Assembly: GCA_002269645.1 (NCBI GenBank)
Contig: NIVC01000606.1
Coordinates: 248,001-312,000, forward strand
DNA from: Macrostomum lignano
Lineage: Eukaryota
Reading direction: 5' to 3'
Length of the DNA: 64,000 nucleotides
This document shows, piece after piece, positions 1-64,000 of this stretch. The notes beneath the pieces were generated by a model. That model did no database searches. It saw only the letters and a program-made list of their open reading frames with translations, and was not told the DNA's origin. The stretch's first letter is position 1; every line of letters begins with the position of its first letter. The position numbers and the translations under genes were made by a program.

Positions 1-419
1 CACTGGATCGAGAATTTATTGAATCAGTTTTGTGTCGTGTCCATGTACCTCGTGTTGGTGATTTTTATCTTGTTGAACATAGCCCAACATCCAAGTTTCA
101 TCGAGCGCAGCTTATCAGTTTGGATCCTAAGAACAGTGACTGTCAGGTACTCTTTGTTGATTTCGGTGTTACACTGTCAGTAAGCTCCGATTCTTTATTT
201 GCTATTCCAAATCAGCTAGCTAGTATTCCGCCACAGGCCTTCGCTTGTTGCCTTCTTGAACCGATGTCCGAGTCAGTTGAGAAGAAGGTTGCTGCTGAAC
301 TCAAAACCAATAATCCGTGTTACGCTGTTTTCACATCCAGTTATAAGCCCGGAGGCGTCATTCGGATTGTCCAGAAGATTATTACACCTCATTTAGATAG
401 CGATATTTCTGCTATCTAA
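1..419 (+). CDS. 3' terminal part of a Tudor-domain protein gene (5' end lies outside the window)
   Basis: The frame is open from position 3 to TAA at 417-419. Translation PRVGDFYLVEHSPTSKFHRAQLISLDPKNSDCQVLFVDFGVTLSVSSDSLFAIPNQLASIPPQAFACCL matches the extended-Tudor pattern (G-x-x-x-aromatic, HRA, V-x-FVDFG, L-x-x-LP-x-QA-x-x-C-x-L). Confidence 0.8.
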   Translation, partial: LDREFIESVLCRVHVPRVGDFYLVEHSPTSKFHRAQLISLDPKNSDCQVLFVDFGVTLSVSSDSLFAIPNQLASIPPQAFACCLLEPMSESVEKKVAAELKTNNPCYAVFTSSYKPGGVIRIVQKIITPHLDSDISAI

Positions 420-2239
420 ACTTTCGTAGCATCTGCGTCCTTAACACCAAGCGTGAAATTTACAATACGGCTGTTTGTTTATTGTTTAAGTTATTATCGA
501 CTAAAAACCTGCATTTCTCATTCATCTTTGATGTCAATCAAGTCTGTCATCGTGTTTGTCAGACGAAATAATAAGCGAGTGGTTTTTATTAAAGGCTCTG
601 AAAGCTTCTACAGTGACTAGACAGAAAAATGTTTCTTCTGAAATCCAACCTTCCCTGATAATGTGCGGAATTTTTCGACTTTCTTCTGAATTACGAAAGT
701 TTGGTCTGCTGGGAATAGCGGCAAAGAACCATTATTGACAAAATGTAAAAAAATGTTAAATTTCATGCATCGATTTGTGTAAAATAAAATAAATGTTCAG
801 TCATGCACTCGTATGTATGTATTGAAGACTGCAGCTTAGTATTATACTGTAAGTATTTAAAATGTTAATTTTAACTAAATTCATGACTTAATGTCACATT
901 TGTGTACATTTTCTTGTTTTTATTTCTCTATGTATGTTCGGATGTATGTCTCTTCTCTATGTATCTACTATATGGTTATTGTTACATTAAGTTTTCAACG
1001 TTGTGAAAGTGGCTGCTATTTGAGTTTTCGATGTGAAATTTCGACCTTGTAAAAGCACTCCCCCCTGATGGCACAGAAAAAATAATAGTGCACAGAACAT
1101 TCACAACCCATAATTGCAGGCTGGCAAGCCATCGCTCCCTAAAAATAAACGGCCACTGTTCGCCATCATATCTGCCAAAACTAGGGTCCCGTCTGGCGTC
1201 TATGCTATAATAAGGGGGTTGTGCAGTTTTGCTTTGCAACTTGGCTGAGCGACCGAATTCTTGTTTAAATCCACAATTTGGCTGGTAGAGGGTTGTGAAA
1301 TGTATAAATAATGGGATCTAAACGCTATGATATCAAAAAGCTGTCTGCGACAGTTAGACAATGGAAAACGCCCGCAATGATTGATTGTTTTATATCGCAT
1401 GTTTTGTTGTTTTGTTTCGTTTGCTGCCTTTCAATAATAATATAGTTTAAATTCATCAGTTTACCAATGCTATTCTGGTTTTTGTTCCTTTATTATTTCT
1501 ATGCTCGAATCGCTTTAGTAGCTCAGGCAATACCATATCTAAATAAATTTCACAATTCTTTAACAGGTACAGGTAGGGCTGGTAGGCACTTTATGATAGG
1601 ATAGGAAACAATTTAAATCATTTTTTAGGTTTTTGATAGAAGAGATTAAACTAAGGCTTCTCTTATCAGAAGTAAGAAATAGTGTAAAAAATGCTGTTAT
1701 TATCAAAACGCTTTGATCGGATAAACCTCTTTATTAAGACTTACTAAGCAATGGGGATTGGGGGGAGGCAATGCAGATTGCAGACAAAATGACTAAATCA
1801 ATTGCGCTGCAGGAAAAAAGCATTGCGGGCAAACCTCCGCACGAAAAAACTCGGCAGGCAATTTGTCTGCTGGCGATTATCGTGCTCCCTTGTAGGACAA
1901 AATCGGCTGTGTGACTATGCTAGGCTTGAGCTGTGTGTACATGGCTAGCGTTGGGCTGGAGGGGTGGGTTAAAGTATCGATCGCCTCCACAATTCCTTTC
2001 CCCAAGCCTAGTTCCAACCCACCCCCCACTCACTCCAAGCCTCCAGGGCCGACCTCAAACTGTGTGGGGCAGTAAAGTCGGGAAGGCTTGTAAAGATAAG
2101 TTAAAATCAAATTCGCGCTAGAGGCATTAAAGATAACTTTAATGCGATACCATACGATACCACTAATGATAAACTCGATTTGTTTTTAACTTCAGATTCA
2201 GATTTCTCCAAAAGAGGACTATTTTAAACCACAAACAAA

Positions 2240-5200
2240 ATGGCTGCTTCTGATCCGTCGCCGAATCTATTCATTGTGTTTCGCAGTGCCGATACCGTTT
2301 CTGAGGATGATGTTCGAGCCTTTTTAGAATCTTTTGACGCACCCGAAACGCTTAGCGTTCCTAGGCGTAAGGAAGGCGAAAGTCGACTCTGGTAAGTGGA
2401 TCAAACAAATTTATCATTTGCGTGCTAAATAAACAAGCACCAAAAAGTACATATCTAATAAAATATTAAAATCAGAATCAGGCAGTGATCAGCTGAAATC
2501 AATGGGGGGGCGGCAGAATCAGGCAGTGGCCAGCTGAAACCAATGGGGGCGGCAGAATCAGGCAGTGGCCAGCAGAAGTCTATGGTGAGGGTGGGGGGGG
2601 GGCGGCAGAATCAGGCAGTGGCCAGAAGAAATCAATGGTGAGGGTGGGGGGGCGGCAGAATCAGGCAGTGGCCAGCTGAAATCAATGGTGAGGGTGGGGG
2701 GGGCGGCAGAATCAGGCAGTGGCCAGCAGAAGTCTATGGTGAGGGTGGGGGGGCGGCAGAATCAGGCAGTGGCCAGAAGAAATCAATGGTGAGGGTGGGG
2801 GGGCGGCAGAATCAGGCAGTGGCCAGCTGAAATCAATGGTGAGGGTGGGGGGGGCGGCAGAATCAGGCAGTGGCCAGCTGAAATCAATGGGGAGGGTGGG
2901 GGGGGCGGCAGAATCAGGCAGTGGCCAGCTGAAATCAATGGTGAGGGTGGGGGGGGGCGGCAGAATCAGGCAGTGGCCAGCTGAAATCAATGGTGAGGGT
3001 GGGGGGGCGGCAGAATCAGGCAGTGGCCAGCTGAAATCAATGGTGAGGGTGGGGGGGCGGCAGAATCAGGCAGTGGCCAGCTGAAATCAATGGGGAGGGT
3101 GGGGGGGCAGAATCAGGCATTGAAATGAGATTTTTTATTTCTAGAACTTGTGAAATATTTTTTAGCTTCGCCACATACGAGTCGGAGGCCAAGGCCACGT
3201 CCGTAATGAACGCCATCATCGATTCCGGCGCCAATTTAAAAGGCGAACGCCCGACTGTGCGGTACAACAATGGTCAGAGAGATAACCGGCGCCGAACTGT
3301 CGGCGGTGCTGGCGGTGGAGGCGGCCCCAGCTCAGTGAGTAGTTTTGGGCAGCGCCGCGATGACGCCAGGATGGGATCGCAGAGCTCGCTGAGCAAGTCT
3401 GGCTTTGGTGGATTTGGCAGCGGCGGAGACACTGCTGCCAGGTCGGCTAGCCGTAGCTCTGGCGCTGCTGCTAGCCAGTTCTATGCTAATAAGGACATAG
3501 ATCTTGCCCGTCTGGTTATTAAGTAAGCTTTTTTGTTTGTTTATTAACCCTTTATTAACCCTCTTAGAAAAGAGGGTAGAGGAGAGAGGAGAGAAGAGGG
3601 TACAGGGGAGAGAATAGGGTAGAGAAGAGGGTAGAGGAGAGAGGAGAGAAGAGGGTACAGGGGAGAGAATAGGGTACAGGGGAGAGAATAGGGTAGAGAA
3701 GAGGGTAGAGAGGAGAGAAGAGGGGAGGGGGGAAAGGCGAAAAGAGACACCAAGCTCAAGCAGACTGGATTGCTATTGCAAAGTGTTGAAAGGCCCGAGG
3801 GCCGGATAGAGAGGCTTCGCGGGCCGCATGTGGCCCGCGGACTGGACTTTTCCGACCCCTGCTTTAAGGTTTAAGCCATGGCTTTACCCTAACTCTTCCT
3901 TGATTTACCTTTGGTTTGGCCTACCAACAACTTTTAATTGACCCTTGCCATCAGAAACCTCCCTCTATGAGCCACAGCATTTCAGAAATTTCTATTCTCA
4001 ACTCAATTTATCAATCAACATCCGCGCAGAGTGGAGACTGGCAACGGCGTGCGTCACATCGAATGCCAGCCGGATTGTTTCAATCTGATGAGGCAGTTCA
4101 TGGCGCCGGATGAGGTGGACACCGGAATTCGGGCCTTTGCCATCTCCGCCAATGGTGGCGGGGGCCAGCAGGCGCCAATTCCAATCAGAGCTGAGCAGAC
4201 CGCGCCAGTGTTGACCAATGGCCAGCGGCAGCACAATAACGGCGGTGGCCTTCGAACTTCTTCAAGTCCGCAGCAGCTGATGCCGCCGCCGCCACCGCTT
4301 CGGCAGCCGCAGGCGCCGCCTCAGACTGTCGTCCCAGAGGCCGCGTCAACCGTGCCTAAACCAGTAGCGCGCTTCGAGCCCAGACGCCTGGCACCGGGTG
4401 AACGCCTGCGGGCCCAGCTAATTGAATTCGATTCAGTGAACCAGTTTACAGCTGTTGACATGAAGCTGGGCGAGAAGTACCAACAACAGGTGGAGGTTTT
4501 GATTGATCGGCTCTATAATAATGCCAATGGTCTGGCTGTTAGGGAATCTGCTATCGATCCTAAGGTGGGCGACTGCGTGTGCGCCATGTGGGACTCCGAC
4601 AGCAAATACTATAGGGCCGTGGTGCGCGAGGTGTCCGGCGGCCGGCTCACTGTGTTCTTCTTTGACGAGGCCTCCATCGATGGCGTGCAGGCTGCCAAGG
4701 TGCGGATACGTTAGTTTTTAATAAAAGTTAATACCCTCTGGGGGCCTGGGGAGAGCTGAACACCCTCTGGGGGCCTGGGGAGAGCTGAACACCCTCTGGG
4801 GGCCTGGGGAGAGCTGAACACCCTCTGGGGGCCTGGGGAGAGCTGAACACCCTCTGGGGCCTGGGGAGAGCTGAACACCCTCTGGGGGCCTGGGAGAGCT
4901 GAACACCCTCTGGGGGCCTGGGGAGAGCTGAACACCCTCTGGGGGCCTGAGGAGAGCTGAACACCCTCTGAGGGGGCCTGGGGAGAGCTGAAAACTCTCT
5001 GAAGGGGCCTGGGGAGAGCTGAACACCCTCTGGGGGCCTGGGGAGAGCTGAACACCCTCTGGGGGCCTGGGGAGAGCTGAACACCCTCTGAGGGGGCCTG
5101 GGGAGAGCTGAACACCCTCTGGGGGCCTGGGGAGAGCTGAACACCCTCTGGGGGCCTGGGGAGAGCTGAACACCCTCTGAGGGGCCTGGGGAGAGCTGAA

Positions 5201-7429
5201 ACTCTCTGAAGGGGCCTGGGGAGAGCTGAACACCCTCTGAGGGGGCCTGGGGAGAGCTGAACACCCTCTGGGGGCCTGGGGAGAGCTGAACACCCTCTGG
5301 GGGCCTGGGGAGAGCTGAACACCCTCTGAGGGGGCCTGGGGAGAGCTGAAAACTCTCTGAAGGGGCCTGGGGAGAGCTGAACACCCTCTGAGGGGGCCTG
5401 GGGAGAGCTGAACACCCTCTGAGGGGGCCTGGGGAGAGCTGAACACCCTCTGAGGGGGGCGAGGGAGAGCTGAACACCCTCTGAGGGGGGCGAGGGAGAG
5501 TTGAACAGTCACCCTCAGATGCCTCAATGATAGGCAGGAATGTGGATGCTTTGATTTATAGTCGCGAGTCGCATTCCCATTTTCCCTATCAGGTTCGCAA
5601 AATTGCTCCCGAGCTGATTAGCCTGCCCAACCTGGCCCTGCTATGCCGTCTTGACGGTGTGCAAGATTCCGAGTTTAACCGCCTGCGTAACAAACTAGCT
5701 GCTGCCGGCTTTATCGTAGACTTAGAGATTGTACAATGCAACGGATTCGAGTGCTCAGTTCGAATGTATCTGGGCGGCGAGTGTCTTAACAATGCCCCGG
5801 CTGCTGCCGCGCCCGCTTCTCAAGCAGCTTCGTCGCTGCCTGTTCGCAGCGTCGAGCCCAACCGCGAGTACCCAGTGGTGGCTATTGAAGCCGCTTCGCC
5901 CGCCGAGCTGGGCCTCATGCTGATTGAACACGAGACCGACTACCAGGCTGTGGCCGCTCTGCTTGCTCAAATCAATGCCAACAATGGCGCAAATCTGGAG
6001 CCTCTGCCCGCTATACCGCCAGTTGGCTCAGCCTGTCTGGCCAGGTGGGCCCAAGATAATAATTTCTATCGGGCCAGAGTTATCCAACTAGTCGGAGACA
6101 ACAGGTGCCGGCTGTTTTTCCTCGACGATGGCAACACCGACATGGCCGACTTAGAACAGCTCAAACAACTGCCGGCCGAGTTGACAGCAGAGCCGCCTGT
6201 GGCGCTGCGCTGTCGCGCCGTCAACGCGTCCGATGCCCGCCTGACCAAGCCGATCCCGACCAACTGCGAGATGCTGGCCGTCTTTGCCGCCGGGGGCGCC
6301 GGCGATGCCGAAGTTTGTTTCGACGCTTCACTTGTTGGCCTTCAATTTGCGGCCGATAAGAGTGACGCGTTAATAGTGTCTGTTCCGGCTGCTTCGTCAG
6401 CTTTACCCGCTGCTCCTGCAGCTGCCGTCCCGGCGTTCTTGGCTTCTGTTAACAATATTGATCAGGGCGACGATTCGCGCGAAGTTCGCATCGTGCATAT
6501 GGACTCACCGATAGATTTCCTGGTGCAGCGCACCGATATGTAAGCGCTCTAAACCATGAGTTTCATTGTATCTTTTCTATTCCCTTTCCCTCCGCTTCTC
6601 GCTTCCCCATCTCCCCATCCGCTTCTCCCTTTTCCCATCTCCCCATCAACTTTTCCCTTTCCCCATCTCCCCATCCACTTCTCCCTTTTCCCATTTCCCC
6701 ATCAACTTTTCCCTTTCCCCATCTCCCCATCCACTTCTCCCTTTTCCTATCTCCCCATCAACTTCTCCCTTTCCCCATCTCCCCATCCACTTCTCCCTTT
6801 TCCATCTCCCCATCCACTTCTCCCTTTTCCCATCTCCCCATGCACTTCTCCCTTTTCCCATCTCCCCATACACTTCTCCCTTTTCCTATCTCCCCATCCA
6901 CTTCTCCCTTTTCCCATCTCCCCATACACTTCTCCCTTTTCCTATCTCCCCATCCACTTCTCCCTTTTCCCATCTCTCCATGCACTTCTCCCTTTTCCCA
7001 TCTCCCCATGCACTTTCTCCCTTTTCCCATCTCCCCATACACTTCTCCCTTTTCCTATCTCCCCATCCACTTCTCCCTTTTCCCATCTCTCCATGCACTT
7101 CTCCCTTTCCCATCTCCCCATACACTTCTCCCTTTTCCTATCTCCCCATCCACTTCTCCCTTTTCCCATCTCCTCATGCACTTCTCCCTTTTCCCATCTC
7201 CCCATGTACTTCTCCCTTTTCCTATCTTCCCATCCACTTCTCCCTTTTCCTATCTTCCCATCCACTTCTCCCTTTTCCCATCTCCCCATCCACTTCTCCC
7301 TTTCCCATCTCCCCATGCACTTCTCCCTTTTCCCATCTCCCCATCCACTTCTCCCTTTTCCCATCTCCCCATACACTTCTCCCTTTTCCCATCTCCCCAT
7401 CCGCTTCTCCCCTATCTACCTAGGCACGT

Positions 7430-7478
<49 letters not shown>

Positions 7479-8032
7479 AGTCGTCTGCGATATTGTGGGT
7501 GCAAACAGCATCGATATAATTAACTGACAATTATCTTGCCAACAACAATTTGCGCAGGGACGCCGAGTTTGGACAGTTTGCCGTTGAGCTGGACGCTCAC
7601 TGCAAGCAGGGCGCGAGCCCGTGCCAACCGTCCGACCTGCAGGTCAATAGCCTGGTTGCCGCCCCATTCATGGATGTGTACTATCGGGCCAGGATCACTC
7701 AGCTCCTACCTGACCAGTCTAGTGCCGTAGTCTATTATATAGACTACGGCAATGCCGATTCAGTCAGATTCAACCAGCTATTTAAGCTCGAGCCGGCCCA
7801 CCTGGCCAAGCCAGCCTGGGTTAAGCGGGGCCGGCTTAGCCGCATCGCTCCGGCCGCTAGCAACGGCCAGTGGCCCGACAACATCCAGGTCGACGTGCAG
7901 ACCCAGCTGGGCGGGGACACCGCCGTGCTGCGCTTCGCCCCGCCCGACGCCTGCGACCTGGCCACTGAACAATGCCCGTCTCTGTGCCAGGCTCTCGTCC
8001 GGGCGGGACTAGCCGCTATTGTTATCGAATGA
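2240..8032 (+). CDS. RRM + three extended-Tudor domain protein (TDRD/Vreteno-like, about 866 aa), 5 exons
   Basis: Exons 2240-2391, 3166-3522, 4030-4699, 5593-6539, 7558-8032. All introns are GT-AG, phases 2,2,0,2 join in frame, total 2601 nt. The RRM spans exons 1-2 (NLFIVF...RLCFATYESEAKA...PTVRYN). Tudor cores: KVGDCVCAMWDSDSKYYRAVV..VFFFDEAS, PVGSACLARWAQDNNFYRARV..LFFLDDGN, VNSLVAAPFMDVYYRARI..VYYIDYGN. Confidence 0.85.
2473..3119. repeat. About 50-bp minisatellite, RRM-Tudor intron 1
   Basis: GCGGCAGAATCAGGCAGTGGCCAGCTGAAATCAATGGTGAGGGTG(n), about 12 copies, G-run length variable. Confidence 0.95.
3570..3735. repeat. Purine-rich tandem repeat, RRM-Tudor intron 2
   Basis: GAGGGTAGAGGAGAGGAGAGAA and GGGTACAGGGGAGAGAATA units. 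Confidence 0.85.
3790..3861. mobile_element. Terminal fragment of a hAT-like non-autonomous DNA transposon
   Basis: GCGGGCCGCATGTGGCCCGC palindrome followed by TTTTCCGACCCCTG, resembling the CAGGGGTCGG-type hAT/Charlie terminus as I recall it. No matching other end was seen. Confidence 0.45.
4731..5516. repeat. 29-32-bp minisatellite, RRM-Tudor intron 3
   Basis: GGGGAGAGCTGAACACCCTCTGGGGGCCT unit. Confidence 0.95.
6585..7476. repeat. Pyrimidine-rich minisatellite followed by (GC)n(AG)n, RRM-Tudor intron 4
   Basis: CCCATCTCCCCATCCACTTCTCCCTTTT unit to about 7412; (AG)n at 7441-7476. Confidence 0.95.
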
Positions 8033-8765
8033 TTGAAAGGCCAAACTTGACGTTGCGTTGCTTGCAAACTTTTCGACATTTATAGGGAGCTTTTATTTAT
8101 TTTACTATCGTGTCTATTCTGTTCGATTTTGTTTGTTGTATTTGGCGCCGTGAGCCCAGCTTTGAAGTGAAACAGCAATTTTCTATTACTTACAAAGCAT
8201 TTAAGGAAACATTAACAGGTGCATTGAGCTGATTCCTGGTGTTTATCATATTGTTTGTTGTGCAATTTCTCATTTATTGTCCCTATCTGTAGTTTTGTGA
8301 CCAATTAGCTTTGCCTTGTAACTTTTAATAGCTTTTTAAACGAATTTAATTACGAGCTAGCTATATCACCACGTTTGTGCTTCTCAGCGTTCAGCTAGCT
8401 AATCGCTATAGAAGTCACAGAAAGGTCCGTTTTAGTTTTATTACGCTGTGTTGTGTTTAATTTTTAACCGTTTCTCCTAGTAAAGGTTTTGTTCTCGCGG
8501 CCTATGCCCATATATTATTATTTTCTGTTTAAACGAAATCAATTTCCTGATAAAGAAATTTTTAAAACCGCCGTAATTCGCCGCCCATTGCCGCTCAGTC
8601 ATTTCCATCTTTGTGAAATAATTCAAACAATAAATAATAGCGGCTAAGCTTGTTCGCAGGCTTTTGCTAAAGTCTACCTTTTTTGATAGAACTGTTTTGT
8701 TTGGGCTCGATTTTCTTATTGGCTAAGGACCGCATTAGAACTGGTGCCAGAGTATCCGGGCTCGC

Positions 8766-9229
8766 ACCACAGATACTAGAATAACTAGATAGGTCACTCA
8801 GCACATTTGCGTGTAAGCTACTTTCAGTTCAGTAGTAAGTTAAACAGAAGCATTTTAATTTAAATGTATTTTTAAAGCCTCATTTATTGGCTCTTACCCC
8901 CACCCCCCCAGCTTAAACCCTCCAACCGCGCCATTCCACCCAACCCCTCCCCGCCCGCCCCAATTTTTATTGCCTTTCTCGAAATTCCAGCCTAAAGCTG
9001 CCATGTACATTTCAGTGGACTGGCCAATGTACATTATTGCTGAACCAATTAGCAAGTTGTTTACCGCCTGCAAGCTTGGGCTTCTAAACTTATCAAAGCC
9101 ATTTCAGCTGCCTTTATTTTTATAAAATAGCTTATGTATTCTTCTTTGCTACTGAACTGAAAGTAGAAAGCTGTTTCTTAAAAGTATATGTGCCTGAGTG
9201 GCCCATCTAGTTATTTTAGTATCTGTGGT
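8766..9229. mobile_element. MITE-like foldback element, about 460 bp, with about 70-80 bp imperfect terminal inverted repeats
   Basis: Left arm ACCACAGATACTAGAATAACTAGATAGGTCACTCAG...CTACTTTCAGTTCAGTAG (8766-8836) is the reverse complement of the right arm CTACTGAACTGAAAGTAG...CTGAGTGGCCCATCTAGTTATTTTAGTATCTGTGGT (9149-9229). Confidence 0.75.
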
Positions 9230-9470
9230 TCACACTAATATCCTGTGTGAGTGTGCAGTGTGCCTGTTGTCGACGTCGTAAAGTTTTCCCAGGTGAATCA
9301 TGGAGGAACTTTTCATTTTCCATCGACCTCGAAGTTGGTGCTTGACATTTGGGTACATTTAGTGAAGCAGGGAAGTTTTTAGAAAAATCGCTCACAATTC
9401 CTTTTGGTAATGTTTGATAAACAGCCTTTATATACATATTTTATAATTTGATTTCAGTCCAAGCCGAAAC

Positions 9471-12400
9471 ATGCTTAACTCGTTAAAGAACTACGTTAAC
9501 ACCCAGCTGTCTACTATTAATCCGTACAAAATTGAAGAGGCCAATCCTGCTAACTTTAACAAGTGAGTCAGTCGGGCGTGTTGCCTCCATTGTTATAACT
9601 AATCAGTGGTTACTTCTTTTTATTTTAGTAGTAATTAATGAGAATTGCAATTTACAGGTACCAGGTGCACATTAGCGACAATGCGGGCAGCAAATTGTAC
9701 CGGGTGGCCAATCATTTCGAGATGATATTTACCTATACAAATGCCAAAAATGAGTCTAAGGCATATTCGTGAGTTGTGTTTTTGCTTTTGTCAAACTGCT
9801 TTTAACCTGAAGGCAGAAACAGAAATGTAGAAGATGGGAAGGGAGAGATGCTGGAGGTGGGAAGGGAGAGATGCTGGAGGTGGGAAGGGAGAGATGCTGG
9901 AGGTGGAAGGGAGAGATGCTGGAGGTGAGAAGGGAGATATGCTGGAGGTGGGAAGGGAGAGATGCTGGAGGTGGGAAGGGAGATATGCTGGAGGTGGAAG
10001 GGAGAGATGCTGGAGGTGGGAAGGGAGAGATGCTGGAGGTGGGAAGGGAGAGATGCTGGAGGTGGGAAGGGAGAGATGCTGGAGGTGGGAAGGGAGATAT
10101 GCTGGAGGTGGAAGGGAGAGATGCTGGAGGTGGGAAGGGAGAGATGCTGGAGGTGGGAAGGGAGAGATGCTGGAGGTGGGAAGGGAGAGATGCTGGAGGT
10201 GGGAAGGGAGAGATGCTGGAGGTGGAAGGGAGAGATGCTGGAGGTGGGAAGGGAGAGATGCTGGAGGTGGGAAGGGAGATATGCTGGAGGTGAGAAGGGA
10301 GATATGCTGGAGGTGGAAGGGAGAGATGCTGGAGGTGGGAAGGGAGAGATGCTGGAGGTGGGAAGGGAGAGATGCTGGAGGTGGGAAGGGAGAGATGCTG
10401 GAGGTGGGAAGGGAGAGATGCTGCAGGTGGGAAGGGAGAGATGCAGTAGGCAAGGTGATAGTTCCTCAAAAAGCGTGAAACCAACTCAAACCCAGACTGT
10501 TCCGGCTGGAGAGCATGTCCGACGCCGAGACCCTGTTCGCTCACTATTCCTCTCGACTGCGCGTTCTGGAGCGCGTCGAACGGGCCCTGCTGACGCGCAA
10601 GAAAGACGTGGAATCTGCCTGCGAAGTGCTGCGCCAGAATCCCGGCTACACGGCCTGCCACGTTGCTGTGCACCTCAACTGGATACACATGCTGCGGCAC
10701 CCCGATATGGTTGCCACTGTGAACTCGCCCGACGATGTTAGCCGAATCACTCCATTCATACTGTCCGTTGTCAATGGCAACATGTCCATTGTGCGCGAAT
10801 TTCTAACTATGAGCAACGTTGACCTCACCATAGTGGACTCGAATGGCGATTCCGTGTTTCATCACGCGGCCGGGAAGCCCAGCGAGCTCATGACTGTGAG
10901 CCTGACTGATGACTGACTCACTGACTGACTGACTCACTGACTCACTGACTCACTGACTCACTGACTCACTGACTGACTCACTGACTCACTGACTCACTGA
11001 CTGACTCACTGACTGACCGACTGACTGACTAACTGACTGACTGACTCACTGACCGACTGACTCACTGACTGACTGACTGACTCACTGACTCACTGCACTG
11101 ACTGACTCACTGACTCACTGACTCACTGACTGACTCACTGACTCACTGACTGACTCACTGACTCACTGACTGACTCACTGACTGACCGACTGACTGACTA
11201 ACTGACTGACTGACTCACTGACTCACTGACCAACTGACTCACTGACTGACTGACTCACTGACTCACTGCACTGACTGACTGACTGACTGACTGACTCACT
11301 GACCAACTGACTCACTGACTGACTGATTCACTGACTCACTGCACTGACTGACTGACTGACTCACTCACTGACTGACTGACTGACTGACTCACTGACTCAT
11401 TGACTCACTGCACTGACTGACTGACTCACTGACTGACTGACTGACTGACTGACTGACTCACTGACTGACTCACTGACTGACTGACTGACTGACTTGATAA
11501 GCGTTATCACTGTTACTCTAACTATTCAGCTGCTAATCGGCCGCGACCAGACGATGGTGAATCACGTGAACGACGAGGGAAAAGTGCCGTTGCACCTCAC
11601 CTGTCAGGCTGCTGACGACTTGGGCACCCTGCTGCTGCTGCAGGCCGGCGCCGATCCGGCTGGCGGCGAGGCCACCTGCCCGGCCAAGCCCATCCACCTG
11701 GCCATGCGGAGCTGCTCGCTCAAGTGAGATCTGTTCATTTCTAGCTGCCCGATGTAAAACCAGTCTGTGCTTACCATGCCTTGCCTATGTCAGTCTATGT
11801 CAGCTATGGTAGGCGCTGTATATGATACAGCCTACTGAACAGTAGCGAGCAAGGAATCACGCTCGTAGAAGCTCACACACTGCATACCATAATAACTTTC
11901 TGTTTGATTATATTACACAGACACTAATTAGTAGATGGACCATTTAGCCATTTTTAATTGCTTGGTAAGAAGCGTTTTCTCTACTTTCAGTTTAGTAGCA
12001 AGAAAGCGTGCGTCAGCTATTTTATAATTATAAAATAAAGGTTGTTTAAATGGTTATTAGACGTAAACAATTCTTGCTATTGGTGCAGCTGTACTGTACA
12101 TTAGCCAAGCGCCACTAAAGATGTACATGTACATTGGCCAGCGACACTGAAGATATATATGTACATTAGCCAAGCGCCACTGAAGATGTACATCTACATT
12201 AGCCAGCGCCACTGAAGAGGTACATGTACATTAGCCAGCGCCACTGAAGAGGTACATGTACATTAGCCAGCGCCACTGAAGAGGTACATGTACATTAGCC
12301 AGCGCCACTGAAGAGGTACATGTACATTAGCCAGCGCCACTGAAGAGGTACATGTACATTAGCCAAGCGCCACTAAAGATGTACATGTACATTAGCCAGC

Positions 12401-15400
12401 GACACTGAAGATATATATGTACATTAGCCAAGCGCCACTGAAGAGGTACATGTACATTAGCCAGCGCCACTGAAGAGGTACATGTACATTAGCCAGCGCC
12501 ACTGAAGAGGTACATGTACATTAGCCAAGCGCCACTAAAGATGTACATGTACATTAGCCAGCGACACTGAAGATATATATGTACATTAGCCAAGCGCCAC
12601 TGAAGAGGTACATGTACATTAGCCAGCGCCACTGAAGAGGTACATGTACATGACAGCTTTAGACTGGAACACCGAGAACGGCAATTCATTAGAAATTCAT
12701 TGTGTTGTCCTGTGTCTCCGCATTTATGTACAAAACATAACCTGCTCATCCTCAGGTGCATCGAGATGCTGTGCACCAGAGATCACGGCCTAATTAACAG
12801 TGTCGACAGCGACGGCAACTCGGTTCTGCACTACGCCCGCGAGAAGGAGATCACCTACACCCTGTGCCACTATCCGCAGATCAATAAGAACTTGGTCAAT
12901 ACCAAGGGCGAGACGCCGCTGCACTCCGTGATCATCGAGATGTACAAGACCACCGATAAGAAGAAGAAGGAAGACTACCTGGATGTGATCATGACTCTGC
13001 TAGTGCTCGAGGCCGATGCTAGCATACCTAATATTGAGGGCGAGACTCCTCTGCACTCTGCCGTTCGGGTGAGTTTAATCATCCCCATATTAGGAGATTT
13101 CATTCACTTATCCTCTGAGCGAAGTTAATTCCATTGAATCCTTCAGAATCTCCCCAGTCTCATCCCATGGAATCTCTCACGAATCTTTCTATTTTCATCC
13201 CACAGAATCCCTTAAGAATCTCCCCATTTTATCCCACAGAATCCCTCACAAATCTCCCCATTTTCATCCCACAGAATCCCTTACGCGCTCGTAAGAATCT
13301 CCCCAGTCTCATCCCACAGAATCTCCCCAGTCTCATCCCACAGAATCCCTCATAAATCTCCCCATTTTCATCCCACAGAATCTCCCCAGTCTCATCCCAC
13401 AGAATCTCCCCAGTCTAATCCCACAGAATCCCTCACGAATCTCCCCATTTTCATCCCACAGAATCTCCCCAGTCTCATCCCACAGAATCCCTCACGAATC
13501 TCCCCATTTTCATCCCACAGAATCTCCCCAGTCTTATCCCAGAGAATCCCCCGAGAATCTCCCCAGTCTTATCCCACAGAATCCCCCAAGAATCTCCCCA
13601 GTCCCATCCCACAGAATCCCTCACGAATCTCCTGGTTCATCTCATAAAATCCCTTTAGAATATTTCCATTTAGTTTCATCCCTGAATTCGCATTTTCTTA
13701 CTTATTCTGGCACTCTTTCGGGTTGCGCATTCATAATTATGCTAAACATTTGTTCCAGACTCGCAACGTTGACGTAGTGCGCGCTCTAATCGTATTCGAA
13801 GCGGACGTTAACTGTCTGAATAAGCGAGGCCAGACTCCCAGGCACATCTTGTCTAGCGAAGAGGAGGGTCAGCCAGCTTTCGGGTCTGTTTGCTGCGTTC
13901 AGTACCTTCAACAGCATTAATTTTATTTAAAATAGCTGGCACCTTAATCTAATCACTGTTTTGTTCTTTGCAGAATTTTGCCCTACTTCCGTACCAGCAC
14001 CCGGGATCGGTGAGCGCTGTTTCAATCTTGATCTGAGGGCATTGAAATCTCTGTTTTTACATATATGAAAAGGACTATTCAATTCGCAGATCTAATATAC
14101 TGAAAATGAATAATTGAAGTTCTAAAGATGAGATTTGCAGATTGGGTTCTAATAGGGTGAGATTTTGTAGATTGAGTTCTTATAGGGCGGGATTTTGCAG
14201 ATTGAATTCTTTTAGGGTGAGATTTTGCAGATTGAGTTCTAATAGGGTGAGTTTTTGCAGATTGAATTCTTTTAGGGTGAGATTTTGCAGATTGAGTTCT
14301 AATAGGGTGAGATTTTGTAGATTGAGTTCTCATAGGGTGAGATTTCTCAGATTGAGTTCTCATAGGGTGAGATTTCTCAGATTGAGTTCTTATGGGGTTA
14401 GATTTTGCAGTTGGGGTTCTTATGGGGTGAGATTTTGCAGATTGAGTTCTCATAGGGTGAGATTTCTCAGATTGAGTTCTCATAGGGTGAGATTTCTCAG
14501 ATTGAGTTCTTATGGGGTGAGATTTTGCAGATTGAGTTCTTATGGGGTGAGATTTTGCAGATTGAGTTCTTATGGGGTGAGATTTTGAAGATTGAACTCT
14601 TATAGGGTGAGATTTTGCAGATTGAGTTCTTATGGGTGAGATTTTGAAGATTGAGTTCTCATAGGGTGAGATTTCTCAGATTGAGTTCTCATAGGGTGAG
14701 ATTTCTCAGATTGAGTTCTCATAGGGTGAGATTTCTCAGATTGAGTTCTCATAGGGTGAGATTTCGAAGATTGAGTTCTTAGGGGGAGATTTAGCATAAG
14801 GTTTATCGATTTTAAAATTCATAGACTTTAAGAAACTGTTCACATCACATTCTCACGCAGCGACGTGCTGATCTACACTCTTCACATGGTCGGCGCCAAC
14901 CGCTGCTCCAGCAGCACCTCCGGCTGCGGTGACGGCTGCCACTACCGTGGCAAGAACAATGGCACAGTGCCTGAGGCCTGTAAAATACCCGAGCTTGAGT
15001 CGCACTCGCCCGAGCCCGCTCCGAAATCGAATCCGTTGAGCGGCGCCTCAGCTGTTGCCTTGTTGAAGCGACTGGACAGCAGTCGGTCCAGCTCCGGCGG
15101 TGTCAACTTTCGCAACTCCTCGTCCAGCAGCTTGAACAGCGGCGGGAACGCGTCAGCCAGCGGCGGCGAGCAGCAGTCGCCTAGCGAGCCGTGCGTCTAC
15201 CTGGCGGAGTCGGCCAGCAGTCACAACATTCTGGCTAACGCCACCACTGCCAGCGTCGATGTGCCCGACAGTAGCGAAAGTGACGACGTTTCGCTGGCGT
15301 TGGACAACGCCGAAGGCGACACCCTGCTCTGCCTGGACGGCGGCGGCATTCGCGGCCTCATTCTGGCGCAGCTGATGCGGGCTATCGAGCGCCGGCTTAT

Positions 15401-17203
15401 TCAACACGAGCAGCAGCCGCAGGCGCAGCTAGTTGACTATTTTGACTGGGTGTCCGGCACCAGCACCGGCGCAATCTGCGCGTTGGCTCTGGGCGTTGGC
15501 AAAACTGCCGCATTTGGCCGCTGTCTGTATTTGAAGCTGAAGGATCGAATGTTTCAGGTACGACAGTGCTGCATTCTGAATGAGTCAAGGACCCTGGATG
15601 AGTCTAGGACTCTGGATGAGTCTAGGACCCTAAATGAGTCTAGGACCCTAAATGAGTCTAGGACCCTGGATGAGTCTAGGACCCGAATGAGTCTAGAACC
15701 CTAAATGATTCCAGGACCCCGAATGAGTCTGGGACCCTAAATGAGTCTATAGGACCCTGAATGAATCTAGGACCCTAAATGAGTCTATAGGACCCCGAAG
15801 GAGTCTAAGACCCTATATGAGTCTGGGACCCTAAATGAGTCTATAGGACCCCGAAGGAGTCTAAGACCCTAAATGAGTCTATAGGACCCTGGATGAATCT
15901 AGGACCCTGAAAAATGAGTCTAGGACCCTAATGAGTCTAGGACCCTAAATGAGTCTAGGACCCTGGATGAGTCTAGGACCCTGGATGAGTCTAGAACTTT
16001 TGTCGCATTACTGTGCTGTACTACTCATTACTACTATGTTAATTTTAACGTAGTTTAATTGGTTCCTACATATCGGCAGGGCTCGCGTCCCTACGCAGCC
16101 GACTTCCTGGAGCAGACGCTGCAAGAGATGTTCGGCGAGAACACCGTAATGACTGACATCCCGCTGAGTCGCTGCGGCATCATGGTGCACGCCCTGCTAG
16201 CTGACAGATTCCCGCCGCTGCTGCACACTTTCCGCAACTACGATCCGCCTTTGCCCGACCCTAAGCCGCTCAAGTCTTCGCCTGAGGTGGCCGTCTGCCG
16301 GCCCGAGGATCAGCTGGTCTGGCGGGCGGCCAGATCTTCCGGTGCGGCGCCGACATTCTTTAAATCCTGCGATCAGTACCTGGACGGCGGGCTGGTGGCT
16401 AACAACCCCACCCTGGATGCCCTGACTGAGGTCAGCTGTGCTCTATTCTTGCTTCTGTTTGCTTGCAGTGAATGAGTGAGTGAGTCAGTGAGTGAGTCAG
16501 TGAGTGAGTGAGTGAGTGAGTGGGTGAGTGAGTGAGTGAGTGAGTGGGTGAGTGAGTGAGTGAGTGAGTGGGTGAGTGAGTGAGTGAGTGAGTGATTGAG
16601 TGAGTGAGAGTGAGTGAGAGTGAGTGAGTGAGGGAGGGGCAGCAGAGACAGATGCATTGAATCTATCCGAGGATATTGCAGCCAAGCAAAGCATCTCCAC
16701 AATTTTCCTGTTCCCTCCCATCTCCCTCCCCGCAGCTGACCGCCTACTACAAGAAGAACTATAACCAGCTGCCAAAGCTGCGCTGCGTTGTATCTCTGGG
16801 CACTGGCCGAATCCCAGTGATCCCAATCTCCAACCGTGACGTGTTCATGCCATCCAATCCGGCCCAGCTGTTGCAGACTTTCCGCGGCATGAACAGCCTG
16901 GCCCAGATCATGGTTGAGCAGGCCACTAGCGCCGATTATCAGACTGTACGCCGGGCCCAGGCCTGGTGCGACTGTCTCGGCGCCCGCTATTACCGACTGT
17001 CGCCGCCAATCTCGGCGGACATACCCCTAGACTGCAAGAGTACGTCAATATTGATCCAGATGCTTTGGGAGACCGAAGTCTACTTGGCTAGGAGTACGGA
17101 CAAGCTCGACCAGCTGGTTCGGGTGCTCACAGCGCCGCACAGGGCGGCTAAAGCTGCTGCTACATTCTCGGCCGAGCCTGGGACGCCTAAAGTGGCTGAC
17201 TAG
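9471..17203 (+). CDS. PLA2G6: 85/88 kDa calcium-independent phospholipase A2 beta (ankyrin repeats + patatin domain), about 928 aa, 10 coding exons
   Basis: Exons 9471-9562, 9658-9768, 10496-10895, 11530-11723, 12756-13068, 13759-13883, 13974-14009, 14861-15557, 16080-16430, 16736-17203 (2787 nt, in frame). Ankyrin motifs [31 protein letters not shown] (x2), GQTPRHI. Patatin motifs [33 protein letters not shown]. The donor of exon 6 is the least certain boundary. Confidence 0.92.
9832..10445. repeat. 23-bp minisatellite, PLA2G6 intron 2
   Basis: GGGAGAGATGCTGGAGGTGGGAA unit. Confidence 0.95.
10901..11492. repeat. (CTGA/CTCA)n tetranucleotide array, PLA2G6 intron 3
   Basis: Continuous CTGACTGACTCA variants. 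Confidence 0.95.
11915..12690. mobile_element. Second, diverged and truncated copy of the 8766-9229 element, containing the 32-bp minisatellite
   Basis: Collinear with the reverse complement of 8965-9229 on both sides of the array: CTACTTTCAGTTTAGTAGCA, GCTATTTTATAA, GTAAACAA..CTTGCTA before it, and TGTACATGACAGCTTTAGACTGGAA..GAGAACGGCAAT after it. Confidence 0.75.
12095..12651. repeat. 32-bp minisatellite, PLA2G6 intron 4
   Basis: TACATGTACATTAGCCAGCGCCACTGAAGAGG, about 17 copies. Confidence 0.95.
13135..13630. repeat. About 24-bp minisatellite, PLA2G6 intron 5
   Basis: CCCACAGAATCTCCCCAGTCTCAT unit. Confidence 0.9.
14130..14790. repeat. 30-bp minisatellite, PLA2G6 intron 7
   Basis: GATTTTGCAGATTGAGTTCTTATAGGGTGA unit. 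Confidence 0.95.
15580..15996. repeat. 18-bp minisatellite, PLA2G6 intron 8
   Basis: GAGTCTAGGACCCTGGAT unit. Confidence 0.9.
16469..16631. repeat. (GTGA)n array, PLA2G6 intron 9
   Basis: GTGAGTGAGT with GTCA and GGTG variants. Confidence 0.95.
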
Positions 17204-17399
17204 TCCTGAAAACATGCGCTGAATTCGCTGTGCTGGTTTTTGTGCTATCAAATTGATCATTTTAAACGCTTTTTAGGTCCCAAAGCTTTCTATATTAAAT
17301 CACTTATTCACAAGTAGCTACTACTCTACTGTCCATACTACTTAATGGACAGTTATGTCCATATACTACTACTACTACTAAAGTAAATTAAGTGATTAA

Positions 17400-17614
17400 A
17401 TAGATAAGGGGAGGAGGCTGTGCAACCGGCAGTTCAGCCGTAGGACTGGGGGGTCGCCACACACCCTCAATTACCCCAGTTAATGCTGGCAGCCATTTTA
17501 CAGCTGGGTGAACTGAAGCAATGCAGAGTCCAAGTGTCTTTCTTAAAGGACACAAATGTTTTGAGAATCGAACCCCTGATCTTTCAGGTGTGAGTCCGAT
17601 GCTCTATCCCCGAG
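17400..17614 (-). mobile_element. tRNA-derived SINE with a CORE-like central domain
   Basis: On the minus strand: A-box-like GGGGATAGAGCATCGG (17611-17596), B-box GGTTCGATTC (17574-17565), then TGTGTCCTTTAAGAAAGACACTT..TTGCTTCAGTTCACCCAGCTGTAAAATGG, which resembles the CORE-SINE consensus as I recall it. Confidence 0.6.
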
Positions 17615-18131
17615 GTTGTGATAAAATAGTTACAATCGGTGGACCTCTATAAATTTGATTCTATTTTGATTTCTGTTTGACTGGAGTGATATAATCGATT
17701 TCTTCTCTTCTTAATTAGTTTCAAACGGTTTTATCCTTTTTTTCTGCTTTTCTGTGCAATTATTTATCGGATGGAAGATAAGTGTAGAGGTTGAGAATCT
17801 ACAACTCAAACTAATATGTGAAACAATCTAGTGTATTATACATGCTCCAGCTAGTGCATGAAGCTGGGAGTGATTCTGTGGTAACTTTAAAGACTGAGCT
17901 TCCTTGTATTGTTGAATCAATTTTGTCACAATAGCCGCCGTTTCAAGACATTTTTGCTAATGCTAATTCTCTGTTTTGGCGTAAAAATTGCTGATAATTA
18001 AGTATAGTTTTTGTGTACATTTGTATCGTATGTGTTACGTGATTGATATGAAGTAAGTTTATATTAGAATATTGCAACTTTTAGTGCGATTCAAATAGTG
18101 AGAATAGGCCCTTTCGCGTGCGTTTGGTCAC

Positions 18132-18380
<249 letters not shown>

Positions 18381-18778
18381 GCGTTGCGTTGCGTTGCTGC
18401 AGGCTAACACCTCGCGTGACGCAAGGTCGCGCGAGCCAGTGTGACCACACCGGCCACTACTACTGCTGCTAATCTAGTGTACTCTAAGTATACATATTTG
18501 CGTAGGCAGCCTATACGCACCTAATACTCGTAGTAGTTGGCCGCATTCCATAGCTCTAGCTGCTGAGAAACAGTTTGAAAGTTTTTATTGTCAAGTTTAT
18601 TCATTTTTCAAGCGTGATTTTATTTTAAATATTTAACTCTCACAGTATTTCACTAGCAGGTAGTCATGTCCTGTTTTGGTTCTGGGTGTTCTATGCTCTC
18701 TGTTTTTATTCCATCGTTCTGTGTTTAGTGTAAATATTTATTCCGAGTTAGTTAAACACAGGCATACTGCGGCGATTT

Positions 18779-19686
18779 TCTTGGCATCTCAGAATGCCCA
18801 TCTGAACCTTGGCATCTCAGAATGCCCATCTTAACCTAGGCACCTCAGAATGCCCATCTTAACCTTGGCATCTCAGAATGCCCATCTGAACCTTGGCATA
18901 TCAGAATGCCCACCTGAACCTTGGCATCTCAGAATGCTCACCTGAACCTTGGCATATCAGAATGCCCATCTGAACCTTGGCATCTCAGAATGCCAATCTG
19001 AACCTTGGCATATCAGAATACCCACCTGAACCTTGGCATCTCAGAATGCTCACCTGAACCTTGGCATCTCAGAATGCCCATCTGAACCTTGGCATCTCAG
19101 AATGCCCATCTGAACCTTGGCATATCAGAATGCCCACCTGAACCTTGGCATCTCAGAATGCTCACCTGAACCTTGGCATCTCAGAATGCCCATCTGAACC
19201 TTGGCATCTCAGAATGCCCATCTGAACCTTGGCATATCAGAATGCCCACCTGAACCTTGGCATCTCAGAATGCCCCTCTGAACCTTGGCATCTCAGAATG
19301 CCCACCTGAACCTTGGCATCTCAGAATGCCCATCTGAACCTTGGCATCTCAGAATGCCCACCTGAACCTTGGCATCTCAGAATGCCCATCTGAACCTTGG
19401 CATATCAGAATGCCCATCTGAACCTTGGCATCTCAGAATGCTCACCTGAACCTTGGCATCTCAGAATGCCCATCTGAACCTTGGCATCTCAGAATGCCCA
19501 TCTGAACCTTGGCATCTCAGAATGCTCACCTGAACCTTGGCATCTCAGAATGCCCACCTGAACCTTGGCATATCAGAATGCCCATCTGAACCTTGGCATC
19601 TCAGAATGCCCACCTGAACCTTGGCATCTCAGAATGCCCACCTGAACCTTGGCATATCAGAATGCCCACCTGAAACTTGGCACCTC
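18779..19686. repeat. 28-bp minisatellite, intergenic
   Basis: CTGAACCTTGGCATCTCAGAATGCCCAT, about 32 copies; internal GGCAT-N6-ATGCC hairpin. Confidence 0.95.
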
Positions 19687-20823
19687 AGCATTCCGCATTG
19701 ATCAAAGTGAGTCATCTCAGCAACTTACCTGTAATTCTGCTGATCTTATGGGAAACTTTGCCGCAGACTAAACCGCATTATTCGCCAATTATGTATATTA
19801 TCGAAGCAATTCGTTCGTTATTACTGATTAATTCAATAAAATTTGCATCGGCTCTGTTCTTGCTAATCTGTTGCTTTCGTGGACTTATGGTCTATATATT
19901 CTGTGCGACAGATCTTCGCGACCCTAAGATGCAAGGAATGGAAAGTTTGTCTTTAGTCTCAGTTCCAACACTAAACGTGGTTTTACTGTTGATGTAGTTT
20001 TCTGTTGTATAATTCCCGTAGTATCCTGATTTGACGTTTAAATTTCATGTCGAATAAAGTCGAAATGATGATTTGAATTCTTATTTACAAGCCGAATGCT
20101 GTGTTAATATTTCTCTATATACAGTAGTACTATTGTTGGTTTGTACACTTAACCGTTCTGATGTAATTGGTGCCCCGGATGCAGTAATAATATAAATATG
20201 CCATAACAATAATTTTCTTTTTTATCGCCTTTCAAAATATTGTTGTTTTTGACTTAAACAATCTGCATACTCAAACAGTAATCTTTAGAGTTTATTTATT
20301 TCTGTAATTAAAAAAAATAAGCGGAAAAAATAAAAAAACAGTAGTTAATGAGCATTAGGGCATGATGAAGGAACTTCCAATTCCAGTTGAAGAGGAGTCT
20401 GGACACAATCTAGTCTAGAATTTGTCAAGCGTTTTAAACTTTAAAATGCCGCGGTCCAGTTCAATTTAAATCCCCATTTATCATTTTCGAAGCAGAAGTT
20501 GATTATAAGCAAAGTACCCAACTTCCCCAAATTATTTGTCAGTATAAACTTTATTTCCCTTGAGCTTTGGGAATTTTTGCATTTTTATTACAGCTTGGGG
20601 GCTGAATTCGTGAAATTGGCTGACTTTTTTTATTTCATTAACAAACACCGGATATGTAAGCTTTCAATTGCCTTCTCACACAAGTCTCTCATCATAAGCA
20701 TTCGAGGCTATAAGTTTTGTTCTAAACATATATTCTCTTGAATATGCAATTATGCTATAAAAAGAGCGTTGAAAGAAAATTACCTTCATTCAGCAACTTA
20801 CTCGTATTTGGGGTCTGTAGTTG

Positions 20824-21080
20824 ACCAGCCATCCGCCTTATTCACCTGATCTGACATCCTGTGACTTTTTTCTGCAAGTCAAAGATTCACCGCGTCAACG
20901 GTGCTTTTCAACCGCAGAAGCGGCTGCAGATGCTTTCGATGAGGTGGTGGAGGGGATGTCTTGGTTTGAGAGAATGAGGCGCTGCATATAGAGTCTGGTA
21001 GAGAGTATTTTGAGAAGCTCTGAAAAATTCACTTTTAGTTGCTGCTTTTGCTCGAGAAACAACTTTCGTAGGCCCCCGTA
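20824..21080 (+). mobile_element. Decayed, 5'-truncated mariner (Tc1/mariner) transposase C-terminus with right TIR
   Basis: 20830-20874 translates as HPPYSPDLTSCDFFL (mariner YSPDLAPxD motif), followed by WFERMRRCI and, after a 2-nt insertion, ESGREYFEKL*. The segment ends AACTTTCGTAGGCCCCCGTA (TIR-like, terminal TA). Confidence 0.75.
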
Positions 21081-21462
21081 ACTGCAGTTTTCTACGGAAG
21101 TAAATTTCCTGCTTATAAAAATCACTCGACTCAGTGGATACCAGTGGGCATGTGCTTAGCCGGTGGAGCAAAGGTTTTGGAACTCCACAAAAAGTTCGCG
21201 TAGGTTGCTAGAAATAGCTGGGTCAGCTGGGTTGACCATAGACTGTAGCTAGTAGAATAGAAGAGTATATAATTTTAATGCGCCACTGTGACCAGCGCTG
21301 CTGACCATGCTCAACAGGAAGGGCTTTTTTACCATAGACTTGAAAACATGATCGACAGTTAAGGCCTGAGATTTAATCCCCGCTTTGGCCCGGCTAGCTG
21401 CCTATCTCTGTGTATTTTCATTTCTTGGACTCCAAGAAATAATTGCTAAAAAACATTCTTTC

Positions 21463-22101
21463 AGTATAAGATAATCCCCACTTGATTTTGCTTCTTTGGC
21501 CTAGGAACGGCTGAGGACTGCGTTTCTAGGCCGAGGCTATTCCTCCCTCCCTCGCTGACTCCCTCTGACACCCTATGATACAAGACTGCTTATAACTGTT
21601 CGTAGTTAGATTTTTCACTTTTGATCCCCATTTGTTGCTATTCAGTGTTGTGAAACCGGTCTTGTTTCAAAAGTATAACAGCATCTTTGTGTTTCTACCA
21701 TAGACAATTATTTCTTGGCCTCCAAGAAACGCCTGATGGGAGTCTCAACTCATTTGAAGGAATGTTTTTTAGCCATAGACAATTATTTCTTGGAGTCCAG
21801 CGTTATCCCCGGGCTTCAGGATGAAATCCAGTAGGTCCGGCGAAATCTCCATATCCGGGGCTTCAACAACGACAGCAGCAGAGATGTCACCCATATTCGG
21901 TACCAAGCTACACACAACTGAAGCTTTTCTGATCTTACACAGAATATTCGGCTTTATAGAGCTTTATAGCCAATAGTCTATGGCCGAGGCTTAGTCTCAT
22001 ATCCTCCCGCTGGCTGCGGCAATTAAATATTATAATCCCCACTTGATTTCGTTTCTTTGGCCTAGAAACTGCTGAGGACTGCGTGGGGATTATCTTATAC
22101 T
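21463..22101. mobile_element. Inverted-repeat-bounded element with internal duplications (CCATAGAC-family fragments)
   Basis: Perfect 19-bp inverted repeat AGTATAAGATAATCCCCAC (21463-21481) / GTGGGGATTATCTTATACT (22083-22101). About 50-bp direct repeat at 21472-21522 and 22033-22083. Confidence 0.5.
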
Positions 22102-23070
22102 TAATGCACCCCTAGATGGGCCACTCCAGCCGCATGGCCGCAGCGCCAAAACCCCGGGGTTACGGCCATAGACTGTACGTAGCCTCCGCTTCTCTTAAGA
22201 ATTTAGCACAGTACTCGAAGAATAGCACTTGAAAAGCATTAGAATCTAACTGATTCAGCAGCTAGTGTCTGTGGCCCTAACCCCGGGGGTTTTGGGGTCT
22301 CGGAGACGGCCGCTAAATACATTAGCAAATTTTGGAGTGACACATCTAGGTAATATAGAATCTGCGGTTAAGGCTGTTGATTTAAGGTCAGCTCTGCTTA
22401 CCATACGGCAGCTCAAGGTTAAACTTTCAGTCTATGATGCGTCTCTGGGTCTTTTGTGTCTTAGCGTGTCATGACGCATTCACTTTAAACTTGGCATCCT
22501 GTGTGCGTCTGGCGCTTAAACAACCTAAAGGATGCGACCCCAAGATGCAGTGCTGTCGTTGACATCAAGACAGCTTACAATACTCTAGTCCACTAAGTTT
22601 TCGTTGCAGATTCAAGGCAATGCCAATTGGGAAAGATACATGGGGCTGTGAGGCATCTGGCATCCAGAAGCGTGATTTCGAGCCAGTTTAATTATATATA
22701 TGAGGCTTAAAATTAAACTTCGTCATTTTGAACGGCATCGGCATTTTTAATATGGGCAAAAAAGCTGAATCTGGCAAAGCGCCCTAGTCTCGATCCTCAT
22801 TATAGAAAACAGCTTTTTGCGCGTTCTAGAATCTTGGAGTCAAGCTTCTTAAGTCGCCTGGTTAAAAGAGCATAAGTACTCGTAACGTCTTACTGTTCAC
22901 TTTATCATTATATTTCGGTTATTATCCTTATATTGCCGGTTCCTTATCCAGCAGCTGCTCGATAAAATGTATGCAACTTTTCGTTCAGCTAAGATTGCGC
23001 ATCAGGTTTGCACTTCTATTCAATTCAATCCAGTCTGTCTTCATGATCACTGACCACAGTGCTCAAGTGC

Positions 23071-23681
23071 TCAGTACTCCACTTCGTCGGTTTCGCGGCC
23101 AAATCGGAACGGCATGTGCACCGTGTCGTCGCGTTTGCCCCATCGGAACACATTGGCTCGCTTGCCCCATCGGAACACGTTGGCTCGCTTGCCCCAGCGA
23201 AAGACATTCGGAGCCCGCTTGCTCTCTGGCCAGTAGTAATAGACCTCTTCAGTTGATGGCGCCGGATACTCGCTCATCAGGATCCTGCCAGGCGCCATCC
23301 GTTTGCCGCGCTTCAATTCCAAAGCCTGAGAGTCCTCACCTGCGGGTTTTGTATCGAATAAAGATAATGAAGGAAGTGCCGTCTTGCGTCCGTCATCTTT
23401 GCTGATTTCATTTCAGCCGATTTCCTTAATTAGCAAAAATGGTTCCAGCATCCTAGAGTTGCATCCGCGATGCCGAAAATCAATTATGGAAAATATTTCG
23501 GGGCCTAGTTGCTGCTAGTGCTGGTTGACAGCCTAAGACTTTCAAATTTCAACTGTTGCTTTGATCGAAGACAGAGTGCAAGTTTCGCATATTCACCATT
23601 TGCAACGCGCGCGCTCGTTTGCGTAACCATCAGAAAGGCCAAGGCCAGGCCGCAGACCAGCATTGCTGTGTTTAGAAACAT
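23071..23681 (-). CDS. Neuropeptide precursor, 117 aa: APNVFRWamide, 2x ANVFRWamide, DDTVHMPFRFamide
   Basis: Exon 1 is 23681-23597 (signal peptide MFLNTAMLVCGLALAFLMVTQTSA; donor G|GTGAAT). Exon 2 is 23339-23071 (acceptor CCCGCAG). They join in frame (354 nt). Repeated peptides are each followed by amidation Gly plus KR or R: KR-APNVFRW-GKR-ANVFRW-GKR-ANVFRW-GKR-DDTVHMPFRF-GR. Confidence 0.9.
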
Positions 23682-24620
23682 TTCCAATCAGACTGTTGGC
23701 CAAATACTGCAGGAATGAAACGGTGCGGGATTTACATCGCATGGGCTTACAAATAGCTGCGATGTTCGTTACAAACTGCAGAGAAATCTTCACTTACCAA
23801 TTTAAGTTAGAAGGGCTACTTAACTCTGAGCAAATGAGTCAACTGCTGGTTGTAGACTGTCTGTTACTCAGTGGTGTGCTCATTCTTGATGGAGAGAATC
23901 TTTGCTTAAATAGGCTCCGAGTGCGATGAACCAGCTACTTGCTATTCGAATCCCCTGCAAAAAAACGCGATACAACAACATTGTAGCTGATTGGCTAGTT
24001 AAAAACATCATTTTGGGGGCGGACTTGAGCACCAAAAATGTATCTTGCCGCTCACTAGCTGGACAGTTTGCCTCTGCAAAATAGTCCATTTATGGAATCA
24101 ATAACAAAGTGACGACTTTTATTGCCGTACATGTGAAAGAAAAAACACCGTCGTGTCGTCGAGGATAAGAATCTGTGTCAACAGATGAATTGCAACGACA
24201 TGCGCATACATGTACACAATGAATGCCCTTCCATGTATGCATACATGTATACATATATATATGCCCTTCCACTTGACGCCCTGCGATTTATGCTATATAA
24301 TTTGACTATTGCGAAATAACCTTTTCAAAGAAAGCACATTTTATTTAAAAAACAGAAAAGATTATCGGTAGGTATCTATCTTCTAGGTATCCCTAATACT
24401 ATTTGGGCTATTCCAATATGATATAAGCATCCAACACTCGCAGACTTAATAATCTACGCAAAATTGATCGTAACAACCAAACCGATGTTATCGACAGTCG
24501 ACGTCTCCTCATTGTTTAGCAATTTGACGATCGTTGTTCGCACATTTTTAATGCAGAACAATCCATTACTACAGACAATGCATTGTCTGTAGGATCGTCA
24601 AACAGAAAAACAATGCAAAG

Positions 24621-24715
24621 AATCAGCGGTCGCAGTGCGTGACAACGATTGTCTGTGGCTCGCGCCTACGGGGCGCTCGCCAGACAATCGTTGTCACGCA
24701 CTGGGACCGCTGATT
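24621..24715. repeat. Near-perfect 35-bp inverted repeat with a 25-nt spacer
   Basis: AATCAGCGGTCGCAGTGCGTGACAACGATTGTCTG (24621-24655) pairs with CAGACAATCGTTGTCACGCACTGGGACCGCTGATT (24681-24715) with one mismatch. Confidence 0.95.
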
Positions 24716-26117
24716 ATTTATCCATTGCTGTTTGATATGACAGTAAATGTTAAGACATACAAAATATAGATTTTTAAGATTGGCTAAGGTTGCCATGCAA
24801 TTAGAGTGATGATGGCTCTGATTAATAATGATGAATTTGTATAGATGCATGTACACTGTAGCTACTGTGAACGTTTCTGTGAACGACGACAGCAATGTCG
24901 AAATGAGCTGAACTTTCAGTTACAACTCCTTGCACAGCTCCTCTTGAACGGTAAAACTGCAGAACGAGTTTGATATGCTGAGCGAAATTGCATTGATTTG
25001 GCACCGACAAAAATAGCAACAGAATTTAATGCCGTATCACGAACTTCTCAAGACACAACATTACGCTGAAACTACCTGGACATGAAGCGTTACGTTACGG
25101 TCTCAAGCAACCTACCGACTAAGCACGTCCAGCCTGAAATTGAATGTGCGCGCTTGATAAATACATGGAATCGTATCATTCAGATCAGTATAAGCAAGTG
25201 GTACGTACGTATAGGCACGTGGAATACCAACCAGGCTAAATACACTGTATGAGTAGTAACTTGAAATGGCCTGACTACATGTACATAAAGCTACGCTCGT
25301 ATACTAACATATGACAACGTTGTATAACATGTATTGTATTTTAATCAATGCAGGTAGCGAAACCTATTCAATATAAATCAGAGTTTTTTATAAATGAGTT
25401 TTCTCTGCTAGTTTATCTTCGCTTTAATCTTTCCTGCATTGAAATGGCATGCAATACATTGTATGCATTATAGTGGCATAATATACGCTCGTGTTTATAA
25501 GTTGTGTTTTAAAGTGGTCTTTACAAACTTTGCAAACATGCAATTGTGTCTTTAAGAATAAGAATTTGGCGCGAGATTTCAACGCTACGTTTTGCCCTAC
25601 ATTTTGTCAGCACAACACTAGCCCAACGTCAGAAAATAAAACTTTGAGCGCGCCTAGTACGTAGCAAAAAGCAGAGTTTTTAATAAACTGAAGAATTATT
25701 TCTGACGCAAGCTAATCTCATCAATATTTATCGATTTTATACATTTTAGCGTATTTAATTTAAAAACTGTCTCGGCTGACTTTGGACTGGTGAAATTCTG
25801 GTTTCTAATATTGCATTTCCCGCTAAGTTTTTGTGACGACCCAAATCCGGATACTTAAGGTTTTAAAGTAAATCAAATCAATAATTTTAAATTGTAACTA
25901 TCTAAATATGAGTGCATTTAAAGCTAGTTTTAATGTTTAAGTTTTAGTTCCTTTGTTAAATGTTTTCCGTGATCAAAGAAAAAACACGTTTCACTAGTAA
26001 TCAGTTTTCAGATTTAGCATAAAAATATCAGAGGCTTATTTTATTTTGTGAAAATTTGGAAGATTTGTGGATAGTGCTATTTTAATCGATAAGGTTGCAT
26101 AATAAGGGCTGCTCACA

Positions 26118-29100
26118 ATGGCATTTGAGCAACCAGCAACGGTTCCAAATGAATTCAACCAGCTTGATTCAGGTAATTGAATATGTAGTCAGTTTATTCA
26201 GTTGATTCATAAAGTTCACTTTACTCTTATATATTGGGAAAAAAGGAATTTTTGTATGACAGTATTTTTTAGATTATACGATAAATTGTCGATAGTGAAA
26301 ACAATAGGCCCATGGAAAAAAAGTTTTTTTTATTTAGAATAATAATTAGAAATGATTGGTGCCACAAGAATTCAATTAATACATGACTGAATAATACTCA
26401 ATTAATTACTCCCGAGTTCTGAACAGTAGTTCTAGTTGCTCACTTACATCATTTGTAAATTCGAGTGTTTTTACACAGATGTCTGTGTGTGTTACAAGTT
26501 AACGTTAAAAATATTTATCACGCTACATGCAATTATTGCTAAAGTTAATGTTAAACTAAAAGCCAATAACTTTATTGAATGATCTATTGTAAATATAGCA
26601 ATATAAGCTTCCATAATCTTTCTTTAGTATAGTATTTTAACGCATATCAGAACAAAGAAATAATATGACATGTGCATTAATTTTTTTATTTTAGAAAGCA
26701 ATAATTACACCTATTAAACATTGTTTTTTACAGTATTTTTTGTTTCCATACGAATTTTATCAAAATTTTCAGTTTTTAAAAAATGTAAAAAATGTTTTTT
26801 ATTTAATTTAGACTGGCTATGCTTAATTTATATTCTGATACAATAAGTAAGCAATATTTCAACTAATACAAGCATGTGACATGTCTGCTGTGTAATTGTT
26901 AGTGAACATTAGCATTAAAATTAGCATCATAAAAAGCATATCTAGTAGATAGATACATTTTTTGTGAATTTTGGATTTAGTTCACAAAAAAAATTTATTA
27001 ATTCTAAATTTTTATGAGTTGAATTCATATAAGAGGCTTGTTAAATTCCCTTCAACAACGCCCCACAGGCAACAGCGACGAGGAGGCCAACGAGGAGGGC
27101 GTGGTTGGCAACGTTAGCAAATTCTGCGTCACGCCCCCCAGCTACACGGGCAAGCCGAAGAAGGGCCACCTGGTGTTCGACGCCTGCTTCGAGGGCGGCA
27201 ACCTGGGCCGGGTGGACTTCATCAGCGAGTTCGAGTACGACTTGTTCATCCGGCCGGACACTTGCAACCAGCGCTACCGGGTCTGGTTCCACTTCTCCGT
27301 GGAGAATGTCAAAGCCGACCAGGTTGGTGCTTGGCTATACACCAACATCACTACTTTATGTTGATTCATTCAGATATTGAGTCTGGAGAACATGTCAGTT
27401 AATACCGGTTACTGCCATTTATACCATAGCTACAGGAATCCTCTCCTAATACTAAAGTTGGTGCGATGATTGTTTGTTTGTTTGTCTGTTTGTTTGTGTG
27501 TTGCATAACTCCTCCTAGAATACTTGCAAGTCAGCGTTGAAACTTATATGGGGAAACTGCAAATTTTCCGGGGACTGCAGTGGGCTATTTCAATTTTTTA
27601 TTTTCACATTTTAAGATCCCTAAAAAAGCAGAAAACTGATTTCCTAACCTTCTCTGGACACTTTTTCTGCTCGGAGCCGAAAATTTGCATGATTTTGAGC
27701 GATTGCGCCACAACTTTTTCCTATCTCTGTAGTGTATTTTCTCGCCAGTGGGGTTGGTCGCATTCTCAGTGGCAGCGTGTGTACAAGCGGACCCCGGCTG
27801 AAAAATTGAACTGTGTGTATTTCGTGGGGTGGTGGGTAAGTAAGCGCAATTATATGGCTATTGTGCTGAGATTCAATTGGTTTTATTATCAGCGCCTTTC
27901 AATTGACTGCCCTGTGCATTGGTTAGACAGTGAAATTCAATGAATAAACTTGCGGGCCTCTTTAGCAGGCAGTGAACGTATGAACGTACACTCAATATTG
28001 CAATGCTATAAATCGGCAAATTTCAAACTCAGACTGTTGCTGGAGTTTTTAACTTTGAGAGGAGAGACTTATATTGCTGGAAAGAACTTGCAACGCTGAG
28101 TTCGGGGATATAAATTGTTTGCTTTAAATATGAAAACTAAATGCTCTGCATTGGAAAAACTATTTCCATACTTTTAACTTATTGCAAAGATTGTACTCAT
28201 TTTAGGAGTTCAATGGTGTTCGACTGACCCCCCAACAGTTGGGGGGGGGGGGTTCAATTTCTAATTGCCACTGCGTATTGGAAGGGGGTCGGTCGCTGTG
28301 TATTGGATGGAGGGTTGATTTAGATTGCGCAATATTTTTGTTAACTTTAACTGAGACTGATACTGACTGACTTAGAAATACGAGCGTAAATTGCGCAATC
28401 TTTTGATTCAATTATCTCATTTTTTATCGGACCTTTTCAACACGCAGCTCTGTGCAGCTCCAACCCTAACCCTAACCCTAACCACTGAATCCTGAGAGTT
28501 TAGTTGTTTGACGGAGAAACTTTCGATTGAGTCCAGTTTCACGGAGAGGATTTCTGTTTCGCGGAGAGGATTTCGATCGTGTTCAGTTTCTCAGAGAGGA
28601 TTTTGATGGATTTGGAGAACAGTTAGATAATGGGATTCGGGTCTTGGGATTCAGCTGATGGAGTTCAGGGAATGGAATTCCGGTGATGGGAGTTCTTCCC
28701 CTTTCTCCTCCATCGGAGGAGTTGGCCTCGTATATACTAAAAATGGTCTGTCTGTGTCTATGTGATCGATTAGAGAAAAAATGGCTGGACCGATTTTGTT
28801 CGAACTTGCACTGTTCGATCAGAAATTTTCCCGTGACGGTACATGCATCGTGGCTAAGAAATTGCTCGATGCTAAAGGCATTAAATATTCGAAAAACATG
28901 CTTTTTTGCAAAGGTCAAGCAAACTTTTCGACTTGAAATGCATTGTAAGAATGCTAGAGAAAAAACTGACTGGTTGAATTCTGATTCTGAAATAGATTGC
29001 ATCATAACTGAATTGTAACTCCGACTTGAATTGAAAATGCAGTGTGGAAGCGGACACCAGACTTGATTTAAATTGCGTAACCATATTGTTAACTGATACC

Positions 29101-32100
29101 GACTGACTGAAAAACTGATTATGTCATAACTGCTTCGTGTAATTTACTCTATGCTTGGATTTTAAACTGTTGAATTATATATATATATAAGTGCAAAATT
29201 TGATGTTATCAAAACGATAAGAGCTAGCCTAGAGGTGAACAAACTGAACTGCTAAATGCAGCGACGATGGTTCATATTTTCATAGAGTGGAATTTTTTTA
29301 ATTAAAGCTTTTCAACGTCAGGAAAACTAAAAGACTTTAAAAAAAAGCGTCATATAAAAATCATAGATGCGTCATTTAAAAAATCATAGAAGCGTCATGT
29401 AAACAATCATAGAAGCGTCATGTAAAAAATCGTAGAAGCGTCATATAAAAATCGTAGAAGCGTCATTTAAAAAATCATAGAAGCGTCATGTAAAAAATCA
29501 TAGAAGCGTCATGTAAAAAAATCATAGAAGCGTCATGTAAACAATCGTAGAAGCGTCATATAAAAATCATAGAAGCGTCATGTAAAAAATCGTAGAAGCG
29601 TCATGTAAAAAATCGTAGAAGCGTCATATAAAAATCGTAGAAGCGTCATGTAAACAATGATAGAAGCGTCATGTAAAAAATCATAGAAGCGTCATTGAAA
29701 AATCATAGAAGCGTCTTTTAAAAAATCATAGAAGCGTCATATAAAATCGTAGAAGCGTCATGTAAACAATCATAGAAGCGTCATGTAAACAATCATAGAA
29801 GCGTCATGTAAAAAATCATAAAAGCGTCATGTAAAAATCATAGTAGCGTCATGTAAAAATCATAGAAGCGTCATGTAAAAAATCGTAGAAGCGTCATGTA
29901 AAAAATCGTAGAAGCGTCATATAAAAATCATAGAAGCGTCATATAAAAATCATAGAAGCGTTATGTAAACAATCATAGAAGCGTCATGTAAACAATCATA
30001 GAAGCGTCATGTAAACAATCATAGAAGCGTCATGTAAACAATCATAGAAGCGTCATGTAAACAATCATAGAAGCGTCATGTAAACAATCATAGAAGCGTC
30101 ATGTAAACAATCATAGAAGCGTCATGTAAACAATCATAGAAGCGTCATGTAAACAATTATAGAAGTGTCATGTGAACAATCATAGAAGCGCCATGTAAAA
30201 AATCATAGAAGCGTCATGTAAACAATCATAGAAGCGTCATGTAAACAATCATAGAAGTGTCATGTGAACAATCATAGAAGCGTCATGTAAACAATCATAG
30301 AAGCGTCATGTAAAAAATCATAGAAGCGTCATTGAAAAATCATAGAAGCGTCTTTTAAAAAATCATAGAAGCGTCATATAAAATCGTAGAAGCGTCATGT
30401 AAACAATCATAGAAGCGTCATGTAAACAATCATAGAAGCGTCATGTAAAAAATCATAAAAGCGTCATGTAAAAATCATAGTAGCGTCATGTAAAAATCAT
30501 AGAAGCGTCATGTAAACAATCATAGAAGCGTCATGTAAACAATCATAGAAGCGTCATGTAAACAATCATACAAGCGTCATATAAACAATCATAGAAGCGT
30601 CATGTAAAAAATCATAAAAGCGTCATGTAAAAATCATAGTAGCGTCATGTAAAAATCATAGAAGCGTCATGTAAAAAATCGTAGAAGCGTCATATAAAAA
30701 TCGTAGAAGCGTCATATAAAAATCATAGAAGCGTCATATAAAAATCATAGAAGCGTCATGTAAACAATCATAGAAGCGTCATGTAAACAATCATAGAAGC
30801 GTCATGTAAACAATCATAGAAGCGTCATGTAAACAATCATACAAGCGTCATATAAACAATCATAGAAGCGTCATGTAAACAATCATAAAAGCGTAATGAA
30901 ACAATCATAGAAGTGTCATGTAAACAATCATAGAAGCGTCATGAAACAATCATAGAAGCGTCATGTAAAAAATCATAGAAACGTCATGTAAAAATCATAG
31001 AAGCGTCATGTAAAATCATAGAAGCGTCATGTAAAATCATATAATCGTCCTGCAAAAACTCGTAGAAGCGTCATGTAAAAAATCATAGTAGCGTCATGTA
31101 AAAAATCATAGAAGCGTCATGTAAAAATCGTAGAAGCTTCATGTAATAATCATAGAAGCGTTATGTAAAAATGATAGAAGCGTCATATAAACAATCATAG
31201 AAGCGTCATGTAAACAGTCATAGAAGCGTCATGAAACAATCATAGAAGCGTCATGTAAAAATCATACAAGCGTCATATAAACAATCATAGAAGCGTCATG
31301 TAAACAATCATAAAAGCGTCATGAAACAATCATAGAAGCGTCATGTAAAAATCATAGTAGCGTCATGTAAAAATCATAGTAGCGTCATGTAAAAAATCAT
31401 AAAAGCGTCATGTAAAAATCATAGAAGCGTTATGTAAAAATGATAGAAGCGTCATATAAAAAATCATAGAAGCGTCATGTAAACAATCATAGAAGCGTCA
31501 TGTAAAAATCATAGAAGCGTCATGTAAACAGTCATAGAAGCGTCATGAAACAATCATAGAAGTGTCATGTAAACAATCATAGAAGCGTCATGTAAACAAT
31601 CATAGAAGCGTCATGTAAAAATCATAGTAGCGTCATGTAAAAAATCATAAAAGCGTCATGTAAAAATCATAGAAGCGTTATGTAAAAATGATAGAAGCGT
31701 CATATAAAAAATCATAGAAGCGTCATGTAAACAATCATAGAAGCGTCATGTAAAAATCATAAAAGCGTCATGTAAACAGTCATAGAAGCGTCATGAAACA
31801 ATCATAGAAGCGTCATGTAAAAATCATAGAAGCGTCATGTAAATCATAGAATCGTCCTGCAAAAATCGTAGAAGCGTCATATAAAAATCATAGAAGCGTC
31901 ATGTAAACAGTCATAGAAGCGTCATGAAACAATCATAGAAGCGTCATGTAAAAATCATAGAAGCGTCATGTAAACAATCATAGAATCGTCCTGCAAAAAT
32001 CGTAGAAGCGTCATATAAAAATCATAGAAGCGTCATGTAAACAATCATAGAAGCGTCATGAAACAATCATAGAAGCGTCATGTAAAAATCATAGAAGCGT

Positions 32101-35100
32101 CATGTAAACAATCCTAGAAGCGTCATGTAAACAATCATAGAAGCGTCATGTAAAAATCATAGTAGCGTCATGTAAAAAATCATAAAAGCGTCATGTAAAA
32201 ATCATAGAAGCGTTATGTAAAAATGATAGAAGCGTCATATAAAAAATCATAGAAGCGTCATGTAAACAATCATAGAAGCGTCATGTAAACAATCATAGAA
32301 GCGTCATGTAAACAGTCATAGAAGCGTCATGTAAAATATCATAGAAGCGTCATATAAAAATCATAGAAGCCTCCTTTAAAAACTAATGAAAGTGTCATTT
32401 AAAAAATTAAGAAGCATCATGGTAGAATAAAAGAAGCGTCATGTCAGACATGAAAGGTGTCATGTAAAAATTAAATGAAGCTATAGTGCTGTGCTAGGGA
32501 GAAAAACTGAGACGTCAAGGCTCACAGAGAATAACTGAGATTATGGGGCCGTTTCTGAGATGTCAAAGCAACAGTCAGAAGCTACTTCAAAGTTCATTTA
32601 CTTTACTCAATTTTTTTATTACATTCTTTGTTGGCTCGCCACGGGGGGGGCGCTGATAGAAGAAGAGTCATGTAAAAAATAAAAGTAGCACTATGTATAC
32701 ATAAAAGAAAAGTCATGTCGAAGTTAAAAGATTCATTTGGGAATTGCTACGATGTCAAAGCGAGGGAATCGTTATAGTGCTGTGATTCTTAAAGAAGAAA
32801 TCACTAAAATGTCAAGGCTTAGGGGAGAAGAATTGCTGAGATTCAAGGCTTTAGGTTGGGTTAAAGTTAGGTTTAGGTCAGGTGTGGGTTGAGGGTTATA
32901 TTTTATCGGGTTTCAAGGTTAACGGGGGATTTTTCAGATTTCAAGGTTTATGGAGGCCATCGCTGACATGTCAAGGCTTACGGGGGGGGGGGATAGCTGA
33001 CATGTCAAGGCTCACGGGGGTATAAATGAGATTTCAAAGCTAAAGTCAGAAGCTACATGTAGTTTATTGAAAACTTTTTATTACATTATTTGATGCCTCC
33101 TCAGGGGAGGGATCGCTGATAAAAAAAGCGTAATGTAAAAAATAAAAGAAGCTTCATGTCGAAGTTAAGAGATTCATTTGGGAATCCATTGCATTGCTGA
33201 GATGTCAAGGGGGGGAGTTGATATGTTAAAGCTTGTGGGGGGATTACTGACATGTCAAGGCTTACAAGGTTTGACAGGAGATTTTTTAAGATTTCAAGGA
33301 TACATGTAGCTTATTAAAAAAACGTGTATTGCATTTCTTTGGCTCCCCAACGGGGGGCGTAGATTGCTAGTAAATATGCTAATGATGTATAGCAATGTAA
33401 AATGATACTATTTTGTAATTTTTGTTTTAATTTAGTAGATTGGATATCTGTTTCAGAGACTCGTAGCCAGAATTTTACCAGGCACCAGGGGCTTTAGCAC
33501 CAGCGGCTTTAGCACCAGCGGCTTTAGCACCAGCGGCTTTAGCACCAGCTGCTTTAGCACCAGCGGCTTTAGCACCAGCGGCTTTAGCACCAGCGGCTTT
33601 AGCACCAGCGGCTTTAGCACCAGGGGCATTAGCACCAGGGGCATTAGCACCAGGGGCATTAGCACCAAGGGCTTTAGCACCAGGGGGAATTAGCACCAGG
33701 GGCTTTAGCACCAGGGGGCTTTAGCACCAAGGGCATTAGCACCAGGGGCTTTAGCACCAGGGGGCTTTAGCACCAAGGGCATTAGCACCAGGGGGAATTA
33801 GCACCAGGGGCTTTAGCACCAGGGGCTTTAGCACCAGGGGGCTTTAGCACCAAGGGCTTTAACACCAGGGGGAATTAGCACCAGCGGCTTTAGCACCAGG
33901 GGCATTAGCACCAAGGGCTTTAGCACCAGGGGGAATTAGCACCAGGGGCTTTAGCACCAGGGGGCTTTAGCACCAAGGGCATTAGCACCAGGGGCTTTAG
34001 CACCAGGGGGCTTTAGCACCAAGGGCTTTAGCACCAGGGGGCTTTAGCACCAAGGGCTTTAGCACCAGGGGGAATTAGCACCAGGGGCTTTAGCACCAGG
34101 GGGCTTTAGCACCAAGGGCTTTAACACCAGGGGGAATTAGCACCAGGGGCTTTAGCACCAGGGGGCTTTAGCACCAAGGGCTTTAGCACCAGGGGGAATT
34201 AGCACCAGGGGCTTTAGCACCAGGGGCTTTAGCACCAAAGGCATTAGCACCAGGGGGAATTAGCACCAGGGGCTTTAGCACCAGGGGCATTAGCACCAAG
34301 GGCTTTAGCACCAGGGGGAATTAGCACCAGGGGCTTTAGCACCAGGGGGCTTTAGCACCAAGGGCATTAGCACCAGCGGCTTTAGCACCAGGGGGAATTA
34401 GCACCAGGGGCTTTAGCACCAGGGGGCTTTAGCACCAAGGGCTTTAACACCAGGGGGAATTAGCACCAGGGGCTTTAGCACCAGGGGGCTTTAGCACCAA
34501 AGGGCTTTAGCACCAGGGGGAATTAGCACCAGGGGCTTTAGCACCAGGGGCTTTAGCACCAGGGGGCTTTAGCACCAAGGGCTTTAGCACCAGGGGGAAT
34601 TAGCACCAGGGGCTTTAGCACCAGGGGGCTTTAGCACCAAGGGCATTAGCACCAGGGGCTTTAGCACCAGGGGGCTTTAGCACCAAAGGGCTTTAGCACC
34701 AGGGGGAATTAGCACCAGGGGCTTTAGCACCAGGGGGCTTTAGCACCAAGGGCTTTAGCACCAGGGGGAATTAGCACCAGGGGCTTTAGCACCAGGGGCT
34801 TTAGCACCAAGGGCTTTAACACCAGGGGGAATTAGCACCAGGGGCTTTAGCACCAGGGGGCTTTAGCACCAAAGGGCTTTAGCACCAGGGGGAATTAGCA
34901 CCAGGGGCTTTAGCACCAGGGGGCTTTAGCACCAAGGGCTTTAGCACCAGGGGGAATTAGCACCAGGGGCTTTAGCACCAGGGGCTTTAGCACCAAGGGC
35001 TTTAACACCAGGGGGAATTAGCACCAGGGGCTTTAGCACCAGGGGGCTTTAGCACCAAGGGCTTTAGCACCAGGGGGAATTAGCACCAGGGGCTTTAGCA

Positions 35101-38100
35101 CCAGGGGCTTTAGCACCAAGGGCTTTAACACCAGGGGGAATTAGCACCAGGGGCTTTAGCACCAGGGGGCTTTAGCACCAGGGGCTTTAGCACCAGGGGC
35201 TTTAGCACCAGGGGCTTTAGCACCAAAGGCATTAGCACCAGGGGCGCCTGCACTATTATAAATGACTTATAAATTTTTCAACAAATCAATAATTAAACTT
35301 GTCTATTGTTAATTTCAGCGAGTGATCTTCACCATAGTGAACTTCAGCAAGACCAAGTCTCTCTATAGAGAAGGCATGACGCCCGTTGTTAAATCCACCA
35401 GCCGGCCAAAATGGTGCGCTCCATCAACTTTGTTGTTTTTTATTTTTTAATACAATCGATAATTTAAGGACTTTGATTACTTTATAATTGACCGATTCTT
35501 CCTATTCTACTGTTAGTAAAGATGAAAGTAGGCGACTAGTAACTTTTTATTTTTTTGTCATTAACCACCCCTCAACCCCAGGGTCCGGCTGCCCCTAAGC
35601 ACGTGTACTATTACCGCTGCCCGGAGCACCGCAAGAACTACGTGCTCAGCTTTGCGTTCTGCTTCGACAAAGAGGATGACGTCTACCAGTTTGCCTACTG
35701 CTACCCGTACACCTACACCCGGCTGCAGGCCTACCTGGACAGCCTGGAGCGCAAGGGCCTGGACTATGTGCAGCGCGACCTACTCGGCCTCAGCGTGCAG
35801 CAGCGGCGGCTCGACCTGCTGACCGTCAGCCACCCGGACAACCTCACCGATGAGGCACAGAAGCGAGTGGTCTTCATCACCGCCAGGGTTCACCCGGGCG
35901 AGACCCCGGCCTCCTTCGTGTGCCAGGGCCTCATCGACTTTCTGGTCAGCTCGCATCCCATTGCAAAGCAGCTGCGCGACTACCTGGTGTTCAAAATTAT
36001 CCCCATGCTGAACCCTGACGGCGTCTACCTGGGCAACTACCGGTAAATTAAAGACTGCAGCTGCCCGGTCCCTTCCACAGTCCCTTCCCCGGTTCCTTCC
36101 CCGGTTTCTTCCCAGAATTTTTGTCCGGTCTCTTCCCCGGTTCCTTCCCCGGTTCCTTCCCCGATCACTTCCCCGGTTCCTTCCCCGATCACTTCCCCGG
36201 TTCCTTCCCCGGTTCCTTCCCCGATCACTTCCCCGGTTCCTTCCCCGGTTCCTTCCTCGGTTCCTTCCCCGGTCCCTTCCCCGGTCCCTTCCCCGGTCCC
36301 TTCCCCGTTTCCCTTCCCCGGTTCCTTCCCCGGTCCCTTACCCGGTCACTTCCCTGGTCCCTTCGCCGGTCCCCTCCGCCGTTCTTTCCCAGAATCTTTG
36401 CCCGGTCTCTTCCCAGGTTCCTTCCCCGGTTCCTTCCCTGATTCCTTCCCAGAATCTTTGCCTAGTTTCTTCTCAGGTTCTTTCTCTGGTTTTTCCCCCT
36501 GTCCTTCCCGGGTTCTTTCCCCGGTTCTTTCTTCGGTTCTTTCCCCTGTCCTTTCTCCGGTTCTTTCCCCTGTCCTTTCTCCGGTTCTTTCCCCTGTCCT
36601 TTCTCCGGTTCTTTCCCCTGTCCTTTCTCCGGTTCTTTCCCCTGTCCTTTCTCCGGTTCTTTCCCCTGTCCTTTCTCCGGTTCTTTTCCCTGTCCTTTCT
36701 CCGGTTCTTTCCCCTGTCCTTTCTCCGGTTCTTTTCCTGTCCCTTTCCGGGTTCTTTCCCCTGTCTCTTCCCCGGTTCCTTCCTCGGTTTTTTCTCCGGT
36801 TTCTTCGTTGCTCTTTCCCCGGCTCTCCGGTTCTTAAACCAGTTCACTCTCCGAATCATCCAGCTCATTTTCTTGTTTCCCTGGTTTTCACCAGTTTTAG
36901 CCCGGGTTCTTTCCTTCCTTAGCAGCTCCTTGCCCTGACCATTAGACGCTCTAAAATCTCTAAAAAGAGCAAGTCTCACAGCGTAAACATTGAAGACTCT
37001 CACCTCTCACCCGCAGCTGCTCTCTGATGGGTTTCGATCTGAACCGGCACTGGCAGGAGCCCTCGCCCTGGGCTCATCCCACTATCTATGCCTGCAAGAA
37101 GGCCATGATCGATATGTACAACTCCAAGGTACGAGTGCTTCTGTGCGTGCGGCCTCGCCTTTTGAAAGAGTTTTAGTCGTGAAATTTTAACCTGCCAAAT
37201 ATTCTTAGGACCACGATATCGACTTTTTCTGCGACCTGCACGCGCACAGCACCCTGATGAACGGCTTCATGTACGGCAACACTTTTGACGATCCCGACAA
37301 GCAGGAGAGGCAGAACGTCTTTCCCAAGCTGTTCCAGCAGAATGCCGAGGATTTTAGTTTGACTAACACCAACTTTAATCGAGACGCTGTGAAGGCCGGA
37401 ACTGGGCGAAGGTTGGTTCTACTTGAGTGTGATCGTACTTGGGTGCTATCGTACTTGGTGCTATCGCACTTCTGCACTTCAGTGCTATTGTAATTGGGTG
37501 CTTGCGTACCTGGGTGCTTGCATACTTGGTTGCTTGCGTACTTGAGTGCTGTGCGTACTTGGTTGTGATCGTACTTGGGTGCTATCGTACTTAAGTGTGA
37601 TCGTACTTTGGTGTGATCGTATTTGGGTGCATCTTACTTCGGTGCTATTGTACTTGGGTGTGTTCGTATTTAAGTGCTTGCGTACTTGGGTGTGATCGTA
37701 CTTGGGTGTTATAGTACTTTGGTACGACCACACTTAGGTGCTTGCGTATTTGGTTGTTATCGTACTTGGATGTGATCGTACTATTATGGTACCAGCGTAC
37801 TTAAGTACCAGCATACAATTAAATATACAAACAAAGTACTTAACGCAATTTAGTACTGACTTATTTGGGTGCTAGCTTACTTACAATATAGCAATTGTAG
37901 TTCGTAGCATACTTGCGAGCAGCGTACTTAATGCACTTAAGTGCTAGCGTATTTTCGTAATTGAGTGTTAGCGTACTGCAAGAACTTGTAACGCCCTAAG
38001 TTCACCTTAATACTGCAATTACTGCGGAATCTTTATCTGGTTTTATTCTACGAGTATATTCATATTAAAATTGCCTCTAAACCTCAAAAACCGAACAGAG

Positions 38101-40041
38101 CCCTTGTTGGCATATTTGACGACTCCGTGCTGTGCTACACTCTGGAGGTGTCGTTCTTCAGCTACATGGCCAACAGTTCCGGTGGCACACTGCCCTACAC
38201 CGAGGAGGGATGTGAGTGTGCTCGATGTAATCTGGCTTGTTTGTGTGTGTCAATCTAGTGAACTGCCACATAGGGTAAATTTTCAGCCTCGGTTGGTAGC
38301 TATAGTTGAGAATTTAGGCAAGCGTACCTGAACCAAAGTATTGTTAAAGTGCAAGCGTACCCTGAACCAAAGTACTGTTAAAGTGCCAGCGTACCTGAAC
38401 CAAAGTACTGTTAAAGTGCAAGTGTACATGAACCAAAATACTGTTAAAGTTCAAGGGTACCTGAACCAAAATACTGTTAAAGTTCAAGGGTACCTGAACC
38501 AAAATACTGTTAAAGTTCAAGGGTACCTGAACCAAAGTACTGTTAAAGTACAACCGTACCTGAACCAAAGTACTATTTAAGTTCGAGCGTACCTAAACTG
38601 AAGCCCATATTTAAGTGCACTCGAACCCAAACGCTTTGCAGACGCCAAACTCGGCCGAAACTTGGCGCGCACATTCCTGGACTATTATAAAGTTCAAAGC
38701 GTCATTCCTTCGATGCCAGTAGCAGGTGCTACTGGAAAGTCAAAAGGCGGTGGCAGCGGTGGCGCCAGCGGAGGAGGCGCGGGCGGCAAGGACAGCAGCT
38801 CGCGGTGAGGCTGACCCAGAGCTTTGCTAATTACATGCACGCGACTGATTGGATTCGGAAAGAGAATGATGAAAATTTTAACAAAAGTAAAATATTTTTG
38901 TTGATTTCTTCCAGTCTGCAGCTGCGCCCCTGCTCTCGTTACTCGACCAGAAATCGCTGGATCAATGTAAACCTCTGTTCCACTTGCAATGGCCGGGGTA
39001 ACCCCCTTACAGCACCCGACACTGGTCTCTATTGTGCATGCTCTGCATGTAGTCCACTTCTTCTAGTCTTTCTCGGTGCTCTTGTCCCTCCCTGCCTCCA
39101 TTTATGTCCATGGGAGAGATATTCCCGAGTAGTTAAATTGCTAAATCCAATTAAATTATTGCATTATTTATTATCTTTCGGCATGCTTAGTCCATTTGAC
39201 TAATTCAATAATGTTTAGCTCTGCATTGTCAAGAGGGAAATTACTGCCTGCATCACAACATAATCATCGTCTTTTAAAGCCAGTTAAAATACGTTTTTTT
39301 GGCATGTTTAACTGAGCAAATGTTTACTGTTTATTATTATTAAGTTTACACCTGTTTATTAGGGCGGCCACCTTGAAAAAATGAGTGTCTGGCAACAAGA
39401 ATTTCACTGCTGCTTGCGAGTTGCCTGAGATACGGGCAGACACACAGGCAGACACACAGGCAGACACACACACGGGCAGGCAGACAGGCAGACACACAGG
39501 CAGACAGGCAGACACACGGGCAGACACACAGGCAGACACACACACGGGCAGGCAGACAGGCAGACACACAGGCAGACACACGGGCAGACACACGGGCAGA
39601 CACACAGGCAGACACAAGGCAGACACACACACAGGCAGATACACGGGCAGACACACAGGCAGACACACGGGCAGACACACAGGCAGACACACAGGCAGAT
39701 ACACGGGCAGACACACAGGCAGACAGGCAGACACAGGCAGACACACAGGCAGACACACAGGCAGACAGACAGACACACAGGCAGACAGGCAGACACACGG
39801 ACAGACACACAGGCAGACACACAGGCAGACAGGCAGACACACGGGCAGACACACAGGCAGACACACAGGCAGACACACAGGCAGACACACGGGCAGACAC
39901 ACAGGCAGACAGGCAGACACAGGCAGACACACAGGCAGACAGGCAGACACAATCCGCACCACTCCGCACTGCAGATACTTGATGGGAGAGGCGAGCAGTA
40001 GCGCCGGCAGGTTCGGCAGCGGCGGTGGCCGAGCGAAGTGA
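26118..40041 (+). CDS. AGBL4: Cytosolic carboxypeptidase 6 (M14D tubulin deglutamylase); apparent 1-nt frameshift at 35592-35595
   Basis: Exons 26118-26172 (probable), 27069-27322, 35319-35413, 35582-36042, 37017-37128, 37209-37411, 38099-38211, 38642-38804, probable last exon 39975-40041. Translation closely follows AGBL4 as I recall it: [122 protein letters not shown]. Zn ligands and catalytic Glu are intact. The C-terminal exons are uncertain. Confidence 0.92.
27444..27620 (+). mobile_element. Possible non-autonomous Helitron/Helentron-like fragment
   Basis: TCCTAATACTAAAG, then a (GTTT/GTCT)n microsatellite, then GCATAACTCC...GTTGAAACTT. This layout resembles Lep1/DINE-type elements as I recall them. 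No 3' hairpin-CTAG was identified. Confidence 0.35.
28462..28483. repeat. Short telomere-like (CCCTAA)3 tract
   Basis: AACCCTAACCCTAACCCTAACC. Confidence 0.7.
28728..28815 (+). mobile_element. Possible non-autonomous Helitron/Helentron-like fragment
   Basis: TATATACTAAAAATG, then GTCTGTCTGTGTCT, then GGCTGGACCGATTTTG..GAACTTG. Same layout as the 27444 fragment. Confidence 0.35.
29345..32365. repeat. 22-24-bp satellite, about 3 kb, AGBL4 intron 2
   Basis: ATCATAGAAGCGTCATGTAAACA unit with A-run variants. Confidence 0.97.
33481..35245. repeat. 15-16-bp minisatellite with higher-order periodicity, AGBL4 intron 2
   Basis: TTAGCACCAGGGGCT unit; recurring four-unit block starting GGGGAATTAGCACCAG. 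Confidence 0.97.
36066..36800. repeat. Pyrimidine-rich 12- and 24-bp minisatellites, AGBL4 intron 4
   Basis: TTCCTTCCCCGG, then GTTCTTTCCCCTGTCCTTTCTCCG. Confidence 0.9.
37424..37800. repeat. Degenerate about 16-bp minisatellite, AGBL4 intron 6
   Basis: GTACTTGGGTGTGATC variants. Confidence 0.8.
38322..38590. repeat. 33-bp minisatellite, AGBL4 intron 7
   Basis: GTACCTGAACCAAAGTACTGTTAAAGTGCAAGC unit. Confidence 0.9.
39434..39949. repeat. GCAGACAC(AC)n array, last AGBL4 intron
   Basis: GGCAGACACACA and GGCAGACA variants. Confidence 0.95.
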
Positions 40042-40120
40042 GCAGCCAGTCTTGGAGCGCGGTGACTCAAAATCTGATCAAAACCTGAGCACTGCGGCCG
40101 CCCCTTTCAACTCGCTCGCG

Positions 40121-40126
40121 AATAAA
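40121..40126 (+). terminator. Probable polyadenylation signal of AGBL4
   Basis: AATAAA 80 nt after the TGA at 40039-40041. Confidence 0.5.
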
Positions 40127-41216
40127 ACTTGTATCAAATTTTTGGTTCTGCTAGTTTTCAGCTCCTGTTTCCCCTAGCAACCCTGTAAGACTTTGTTTGT
40201 CACAGATCCACAGCCTTCAGCATAGGATAAAGAGTGAGACTTGCTCAGCCTATCAAAGAGTAACTGCGTGTCCTGTACATAGAGCTCACCATAATATTAG
40301 TTTTTTCCTTTGTTTTCAAGTGCAACAGTCTAAAGTTCGGCAAGACTTAGCTATTTTTACTGTTTATTACTTTGCTAACAAGATTTTGAATAATTGTCAC
40401 AAAATTTTAGATCACAGCAGAATAAATTTGATACACTGACCGATAAAGATTTTGTCGGGATTTTTTTAAAAGCAGCAGCAGCTGAAAGTAAAGTTTAATT
40501 ATTTTTTTCATCACATATCTTAGTTAGCTTTAGGCATTAGGGATTAGGACAAATGATAGGCAGTGAACAAAAATGCAGAACATTATCCGTGCTGTATTAC
40601 TAATGGTACTAATAATAACTGCTAATAATGTATATTATTTTTGATTGACTTCTTCAAGACATGTTATGAATAATTTATTAATGATTTTTAGAGCCCGATA
40701 CACCTATGCAGATCCGATTAAAAATTTTTCAATGTTTTCCTACTCTTTTATTAAAATTAAGGAAAATACGATTGGACAAGCTTCTTGCGATGTTAGCTGC
40801 ACCCTCTTTTTGTAGTTCAAGGATGGTAAGCAATTCATAATTATTTTTTTAGTAATCAGCAGGCTGCAATACATGAGTAGTGGGGCGGTGTATGTTGCAT
40901 AGGTAAAGCAGAGGGGTTAAGACTGCTATTTTTCAAAGCCCTCTGTTTCATTGATTTATCTGGCCTTTTTAATAGAGACGGTAAGGTTTGAATTGCCAGG
41001 CGGAACACAATTATATAGCAACGGTTTATAATCGACTAATTCTTGCCCAATGAGAAATGCTTGCATCTCTCAATGCTTGAATCATTTCTAATCAAATTAT
41101 TTATGAATTTAATAATGTCACGTGGTAAGTTCTAATTGTATACGAGAGTGCACCGGTGCTATTTTTTCTTATATTTATTGGTCCCCTGTCCAATCACAGG
41201 CTGCAGCAAAGCTGCG

Positions 41217-41759
41217 TGTATTTATTCCCCACTTGGGCCTGGCCATAGACTACAGAAACGTTTTTATTTGGAGTTTTATTGCTCCAGGCCAAATAAATGC
41301 GTTTCTGTAGTCTATGGCTAGGCCAAATAAAAACATTTCTGTAGTCTATGGCTAGCCCAAATAAAAAAATTTCTGTAGTCTATGGCCAGGCCAAATAAAA
41401 ACATTTCTGTAGTCTATGGCCAGGCCAAATAAAAACATTTCTGTAGTCTATGGTCAAGCCAAATAAAAACATTTCTGTAGTCTATGACCAGGCCAAATAA
41501 AAACATTTCTGTAGTCTATGGTCAAGCCAAATAAAAACATTTCTGTAGTCTATGGCCAGGCCAAATAAAAACATTTCTGTAGTCTATGGTCAAGCCAAAT
41601 AAAAACATTTCTGTAGTCTATGGCCAGGCCAAATAAATAAATTTCTGTAGGCTATGGCCAAGCCAAATACATTTGTAAATACGTTTCTTTAGTCTATGGC
41701 CAGGCCAAATAAGTACGTTTCTGTAGTCTATGGCCAGACCCAAGTGAGGAATAAATACA
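41217..41759. mobile_element. MITE-like element with 55-bp TIRs whose interior is a 34-bp tandem array
   Basis: 41217-41271 versus 41705-41759 match at 51 of 55 positions as inverted repeats. The interior unit is CCAAATAAAAACATTTCTGTAGTCTATGGCCAGG, about 12 copies. Confidence 0.8.
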
Positions 41760-42154
41760 TTTCTCCCCGCTGGCTTCACATACGCCCGCTACCACAATAT
41801 TCGCGACCATAATCAATTAAACAAGCGGAAAAATGACTTATACCTATAATCTGTCACTTCAAGCCTTTATGATGCGCACAAATTTTATTATTCACTTCTG
41901 CTTCACATTATTTTGCGAATTATGCGTCACTTGTTACTAACACAAACAAACTCACAATATTCCAGCCTACGCGGCTACAGAGAGCTCACTTCACCTGCTG
42001 AAAGTGCCAGCGTATTTTCTGCTAATTTACAGCCCCTTTTAGAGTTATTAGGAAACCCTAAGTTTGGAGTAATTTTGAGTGACAAGTTCGATTTTAGATT
42101 GACAAAACTAGCAAGTGAAAGTGCCAAGCTATTCGATAAGAGTGACAAGTTGTT

Positions 42155-42400
42155 ACGTTAGAGTGACAAGTTATTGAATTAGAGGGACAACATATTGAAT
42201 TAGAGTGGCAAGTTGTTGAATTAGAGTGACAAGTTATTGAATTAGAGTGACAAGTGATTGAATTAGAGTGACAAGTTATTGAATTAGAGTGACAAGTGAT
42301 TGAATTAGAGTGACAAGTTATTGAATTAGAGTGACAAGTGATTGAATTAGAGTGACAAGATATTGAATTAGAGTGACAAGATATTGAATTAGAGTGACAA
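42155..42400. repeat. 21-bp minisatellite immediately 5' of CCDC89
   Basis: TTGAATTAGAGTGACAAGTTA unit. Confidence 0.95.
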
Positions 42401-42424
42401 GTGAGTGCTTTCGGAGTGCCGAGA

Positions 42425-45400
42425 ATGTCACGCCAGCAGCAGCAGCAGCCGCCACAGCTGGACGTGGCCGACCTGGCCGGCCTGGCTTCGCACGCGCCGC
42501 TGGACTCCACAGGGCAGCCGGACGCCGAGCTGCAGCAGCAGCTGGGCCGCCTGCGCCACCTCGAGCCGGAGGACAAGTCCGAGCTCGGCCTGCTGCGCTC
42601 CCGGGTCGAGGACCAGTCGCACCTCATCATGATGCTGAAGCAGCGCTCTGACGAGAATCTGATGCGGGCGCAGACGCAGGAACGACTCAACAAACAGCTG
42701 GAGGAGGCGCGCGCTGAGGCTGAGCAGCGGCTGGAGCGGGAGCTGCAGCGGTTCCGCGTGCTCGAGGACCAGTTCGAGACGCTCAGCTCCAACCATGAGC
42801 AGCTGATTCAGTTCAACAATGAGCACAAGCAGCAGAAGGAGTGGCTGCAAAAGGTTGGTGTCCGAGGCCACTGTACACCCCGTGTGATTCATTTCCTTGG
42901 CAACTTAACCTCAGAAAGTTCAATTTTTCTAATCGCGCTGAAGCTCATCGAGGTTCATCTTGACGGTCTTGAATACTGAGTGTGTGTGGATAGGAAATCT
43001 CAATTTTGTAGTGCAAATAATTGTTTTCTCTACATATCGGGCATCGGTTGGCTCCACTGGGATTCAGGAACTTCAAAGGAATCTGCTGCATGTTAGAATT
43101 TGTTATAAATCACAAAATTTTCCGGGATTTTTCTCAAACGCGCAAAATTAAACGCATATTTTAATCAGTAAGACATACACTACTGCAGCTCATCAGTAGG
43201 CAGTAGCGAATATTTATGCTCGGATTTTAATTTAAAAAATCCTAACTGGCCCACCGACTCAAGGAGAACACAAAACTGCGCGACCACTTCGAGACGCTGG
43301 TGGCCGCCCGACTGCGGGAGCGCGACGCTGAGACCAGCAGGCTGACTGAGCGACTGGCCACGGCCGAGCGGCAGCTGCAGGAGAGCCGCCAGGAGGCCGG
43401 CCAGACCGCTGACCGGCTGAATGCCCGCCTGGCAGAGCTGTCCGCCCGGGCGGAGCGGCTGGAGGCGGACGCGGCCGCTGCGAAGGCGGCGGTCAGGGAG
43501 CGGGACGCCCAGCTGGACGAGCTGCGGGCGGCGGCGGCCGCGGAGGGCGAGTCCGGGCGGACCAAACTGGCTGAGCTGACCAAGTGAGCCAGGACTCCCT
43601 GCTGTCAGACACCATAGGCACACGCCAGACACCATAGGCACACGCCAGACACCATAGGCACACGCCAGACACCATAGGCACACGCCAGACACCATAGGCA
43701 CACGCCAGACACCATAGGCACACGCCAGACAACATAGGTACACGCCAGACACCAGAGGCACACACACACTAGACACCATAGGCACACGCTAGACAACATA
43801 GGTACACGCCAGACACCCCAAACCCACACGGCAGACACCCCAAACCCACACGGCAGACACCCCAAACCCACACGGCAGACACCCCAAACCCACTCGGCAG
43901 ACACCCCAAACCCACACGGCAGACACCCCAAACCCACACGGCAGACACCCCAAACCCACACGGCAGACACCCCAAACACACACGGCAGACACCCCAAACC
44001 CACACGGCAGACACCCCAAACCCACACGGCAGACACCCCAAACCCACACGGCAGACACCCCAAACCCACACGGCAGACACCCCAAACCCACACGGCAGAC
44101 ACCCCAAACACACATGGCAGACACCCCAAACCCACTCGGCAGACACCCCAAACCAACACGGCAGACACCCCAAACCCACACGGCAGACACCCCAAACCCA
44201 CACGGCAGACACCCCAAACCCACACGGCAGACACCCCAAACACACATGGCAGACACCCCAAACCAACACGGCAGACACCCCAAACCCACACGGCAGACAC
44301 CCCAAACCCACACGGCAGACACCCCAAACCCACACGGCAGACACCCCAAACACACACGGCAGACACCCCAAACCCACACGGCAGACACCCCAAACACACA
44401 TGGCAGACACCCCAAACCCACACCGCAGACACCTTAAACCACACGGCAGACACCCCAAACACACACGGCAGACACCCCAAACCCACACGGCAGACACCCC
44501 AAACCCACACGGCAGACACCCCAAACACACATGGCAGACACCCCAAACCCACTCGGCAGACACCCCAAACCAACACGGCAGACACCCCAAACCCACACGG
44601 CAGACACCCCAAACCCACACGGCAGACACCCAAACCCACACGGCAGACACCCCAAACACACATGGCAGACACCCCAAACCAACACGGCAGACACCCCAAA
44701 CCCACACGGCAGACACCCCAAACACACACGGCAGACACCCCAAACCCACACGGCAGACACCCCAAACACACATGGCAGACACCCCAAACCCACACCGCAG
44801 ACACCTTAAACCACACGGCAGACACCCCAAACACACACGGCAGACACCCCAAACCCACACGGCAGACACCCCAAACCCACACGGCAGACACCCCAAACCC
44901 ACACGGCAGACACCCCAAACACACATGGCAGACACCCCAAACCCACACCGCAGACACCTTAAACCACACGGCAGACACCCCAAACACACACGGCAGACAC
45001 CCCAAACCCACTCGGCAGACACCCCAAACCAACACGGCAGACACCCAAACCCACACGGCAGACACCCCAAACCCACACGGCAGACACCCCAAACCCACGC
45101 GGCAGACACCCCAAACCCACACGGCAGACACCCCAAACCCACACGGCAGACACCTCCCCCCGCAGAGAGAAGGACTCCCTGCTAACCCTGTCGATGGAGC
45201 GCGGCCGCCTCTGCGAGGAGAAGCAGCGGGAGCTCAAAGCTGCCCGAGAGCGGCAGGAGGTGGCGGAGCGCCGTCTCCGCGAACTGCAAGACCGCTACAG
45301 CCGGGACACCGAGGCGGTGAGCTCCGACGCGGCGGTGAAGAAGCTTCGAGCCGACTTGGAGTTTCATCGGCGCGCTCTGGCCGACCTTCGCCAGGAATTC

Positions 45401-45481
45401 TCCGCCTACAAAGTGCACGCTGGCAGTGCGCTCAAGCAGGAGAAGGAGATCAACGCCCGTCTGCGTAGCAACATCGCCTGA
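42425..45481 (+). CDS. CCDC89: Coiled-coil domain-containing protein 89 homologue, about 354 aa, 3 exons
   Basis: Exons 42425-42853, 43264-43583, 45166-45481 (1065 nt, phases 0 and 2). LGRLRHLEPEDKSELGLLRSRVEDQSHLIMMLKQRSDE, FETLSSNHEQLIQF, LLTLSMERG and AYKVHAGSALKQEKEINARLR match the CCDC89 blocks as I recall them. Confidence 0.8.
43605..45154. repeat. Two-part minisatellite (20-bp then 22-bp unit), CCDC89 intron 2
   Basis: CACGCCAGACACCATAGGCA to about 43815, then GGCAGACACCCCAAACCCACAC. Confidence 0.95.
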
Positions 45482-46068
45482 GAGTTCCGGTTGCTAAGGA
45501 CTCTGCCAACCATTAGAGCACTAAAACATTGCTGCAGCATCTCCAGCGGCTACTGTTTGAGATTAAAAACTTTCATTTTTGGCATAGAGAAAGAAATGGG
45601 GGGATTGATGTGAGGATTAAGGTGCTAGCATGCCGACAATCTCGGACAGACATGGCAACGGTAAGCAGTGTTCCAATTTCTTATCGCCTTGTCAAACAAG
45701 CAGGCAGATTTCCAGCTTGAATTACAAGCTCATTAGTTTTTTTAGCCTCGCAAAGATGTTATAAAATGCCTGACGATGTTAGACATCCCTGCGGCAGACA
45801 GGGAATGGCAGACTATGCCTGCAGAAATTGTGTAAACATTTTATGGCTTTTTCACATTTACTTTCAATGATTAAAGCGTTAGCCGTACCGTCTTTTTGTT
45901 TTAATTTTGTTACATCTTTTGTTTTACTGTCTACAGTCTGTGATCTGGTTTAAACTGTTTTAAGCATGCCGTTTTGCATTCTATTCAGTGAGTCTTTGTT
46001 CTCATCAATAATTGATCGAATTCTCCAATGTGGCTCTGCAGTTCTGGCTTTGAGCTCCAGAAGTATTG

Positions 46069-46074
46069 AATAAA
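46069..46074 (+). terminator. Probable polyadenylation signal of CCDC89
   Basis: AATAAA at the end of an AT-rich 3' region, just before the 26-bp array. Confidence 0.4.
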
Positions 46075-46160
46075 AACATGCTGCTCGTGATCTGAGTTTT
46101 AACTGCTTTTTTTAACCTCACGGCTTCAAAATGACATATTTTGACAGCCTAATCAGGGTC

Positions 46161-47342
46161 CGTGCCAGTCCAGTCAGTTGTGGGTCTGTGCCAGTCCAGT
46201 CAGTTGTGGGTCTGTGCCAGTCCAGTCAGTTGTGGGTCTGTGCCAGTCCAGTCAGTTGTGGGTCTGTGCCAGTCCAGTCAGTTGTGGGTCTGTGCCAGTC
46301 CAGTCAGTTGTGGGTCTGTGCCAGTCCAGTCAGTTGTGGGTCTGTGCCAGTCCAGTCAGTTGTGGGTCTGTGCCAGTCCAGTCAGTTGTGGGTCTGTGCC
46401 AGTCCAGTCAGTTGTGGGTCTGTGCCAGTCCAGTCAGTTGTGGGTCTGTGCCAGTCCAGTCAGTTATGGGTCTGTGCCAGTCCAGTCAGTTGTGGGTCTG
46501 TGCCAGTCCAGTCAGTTGTGGGTCTGTGCCAGTCCAGTCAGTTGTGGGTCTGTGCCAGTCCAGTCAGTTGTGGGTCTGTGCCAGTCCAGTCAGTTGTGGG
46601 TCTGTGCCAGTCCAGTCAGTTGTGGGTCTGTGCCAGTCCAGTCAGTTGTGGGTCTGTGCCAGTCCAGTCAGTTGTGGGTCTGTGCCAGTCCAGTCAGTTG
46701 TGGGTCTGTGCCAGTCCAGTCAGTTGTGGGTCTGTGCCAGTCCAGTCAGTTGTGGGTCCGTGCCAGTCCAGTCAGTTGTGGGTCCGTGCCAGTCCAGTCA
46801 GTTGTGGGTCTGTGCCAGTCCAGTCAGTTGTGGGTCTGTGCCAGTCCAGTCAGTTGTGGGTCTGTGCCAGTCCAGTCAGTTGTGGGTCTGTGCCAGTCCA
46901 GTCAGTTGTGGGTCTGTGCCAGTCCAGTCAGTTGTGGGTCTGTGCCAGTCCAGTCAGTTATGGGTCTGTGCCAGTCCAGTCAGTTGTGGGTCTGTGCCAG
47001 TCCAGTCAGTTGTGGGTCTGTGCCAGTCCAGTCAGTTGTGGGTCTGTGCCAGTCCAGTCAGTTGTGGGTCTGTGCCAGTCCAGTCAGTTGTGGGTCTGTG
47101 CCAGTCCAGTCAGTTGTGGGTCTGTGCCAGTCCAGTCAGTTGTGGGTCTGTGCCAGTCCAGTCAGTTGTGGGTCTGTGCCAGTCCAGTCACTTGTGGATC
47201 TGTGCCAGTCCAGTCAGTGTGGGTCTGTGCCAGTCCAGTCAGTTGTAAGTCTGTGCCAGTCCAGTCAGTTGTAGGTCTGTGCCAGTCCAGTCAGTGGGGG
47301 TCTGTGCCAGTCCAGTCAGTGGGGGTCTGTGCCAGTCCAGTC
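46161..47342. repeat. Highly homogeneous 26-bp minisatellite, intergenic
   Basis: GTGCCAGTCCAGTCAGTTGTGGGTCT, about 45 copies. Confidence 0.97.
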
Positions 47343-48062
47343 TGGCCCTGTGGCTTTTCGTGGGATTTAGTGCCTCCACAACAGCCAGCTCCCAAAACAA
47401 ACAGAGAGTGCACATGCCTGTCGATTAAAAGTCAGGGCTGCTGTGCACCCTGTGTGCGCGGGTTCGGGCTCAGGGTTGGCGGAAGGGGCAACCAGCCAGC
47501 CAGCCCACCATCAAATCCGCACTCACCATGGCTACACACAGGTGGAGCAGCTCACAGAGCGCAGTTTAAACAGAAAAAGCAAAACAGAAACGCTCAGAAT
47601 TGTCTCCAAAGCCATGCCTGAATTGTTTTTCGAGTGCTCTAGCTAGCAGCGTGTTGCTTTTTGAGGCAATTTGCCTGCATGCTCAACCCTTCTGAAGGCG
47701 GCAGAAACATTTTCAATAATGAATTTCTCGCGAGAGATTGGCAGGTGCTGCGCGACGTGATTTTTTTTTTGTTTCGTTTTCCCAACCAGCCATCCACGCT
47801 TCAATTGAGCTGGGAATAAATAGCCTCGTTTCCCCCATTGTCTTCGCCTGATTGTTGATCATTCCCATTGTTCCGCTCCTGCAGTCGCTTATGGGCTGGC
47901 ATTACGGGGGGGGGCAATTGTCATTGGCTGAGAGGCGGAGTGCTCGATTCTGTCCTCTCCTTGCTTTTTTGTAGAGAGGAAATTTCTATATTTGCAACCT
48001 ATAGAGATCTATCAGTTAGCTTGATTCCTAGAGCTGGGAGAGGAAAATCGAAGTCGCCAAAT

Positions 48063-48278
48063 CAGAAGCAGCAAAAGCAGAAGCAGCCAAAGCAGAAGCA
48101 GCAAAAGCAGAAGCAGCCAAAGCAGAAGCAGCAAAAGCAGAAGCAGCAAAAGCAGAAGCAGCAAAAGCAGAAGCAGCAAAAGCAGAAGCAGCAAAAGCAG
48201 AAGCAGCAAAAGCAAAAGCAGAAGCAGCAAAAGCAAAAGCAGCAAAAGCAAAAGCAGCTAAAGCAGAAGCAGCTAAAG
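48063..48278. repeat. 15-bp AAGCAGCAAAAGCAG array, 5' of the Shisa-like gene
   Basis: Direct inspection. Confidence 0.9.
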
Positions 48279-48330
48279 TAGCAACAAAAAGGTAGCAACA
48301 GCGAAAGCGAAACATTTTTCGTCTTAAAAA

Positions 48331-51300
48331 ATGCCTCAAAGACAGCAAAGTCAGGTGTTTCTAGCTGTCGTTGTTATCATCGGCCTTCGGCTAATTCAAT
48401 CGGCCGCGGGCACTACCAGCTCCGGGACTCTGTGCTACAAGGACAACAACCCCAGCAACCCGGACCCCTACAACAAATACACGTGCGAGGACAGCGCCAA
48501 GCCAAACTGCTGCCAGGAAGGCGACCTCAGCACCTGCTGCGACTATGACCCGACTCAGCGGACCATGTGAGCGGCTCTGAGAGATCGAGTTTGCGGCTGG
48601 ATCTTACACCAGATTCTCCCTGACACCCGACTCTCCCTGACACCAGATTCTCCTCTGACACCAGATTCTCCCTGACACCCGATTCTCCCTGACACCCGAT
48701 TCTCCCTGACACCCGATTCTCCCTGACACCAGATTCTCCTCTGACACCAGATTCTCCTCTGACACCCGATTCTCCCTAACACCCGATTCTCCCTGACACC
48801 AGATTCTCCCTGACACCCGATTCCCCTGACACCCAATTCTCCCTGACACTCGATTCGCCCTGACACACGATTCTCCCTGACACCAGATTCTTTTCTGACA
48901 CCCGATTCTCCCTGACACCCGATTCTCTCTGACACCCGATTCTCCCTGACACCCGATTCTCCCTGACACCCGATTCTCCCTGACACCAGATTCTTTTCTG
49001 ACACCCGATTCTCCCTGACACCCGATTCTCCCTGACACTCGATTCGCCCTGACACCCGATTCTCCCTGACACCCGATTCTCCCTGACACCAGATTCTTTT
49101 CTGACACCCGATTCTCCCTGACACCCGATTCTCCCTGACACCAGATTCTCCTCTGACACCCGATTCTCTCTGACACCCGATTCTCCCTGACACTCGATTC
49201 TCCCTGACACCCAATTCCCCTGACACCCGATTCCCATGACACCCAATTCTCCCTGACACCCGATTCTCCCTGACACCCAATTCCCCTGACACCCAATTCC
49301 CCTGACACCCAATTCCCCTGACACCCAATTCCCCTGACACCCAATTCCCCTGACACCCAATTCCCCTGACACCCAATTCCCCTGACACCCAATTCCCCTG
49401 ACACCCAATTCCCCTGACACCCAATTCCCCTGACACCCAATTCCCCTGACACCCAATTCCCCTGACACCCAATTCCCCTGACACCCAATTCCCCTGACAC
49501 CCAATTCCCCTGACACCCAATTCCCCTGACACCCAATTCCCCTGACACCCAATTCCCCTGACACCCAATTCCCCTGACACCCAATTCCCCTGACACCCAA
49601 TTCCCCTGACACTCAATTCCCCTGACACCCTGACAGGCCTGAAAGTGCAGACTCCTTGCTTCGCAGTCGCCTGTCTGACAATTGGTCTCATTTAGCCTAT
49701 CAATTAGCCCTCTGAGCACTCAACCTGTCCCCTGGTTCCCTCTCTCCGTTTTCCGAGGCAGACTGTCAACTGACCGAAAAGGATTTTCTTACTCTCTGAG
49801 CCGGCAGGAACACAAATAACAAATAGCAAAGCAGCAAAAAGTAAAACACTTGAAGAAGCAGAAAAGGAAGCTTTGCGTGCACCCCAGCTGTTCGTAGCAA
49901 ATATACAGCTGGTAGTCCGCCAGAGACAAACATTAAATCTAGAAAGTGGAACTCTCCCTCTTTCAAATGTTTTTTCCTCTGGAGGAGAGGGGTCGTTGCG
50001 AAGAACTGTATGGAATGATAAGTCAAGTCTGGTTGCCCTAGTTCCGAGCCAGATAGAGAGGCTAAGCAGGATTCTAGGGGGGAGGGGGGGTGAGGGGATG
50101 AGAAAAATTATCCCGATGGCACGCAGCTCTGTCTAATTTTGCTTATTTACGCTCGTAGTTACGCCAATTCCGCTGAGTTTTTTAGTCTATCGGCTCAGAA
50201 ATCATGACCAGCAAGGTTTTTCGCCGCATTTGATCTCCATGATTCTCAACATGCACTTCTCAGCTGTCAGCTCTCTTGGAATGTAGAGCTCACGGCCTTT
50301 GGATGGGGAGTATAAAGAGGAGGGGGAATCTAGAGAGGAGGGGGACTCTAGAGAGGATGGGGAATCTAGAGAGGAGGGGGACTCTAGAGAGGAGGGGGAC
50401 TCTAGAGAGGAGGGGGAATCTAGAGAGGAGGGGGACTCCAGAGAGGATGGGGACTCTAGAGAGGATGGGGACTCCAGAGAGGATGGGGACTCTAGAGAGG
50501 AGGGGGACTCCAGAGAGGATGGGGACTCTAGAGAGGAGGGGACTCTAGAGAGGATGGGGACTCTAGAGAGGAGGGGGAATCTAGAGAGAATGGGTAATCG
50601 AATCAAGAGAGGATGGGGACTCTAGAGAGGATGGGGACTCTAGAGAGGATATGGACTCTGGAGAGGATGGGGACTCTAGAGAGGATGGGGACTCTAGAGA
50701 GGATGGGAACTCTAGAGAGGATGGGGACTCTAGAGAGGATGGGGACTCTAGAGAGGAGGGGGACTCCAGAGAGGATGGGGACTCTAGAGAGGAGGGGGAC
50801 TCTAGAGAGGAGGGGGAATCTAGAGAGAATGGGTAATCGAATCTAGAGAGGATGGGGACTCTAGAGAGGATGGGGACTCTAGAGAGGATGGGGACTCTAG
50901 AGAGGAGGGGGACTCCAGAGAGGATGGGGACTCTAGAGAGGAGGGGGACTCTAGAGAGGATGGGGACTCTAGAGAGGAGGGGGAATCTAGAGAGAATGGG
51001 TAATCGAATCTAGAGAGGATGGGGACTCTAGAGAGGATGGGGACTCTAGAGAGGATGGGGACTCCAGAGAGGATGGGGACTCTAGAGAGGATGGGGACTC
51101 TAGAGAGGATGGGGACTCTAGAGAGGAGGGGGACTCCAGAGAGGATGGGGACTCTAGAGAGGAGGGGGAATCTAGGGGGGATGGAGAATCTAGAGAGGAT
51201 GGGGAATCTAGAGAGAATGGGTAATCTAGAGAGAATGGGTAATCGAATGTAGAGAGGATGCGAACTTAGAGCGGGGGTGGACTCTAGAGAGGAGGGGGAA

Positions 51301-54300
51301 TCTAGAGAGGATGGGGAATCTAGAGAGGAGGGGGAATCTAGAGAGGATGGGGAATCTAAAGAGGAGGGGGAATCTAGAAAGAATGGGTAATCGAATCTAG
51401 AGAGGATGGGGAATCTAGAGAGAATGGGTAATCGAATCTAGAGAGGAGGGGGACTCTAGAGAGGAGGGGGAATCTAGAGAGGATGGGGAATCGAATGTAG
51501 AGAGGATGCGAACTTGAGAGCGGAGGGGACTCTAGAGAGGAGGGGGAATCTAGAGAGGATTGGGAATCTAAAGAGGAGGGGGAATCTAGAAAGAATGGGT
51601 AATCGAATCTAGAGAGGATGGGGAATCTAGAGAGAATGGGTAATCGAATCTAGAGAGGATGGGGACTCTAGAGAGGAGGGGGAATCTAGAGAGGATGGAG
51701 AATCTAGAGAGGATGGAGAATCTAGAGAGGAGGGGGAATCTAGAGAGATAGGGAATCTAGAGAGAATTGGTAATCGAATCTAGAGAGGATGGGGAATCTA
51801 GAGAGAATTGGTAATCGAATCTAGAGAGGATGGGGACTCCAGAGAGGATGGGGACTCTAGAGAGGATGGGGACTCTAGAGAGGATGGGGACTCTAGAGAG
51901 GATGGGGACTCTAGAGAGGAGGGGGACTCCAGAGAGGATGGGAACTCTAGAGAGGAGGGGGACTCTAGAGAGGAGGGGGAATCTAAGGGGGATGGAGAAT
52001 CTAGAGAGGATGGGGAATCTAGAGAGAATGGGTAATCTAGAGAGAATGGGTAATCGAATGTAGAGAGGATGCGAACTTTAGAGCGGGGGTGGACTCTAGA
52101 GAGGAGGGGGAATCTAGAGAGGATGGGGAATCTAGAGAGGAGGGGGAATCTAGAGAGGATGGGGAATCTAGAGAGGAGGGGGAATCTAGAGAGGATGGGG
52201 AATCTAAAGAGGAGGGGGAATCTAGAAAGAATGGGTAATCGAATCTAGAGAGGATGGGGAATCTAGAGAGAATGGGTAATCGAATCTAGAGAGGAGGGGG
52301 ACTCTAGAGAGGAGGGGGAATCTAAAGAGGAGGGGGAATCTAGAAAGAATGGGTAATCGAATCTAGAGAGGATGGGGAATCTAGAGAGAATGGGTAATCG
52401 AATCTAGAGAGGAGGGGGACTCTAGAGAGGAGGGGGACTCTAGAGAGGAGGGGGAATCTAGGGGGGATGGAGAGTCTAGAGAGGATGGGGAATCGAATGT
52501 AGAGAGGATGCGAACTTGAGAGCGGAGGGGACTCTAGAGAGGAGAGGGAATTTAGAGATTATGGGGAATCTAAAGAGGAGGGGGAATCTAGAAAGAATGG
52601 GTAATCGAATCTAGAGAGGATGGGGAATCTAGAGAGAATGGGTAATCGAATCTAGAGAGGAGGGGGACTCTAGAGAGGAGGGGGAATCTAGAGAGGATGG
52701 GGAATCGAATGTAGAGAGGATGCGAACTTGAGAGCGGAGGGGACTCTAGAGAGGAGGGGGAATCTAGAGAGGATTGGGAATCTAAAGAGGAGGGGGAATC
52801 TAGAAAGAATGGGTAATCGAATCTAGAGAGGATGGGGAATCTAGAGAGAATGGGTAATCGAATCTAGAGAGGTGGGGGACTCTAGAGAGGAGGGGGAATC
52901 TAGAGAGGATGGAGAATCTAGAGAGGAGGGGGAATCTAGAGAGATAGGGAATCTAGAGAGAATTGGTAATCGAATCTAGAGAGGATGGGGAATCTAGAGA
53001 GAATGGGTAATCGAATCTAGAGAGGATGGGGAATCTAGAGAGGAGAGTGAATCTAGAGAGGATGGGGACTCTAGGGAGGAGGTGGACTCTAGAGAGGAGG
53101 GGGACTCTAGAGAGGATGGGGAATCTAGAGAGGATGGGGAATCTAAAGAGGAGGGGGAATCTAGAGAGGATGGGGAATCTAGAGAGAATGGGGAATCTAG
53201 AGAGGAGGGGGAATCTAGAGAGGATGGGGACTCTAGGGAGGAGGGGGACTCTAGAGAGGAGGGGGACTCTAGAGAGGATGGGGAATCTAGAGAGGATGGG
53301 GAATCTAAAGAGGAGGGGGAATCTAGAGAGGATGGGGAATCTAGAGAGGATCTTAGAGGATGGGGAGTCTAAAGAGGAGATTCCCCCTGACACCCGATTC
53401 CCCCTGACATCTGATTCCCCCTGACACCCAATTCCCCCTGACGCCCGATTCTCCCTGACACTCTGACACCTGACACCCGATTCTCCCTGACACTCGATTT
53501 CCCCTGACACCCGATTCTCCCTGACACTCGATTCCCCCTGACACTCGATTCTCCCTGACACCCGATTCTCCCTGACACTCGATTCCCCCTGACACCCGAT
53601 TCCCCTGACACCCAATTCTCCCTGACACTCGATTCCCCTGACACTCGATTTTCCCTGACACCCGATTCCCCCTGACACTCGATTTTCCCTGACACCCGAT
53701 TCTCCCTGACACCCGATTTTCCCTGACACCCGATTTTCCCTGACACCCGATTTTCCCTGACACCCGATTTCCCCTGACACCCGATTCTCCCTGACACTCG
53801 ATTCCCCCTGACACCCAATTCCCCTTCTTGAAGAATGAGGGTCAGAGAGAGTGGGTGAGCAAGAGTAGGGGCGGAGGCTTCACGCAGATTTTTACCTGCC
53901 ACTTCAAATCACAGATTTCACTTCGAGACCTGCCCCGCTAGTCAGTCGTGAACAAAAAAAACTGACAGCCCTGACATTAAACAGACAAAAGCCACGGCAA
54001 ATTCGCAATGATGCTATTTTATACAAAGGGGAAGGGGTAAACAGGGGGGACAGGGTTGCCAAGAGCAGCAGGCGGAGATGCAGCAGAATGGCTGAGCTGT
54101 ACAGACTCTCGCTGAAAAAAATCAAATAAATTTGAATAATTAAAAACAACAGCAGCGTCATCTGCATTCTCTTCTCACCTCATCCCGATTCCCCCAGCTC
54201 TGAGTCCACTCAAGCCCCGTCTGAGCATATGCAGGCTGTTGGGAGTGCTTATAAACTGGAGTCGAATAGAGAATTGATTTGATTATTCGGTTCGCTTGGT

Positions 54301-56593
54301 AGCTGAGAGAGCAGTGTCAGCAGAGAAGCCAGGCCTATCCGGGACCTCTTCGCCTTGTCGTGCCCCTGACTTAGCAATCAGCTTTGGTCTGAGATCGTCC
54401 TGGCAGCCGGGTCACCGGTTTATTCCTTCTTAGAGACAGCTAATCTGATTTTGGAGGGAGAGAATTTAATCTGCGGATTAGAGAGGAGAACAATTGGGTG
54501 TCAAAAATTGTGTTGCTTTTTAGCGTCATTTTCTAGAAATATGATACGAAAATAATTGAGCAGTTCGTGTCATTGGGAACTGATCCCAGTTGGTAGAACT
54601 GCTGGTGGGGTAGCAGCGACAGCTCAGGGAGTTACCGGTTGGGAGCTCAGGGAGTTACCGGTTGGGAGCTCAGGGAGTTACCGGTTGGGAGCTCAAGGAG
54701 TTACCGGTTGGGAGCTCAGGGAGTTACCGGTTGGGAGCTCAGGGAGTTACCAGTGGGAGCTCAGGGAGTTACCAGTGGGAGCTCAGGGAGTTACCAGTGG
54801 GAGCTCAGGGAGTTACCGTTGTAAGCTCAGGGAGTTACCGGTGTAAGCTCAGGGAGTTACCGGTGGCAGCTCAGGGAGTTACCGGTGTAAGCTCAGGGAG
54901 TTACCGGTGGCAGCTCAGGGAGTTACCGGTGTAAGCTCAGGGAGTTACCAGTGAGAGCTCAGGGAGTTACCGTTGTAATCTCAGGGAGTTACCGGTGTAA
55001 GCTCAGGGAGTTACCAGTGGGAGCTCAGGGAGTTACTGTTGTAAGCTCAGGGAGTTACCGGTGTAAGCTCAGGGAGTTACCGGTGGGAGCTCAGGGAGTT
55101 ACCGGTGGCAGCTCAGGGAGTTACCGGTGGCAGCTCAGGGAGTTACCGGTGTAAGCTCAGGGAGTTACCGGTGGGAGCTCAGGGAGTTACCGGTGGCAGC
55201 TCAGGGAGTTACCGGTGGCAGCTCAGGGAGTTACCGGTGTAAGCTCAGGGAGTTACCGGTGGGAGCTCAGGGAGTTACCGGTGGCAGCTCAGGGAGTTAC
55301 CGGTGGCAGCTCAGGGAGTTACCGGTGTAAGCTCAGGGAGTTACCGGTGGCAGCTCAGGGAGTTACCGGTGTAAGCTCAGGGAGTTACCGGTGGCAGCTC
55401 AGGGAGTTACCGGTGTAAGCTCAGGGAGTTACTGGTGTAAGCTCAGGGAGTTACCGGTGGCAGCTCAGGGAGTTACCGGGTGGGAGCTCAGGGAGTTTCC
55501 GGTGGGAGCTCAGGTCGGAACCAGGTGGTGGCCATGTGCCTCAGTCAAACCACTGCCAATCCCGCAGCCTGCAGCAGTTGGCCATCTGGGGCCTGCTGCT
55601 GGCCACAATGGCAGGCCTCATCATCATTTACCTGTGCTGCTTCCGGTCCCGGAACAGCAGCGGCACGGAGATTCACCCGCTGGACGAGCAGGAGAGAGCC
55701 GGCTGTTGCCCTTTGTAAGACAGATTTTTTTACTGGCAGACTAACGCCCTGGGGTCTACCATAGAGATGGCCTGACATTTCCCAAATACAGCTTTGCGAT
55801 TCCCCTGCAGTAGCAGCTGCAGGCATGTGGCAAGTTTCACATGTTTGATGAAGCAATGTCTAGCAGCAGTGGCAGCTCTGCAAACAGAACTGAGCTGCGT
55901 TCTGGGCGAATGGGATTAATGGCTTGAGCCAGTCAGTTTCTTGGGTTTGAATACATCTGCTAATGGGCTGAAGTTGGCGCCTCTGGTGCTGGCGCCTCTG
56001 GTGCTGGCGCCTCTGGTGCTGGCGCCTCTGGTGCTGGCGCCTCTGGTGCTGGCGCCTCTGGTGCTGGCGCCTCTGGTGCTGGCGCCTCTGGTGCTGGCGC
56101 CTCTGGTGCTGGCGCCTCTGGTGCTGGCGCCTCTGGTGCTGGCGCCTCTGGTGCTGGCGCCTCTGGTGCTGGCGCCTCTGGTGCTGGCGCCTCTGGTGCT
56201 GGCGCCTCTGGTGCTGGCGCCTCTGGTGCTGGCGCCTCTGGTGCTGGCGAACAACCCAGTCAAATAAAACGACGCTCCCTCAATACGCAACCCATCCACT
56301 GAAGAATCCCAAGCTATGACCCTCGAGTACACAACCTGTAGTCTGAATTATCACATGGCTCTGGCATCGGCGTAACAACTTGAAAGTTAATTGCTTTATT
56401 TCAAACACGGGTCAGGCATTCTTGTCGCAGGAAATTTGCATGTCAATCTACTTTAAGTAAAAGCAGAGCCAGCAAAGCAGTCGCACTGCCGCCTTCGTCC
56501 CCCTCGCTTAAACCCCCGTTCAGTTTGAAAAAGTGCGGCAAGGAGGACCAACAGGAGGAAGGCAATCGCTACCAGAAGGACGACCGGATGTGA
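48331..56593 (+). CDS. Small type-I membrane protein with a 6-Cys ectodomain (Shisa-like/WBP1/CYYR1-type), about 150 aa, 3 exons
   Basis: Exon 1 48331-48566 (signal peptide, C-x16-C-x7-CC-x7-CC; donor AT|GTGAGC). Exon 2 55568-55714 (TM helix LAIWGLLLATMAGLIIIYLCCF; donor TT|GTAAGA). Exon 3 56524-56593 (acceptor CCCCCGTTCAG; LKKCGKEDQQEEGNRYQKDDRM*). Both introns are phase 2 and join in frame (453 nt). Exon 3 is less certain than exons 1-2. Confidence 0.7.
48607..49630. repeat. 16-17-bp minisatellite (CT-type), Shisa-like intron 1
   Basis: CTGACACCCGATTCTCC grading into CTGACACCCAATTCCC. Confidence 0.95.
50305..53377. repeat. 18-bp minisatellite (GA-type) with higher-order variants, Shisa-like intron 1
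   Basis: GGGACTCTAGAGAGGATG and GGGGAATCTAGAGAGGAG units, with recurring GGGTAATCGAATCTAG and GATGCGAACTTGAGAGCGG blocks. Confidence 0.95.
53378..53825. repeat. Second CT-type CTGACACCCGATT array, Shisa-like intron 1
   Basis: Same unit family as 48607-49630. Confidence 0.95.
54620..55512. repeat. 22-bp minisatellite, Shisa-like intron 1
   Basis: GGGAGCTCAGGGAGTTACCGGT unit. Confidence 0.95.
55970..56248. repeat. Perfect 15-bp minisatellite, Shisa-like intron 2
   Basis: GCTGGCGCCTCTGGT, about 18 copies. Confidence 0.97.
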
Positions 56594-56819
56594 GGCGTGA
56601 AGGCAGCTCAAAATCGCGGCATCGAGTATTAGACTCTCGTATTTGTAGACGGCTTTGCTGTGTCCAAATAGTGCAAATTTTATGTCTGGTTTGAGTTTTC
56701 GTTGAAGAATGCGATTGGTGAGGTGGGAAATGTATGGGATCCTCTGAAATATAATTGAAGAAAGTGTGAGCCGGATCCGAGGTTTGTAACTTGTTCAGTT
56801 TGATTCCGTTTGAGTCAAT

Positions 56820-57384
56820 CCATTGTAACGTAATCCAGTTCAAGTTAATCCAGTTCGAGTTAATCCAGTTCCAGTTATTTCATTGTAAATTAATCCTGTT
56901 CAACTTAATCCTGTTCAAGTTAATCCAGTTCGAGTTAATCCAGTTCGAGTTAATCCAGTGCGAGTTAATCCAGTTCGAGTTAATCCAGTTCGAGTTAATC
57001 CATTGTAAGTTAATCCAGTTCGAGTTAATCCATTGTAAGTTAATCCTGTTCAATTTAATCCTGTTCAAGTTAATCCAGTTCAAGTTAATCCAGTTTGAGT
57101 TAATCCAGTTCGAGTTAATCCATTGTAAGTTAATCCAGTTCGAGTTAATCCATTGTAAGTTAATCCTGTTCAATTTAATCCTGTTCAAGTTAATCCAGTT
57201 CAAGTTAATCCAGTTTGAGTTAATCCAGTTCGAGTTAATCCATTGTAAGTTAATCCTGTTCGAGTTAATCCATTGTAAGTTAATCCTGTTCGAGTTAATC
57301 CATTGTAAGTTAATCCTGTTCAATTTAATCCTGTTCAAGTTAATCCGGTTCTAGTTAATCCAGTTCAAGTTAATCCAGTTCAAG
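56820..57384. repeat. 15-bp minisatellite
   Basis: GTTAATCCAGTTCGA variants. Confidence 0.95.
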
Positions 57385-58329
57385 TACATATAGTTTAAAA
57401 CTGCTCCCCAATACGTTTCGCACCTGCCTCCAATAAAATCTGCGCAGCTTGGCAGAGCTAAATGCAGTTTGCTTCTTAAGTACAAAGCAAGTTAATTGTG
57501 GCGTTTAACTCACTCTGTTAATCGGAAAGTTAAATTTATATCTATTTTTTCTTTCTCAATCAACTTGTATGTATTACTCTCACAATGTAATATTCTGCGA
57601 GCTAATCTTATAACTACTGTTTTATAATACGTAGCTGTTTTGGTCCGGTATTTACATGTACATGTCACAAAAATATGTACACTTTCTAGTAGTAATTTAC
57701 GTCTTTTGTTACAATATTATCAACTCGTTCCGTTCCTTCAATTCCAAGACTTAATTTGCACGACATTTTTGAGTTTTAAATTTGAGTTTTAAAAAAAACT
57801 TAATTACGTATTCTTCAAGTCTGCAACAGCATACATGAAGACGTTGCAAATACTCTGCACTCTCCTGTTTTCGTAATATTTTTTAAACAGAATTATAACC
57901 ATAATTATTGCAGCTGAAACTGGCCCTGTACTTCTGGCTAATTCAATAACAGTGGGCTAAACATTCATTCCGTTTGATCTCGCCCTTGATTGGTTGAACT
58001 GTTAAGCCAATCAGCAGTAGCCTCAGCCGATTTGCTAGCCCAGTTTTAATTGGTTAAAAACTCTCAACCAATTAGAAATGAGTATGCATACACGAACTTT
58101 CTGCGTGGCACTGTTCTAATTGTTAACAGAAATTTTTTAAACTTAACGATTGGACGTTGGAAAGTCCGCTGTATTTTTACTTGTATTTTAATTGCTGATT
58201 CTGTTGCCATGTTTCACTATCAGACTATATGTTGCATAGCGTTACATATGCAACTTAACTACTTCTTCAGAAATATACTATAGTAACTGTGATACTTTAG
58301 CAGGCGCTTTTTTGTCTAAGTAGTGTAGA

Positions 58330-59303
<974 letters not shown>

Positions 59304-61584
59304 CTATATAGCAATGAATTTCAGTCAAGAATTTTCGGAGAGCGAAAAATTTATTTTATGCAGCTAATTATATTTTGAATGTAGAAGTTAGAAGCTAAAT
59401 TGTATAATTGGAAATTGATCTGCATGCTACAGAATTAATGCAACCAAACTGTCCTGGCCTAATCGTATCAAATAATAACTGGCGTAAAGAAAATAATTAA
59501 TTAAATGGGTAAAATGCTGAATCATTCTTACACATCTAGTATTGCCTGTGATGATGAAGCGATCCGTCGGCTTGCCGGTCCCGTGGCTTACGCCTAACTA
59601 AGGACCACTATAATCAAGGACTAGTTTATAAAGAAGTATTTGTCATGCTTAGCCCTTGGCTAAGCGATTCGATCCATACTAGCTTGTACATGTATATCGT
59701 TTAAGATGTCGGATTTTCGGTGCTACATGTATATCTGAAACTCAAGGACAACTTGTTGTCCTTGCTGAAACTACTACTCAAGTGTTTTAATTCAGAGTAG
59801 TCTGCATACATCATTAGGTCTGAAATTCAATGCATTATAGGTATGCACATTATGATGCACTGCAATAGTGTGGTCGGAGATTTGTGTCACCTGCACGGCC
59901 TGTTGATCATAATTGTGACAGCTGTTGGCTGATGGTAAGTACGATTGACGGTGAGTACATTGACGGGTACGGTGAGGGCAAGCATGTGTCATTTAATAGC
60001 ACGAAGTGCGCATGTAGAATTTGTGTCAGGATGACAATTATTCAAGGACCATTGAATGTACTGTACATGTACGCTCGTATACATGTATGTAGTCAAGTGG
60101 TCCTATGGCAATTATCTTAAGACATATTCTGCAGGTAGTGCGTAAGAAATCAACTAAAGAAATGGTCATTGGTTGAAACTGTGTTGTGTATATCTGCCGC
60201 CGTTTTTCTCTAGAAATCTATGAGTACATGTACATGCAGCTACTTGCATGACATGTTACTCTGGTTGGGATAGGAGCTGAACACAATAAATGCAAAAGCC
60301 TCCATTTTTTAAAACCAATGCCCATTTCCGTACCCTGTGACACAGAGGCATCATTGCATCAATCATACATGTTAACATGTACACATTATACACTTTGTTC
60401 TGTACCATTACACTTTCTAAATAATTTATTTTTCATGCATATTTAAAATATGAGCTTATTTTGCATAAAAAGTCACGAAAATATGTTTATTTTTAAGGTT
60501 GATTTTTTTCATTTTACTAATGCTGCTATACCCTTTTAGTTATATTTGATTTAGTATTTGAACTCGTGTTAAAGACGATAATTCTATGGGTCTCCCTAAA
60601 ACACGCCCCGCACCGCCCTGCAGCGCTACACATTAAAACAAATTGGACTATAACTGAAGACACTTGAAAATGCGTTTTCTGTTAAGCTTTAAAGTTTTTA
60701 TTAAATTAAGTTTTTTTACTATGAAATATAAAATTCGGTGAATAATTAGTGATAATATTAATAATATTATTAAAAAATACACCCGTATATACACGTTAGG
60801 CGGTATAGAACACGGCAAAAACCGCCTATAAGGCAGTCCGTATCATGCTATATGATACAGTAGCATGCTATAGACCGCCTTTTTTATGCGCACAAGGGCC
60901 AAATATGGCACAAATTTGAACAGACGTTTCTGCTTATTTTTTAGTTCACTAATGCAAAGTAGGCCTAGCGATTTTACTAACCTACTACGCTACTATTCTC
61001 TAGTACAGTATTTTAGTGTCACTAGAATGCTAGATAAATATTAGGTCAGGATGACTTAGTTACAACTTACAAGTGTAAGTGTTAACATTTAACATTATTT
61101 TATGTAGGCCTACTAAGTACTAGCTGTTTATTATTTCCACAATATTAATAGGCCCAGCGAATTAATATTAGAACAGGAGGAGAACAATACGACTCGACTT
61201 AAAGTTCAATAAGTGAACTTGGATGGCGCTCAGTTTCAGTTTGTAGCTAGGCCTATGCACAATTTTGTAACTGAATGCAATAACTGTGTGACTAAGCTAG
61301 GCCTAGGGCTATATATTCAATATTCTTTTTTCTGAACCCTGAATCCTGAGTTTAGGAGAGAAACTATTTAGTAAAGCTAGCTCTATATTGATAGATATAT
61401 TGAACAACCATAATTTAGGGTTCTAATATACTATACTAATAGCCTATTATATATATTCCATAAATGGATGTATTTTTTATTTTTTATTTTATTGATAAAT
61501 TGGGTTCTATTCTACTATTTTATGTTATAGGTTGAGCCTGAAATTAGTATTTAGTATTTAGAGGTTCTATATTTTTTTTAACCT

Positions 61585-63660
61585 TCCCTTTCCCCATAAC
61601 CTGCTAGCCTTCCCTACATGGTTACACCCTACTGCCCTTGCTTTACCATACCTTACCCTGATGGCCTTCCTACAACACTTGCTACCTTTTCTTATCAATA
61701 CAAGCCTTTCCCATACCTTACTGCCCTTCATTGTCTTTTATGGGCCTTTTCCATACCCTGCTGTCTTTCACAAACCTTGCTGCTCTTCAATGTATCCTGC
61801 TTGGCCTTCATTGTATATTGTTGGCCTTCCCACATGGCCATACCTTGCTGGCTTTTCCCATATCCTGCTAGCCTTCCCCACACCCTACTGTCTTTCCCCA
61901 TACCCTGCTGTCTTTCCCCTACCCTGCTGTCCTTCCCCACACCCTTGCCAGCCTTCCTTACTCCTTGCTAGATTTCCCCACACCCTGCCAGCTTCCCCAC
62001 ACCCTGCCAGCTTCCCCACATCCTGCTCGCCTTCCCTACTCCATGCTACCCTTCCCCACACCCTGCTGTCCTTCCCCACATCCTGCTGGCCTTCCCTACT
62101 CCCTGCTACCCTTCCCCACACCCTGCTGTCCTTCCCCATCAATGCAGGCCTTCCTCACTTCCTGCTGGCATTCCCCACACCCTGCCGGCCTTCCCCACAT
62201 CCTGCTGGCCTTCCCTACTCCTTGCTACCCTTCCCCACACCCTGCCGGCCTTCCCCACATCCTGCTGGCCTTCCCTACTCCCTGCTACCCTTCCCCACAC
62301 CCTGCTGTCCTTCCCCACACCCTGCTTGTCTTCACTACCAATGCAGGCTTTCCCTACTCCTTGCTGTCCTTCCCATACCCTGCTGTCTTTCCCCATACCC
62401 TGCTGTCTTTCCCCTACCCTGCTGTCCTTCCCCACACCCTGCCAGCCTTCCTTACTCCTTGCTGGCTTTCCCCACACCCTGCTGGCTTCCTCACATCCTG
62501 CTAGACTTCCCCACACCCTGCCAGCTTCCCCACATCCTGCTGGCCTTCCCTACTCCTTGCTACCCTTCCCCACACCCTGCCGGCCTTCCCCACACCCTGC
62601 TGGCTTTCCTTACTCCCTGCTACCCTTCCCCACACCCTGCCGGCCTTCCCCACACCCTGCTGGCTTTCCTTACTCCCTGCTACCCTTCCCCACACCCTGC
62701 TGTCCTTCCCCACACCCTGCTTGTCTTACACTACCAATGCAGGCTTTCCCTACACCCTGCTGTCCTTCCCCATCAATGCAGGCCTTCCTCACTCCCTGCT
62801 GGCATTCCCCACACCCTGCCGGCCTTCCCCACATCCTGCTGGCCTTCCCTACTCCTTGCTACCCTTCCCCACACCCTGCCGGCCTTCCCCACACCCTGCC
62901 GGCTTCCCCACTTCCTGCTGGCCTTCCCTACTCCCTGCTACCCTTCCCCACACCCTGCTGTCCTTCCTCACACCCTGCTGTCCTTCCCCACACCCTGCTA
63001 ATCTTCACTACCAATGCAGGCTTTCCCTACACCTTGCTGTCCTTCCCCATCAATGCAGGCCTTTCCCACTCCCTTCTGGCATTCCCTACACCCTGCCGGC
63101 CTTCCCCACATCCTGCTACCCTTCCCCACACCCTGCCGGCCTTCCCCACCCCCTGCCGGCTTCCCCACTTCCTGCTGGCCTTCCCTACTCCCTGCTACCC
63201 TTCCCCACACCCTGCTGTCCTTCCCCACACCCTGCCAGCCTTCCCTACTGCTGGCCTTCCCTATTTCCTGCTACCCTTCCCCACACCCTGCCGGCCTTCC
63301 CCACACCCTGCTGGCCTTCCCCACACCCTGCCTGCTTCCCCTCATCCTGCTAGCCTTCCCTACTCCCTGCTACCCTTCCCCACACCCTGCCAGCCTTCTC
63401 TACTGCTGGCCTTCCCTATTTCCTGCTACCCTTCCCCACACCCTGCTGTCCTTCCCCACACCCTGCCTGCCTTCCCTACTGCTGGCCTTCCCTATTTCCT
63501 GCTACCCTTCCCCACACCCTGCCGGCCTTCCCCATACCCTGCTGTCATTTCCCATACCCTGCCACTCTACCTCTCACAGGCTACCCCTCCCAGACAGCCC
63601 TCCCAGACAGCCCTCCTAGACAGCCCCTCCAGGCTAACCCGACTCTACCCCTCCCAGGCA
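61585..63660. repeat. Degenerate about 20-bp pyrimidine-rich minisatellite
   Basis: CTTCCCCACACCCTGCTGTC variants, ending in CCCCTCCCAGACAG units. Confidence 0.92.
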
Positions 63661-63698
63661 GCCCTTCCGGGCTTCATCTCCCACTCAACCTCTTCCAG

Positions 63699-63870
63699 AA
63701 GCGGAGGACGATCGCAGGACTGTTTGCTGCCTGCCGCTTCAGCTGCAGTGACCGCCGGCTCAAGCGGAGGACGATCGCAGGACTGTCTGCTGCCTGCCGC
63801 TTCGGCTGCAGTGACCGCCGGCTCAAGCGGAGGACGATCGCTGCTCCGCGTGCTATCATCTACTAGTGTT
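63699..63870 (+). other. Candidate internal exon made of 2.3 copies of a 63-bp unit
   Basis: Pyrimidine tract plus CAG at 63696-63698 and a GTGAGT donor at 63871. One open frame (SGGRSQDCLLPAASAAVTAGS x2...). The opposite strand also has an open frame with plausible splice sites, so strand is uncertain. Confidence 0.3.
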
Positions 63871-64000
63871 GTGAGTGCTAAGGGCGATCGAAGGACTAAT
63901 GAAGAAGCATATTATCCGATTTCTTTTAGAGGAGATCTATGCCAGTTATTTATCTTCTCGTTTAATTAGCAGTGAGGAAAAAAGGACGACTATTATATGC

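Follow-up and report, generated by a model that had tools for sequence, protein, structure and literature searches.

A two-exon gene of Macrostomum lignano encoding a probable LFRFamide/RYamide-type (sNPF-type) neuropeptide precursor with W-amide repeats

Two short open reading frames on the minus strand of Macrostomum lignano contig NIVC01000606.1 can be joined into a precursor with three VFRWamide copies and one PFRFamide. The locus raises the question of whether these frames form an expressed gene and, if so, to which neuropeptide family it belongs. The window analysed was the whole 64,000-nt stretch of that contig, and all positions are given in its numbering. The locus is read here, with a probability of roughly 85%, as a genuine, expressed M. 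lignano gene of two exons, its product being a secreted prepropeptide of 117 aa in the lophotrochozoan LFRFamide/RYamide (sNPF-type) family.

The gene model was obtained by ORF joining and translation. It occupies 23071-23681 on the minus strand, and the joined CDS of 354 nt is in frame and encodes 117 aa (Table 1). The ORF that opens exon 1 encodes MFLNTAMLVCGLALAFLMVTQTSARVAN and then runs into the donor, the 3' end of the exon reading ..GCA AAT G/GTGAAT. The acceptor side of the intron is polypyrimidine-poor ('..AAAACCCGCAG') immediately before the first base of exon 2. The original prediction of two minus-strand exons was right to the base, and its translation was exactly these 117 aa. Its 23597/23339 junction is also borne out, an identical junction being needed to derive GenBank PAA56779.1 from a sister locus (L003). 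The products that it had listed, APNVFRW-NH2, two copies of ANVFRW-NH2 and DDTVHMPFRF-NH2, agree with the sequence as predictions from the precursor.

Table 1. Features of the precursor gene, in window coordinates (peptide products and cleavage sites are predicted).
Feature	Position	Strand	Description
Coding exon 1	23597..23681	-	85 nt; Met1-Asn28 and first base of the Gly29 codon; ATG at 23681
Intron	23340..23596	-	257 nt, GT..AG, phase 1, GTGAAT...CCCGCAG
Coding exon 2	23071..23339	-	266 nt coding plus stop TGA 23071-23073; holds every cleavage site and predicted peptide
Predicted signal peptide, 24 aa	23610-23681	-	MFLNTAMLVCGLALAFLMVTQTSA; heuristic (hydropathy and -3/-1 rule)
First basic cluster, K38-R-G-K-R42	23299..23313	-	prohormone-convertase/furin type; cleavage expected from general neuropeptide biochemistry
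Spacer, 26 aa	23221..23298	-	MAPGRILMSEYPAPSTEEVYYYWPES; Tyr/Trp-rich; no Gly ahead of the next KR, hence not amidated
APNVFRW-Gly, copy 1	23191..23214	-	KR at 23215-23220 and 23185-23190; predicted APNVFRW-NH2, [M+H]+ 888.484
ANVFRW-Gly, copy 2	23164..23184	-	followed by KR 23158-23163; predicted ANVFRW-NH2, [M+H]+ 791.431
ANVFRW-Gly, copy 3	23137..23157	-	followed by KR 23131-23136
DDTVHMPFRF-Gly, C-terminal 'tail' peptide	23098..23130	-	followed by single Arg 23095-23097
Acidic C-terminal extension	23074..23094	-	ETDEVEY; homologues end in ..GREE(D/E)-rich tails

Six-frame translation of the window gave R-W-G-K-R three times as its sole R-[FWY]-G-[KR]-R sites, all in one ORF, and shuffled versions of the window (n = 30) never carried more than one such site per ORF. 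The VFRWamide ORF is not a chance one. Tandem Repeats Finder reported the underlying 27-nt coding repeat at 23135-23208.

The DNA around the gene is present in several copies. The locus of a 108-aa M. lignano protein recovered by protein search (P0001, BOX15_Mlig013963g1/g2) lies on NIVC01000606.1 itself and is 100% identical to window positions 13071-33681 over 20,611 bp; it is referred to as L001. Two further contigs carry near-identical copies (L002 and L003), with flanks that are 97-99% identical, and in both an M14 carboxypeptidase gene and a patatin/ankyrin gene again lie alongside. According to the paper describing the assembly, chromosomes are duplicated in the DV1 line that was sequenced, and assembly sequence totalling 180-312 Mb occurs in duplicate at ≥95% identity; the near-identical loci are explained by this chromosome duplication or by assembly redundancy. 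The DNA of all three loci contains three repeats and encodes the same 117-aa protein. Their CDS differ at three positions, all synonymous, and the intron differs at two.

An exact-sequence look-up identified the 117-aa protein as GenBank PAA56779.1 (BOX15_Mlig021438g1) and UniProt A0A1I8G2F4 (UniRef100_A0A1I8G2F4); the GenBank entry was annotated from RNA-seq at L003. The name 'FMRFamide-related neuropeptides' that UniProt gives to A0A1I8G2F4 is an automatic label. The window's own locus is annotated as gene BOX15_Mlig013963, whose RNA-seq-based model encodes 108 aa and lacks one 27-nt repeat (copy 2 or 3). The 108-aa protein is 92% identical to the 117-aa one, the missing ANVFRWGKR being the only difference. 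For this assembly, the GenBank models were derived from a transcriptome built with the genome as guide, that is, RNA-seq together with de novo transcript assembly mapped with BLAT (assembly paper), and the gene therefore has transcript support. Given PAA56779.1 and the BOX15_Mlig013963 model, it is neither hidden nor missed by annotation, as had been supposed; its own locus is annotated one repeat short. The possibility that the precursor had already been described was half realised: an exact database match exists, while a literature search (FRWamide, Macrostomum sNPF, flatworm npp and the gene ids) returned no description of it. Flatworm neuropeptide work by Koziol et al. 2016 reportedly covers 12 parasitic species. 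The precursor is thus undescribed in print, its sequence is already public and it is a member of a known neuropeptide family.

The 108-aa models of the window locus and of L002 have to skip 27 nt of genomic repeat, and a paralogue, BOX15_Mlig026077, likewise has eight copies in the DNA vs six in the annotated protein. The most economical reading is that tandem repeats collapsed in short-read transcripts. A genuine allele with two copies could instead be the source of the 108-aa model. Tandem-repeat collapse in M. lignano gene models would be a systematic annotation problem that distorts predicted peptide copy number.

Such disagreement over repeat number, the redundancy of the assembly and the minisatellite DNA that makes up about 42% of the window could all suit a chance ORF or a decaying pseudogene copy. 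That reading is highly improbable: the frame is intact at three loci with synonymous-only CDS differences, the models are RNA-seq-derived, homology extends deeply across phyla (below) and the density of the motif is far above that of the shuffles.

The layout of the precursor is that of a secreted prepropeptide. Hydropathy peaks over residues 7-20, and TSA/RV after residue 24 fits the -3/-1 rule, so that by this heuristic Ala24 is the likely last residue of the signal peptide. The sole Cys of the precursor lies within the signal peptide, leaving the propeptide without Cys. The spacer begins KR-MAPGRIL, which aligns with annelid KR-AAPGILRWGKR copies, and more speculatively it may be a decayed peptide copy. 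The predicted [M+H]+ of DDTVHMPFRF-NH2 is 1263.594.

Homologues were sought with HMMER against 1.84 billion cluster representatives, which gave 82 matches at E<1e-3, and by a profile search, which gave 171; HMMER scores are inflated here by the repeated xFRxGKR unit, and short repetitive RF/RW-amide precursors can converge. Named matches included the 'LFRFamide' precursors of Sepia pharaonis, Charonia, Ambigolimax, Deroceras and Candidula, the Lymnaea LFRFa precursor, 'FMRFamide-related peptide 2' of Sepia officinalis, and many bivalve and cephalopod proteins. Annelid and nemertean matches came from Owenia, Paralvinella, Lineus, Tubulanus and Platynereis dumerilii (F8UKT9, presumably the Platynereis RYamide precursor). 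Three architectures were distinguished. The first (a), found in about 35 of the 82 HMMER matches, has tandem xLFRF/xFRY copies, often one or two LFRW, and one final ..PH[TV]P[FW]RFG[RDE].., in which H-x-P-[FW]-R-F-G sits 2-17 residues from the C-terminus. The second (b) comprises gastropod precursors whose last peptide is ..FHWG. The third (c) is FRWamide-only and tail-less with an N-terminal C-x2-4-C-x6-14-C-x-C (Urechis FRWamide, Capitella ELT90794 and unnamed relatives). In the window protein, VHMPFRFGRE lies 8 residues from the C-terminus and is a tail of type (a), the single peptide that characterises mollusc, annelid and nemertean LFRFamide/RYamide precursors.

Four features of the family were found in the window gene. 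These are a predicted N-terminal signal peptide (heuristic); tandem x-[LIVF]-[FLM]-R-[FYW]-Gly peptides at dibasic sites (APNVFRWGKR, ANVFRWGKR, ANVFRWGKR); a single last H-x-P-[FW]-R-F-Gly peptide near the C-terminus, followed by R/D/E and acidic residues (VHMPFRFGRETDEVEY); and an 85-nt signal-peptide exon ending in a phase-1 intron, with the peptides all on the next exon (two outgroup genes compared). In the Mytilus edulis gene (P0010), coding exon 1 is exactly 85 nt, the phase-1 intron is 10.8 kb and all peptides are on exon 2, as in the window gene. In the Owenia fusiformis gene (P0033), 85 nt separate the ATG of MMGW.. from a phase-1 GTAAGT donor. For a third homologue (P0003), nothing convincing as a signal-peptide exon was seen within 3 kb upstream in its two loci (L004/L005).

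Profiles were built from 86 tail-bearing members, with all Macrostomum sequences left out. The tail-only profile scored 24.7 bits against the window protein (E 1e-6), and 2000 shuffles of that protein reached at most 3.9 bits. The full-length profile matched collinearly, first over the repeats (45.2 bits) and then over the tail (15.1 bits). The proposed membership rests on the tail profile, on this collinear full-length match and on a gene structure conserved in Macrostomum, Mytilus and Owenia. With tail, profiles and exon structure in agreement, and the defining features of other families lacking, the gene was therefore filed in the LFRFamide/RYamide family; in reviews and receptor phylogenies (including PMC7314547) that family is taken to be the sNPF-type (sNPF/PrRP) signalling system. 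The affinity to LFRF/LFRY/LFRWamide (sNPF-type) precursors that had been guessed from the C-termini is thereby backed by the profiles, the tail and the exon structure; for the likeness to flatworm VFRFamides that was proposed along with it, no evidence was found. Nor did the combination of RWamide and RFamide in one precursor prove unusual. At least 14 tail-bearing matches of annelid or nemertean type mix RW with RY/RF copies and end in the same tail, so the mixture is a family trait.

Published precursors provide the closest comparison. PHTPFRFamide is the last peptide of the LFRFamide precursors in Sepia and Patinopecten, and that of Crassostrea has 15-16 residues ending in PFRFamide, printed as SVDNEPTHPFRFamide (PMC4208409). 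The Patinopecten LFRFamide precursor mixes RF- and RY-amides, and the Platynereis RYamide gene encodes LFRWamides alongside xxRYamides. Mollusc LFRFamide precursors (Sepia officinalis and S. pharaonis, Crassostrea gigas, Patinopecten yessoensis, Mytilus edulis, Lymnaea LFRFa) resemble that of the window in having a signal peptide, tandem x-[LF]-[FL]-R-[FY]-G-KR and a single last ..PHTPFRF-G-R-E-E. They differ in their LFRF/LLRF repeats, those of the window all being Trp-amide (VFRW), and in a length of about 150-200 aa vs 117 aa with three copies; gastropod members have ..FHWG in place of the tail. The window tail reads V-H-M-P where other members have P-H-T/V-P. Annelid and nemertean RYamide (sNPF-type) precursors (Platynereis F8UKT9, P0057; Owenia, P0033; Lineus, P0055; Tubulanus, P0106) mix FRWamide with RY/RF and end in PHVPFRFG(R/D/E)E, and the nemertean and Owenia tails continue G-R-E/D like the window protein. 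In them, however, RWamides are a minority (1-2 of about 8-10 copies, with core LFRW or IFRW), whereas the window repeats include no RY or RF.

The mature W-amides themselves are most similar to those of the annelid 'FRWamide' group, which includes Urechis unicinctus FRWamide (MT162138, P0002) and Capitella 'LFRWamide' (ELT90794, P0083). Like the window gene, these have multiple xVFRW/IFRW-G-KR copies. Urechis FRWamide was the best named distant match in a single-sequence search (E 8e-11), and an unnamed member of the group (P0035) contains the core NVFRWGKR. The window gene could accordingly be placed in that family, with the PFRF tail as secondary. Seven members of the group, however, share C-x2-4-C-x6-14-C-x-C near the N-terminus (P0002, P0014, P0018, P0039, P0062 and P0083, with a variant in P0035), which is absent from the window protein, and none of the seven has the H-x-P-F-R-F-G tail. 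Residues 1-149 of the Capitella protein are moreover encoded contiguously (L010), with no intron after the signal peptide, whereas the window gene is split after codon 28. Membership in the annelid FRWamide family is improbable, and the claim is already largely refuted.

Convergence was considered as a second source of the likeness. A lineage-specific flatworm FMRFamide-like (npp/flp) precursor might have come to resemble LFRFamide/sNPF precursors, since RF/RW-amide motifs are short and have evolved repeatedly. M. lignano has at least two more VFRWamide genes (P0013, i.e. BOX15_Mlig026077, and Mlig032062.g1), and no orthologue from another flatworm was recognised among the named homologues. 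The planarian 'sNPF-type' sequence DAA33926.1 used by Yanez-Guerra et al. (PMC7314547) was likewise not recovered by the homology searches. Convergence would have to produce three independent features at once, namely the 9-residue H-x-P-F-R-F-G-R-E terminal tail, the collinear arrangement with the tail behind the repeats, and the exact 85-nt/phase-1 exon 1 of a mollusc and an annelid. It is regarded as quite improbable, and descent within the LFRFamide/RYamide family is preferred.

Other families were set aside on their own characters. In a luqin/RYamide-type precursor (RWamide in ambulacrarians), one peptide follows the signal peptide directly and a Cys pair is conserved toward the C-terminus; the window gene is multi-copy and its propeptide contains no Cys. 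A Pfam scan of the precursor, the paralogue and two homologues gave no family match at E≤1, which includes FARP (PF01581) for the window precursor. NPY/NPF precursors have a single 36-40-aa peptide ending in RPRF/Y-amide and an intron inside the codon of the terminal RF/RY Arg (PMC7314547); the window peptides are 6-10 aa and the sole intron follows the signal peptide. Arthropod sNPF and deuterostome PrRP belong to the same ancient family in the literature, on the grounds of receptor orthology and of the activation of an sNPF-type receptor by oyster LFRFamide. The window gene differs from both, arthropod sNPF having the motif xPxLRLRF/W-amide and PrRP being a single long peptide with an intron inside the peptide.

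No other tail-bearing member in the match lists has repeats that are all W-amides, and the M. lignano gene is also unusually short. Compared with the other members, all of its repeated copies have very probably switched to Trp-amide while the ancestral PFRFamide tail was kept. The paralogue BOX15_Mlig026077 (P0013; L006/L007) encodes a signal peptide and tandem xSGVFRW-G-KR and has a phase-1 intron after 88 nt; it differs from the window gene in its eight genomic copies and in having neither a PFRF tail nor a Tyr/Trp-rich spacer. A further published M. lignano propeptide, Mlig032062.g1, yields GRTNNKNVFRWa, which gave no response on DEG/ENaC channels. The set may be a snapshot of FRWamide-only genes arising from an ancestral sNPF-type gene, the window gene keeping the tail and the 85-nt/phase-1 exon and BOX15_Mlig026077 only the intron, but we consider this doubtful. 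Were it true, the same ancestor could independently have given rise to the annelid 4-Cys FRWamide family, and the window gene would be the first clearly orthologous flatworm sNPF-type precursor by sequence, tail and gene structure together.

The window gene is not a new kind of signalling molecule. As an ordinary, W-amide-flavoured member of the LFRFamide/RYamide family, it would provide flatworm neurobiology with an sNPF-type ligand gene of well-supported affinity, in an animal open to transgenesis and RNAi. Platyhelminthes would join the phyla with a PFRFamide tail and an 85-nt/phase-1 exon 1, and these two characters would be useful orthology markers, since the short peptides of this family otherwise make its members difficult to assign.

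Processing is expected to follow the general scheme for neuropeptides. The 24-aa signal peptide would be removed, and convertases would cut at K38R/GK41R42, K69R70, K79R80, K88R89 and K97R98 and at the single R110 after PFRFG. Carboxypeptidase trimming and Gly-directed amidation by PAM would then yield one APNVFRW-NH2, two ANVFRW-NH2 and one DDTVHMPFRF-NH2, with the non-amidated 26-aa Tyr/Trp-rich spacer and the acidic C-terminal heptapeptide as by-products. The neighbouring M14 carboxypeptidase has an N-domain (PF18027) that appears to be of the cytosolic carboxypeptidase type and not CPE/CPD-like, so no link to peptide processing is claimed.

By analogy with the oyster and arthropod sNPF systems, the peptides would be released from neurons and may act on rhodopsin-type GPCRs of the sNPF/PrRP family, with effects on feeding, energy state, reproduction or motility. 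Within the family, the literature documents receptor activation for oyster alone, its LFRFamides acting on an sNPF-type receptor. Should the W-amides and the PFRFamide have separate receptors, a single precursor would supply two signalling channels. In Urechis, expression of FRWamide in the larval apical organ and in the nerves of the ciliary bands gives a hint that W-amides may have a motor or ciliary function, although the Urechis gene is from another sub-family.

Tandem peptide repeats are fewer in the M. lignano GenBank models than the genomic DNA encodes, in both of the genes compared. At the locus of the VFRWamide/PFRFamide precursor (23071-23681), genomic DNA was translated to 117 aa, against 108 aa in the GenBank model (P0001). 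For the paralogue BOX15_Mlig026077 (3001-3560 at its two loci, L006 and L007), the corresponding lengths were 149 aa and 129 aa, with 8 peptide copies in the DNA and 6 in the model. The under-count probably arose by collapse of the repeats in short-read transcripts, followed by gapped mapping of these to the genome.

This second VFRWamide gene is carried on contigs NIVC01004577.1 (L006) and NIVC01001908.1 (L007), and its peptides are GTTFRW and seven copies of [QP]SGVFRW. Its layout is that of the window precursor (signal peptide, phase-1 intron, peptide exon), but the PFRF tail of the latter is absent. In the Capitella FRWamide-family protein ELT90794 (L010, KB310768.1, 501-1411), labelled 'C-type lectin domain-containing' in UniProt, the splice of the model leaves the final FRW copy (..SSPAVFR|SRVDRP..) for an unrelated C-terminus, and the 3' exon is probably mis-modelled.

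A 947-aa model from the protein library (P0005) overlaps the precursor and is evidently a spurious gene call. Its first residue is Met43 of the precursor; its reading shifts frame within the third repeat into an overlapping ORF (23025-23207, minus strand, alternative frame), beyond which it runs on through non-coding-looking sequence. Upstream, 25 nt from the precursor ATG, a pyrimidine-rich run with CAG at its end was found on the minus strand (23707-23720, tttcattcctgcag). This is a candidate acceptor, which could serve spliced-leader trans-splicing or a 5'-UTR intron. Trans-splicing is common in M. lignano according to the assembly paper.

The neighbouring genes and examples of the arrays are collected in the table below. 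One neighbour, an M14 carboxypeptidase gene, is annotated at the near-identical sister loci (L002 and L003) and was mapped from there to the window; it is absent from the gene table of the window's own contig. Its domains are PF18027 (N-domain) and PF00246. PF18027 appears to be of the cytosolic-carboxypeptidase type, and the enzyme would on that reading be cytosolic and not prohormone-processing. Compared with the sister loci, the window has ~5.9 kb of additional DNA between the two carboxypeptidase blocks, including a 3.1-kb minisatellite of a 23-nt unit. The other neighbour, kept at all three loci, encodes a 932-aa patatin-like phospholipase with ankyrin repeats; the two ORFs tabulated for it are probably its exons.

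Positions of neighbouring genes and repeat arrays in the window
Feature	Position	Strand	Detail
Patatin-like phospholipase/ankyrin gene	end 17203	+	ORFs 14865-15704 and 16676-17203
M14 carboxypeptidase gene	~26118-27439 and 33371-39951, runs past	+	mapped from L002/L003 annotation
Minisatellite array	29345-32444		23-nt unit x137
Minisatellite array	33482-35245		15-nt unit x115
Repeat array	43804-45154		
Repeat array	46156-47342		
Minisatellite array	50301-53351		18-nt unit x163

Minisatellite or simple-repeat arrays, 34 in number, make up ~42% of the 64-kb window, a share far exceeding the genome-wide 15% given for simple and tandem repeats in the assembly paper. Translation of such arrays yields most of the window's long 'ORFs'.
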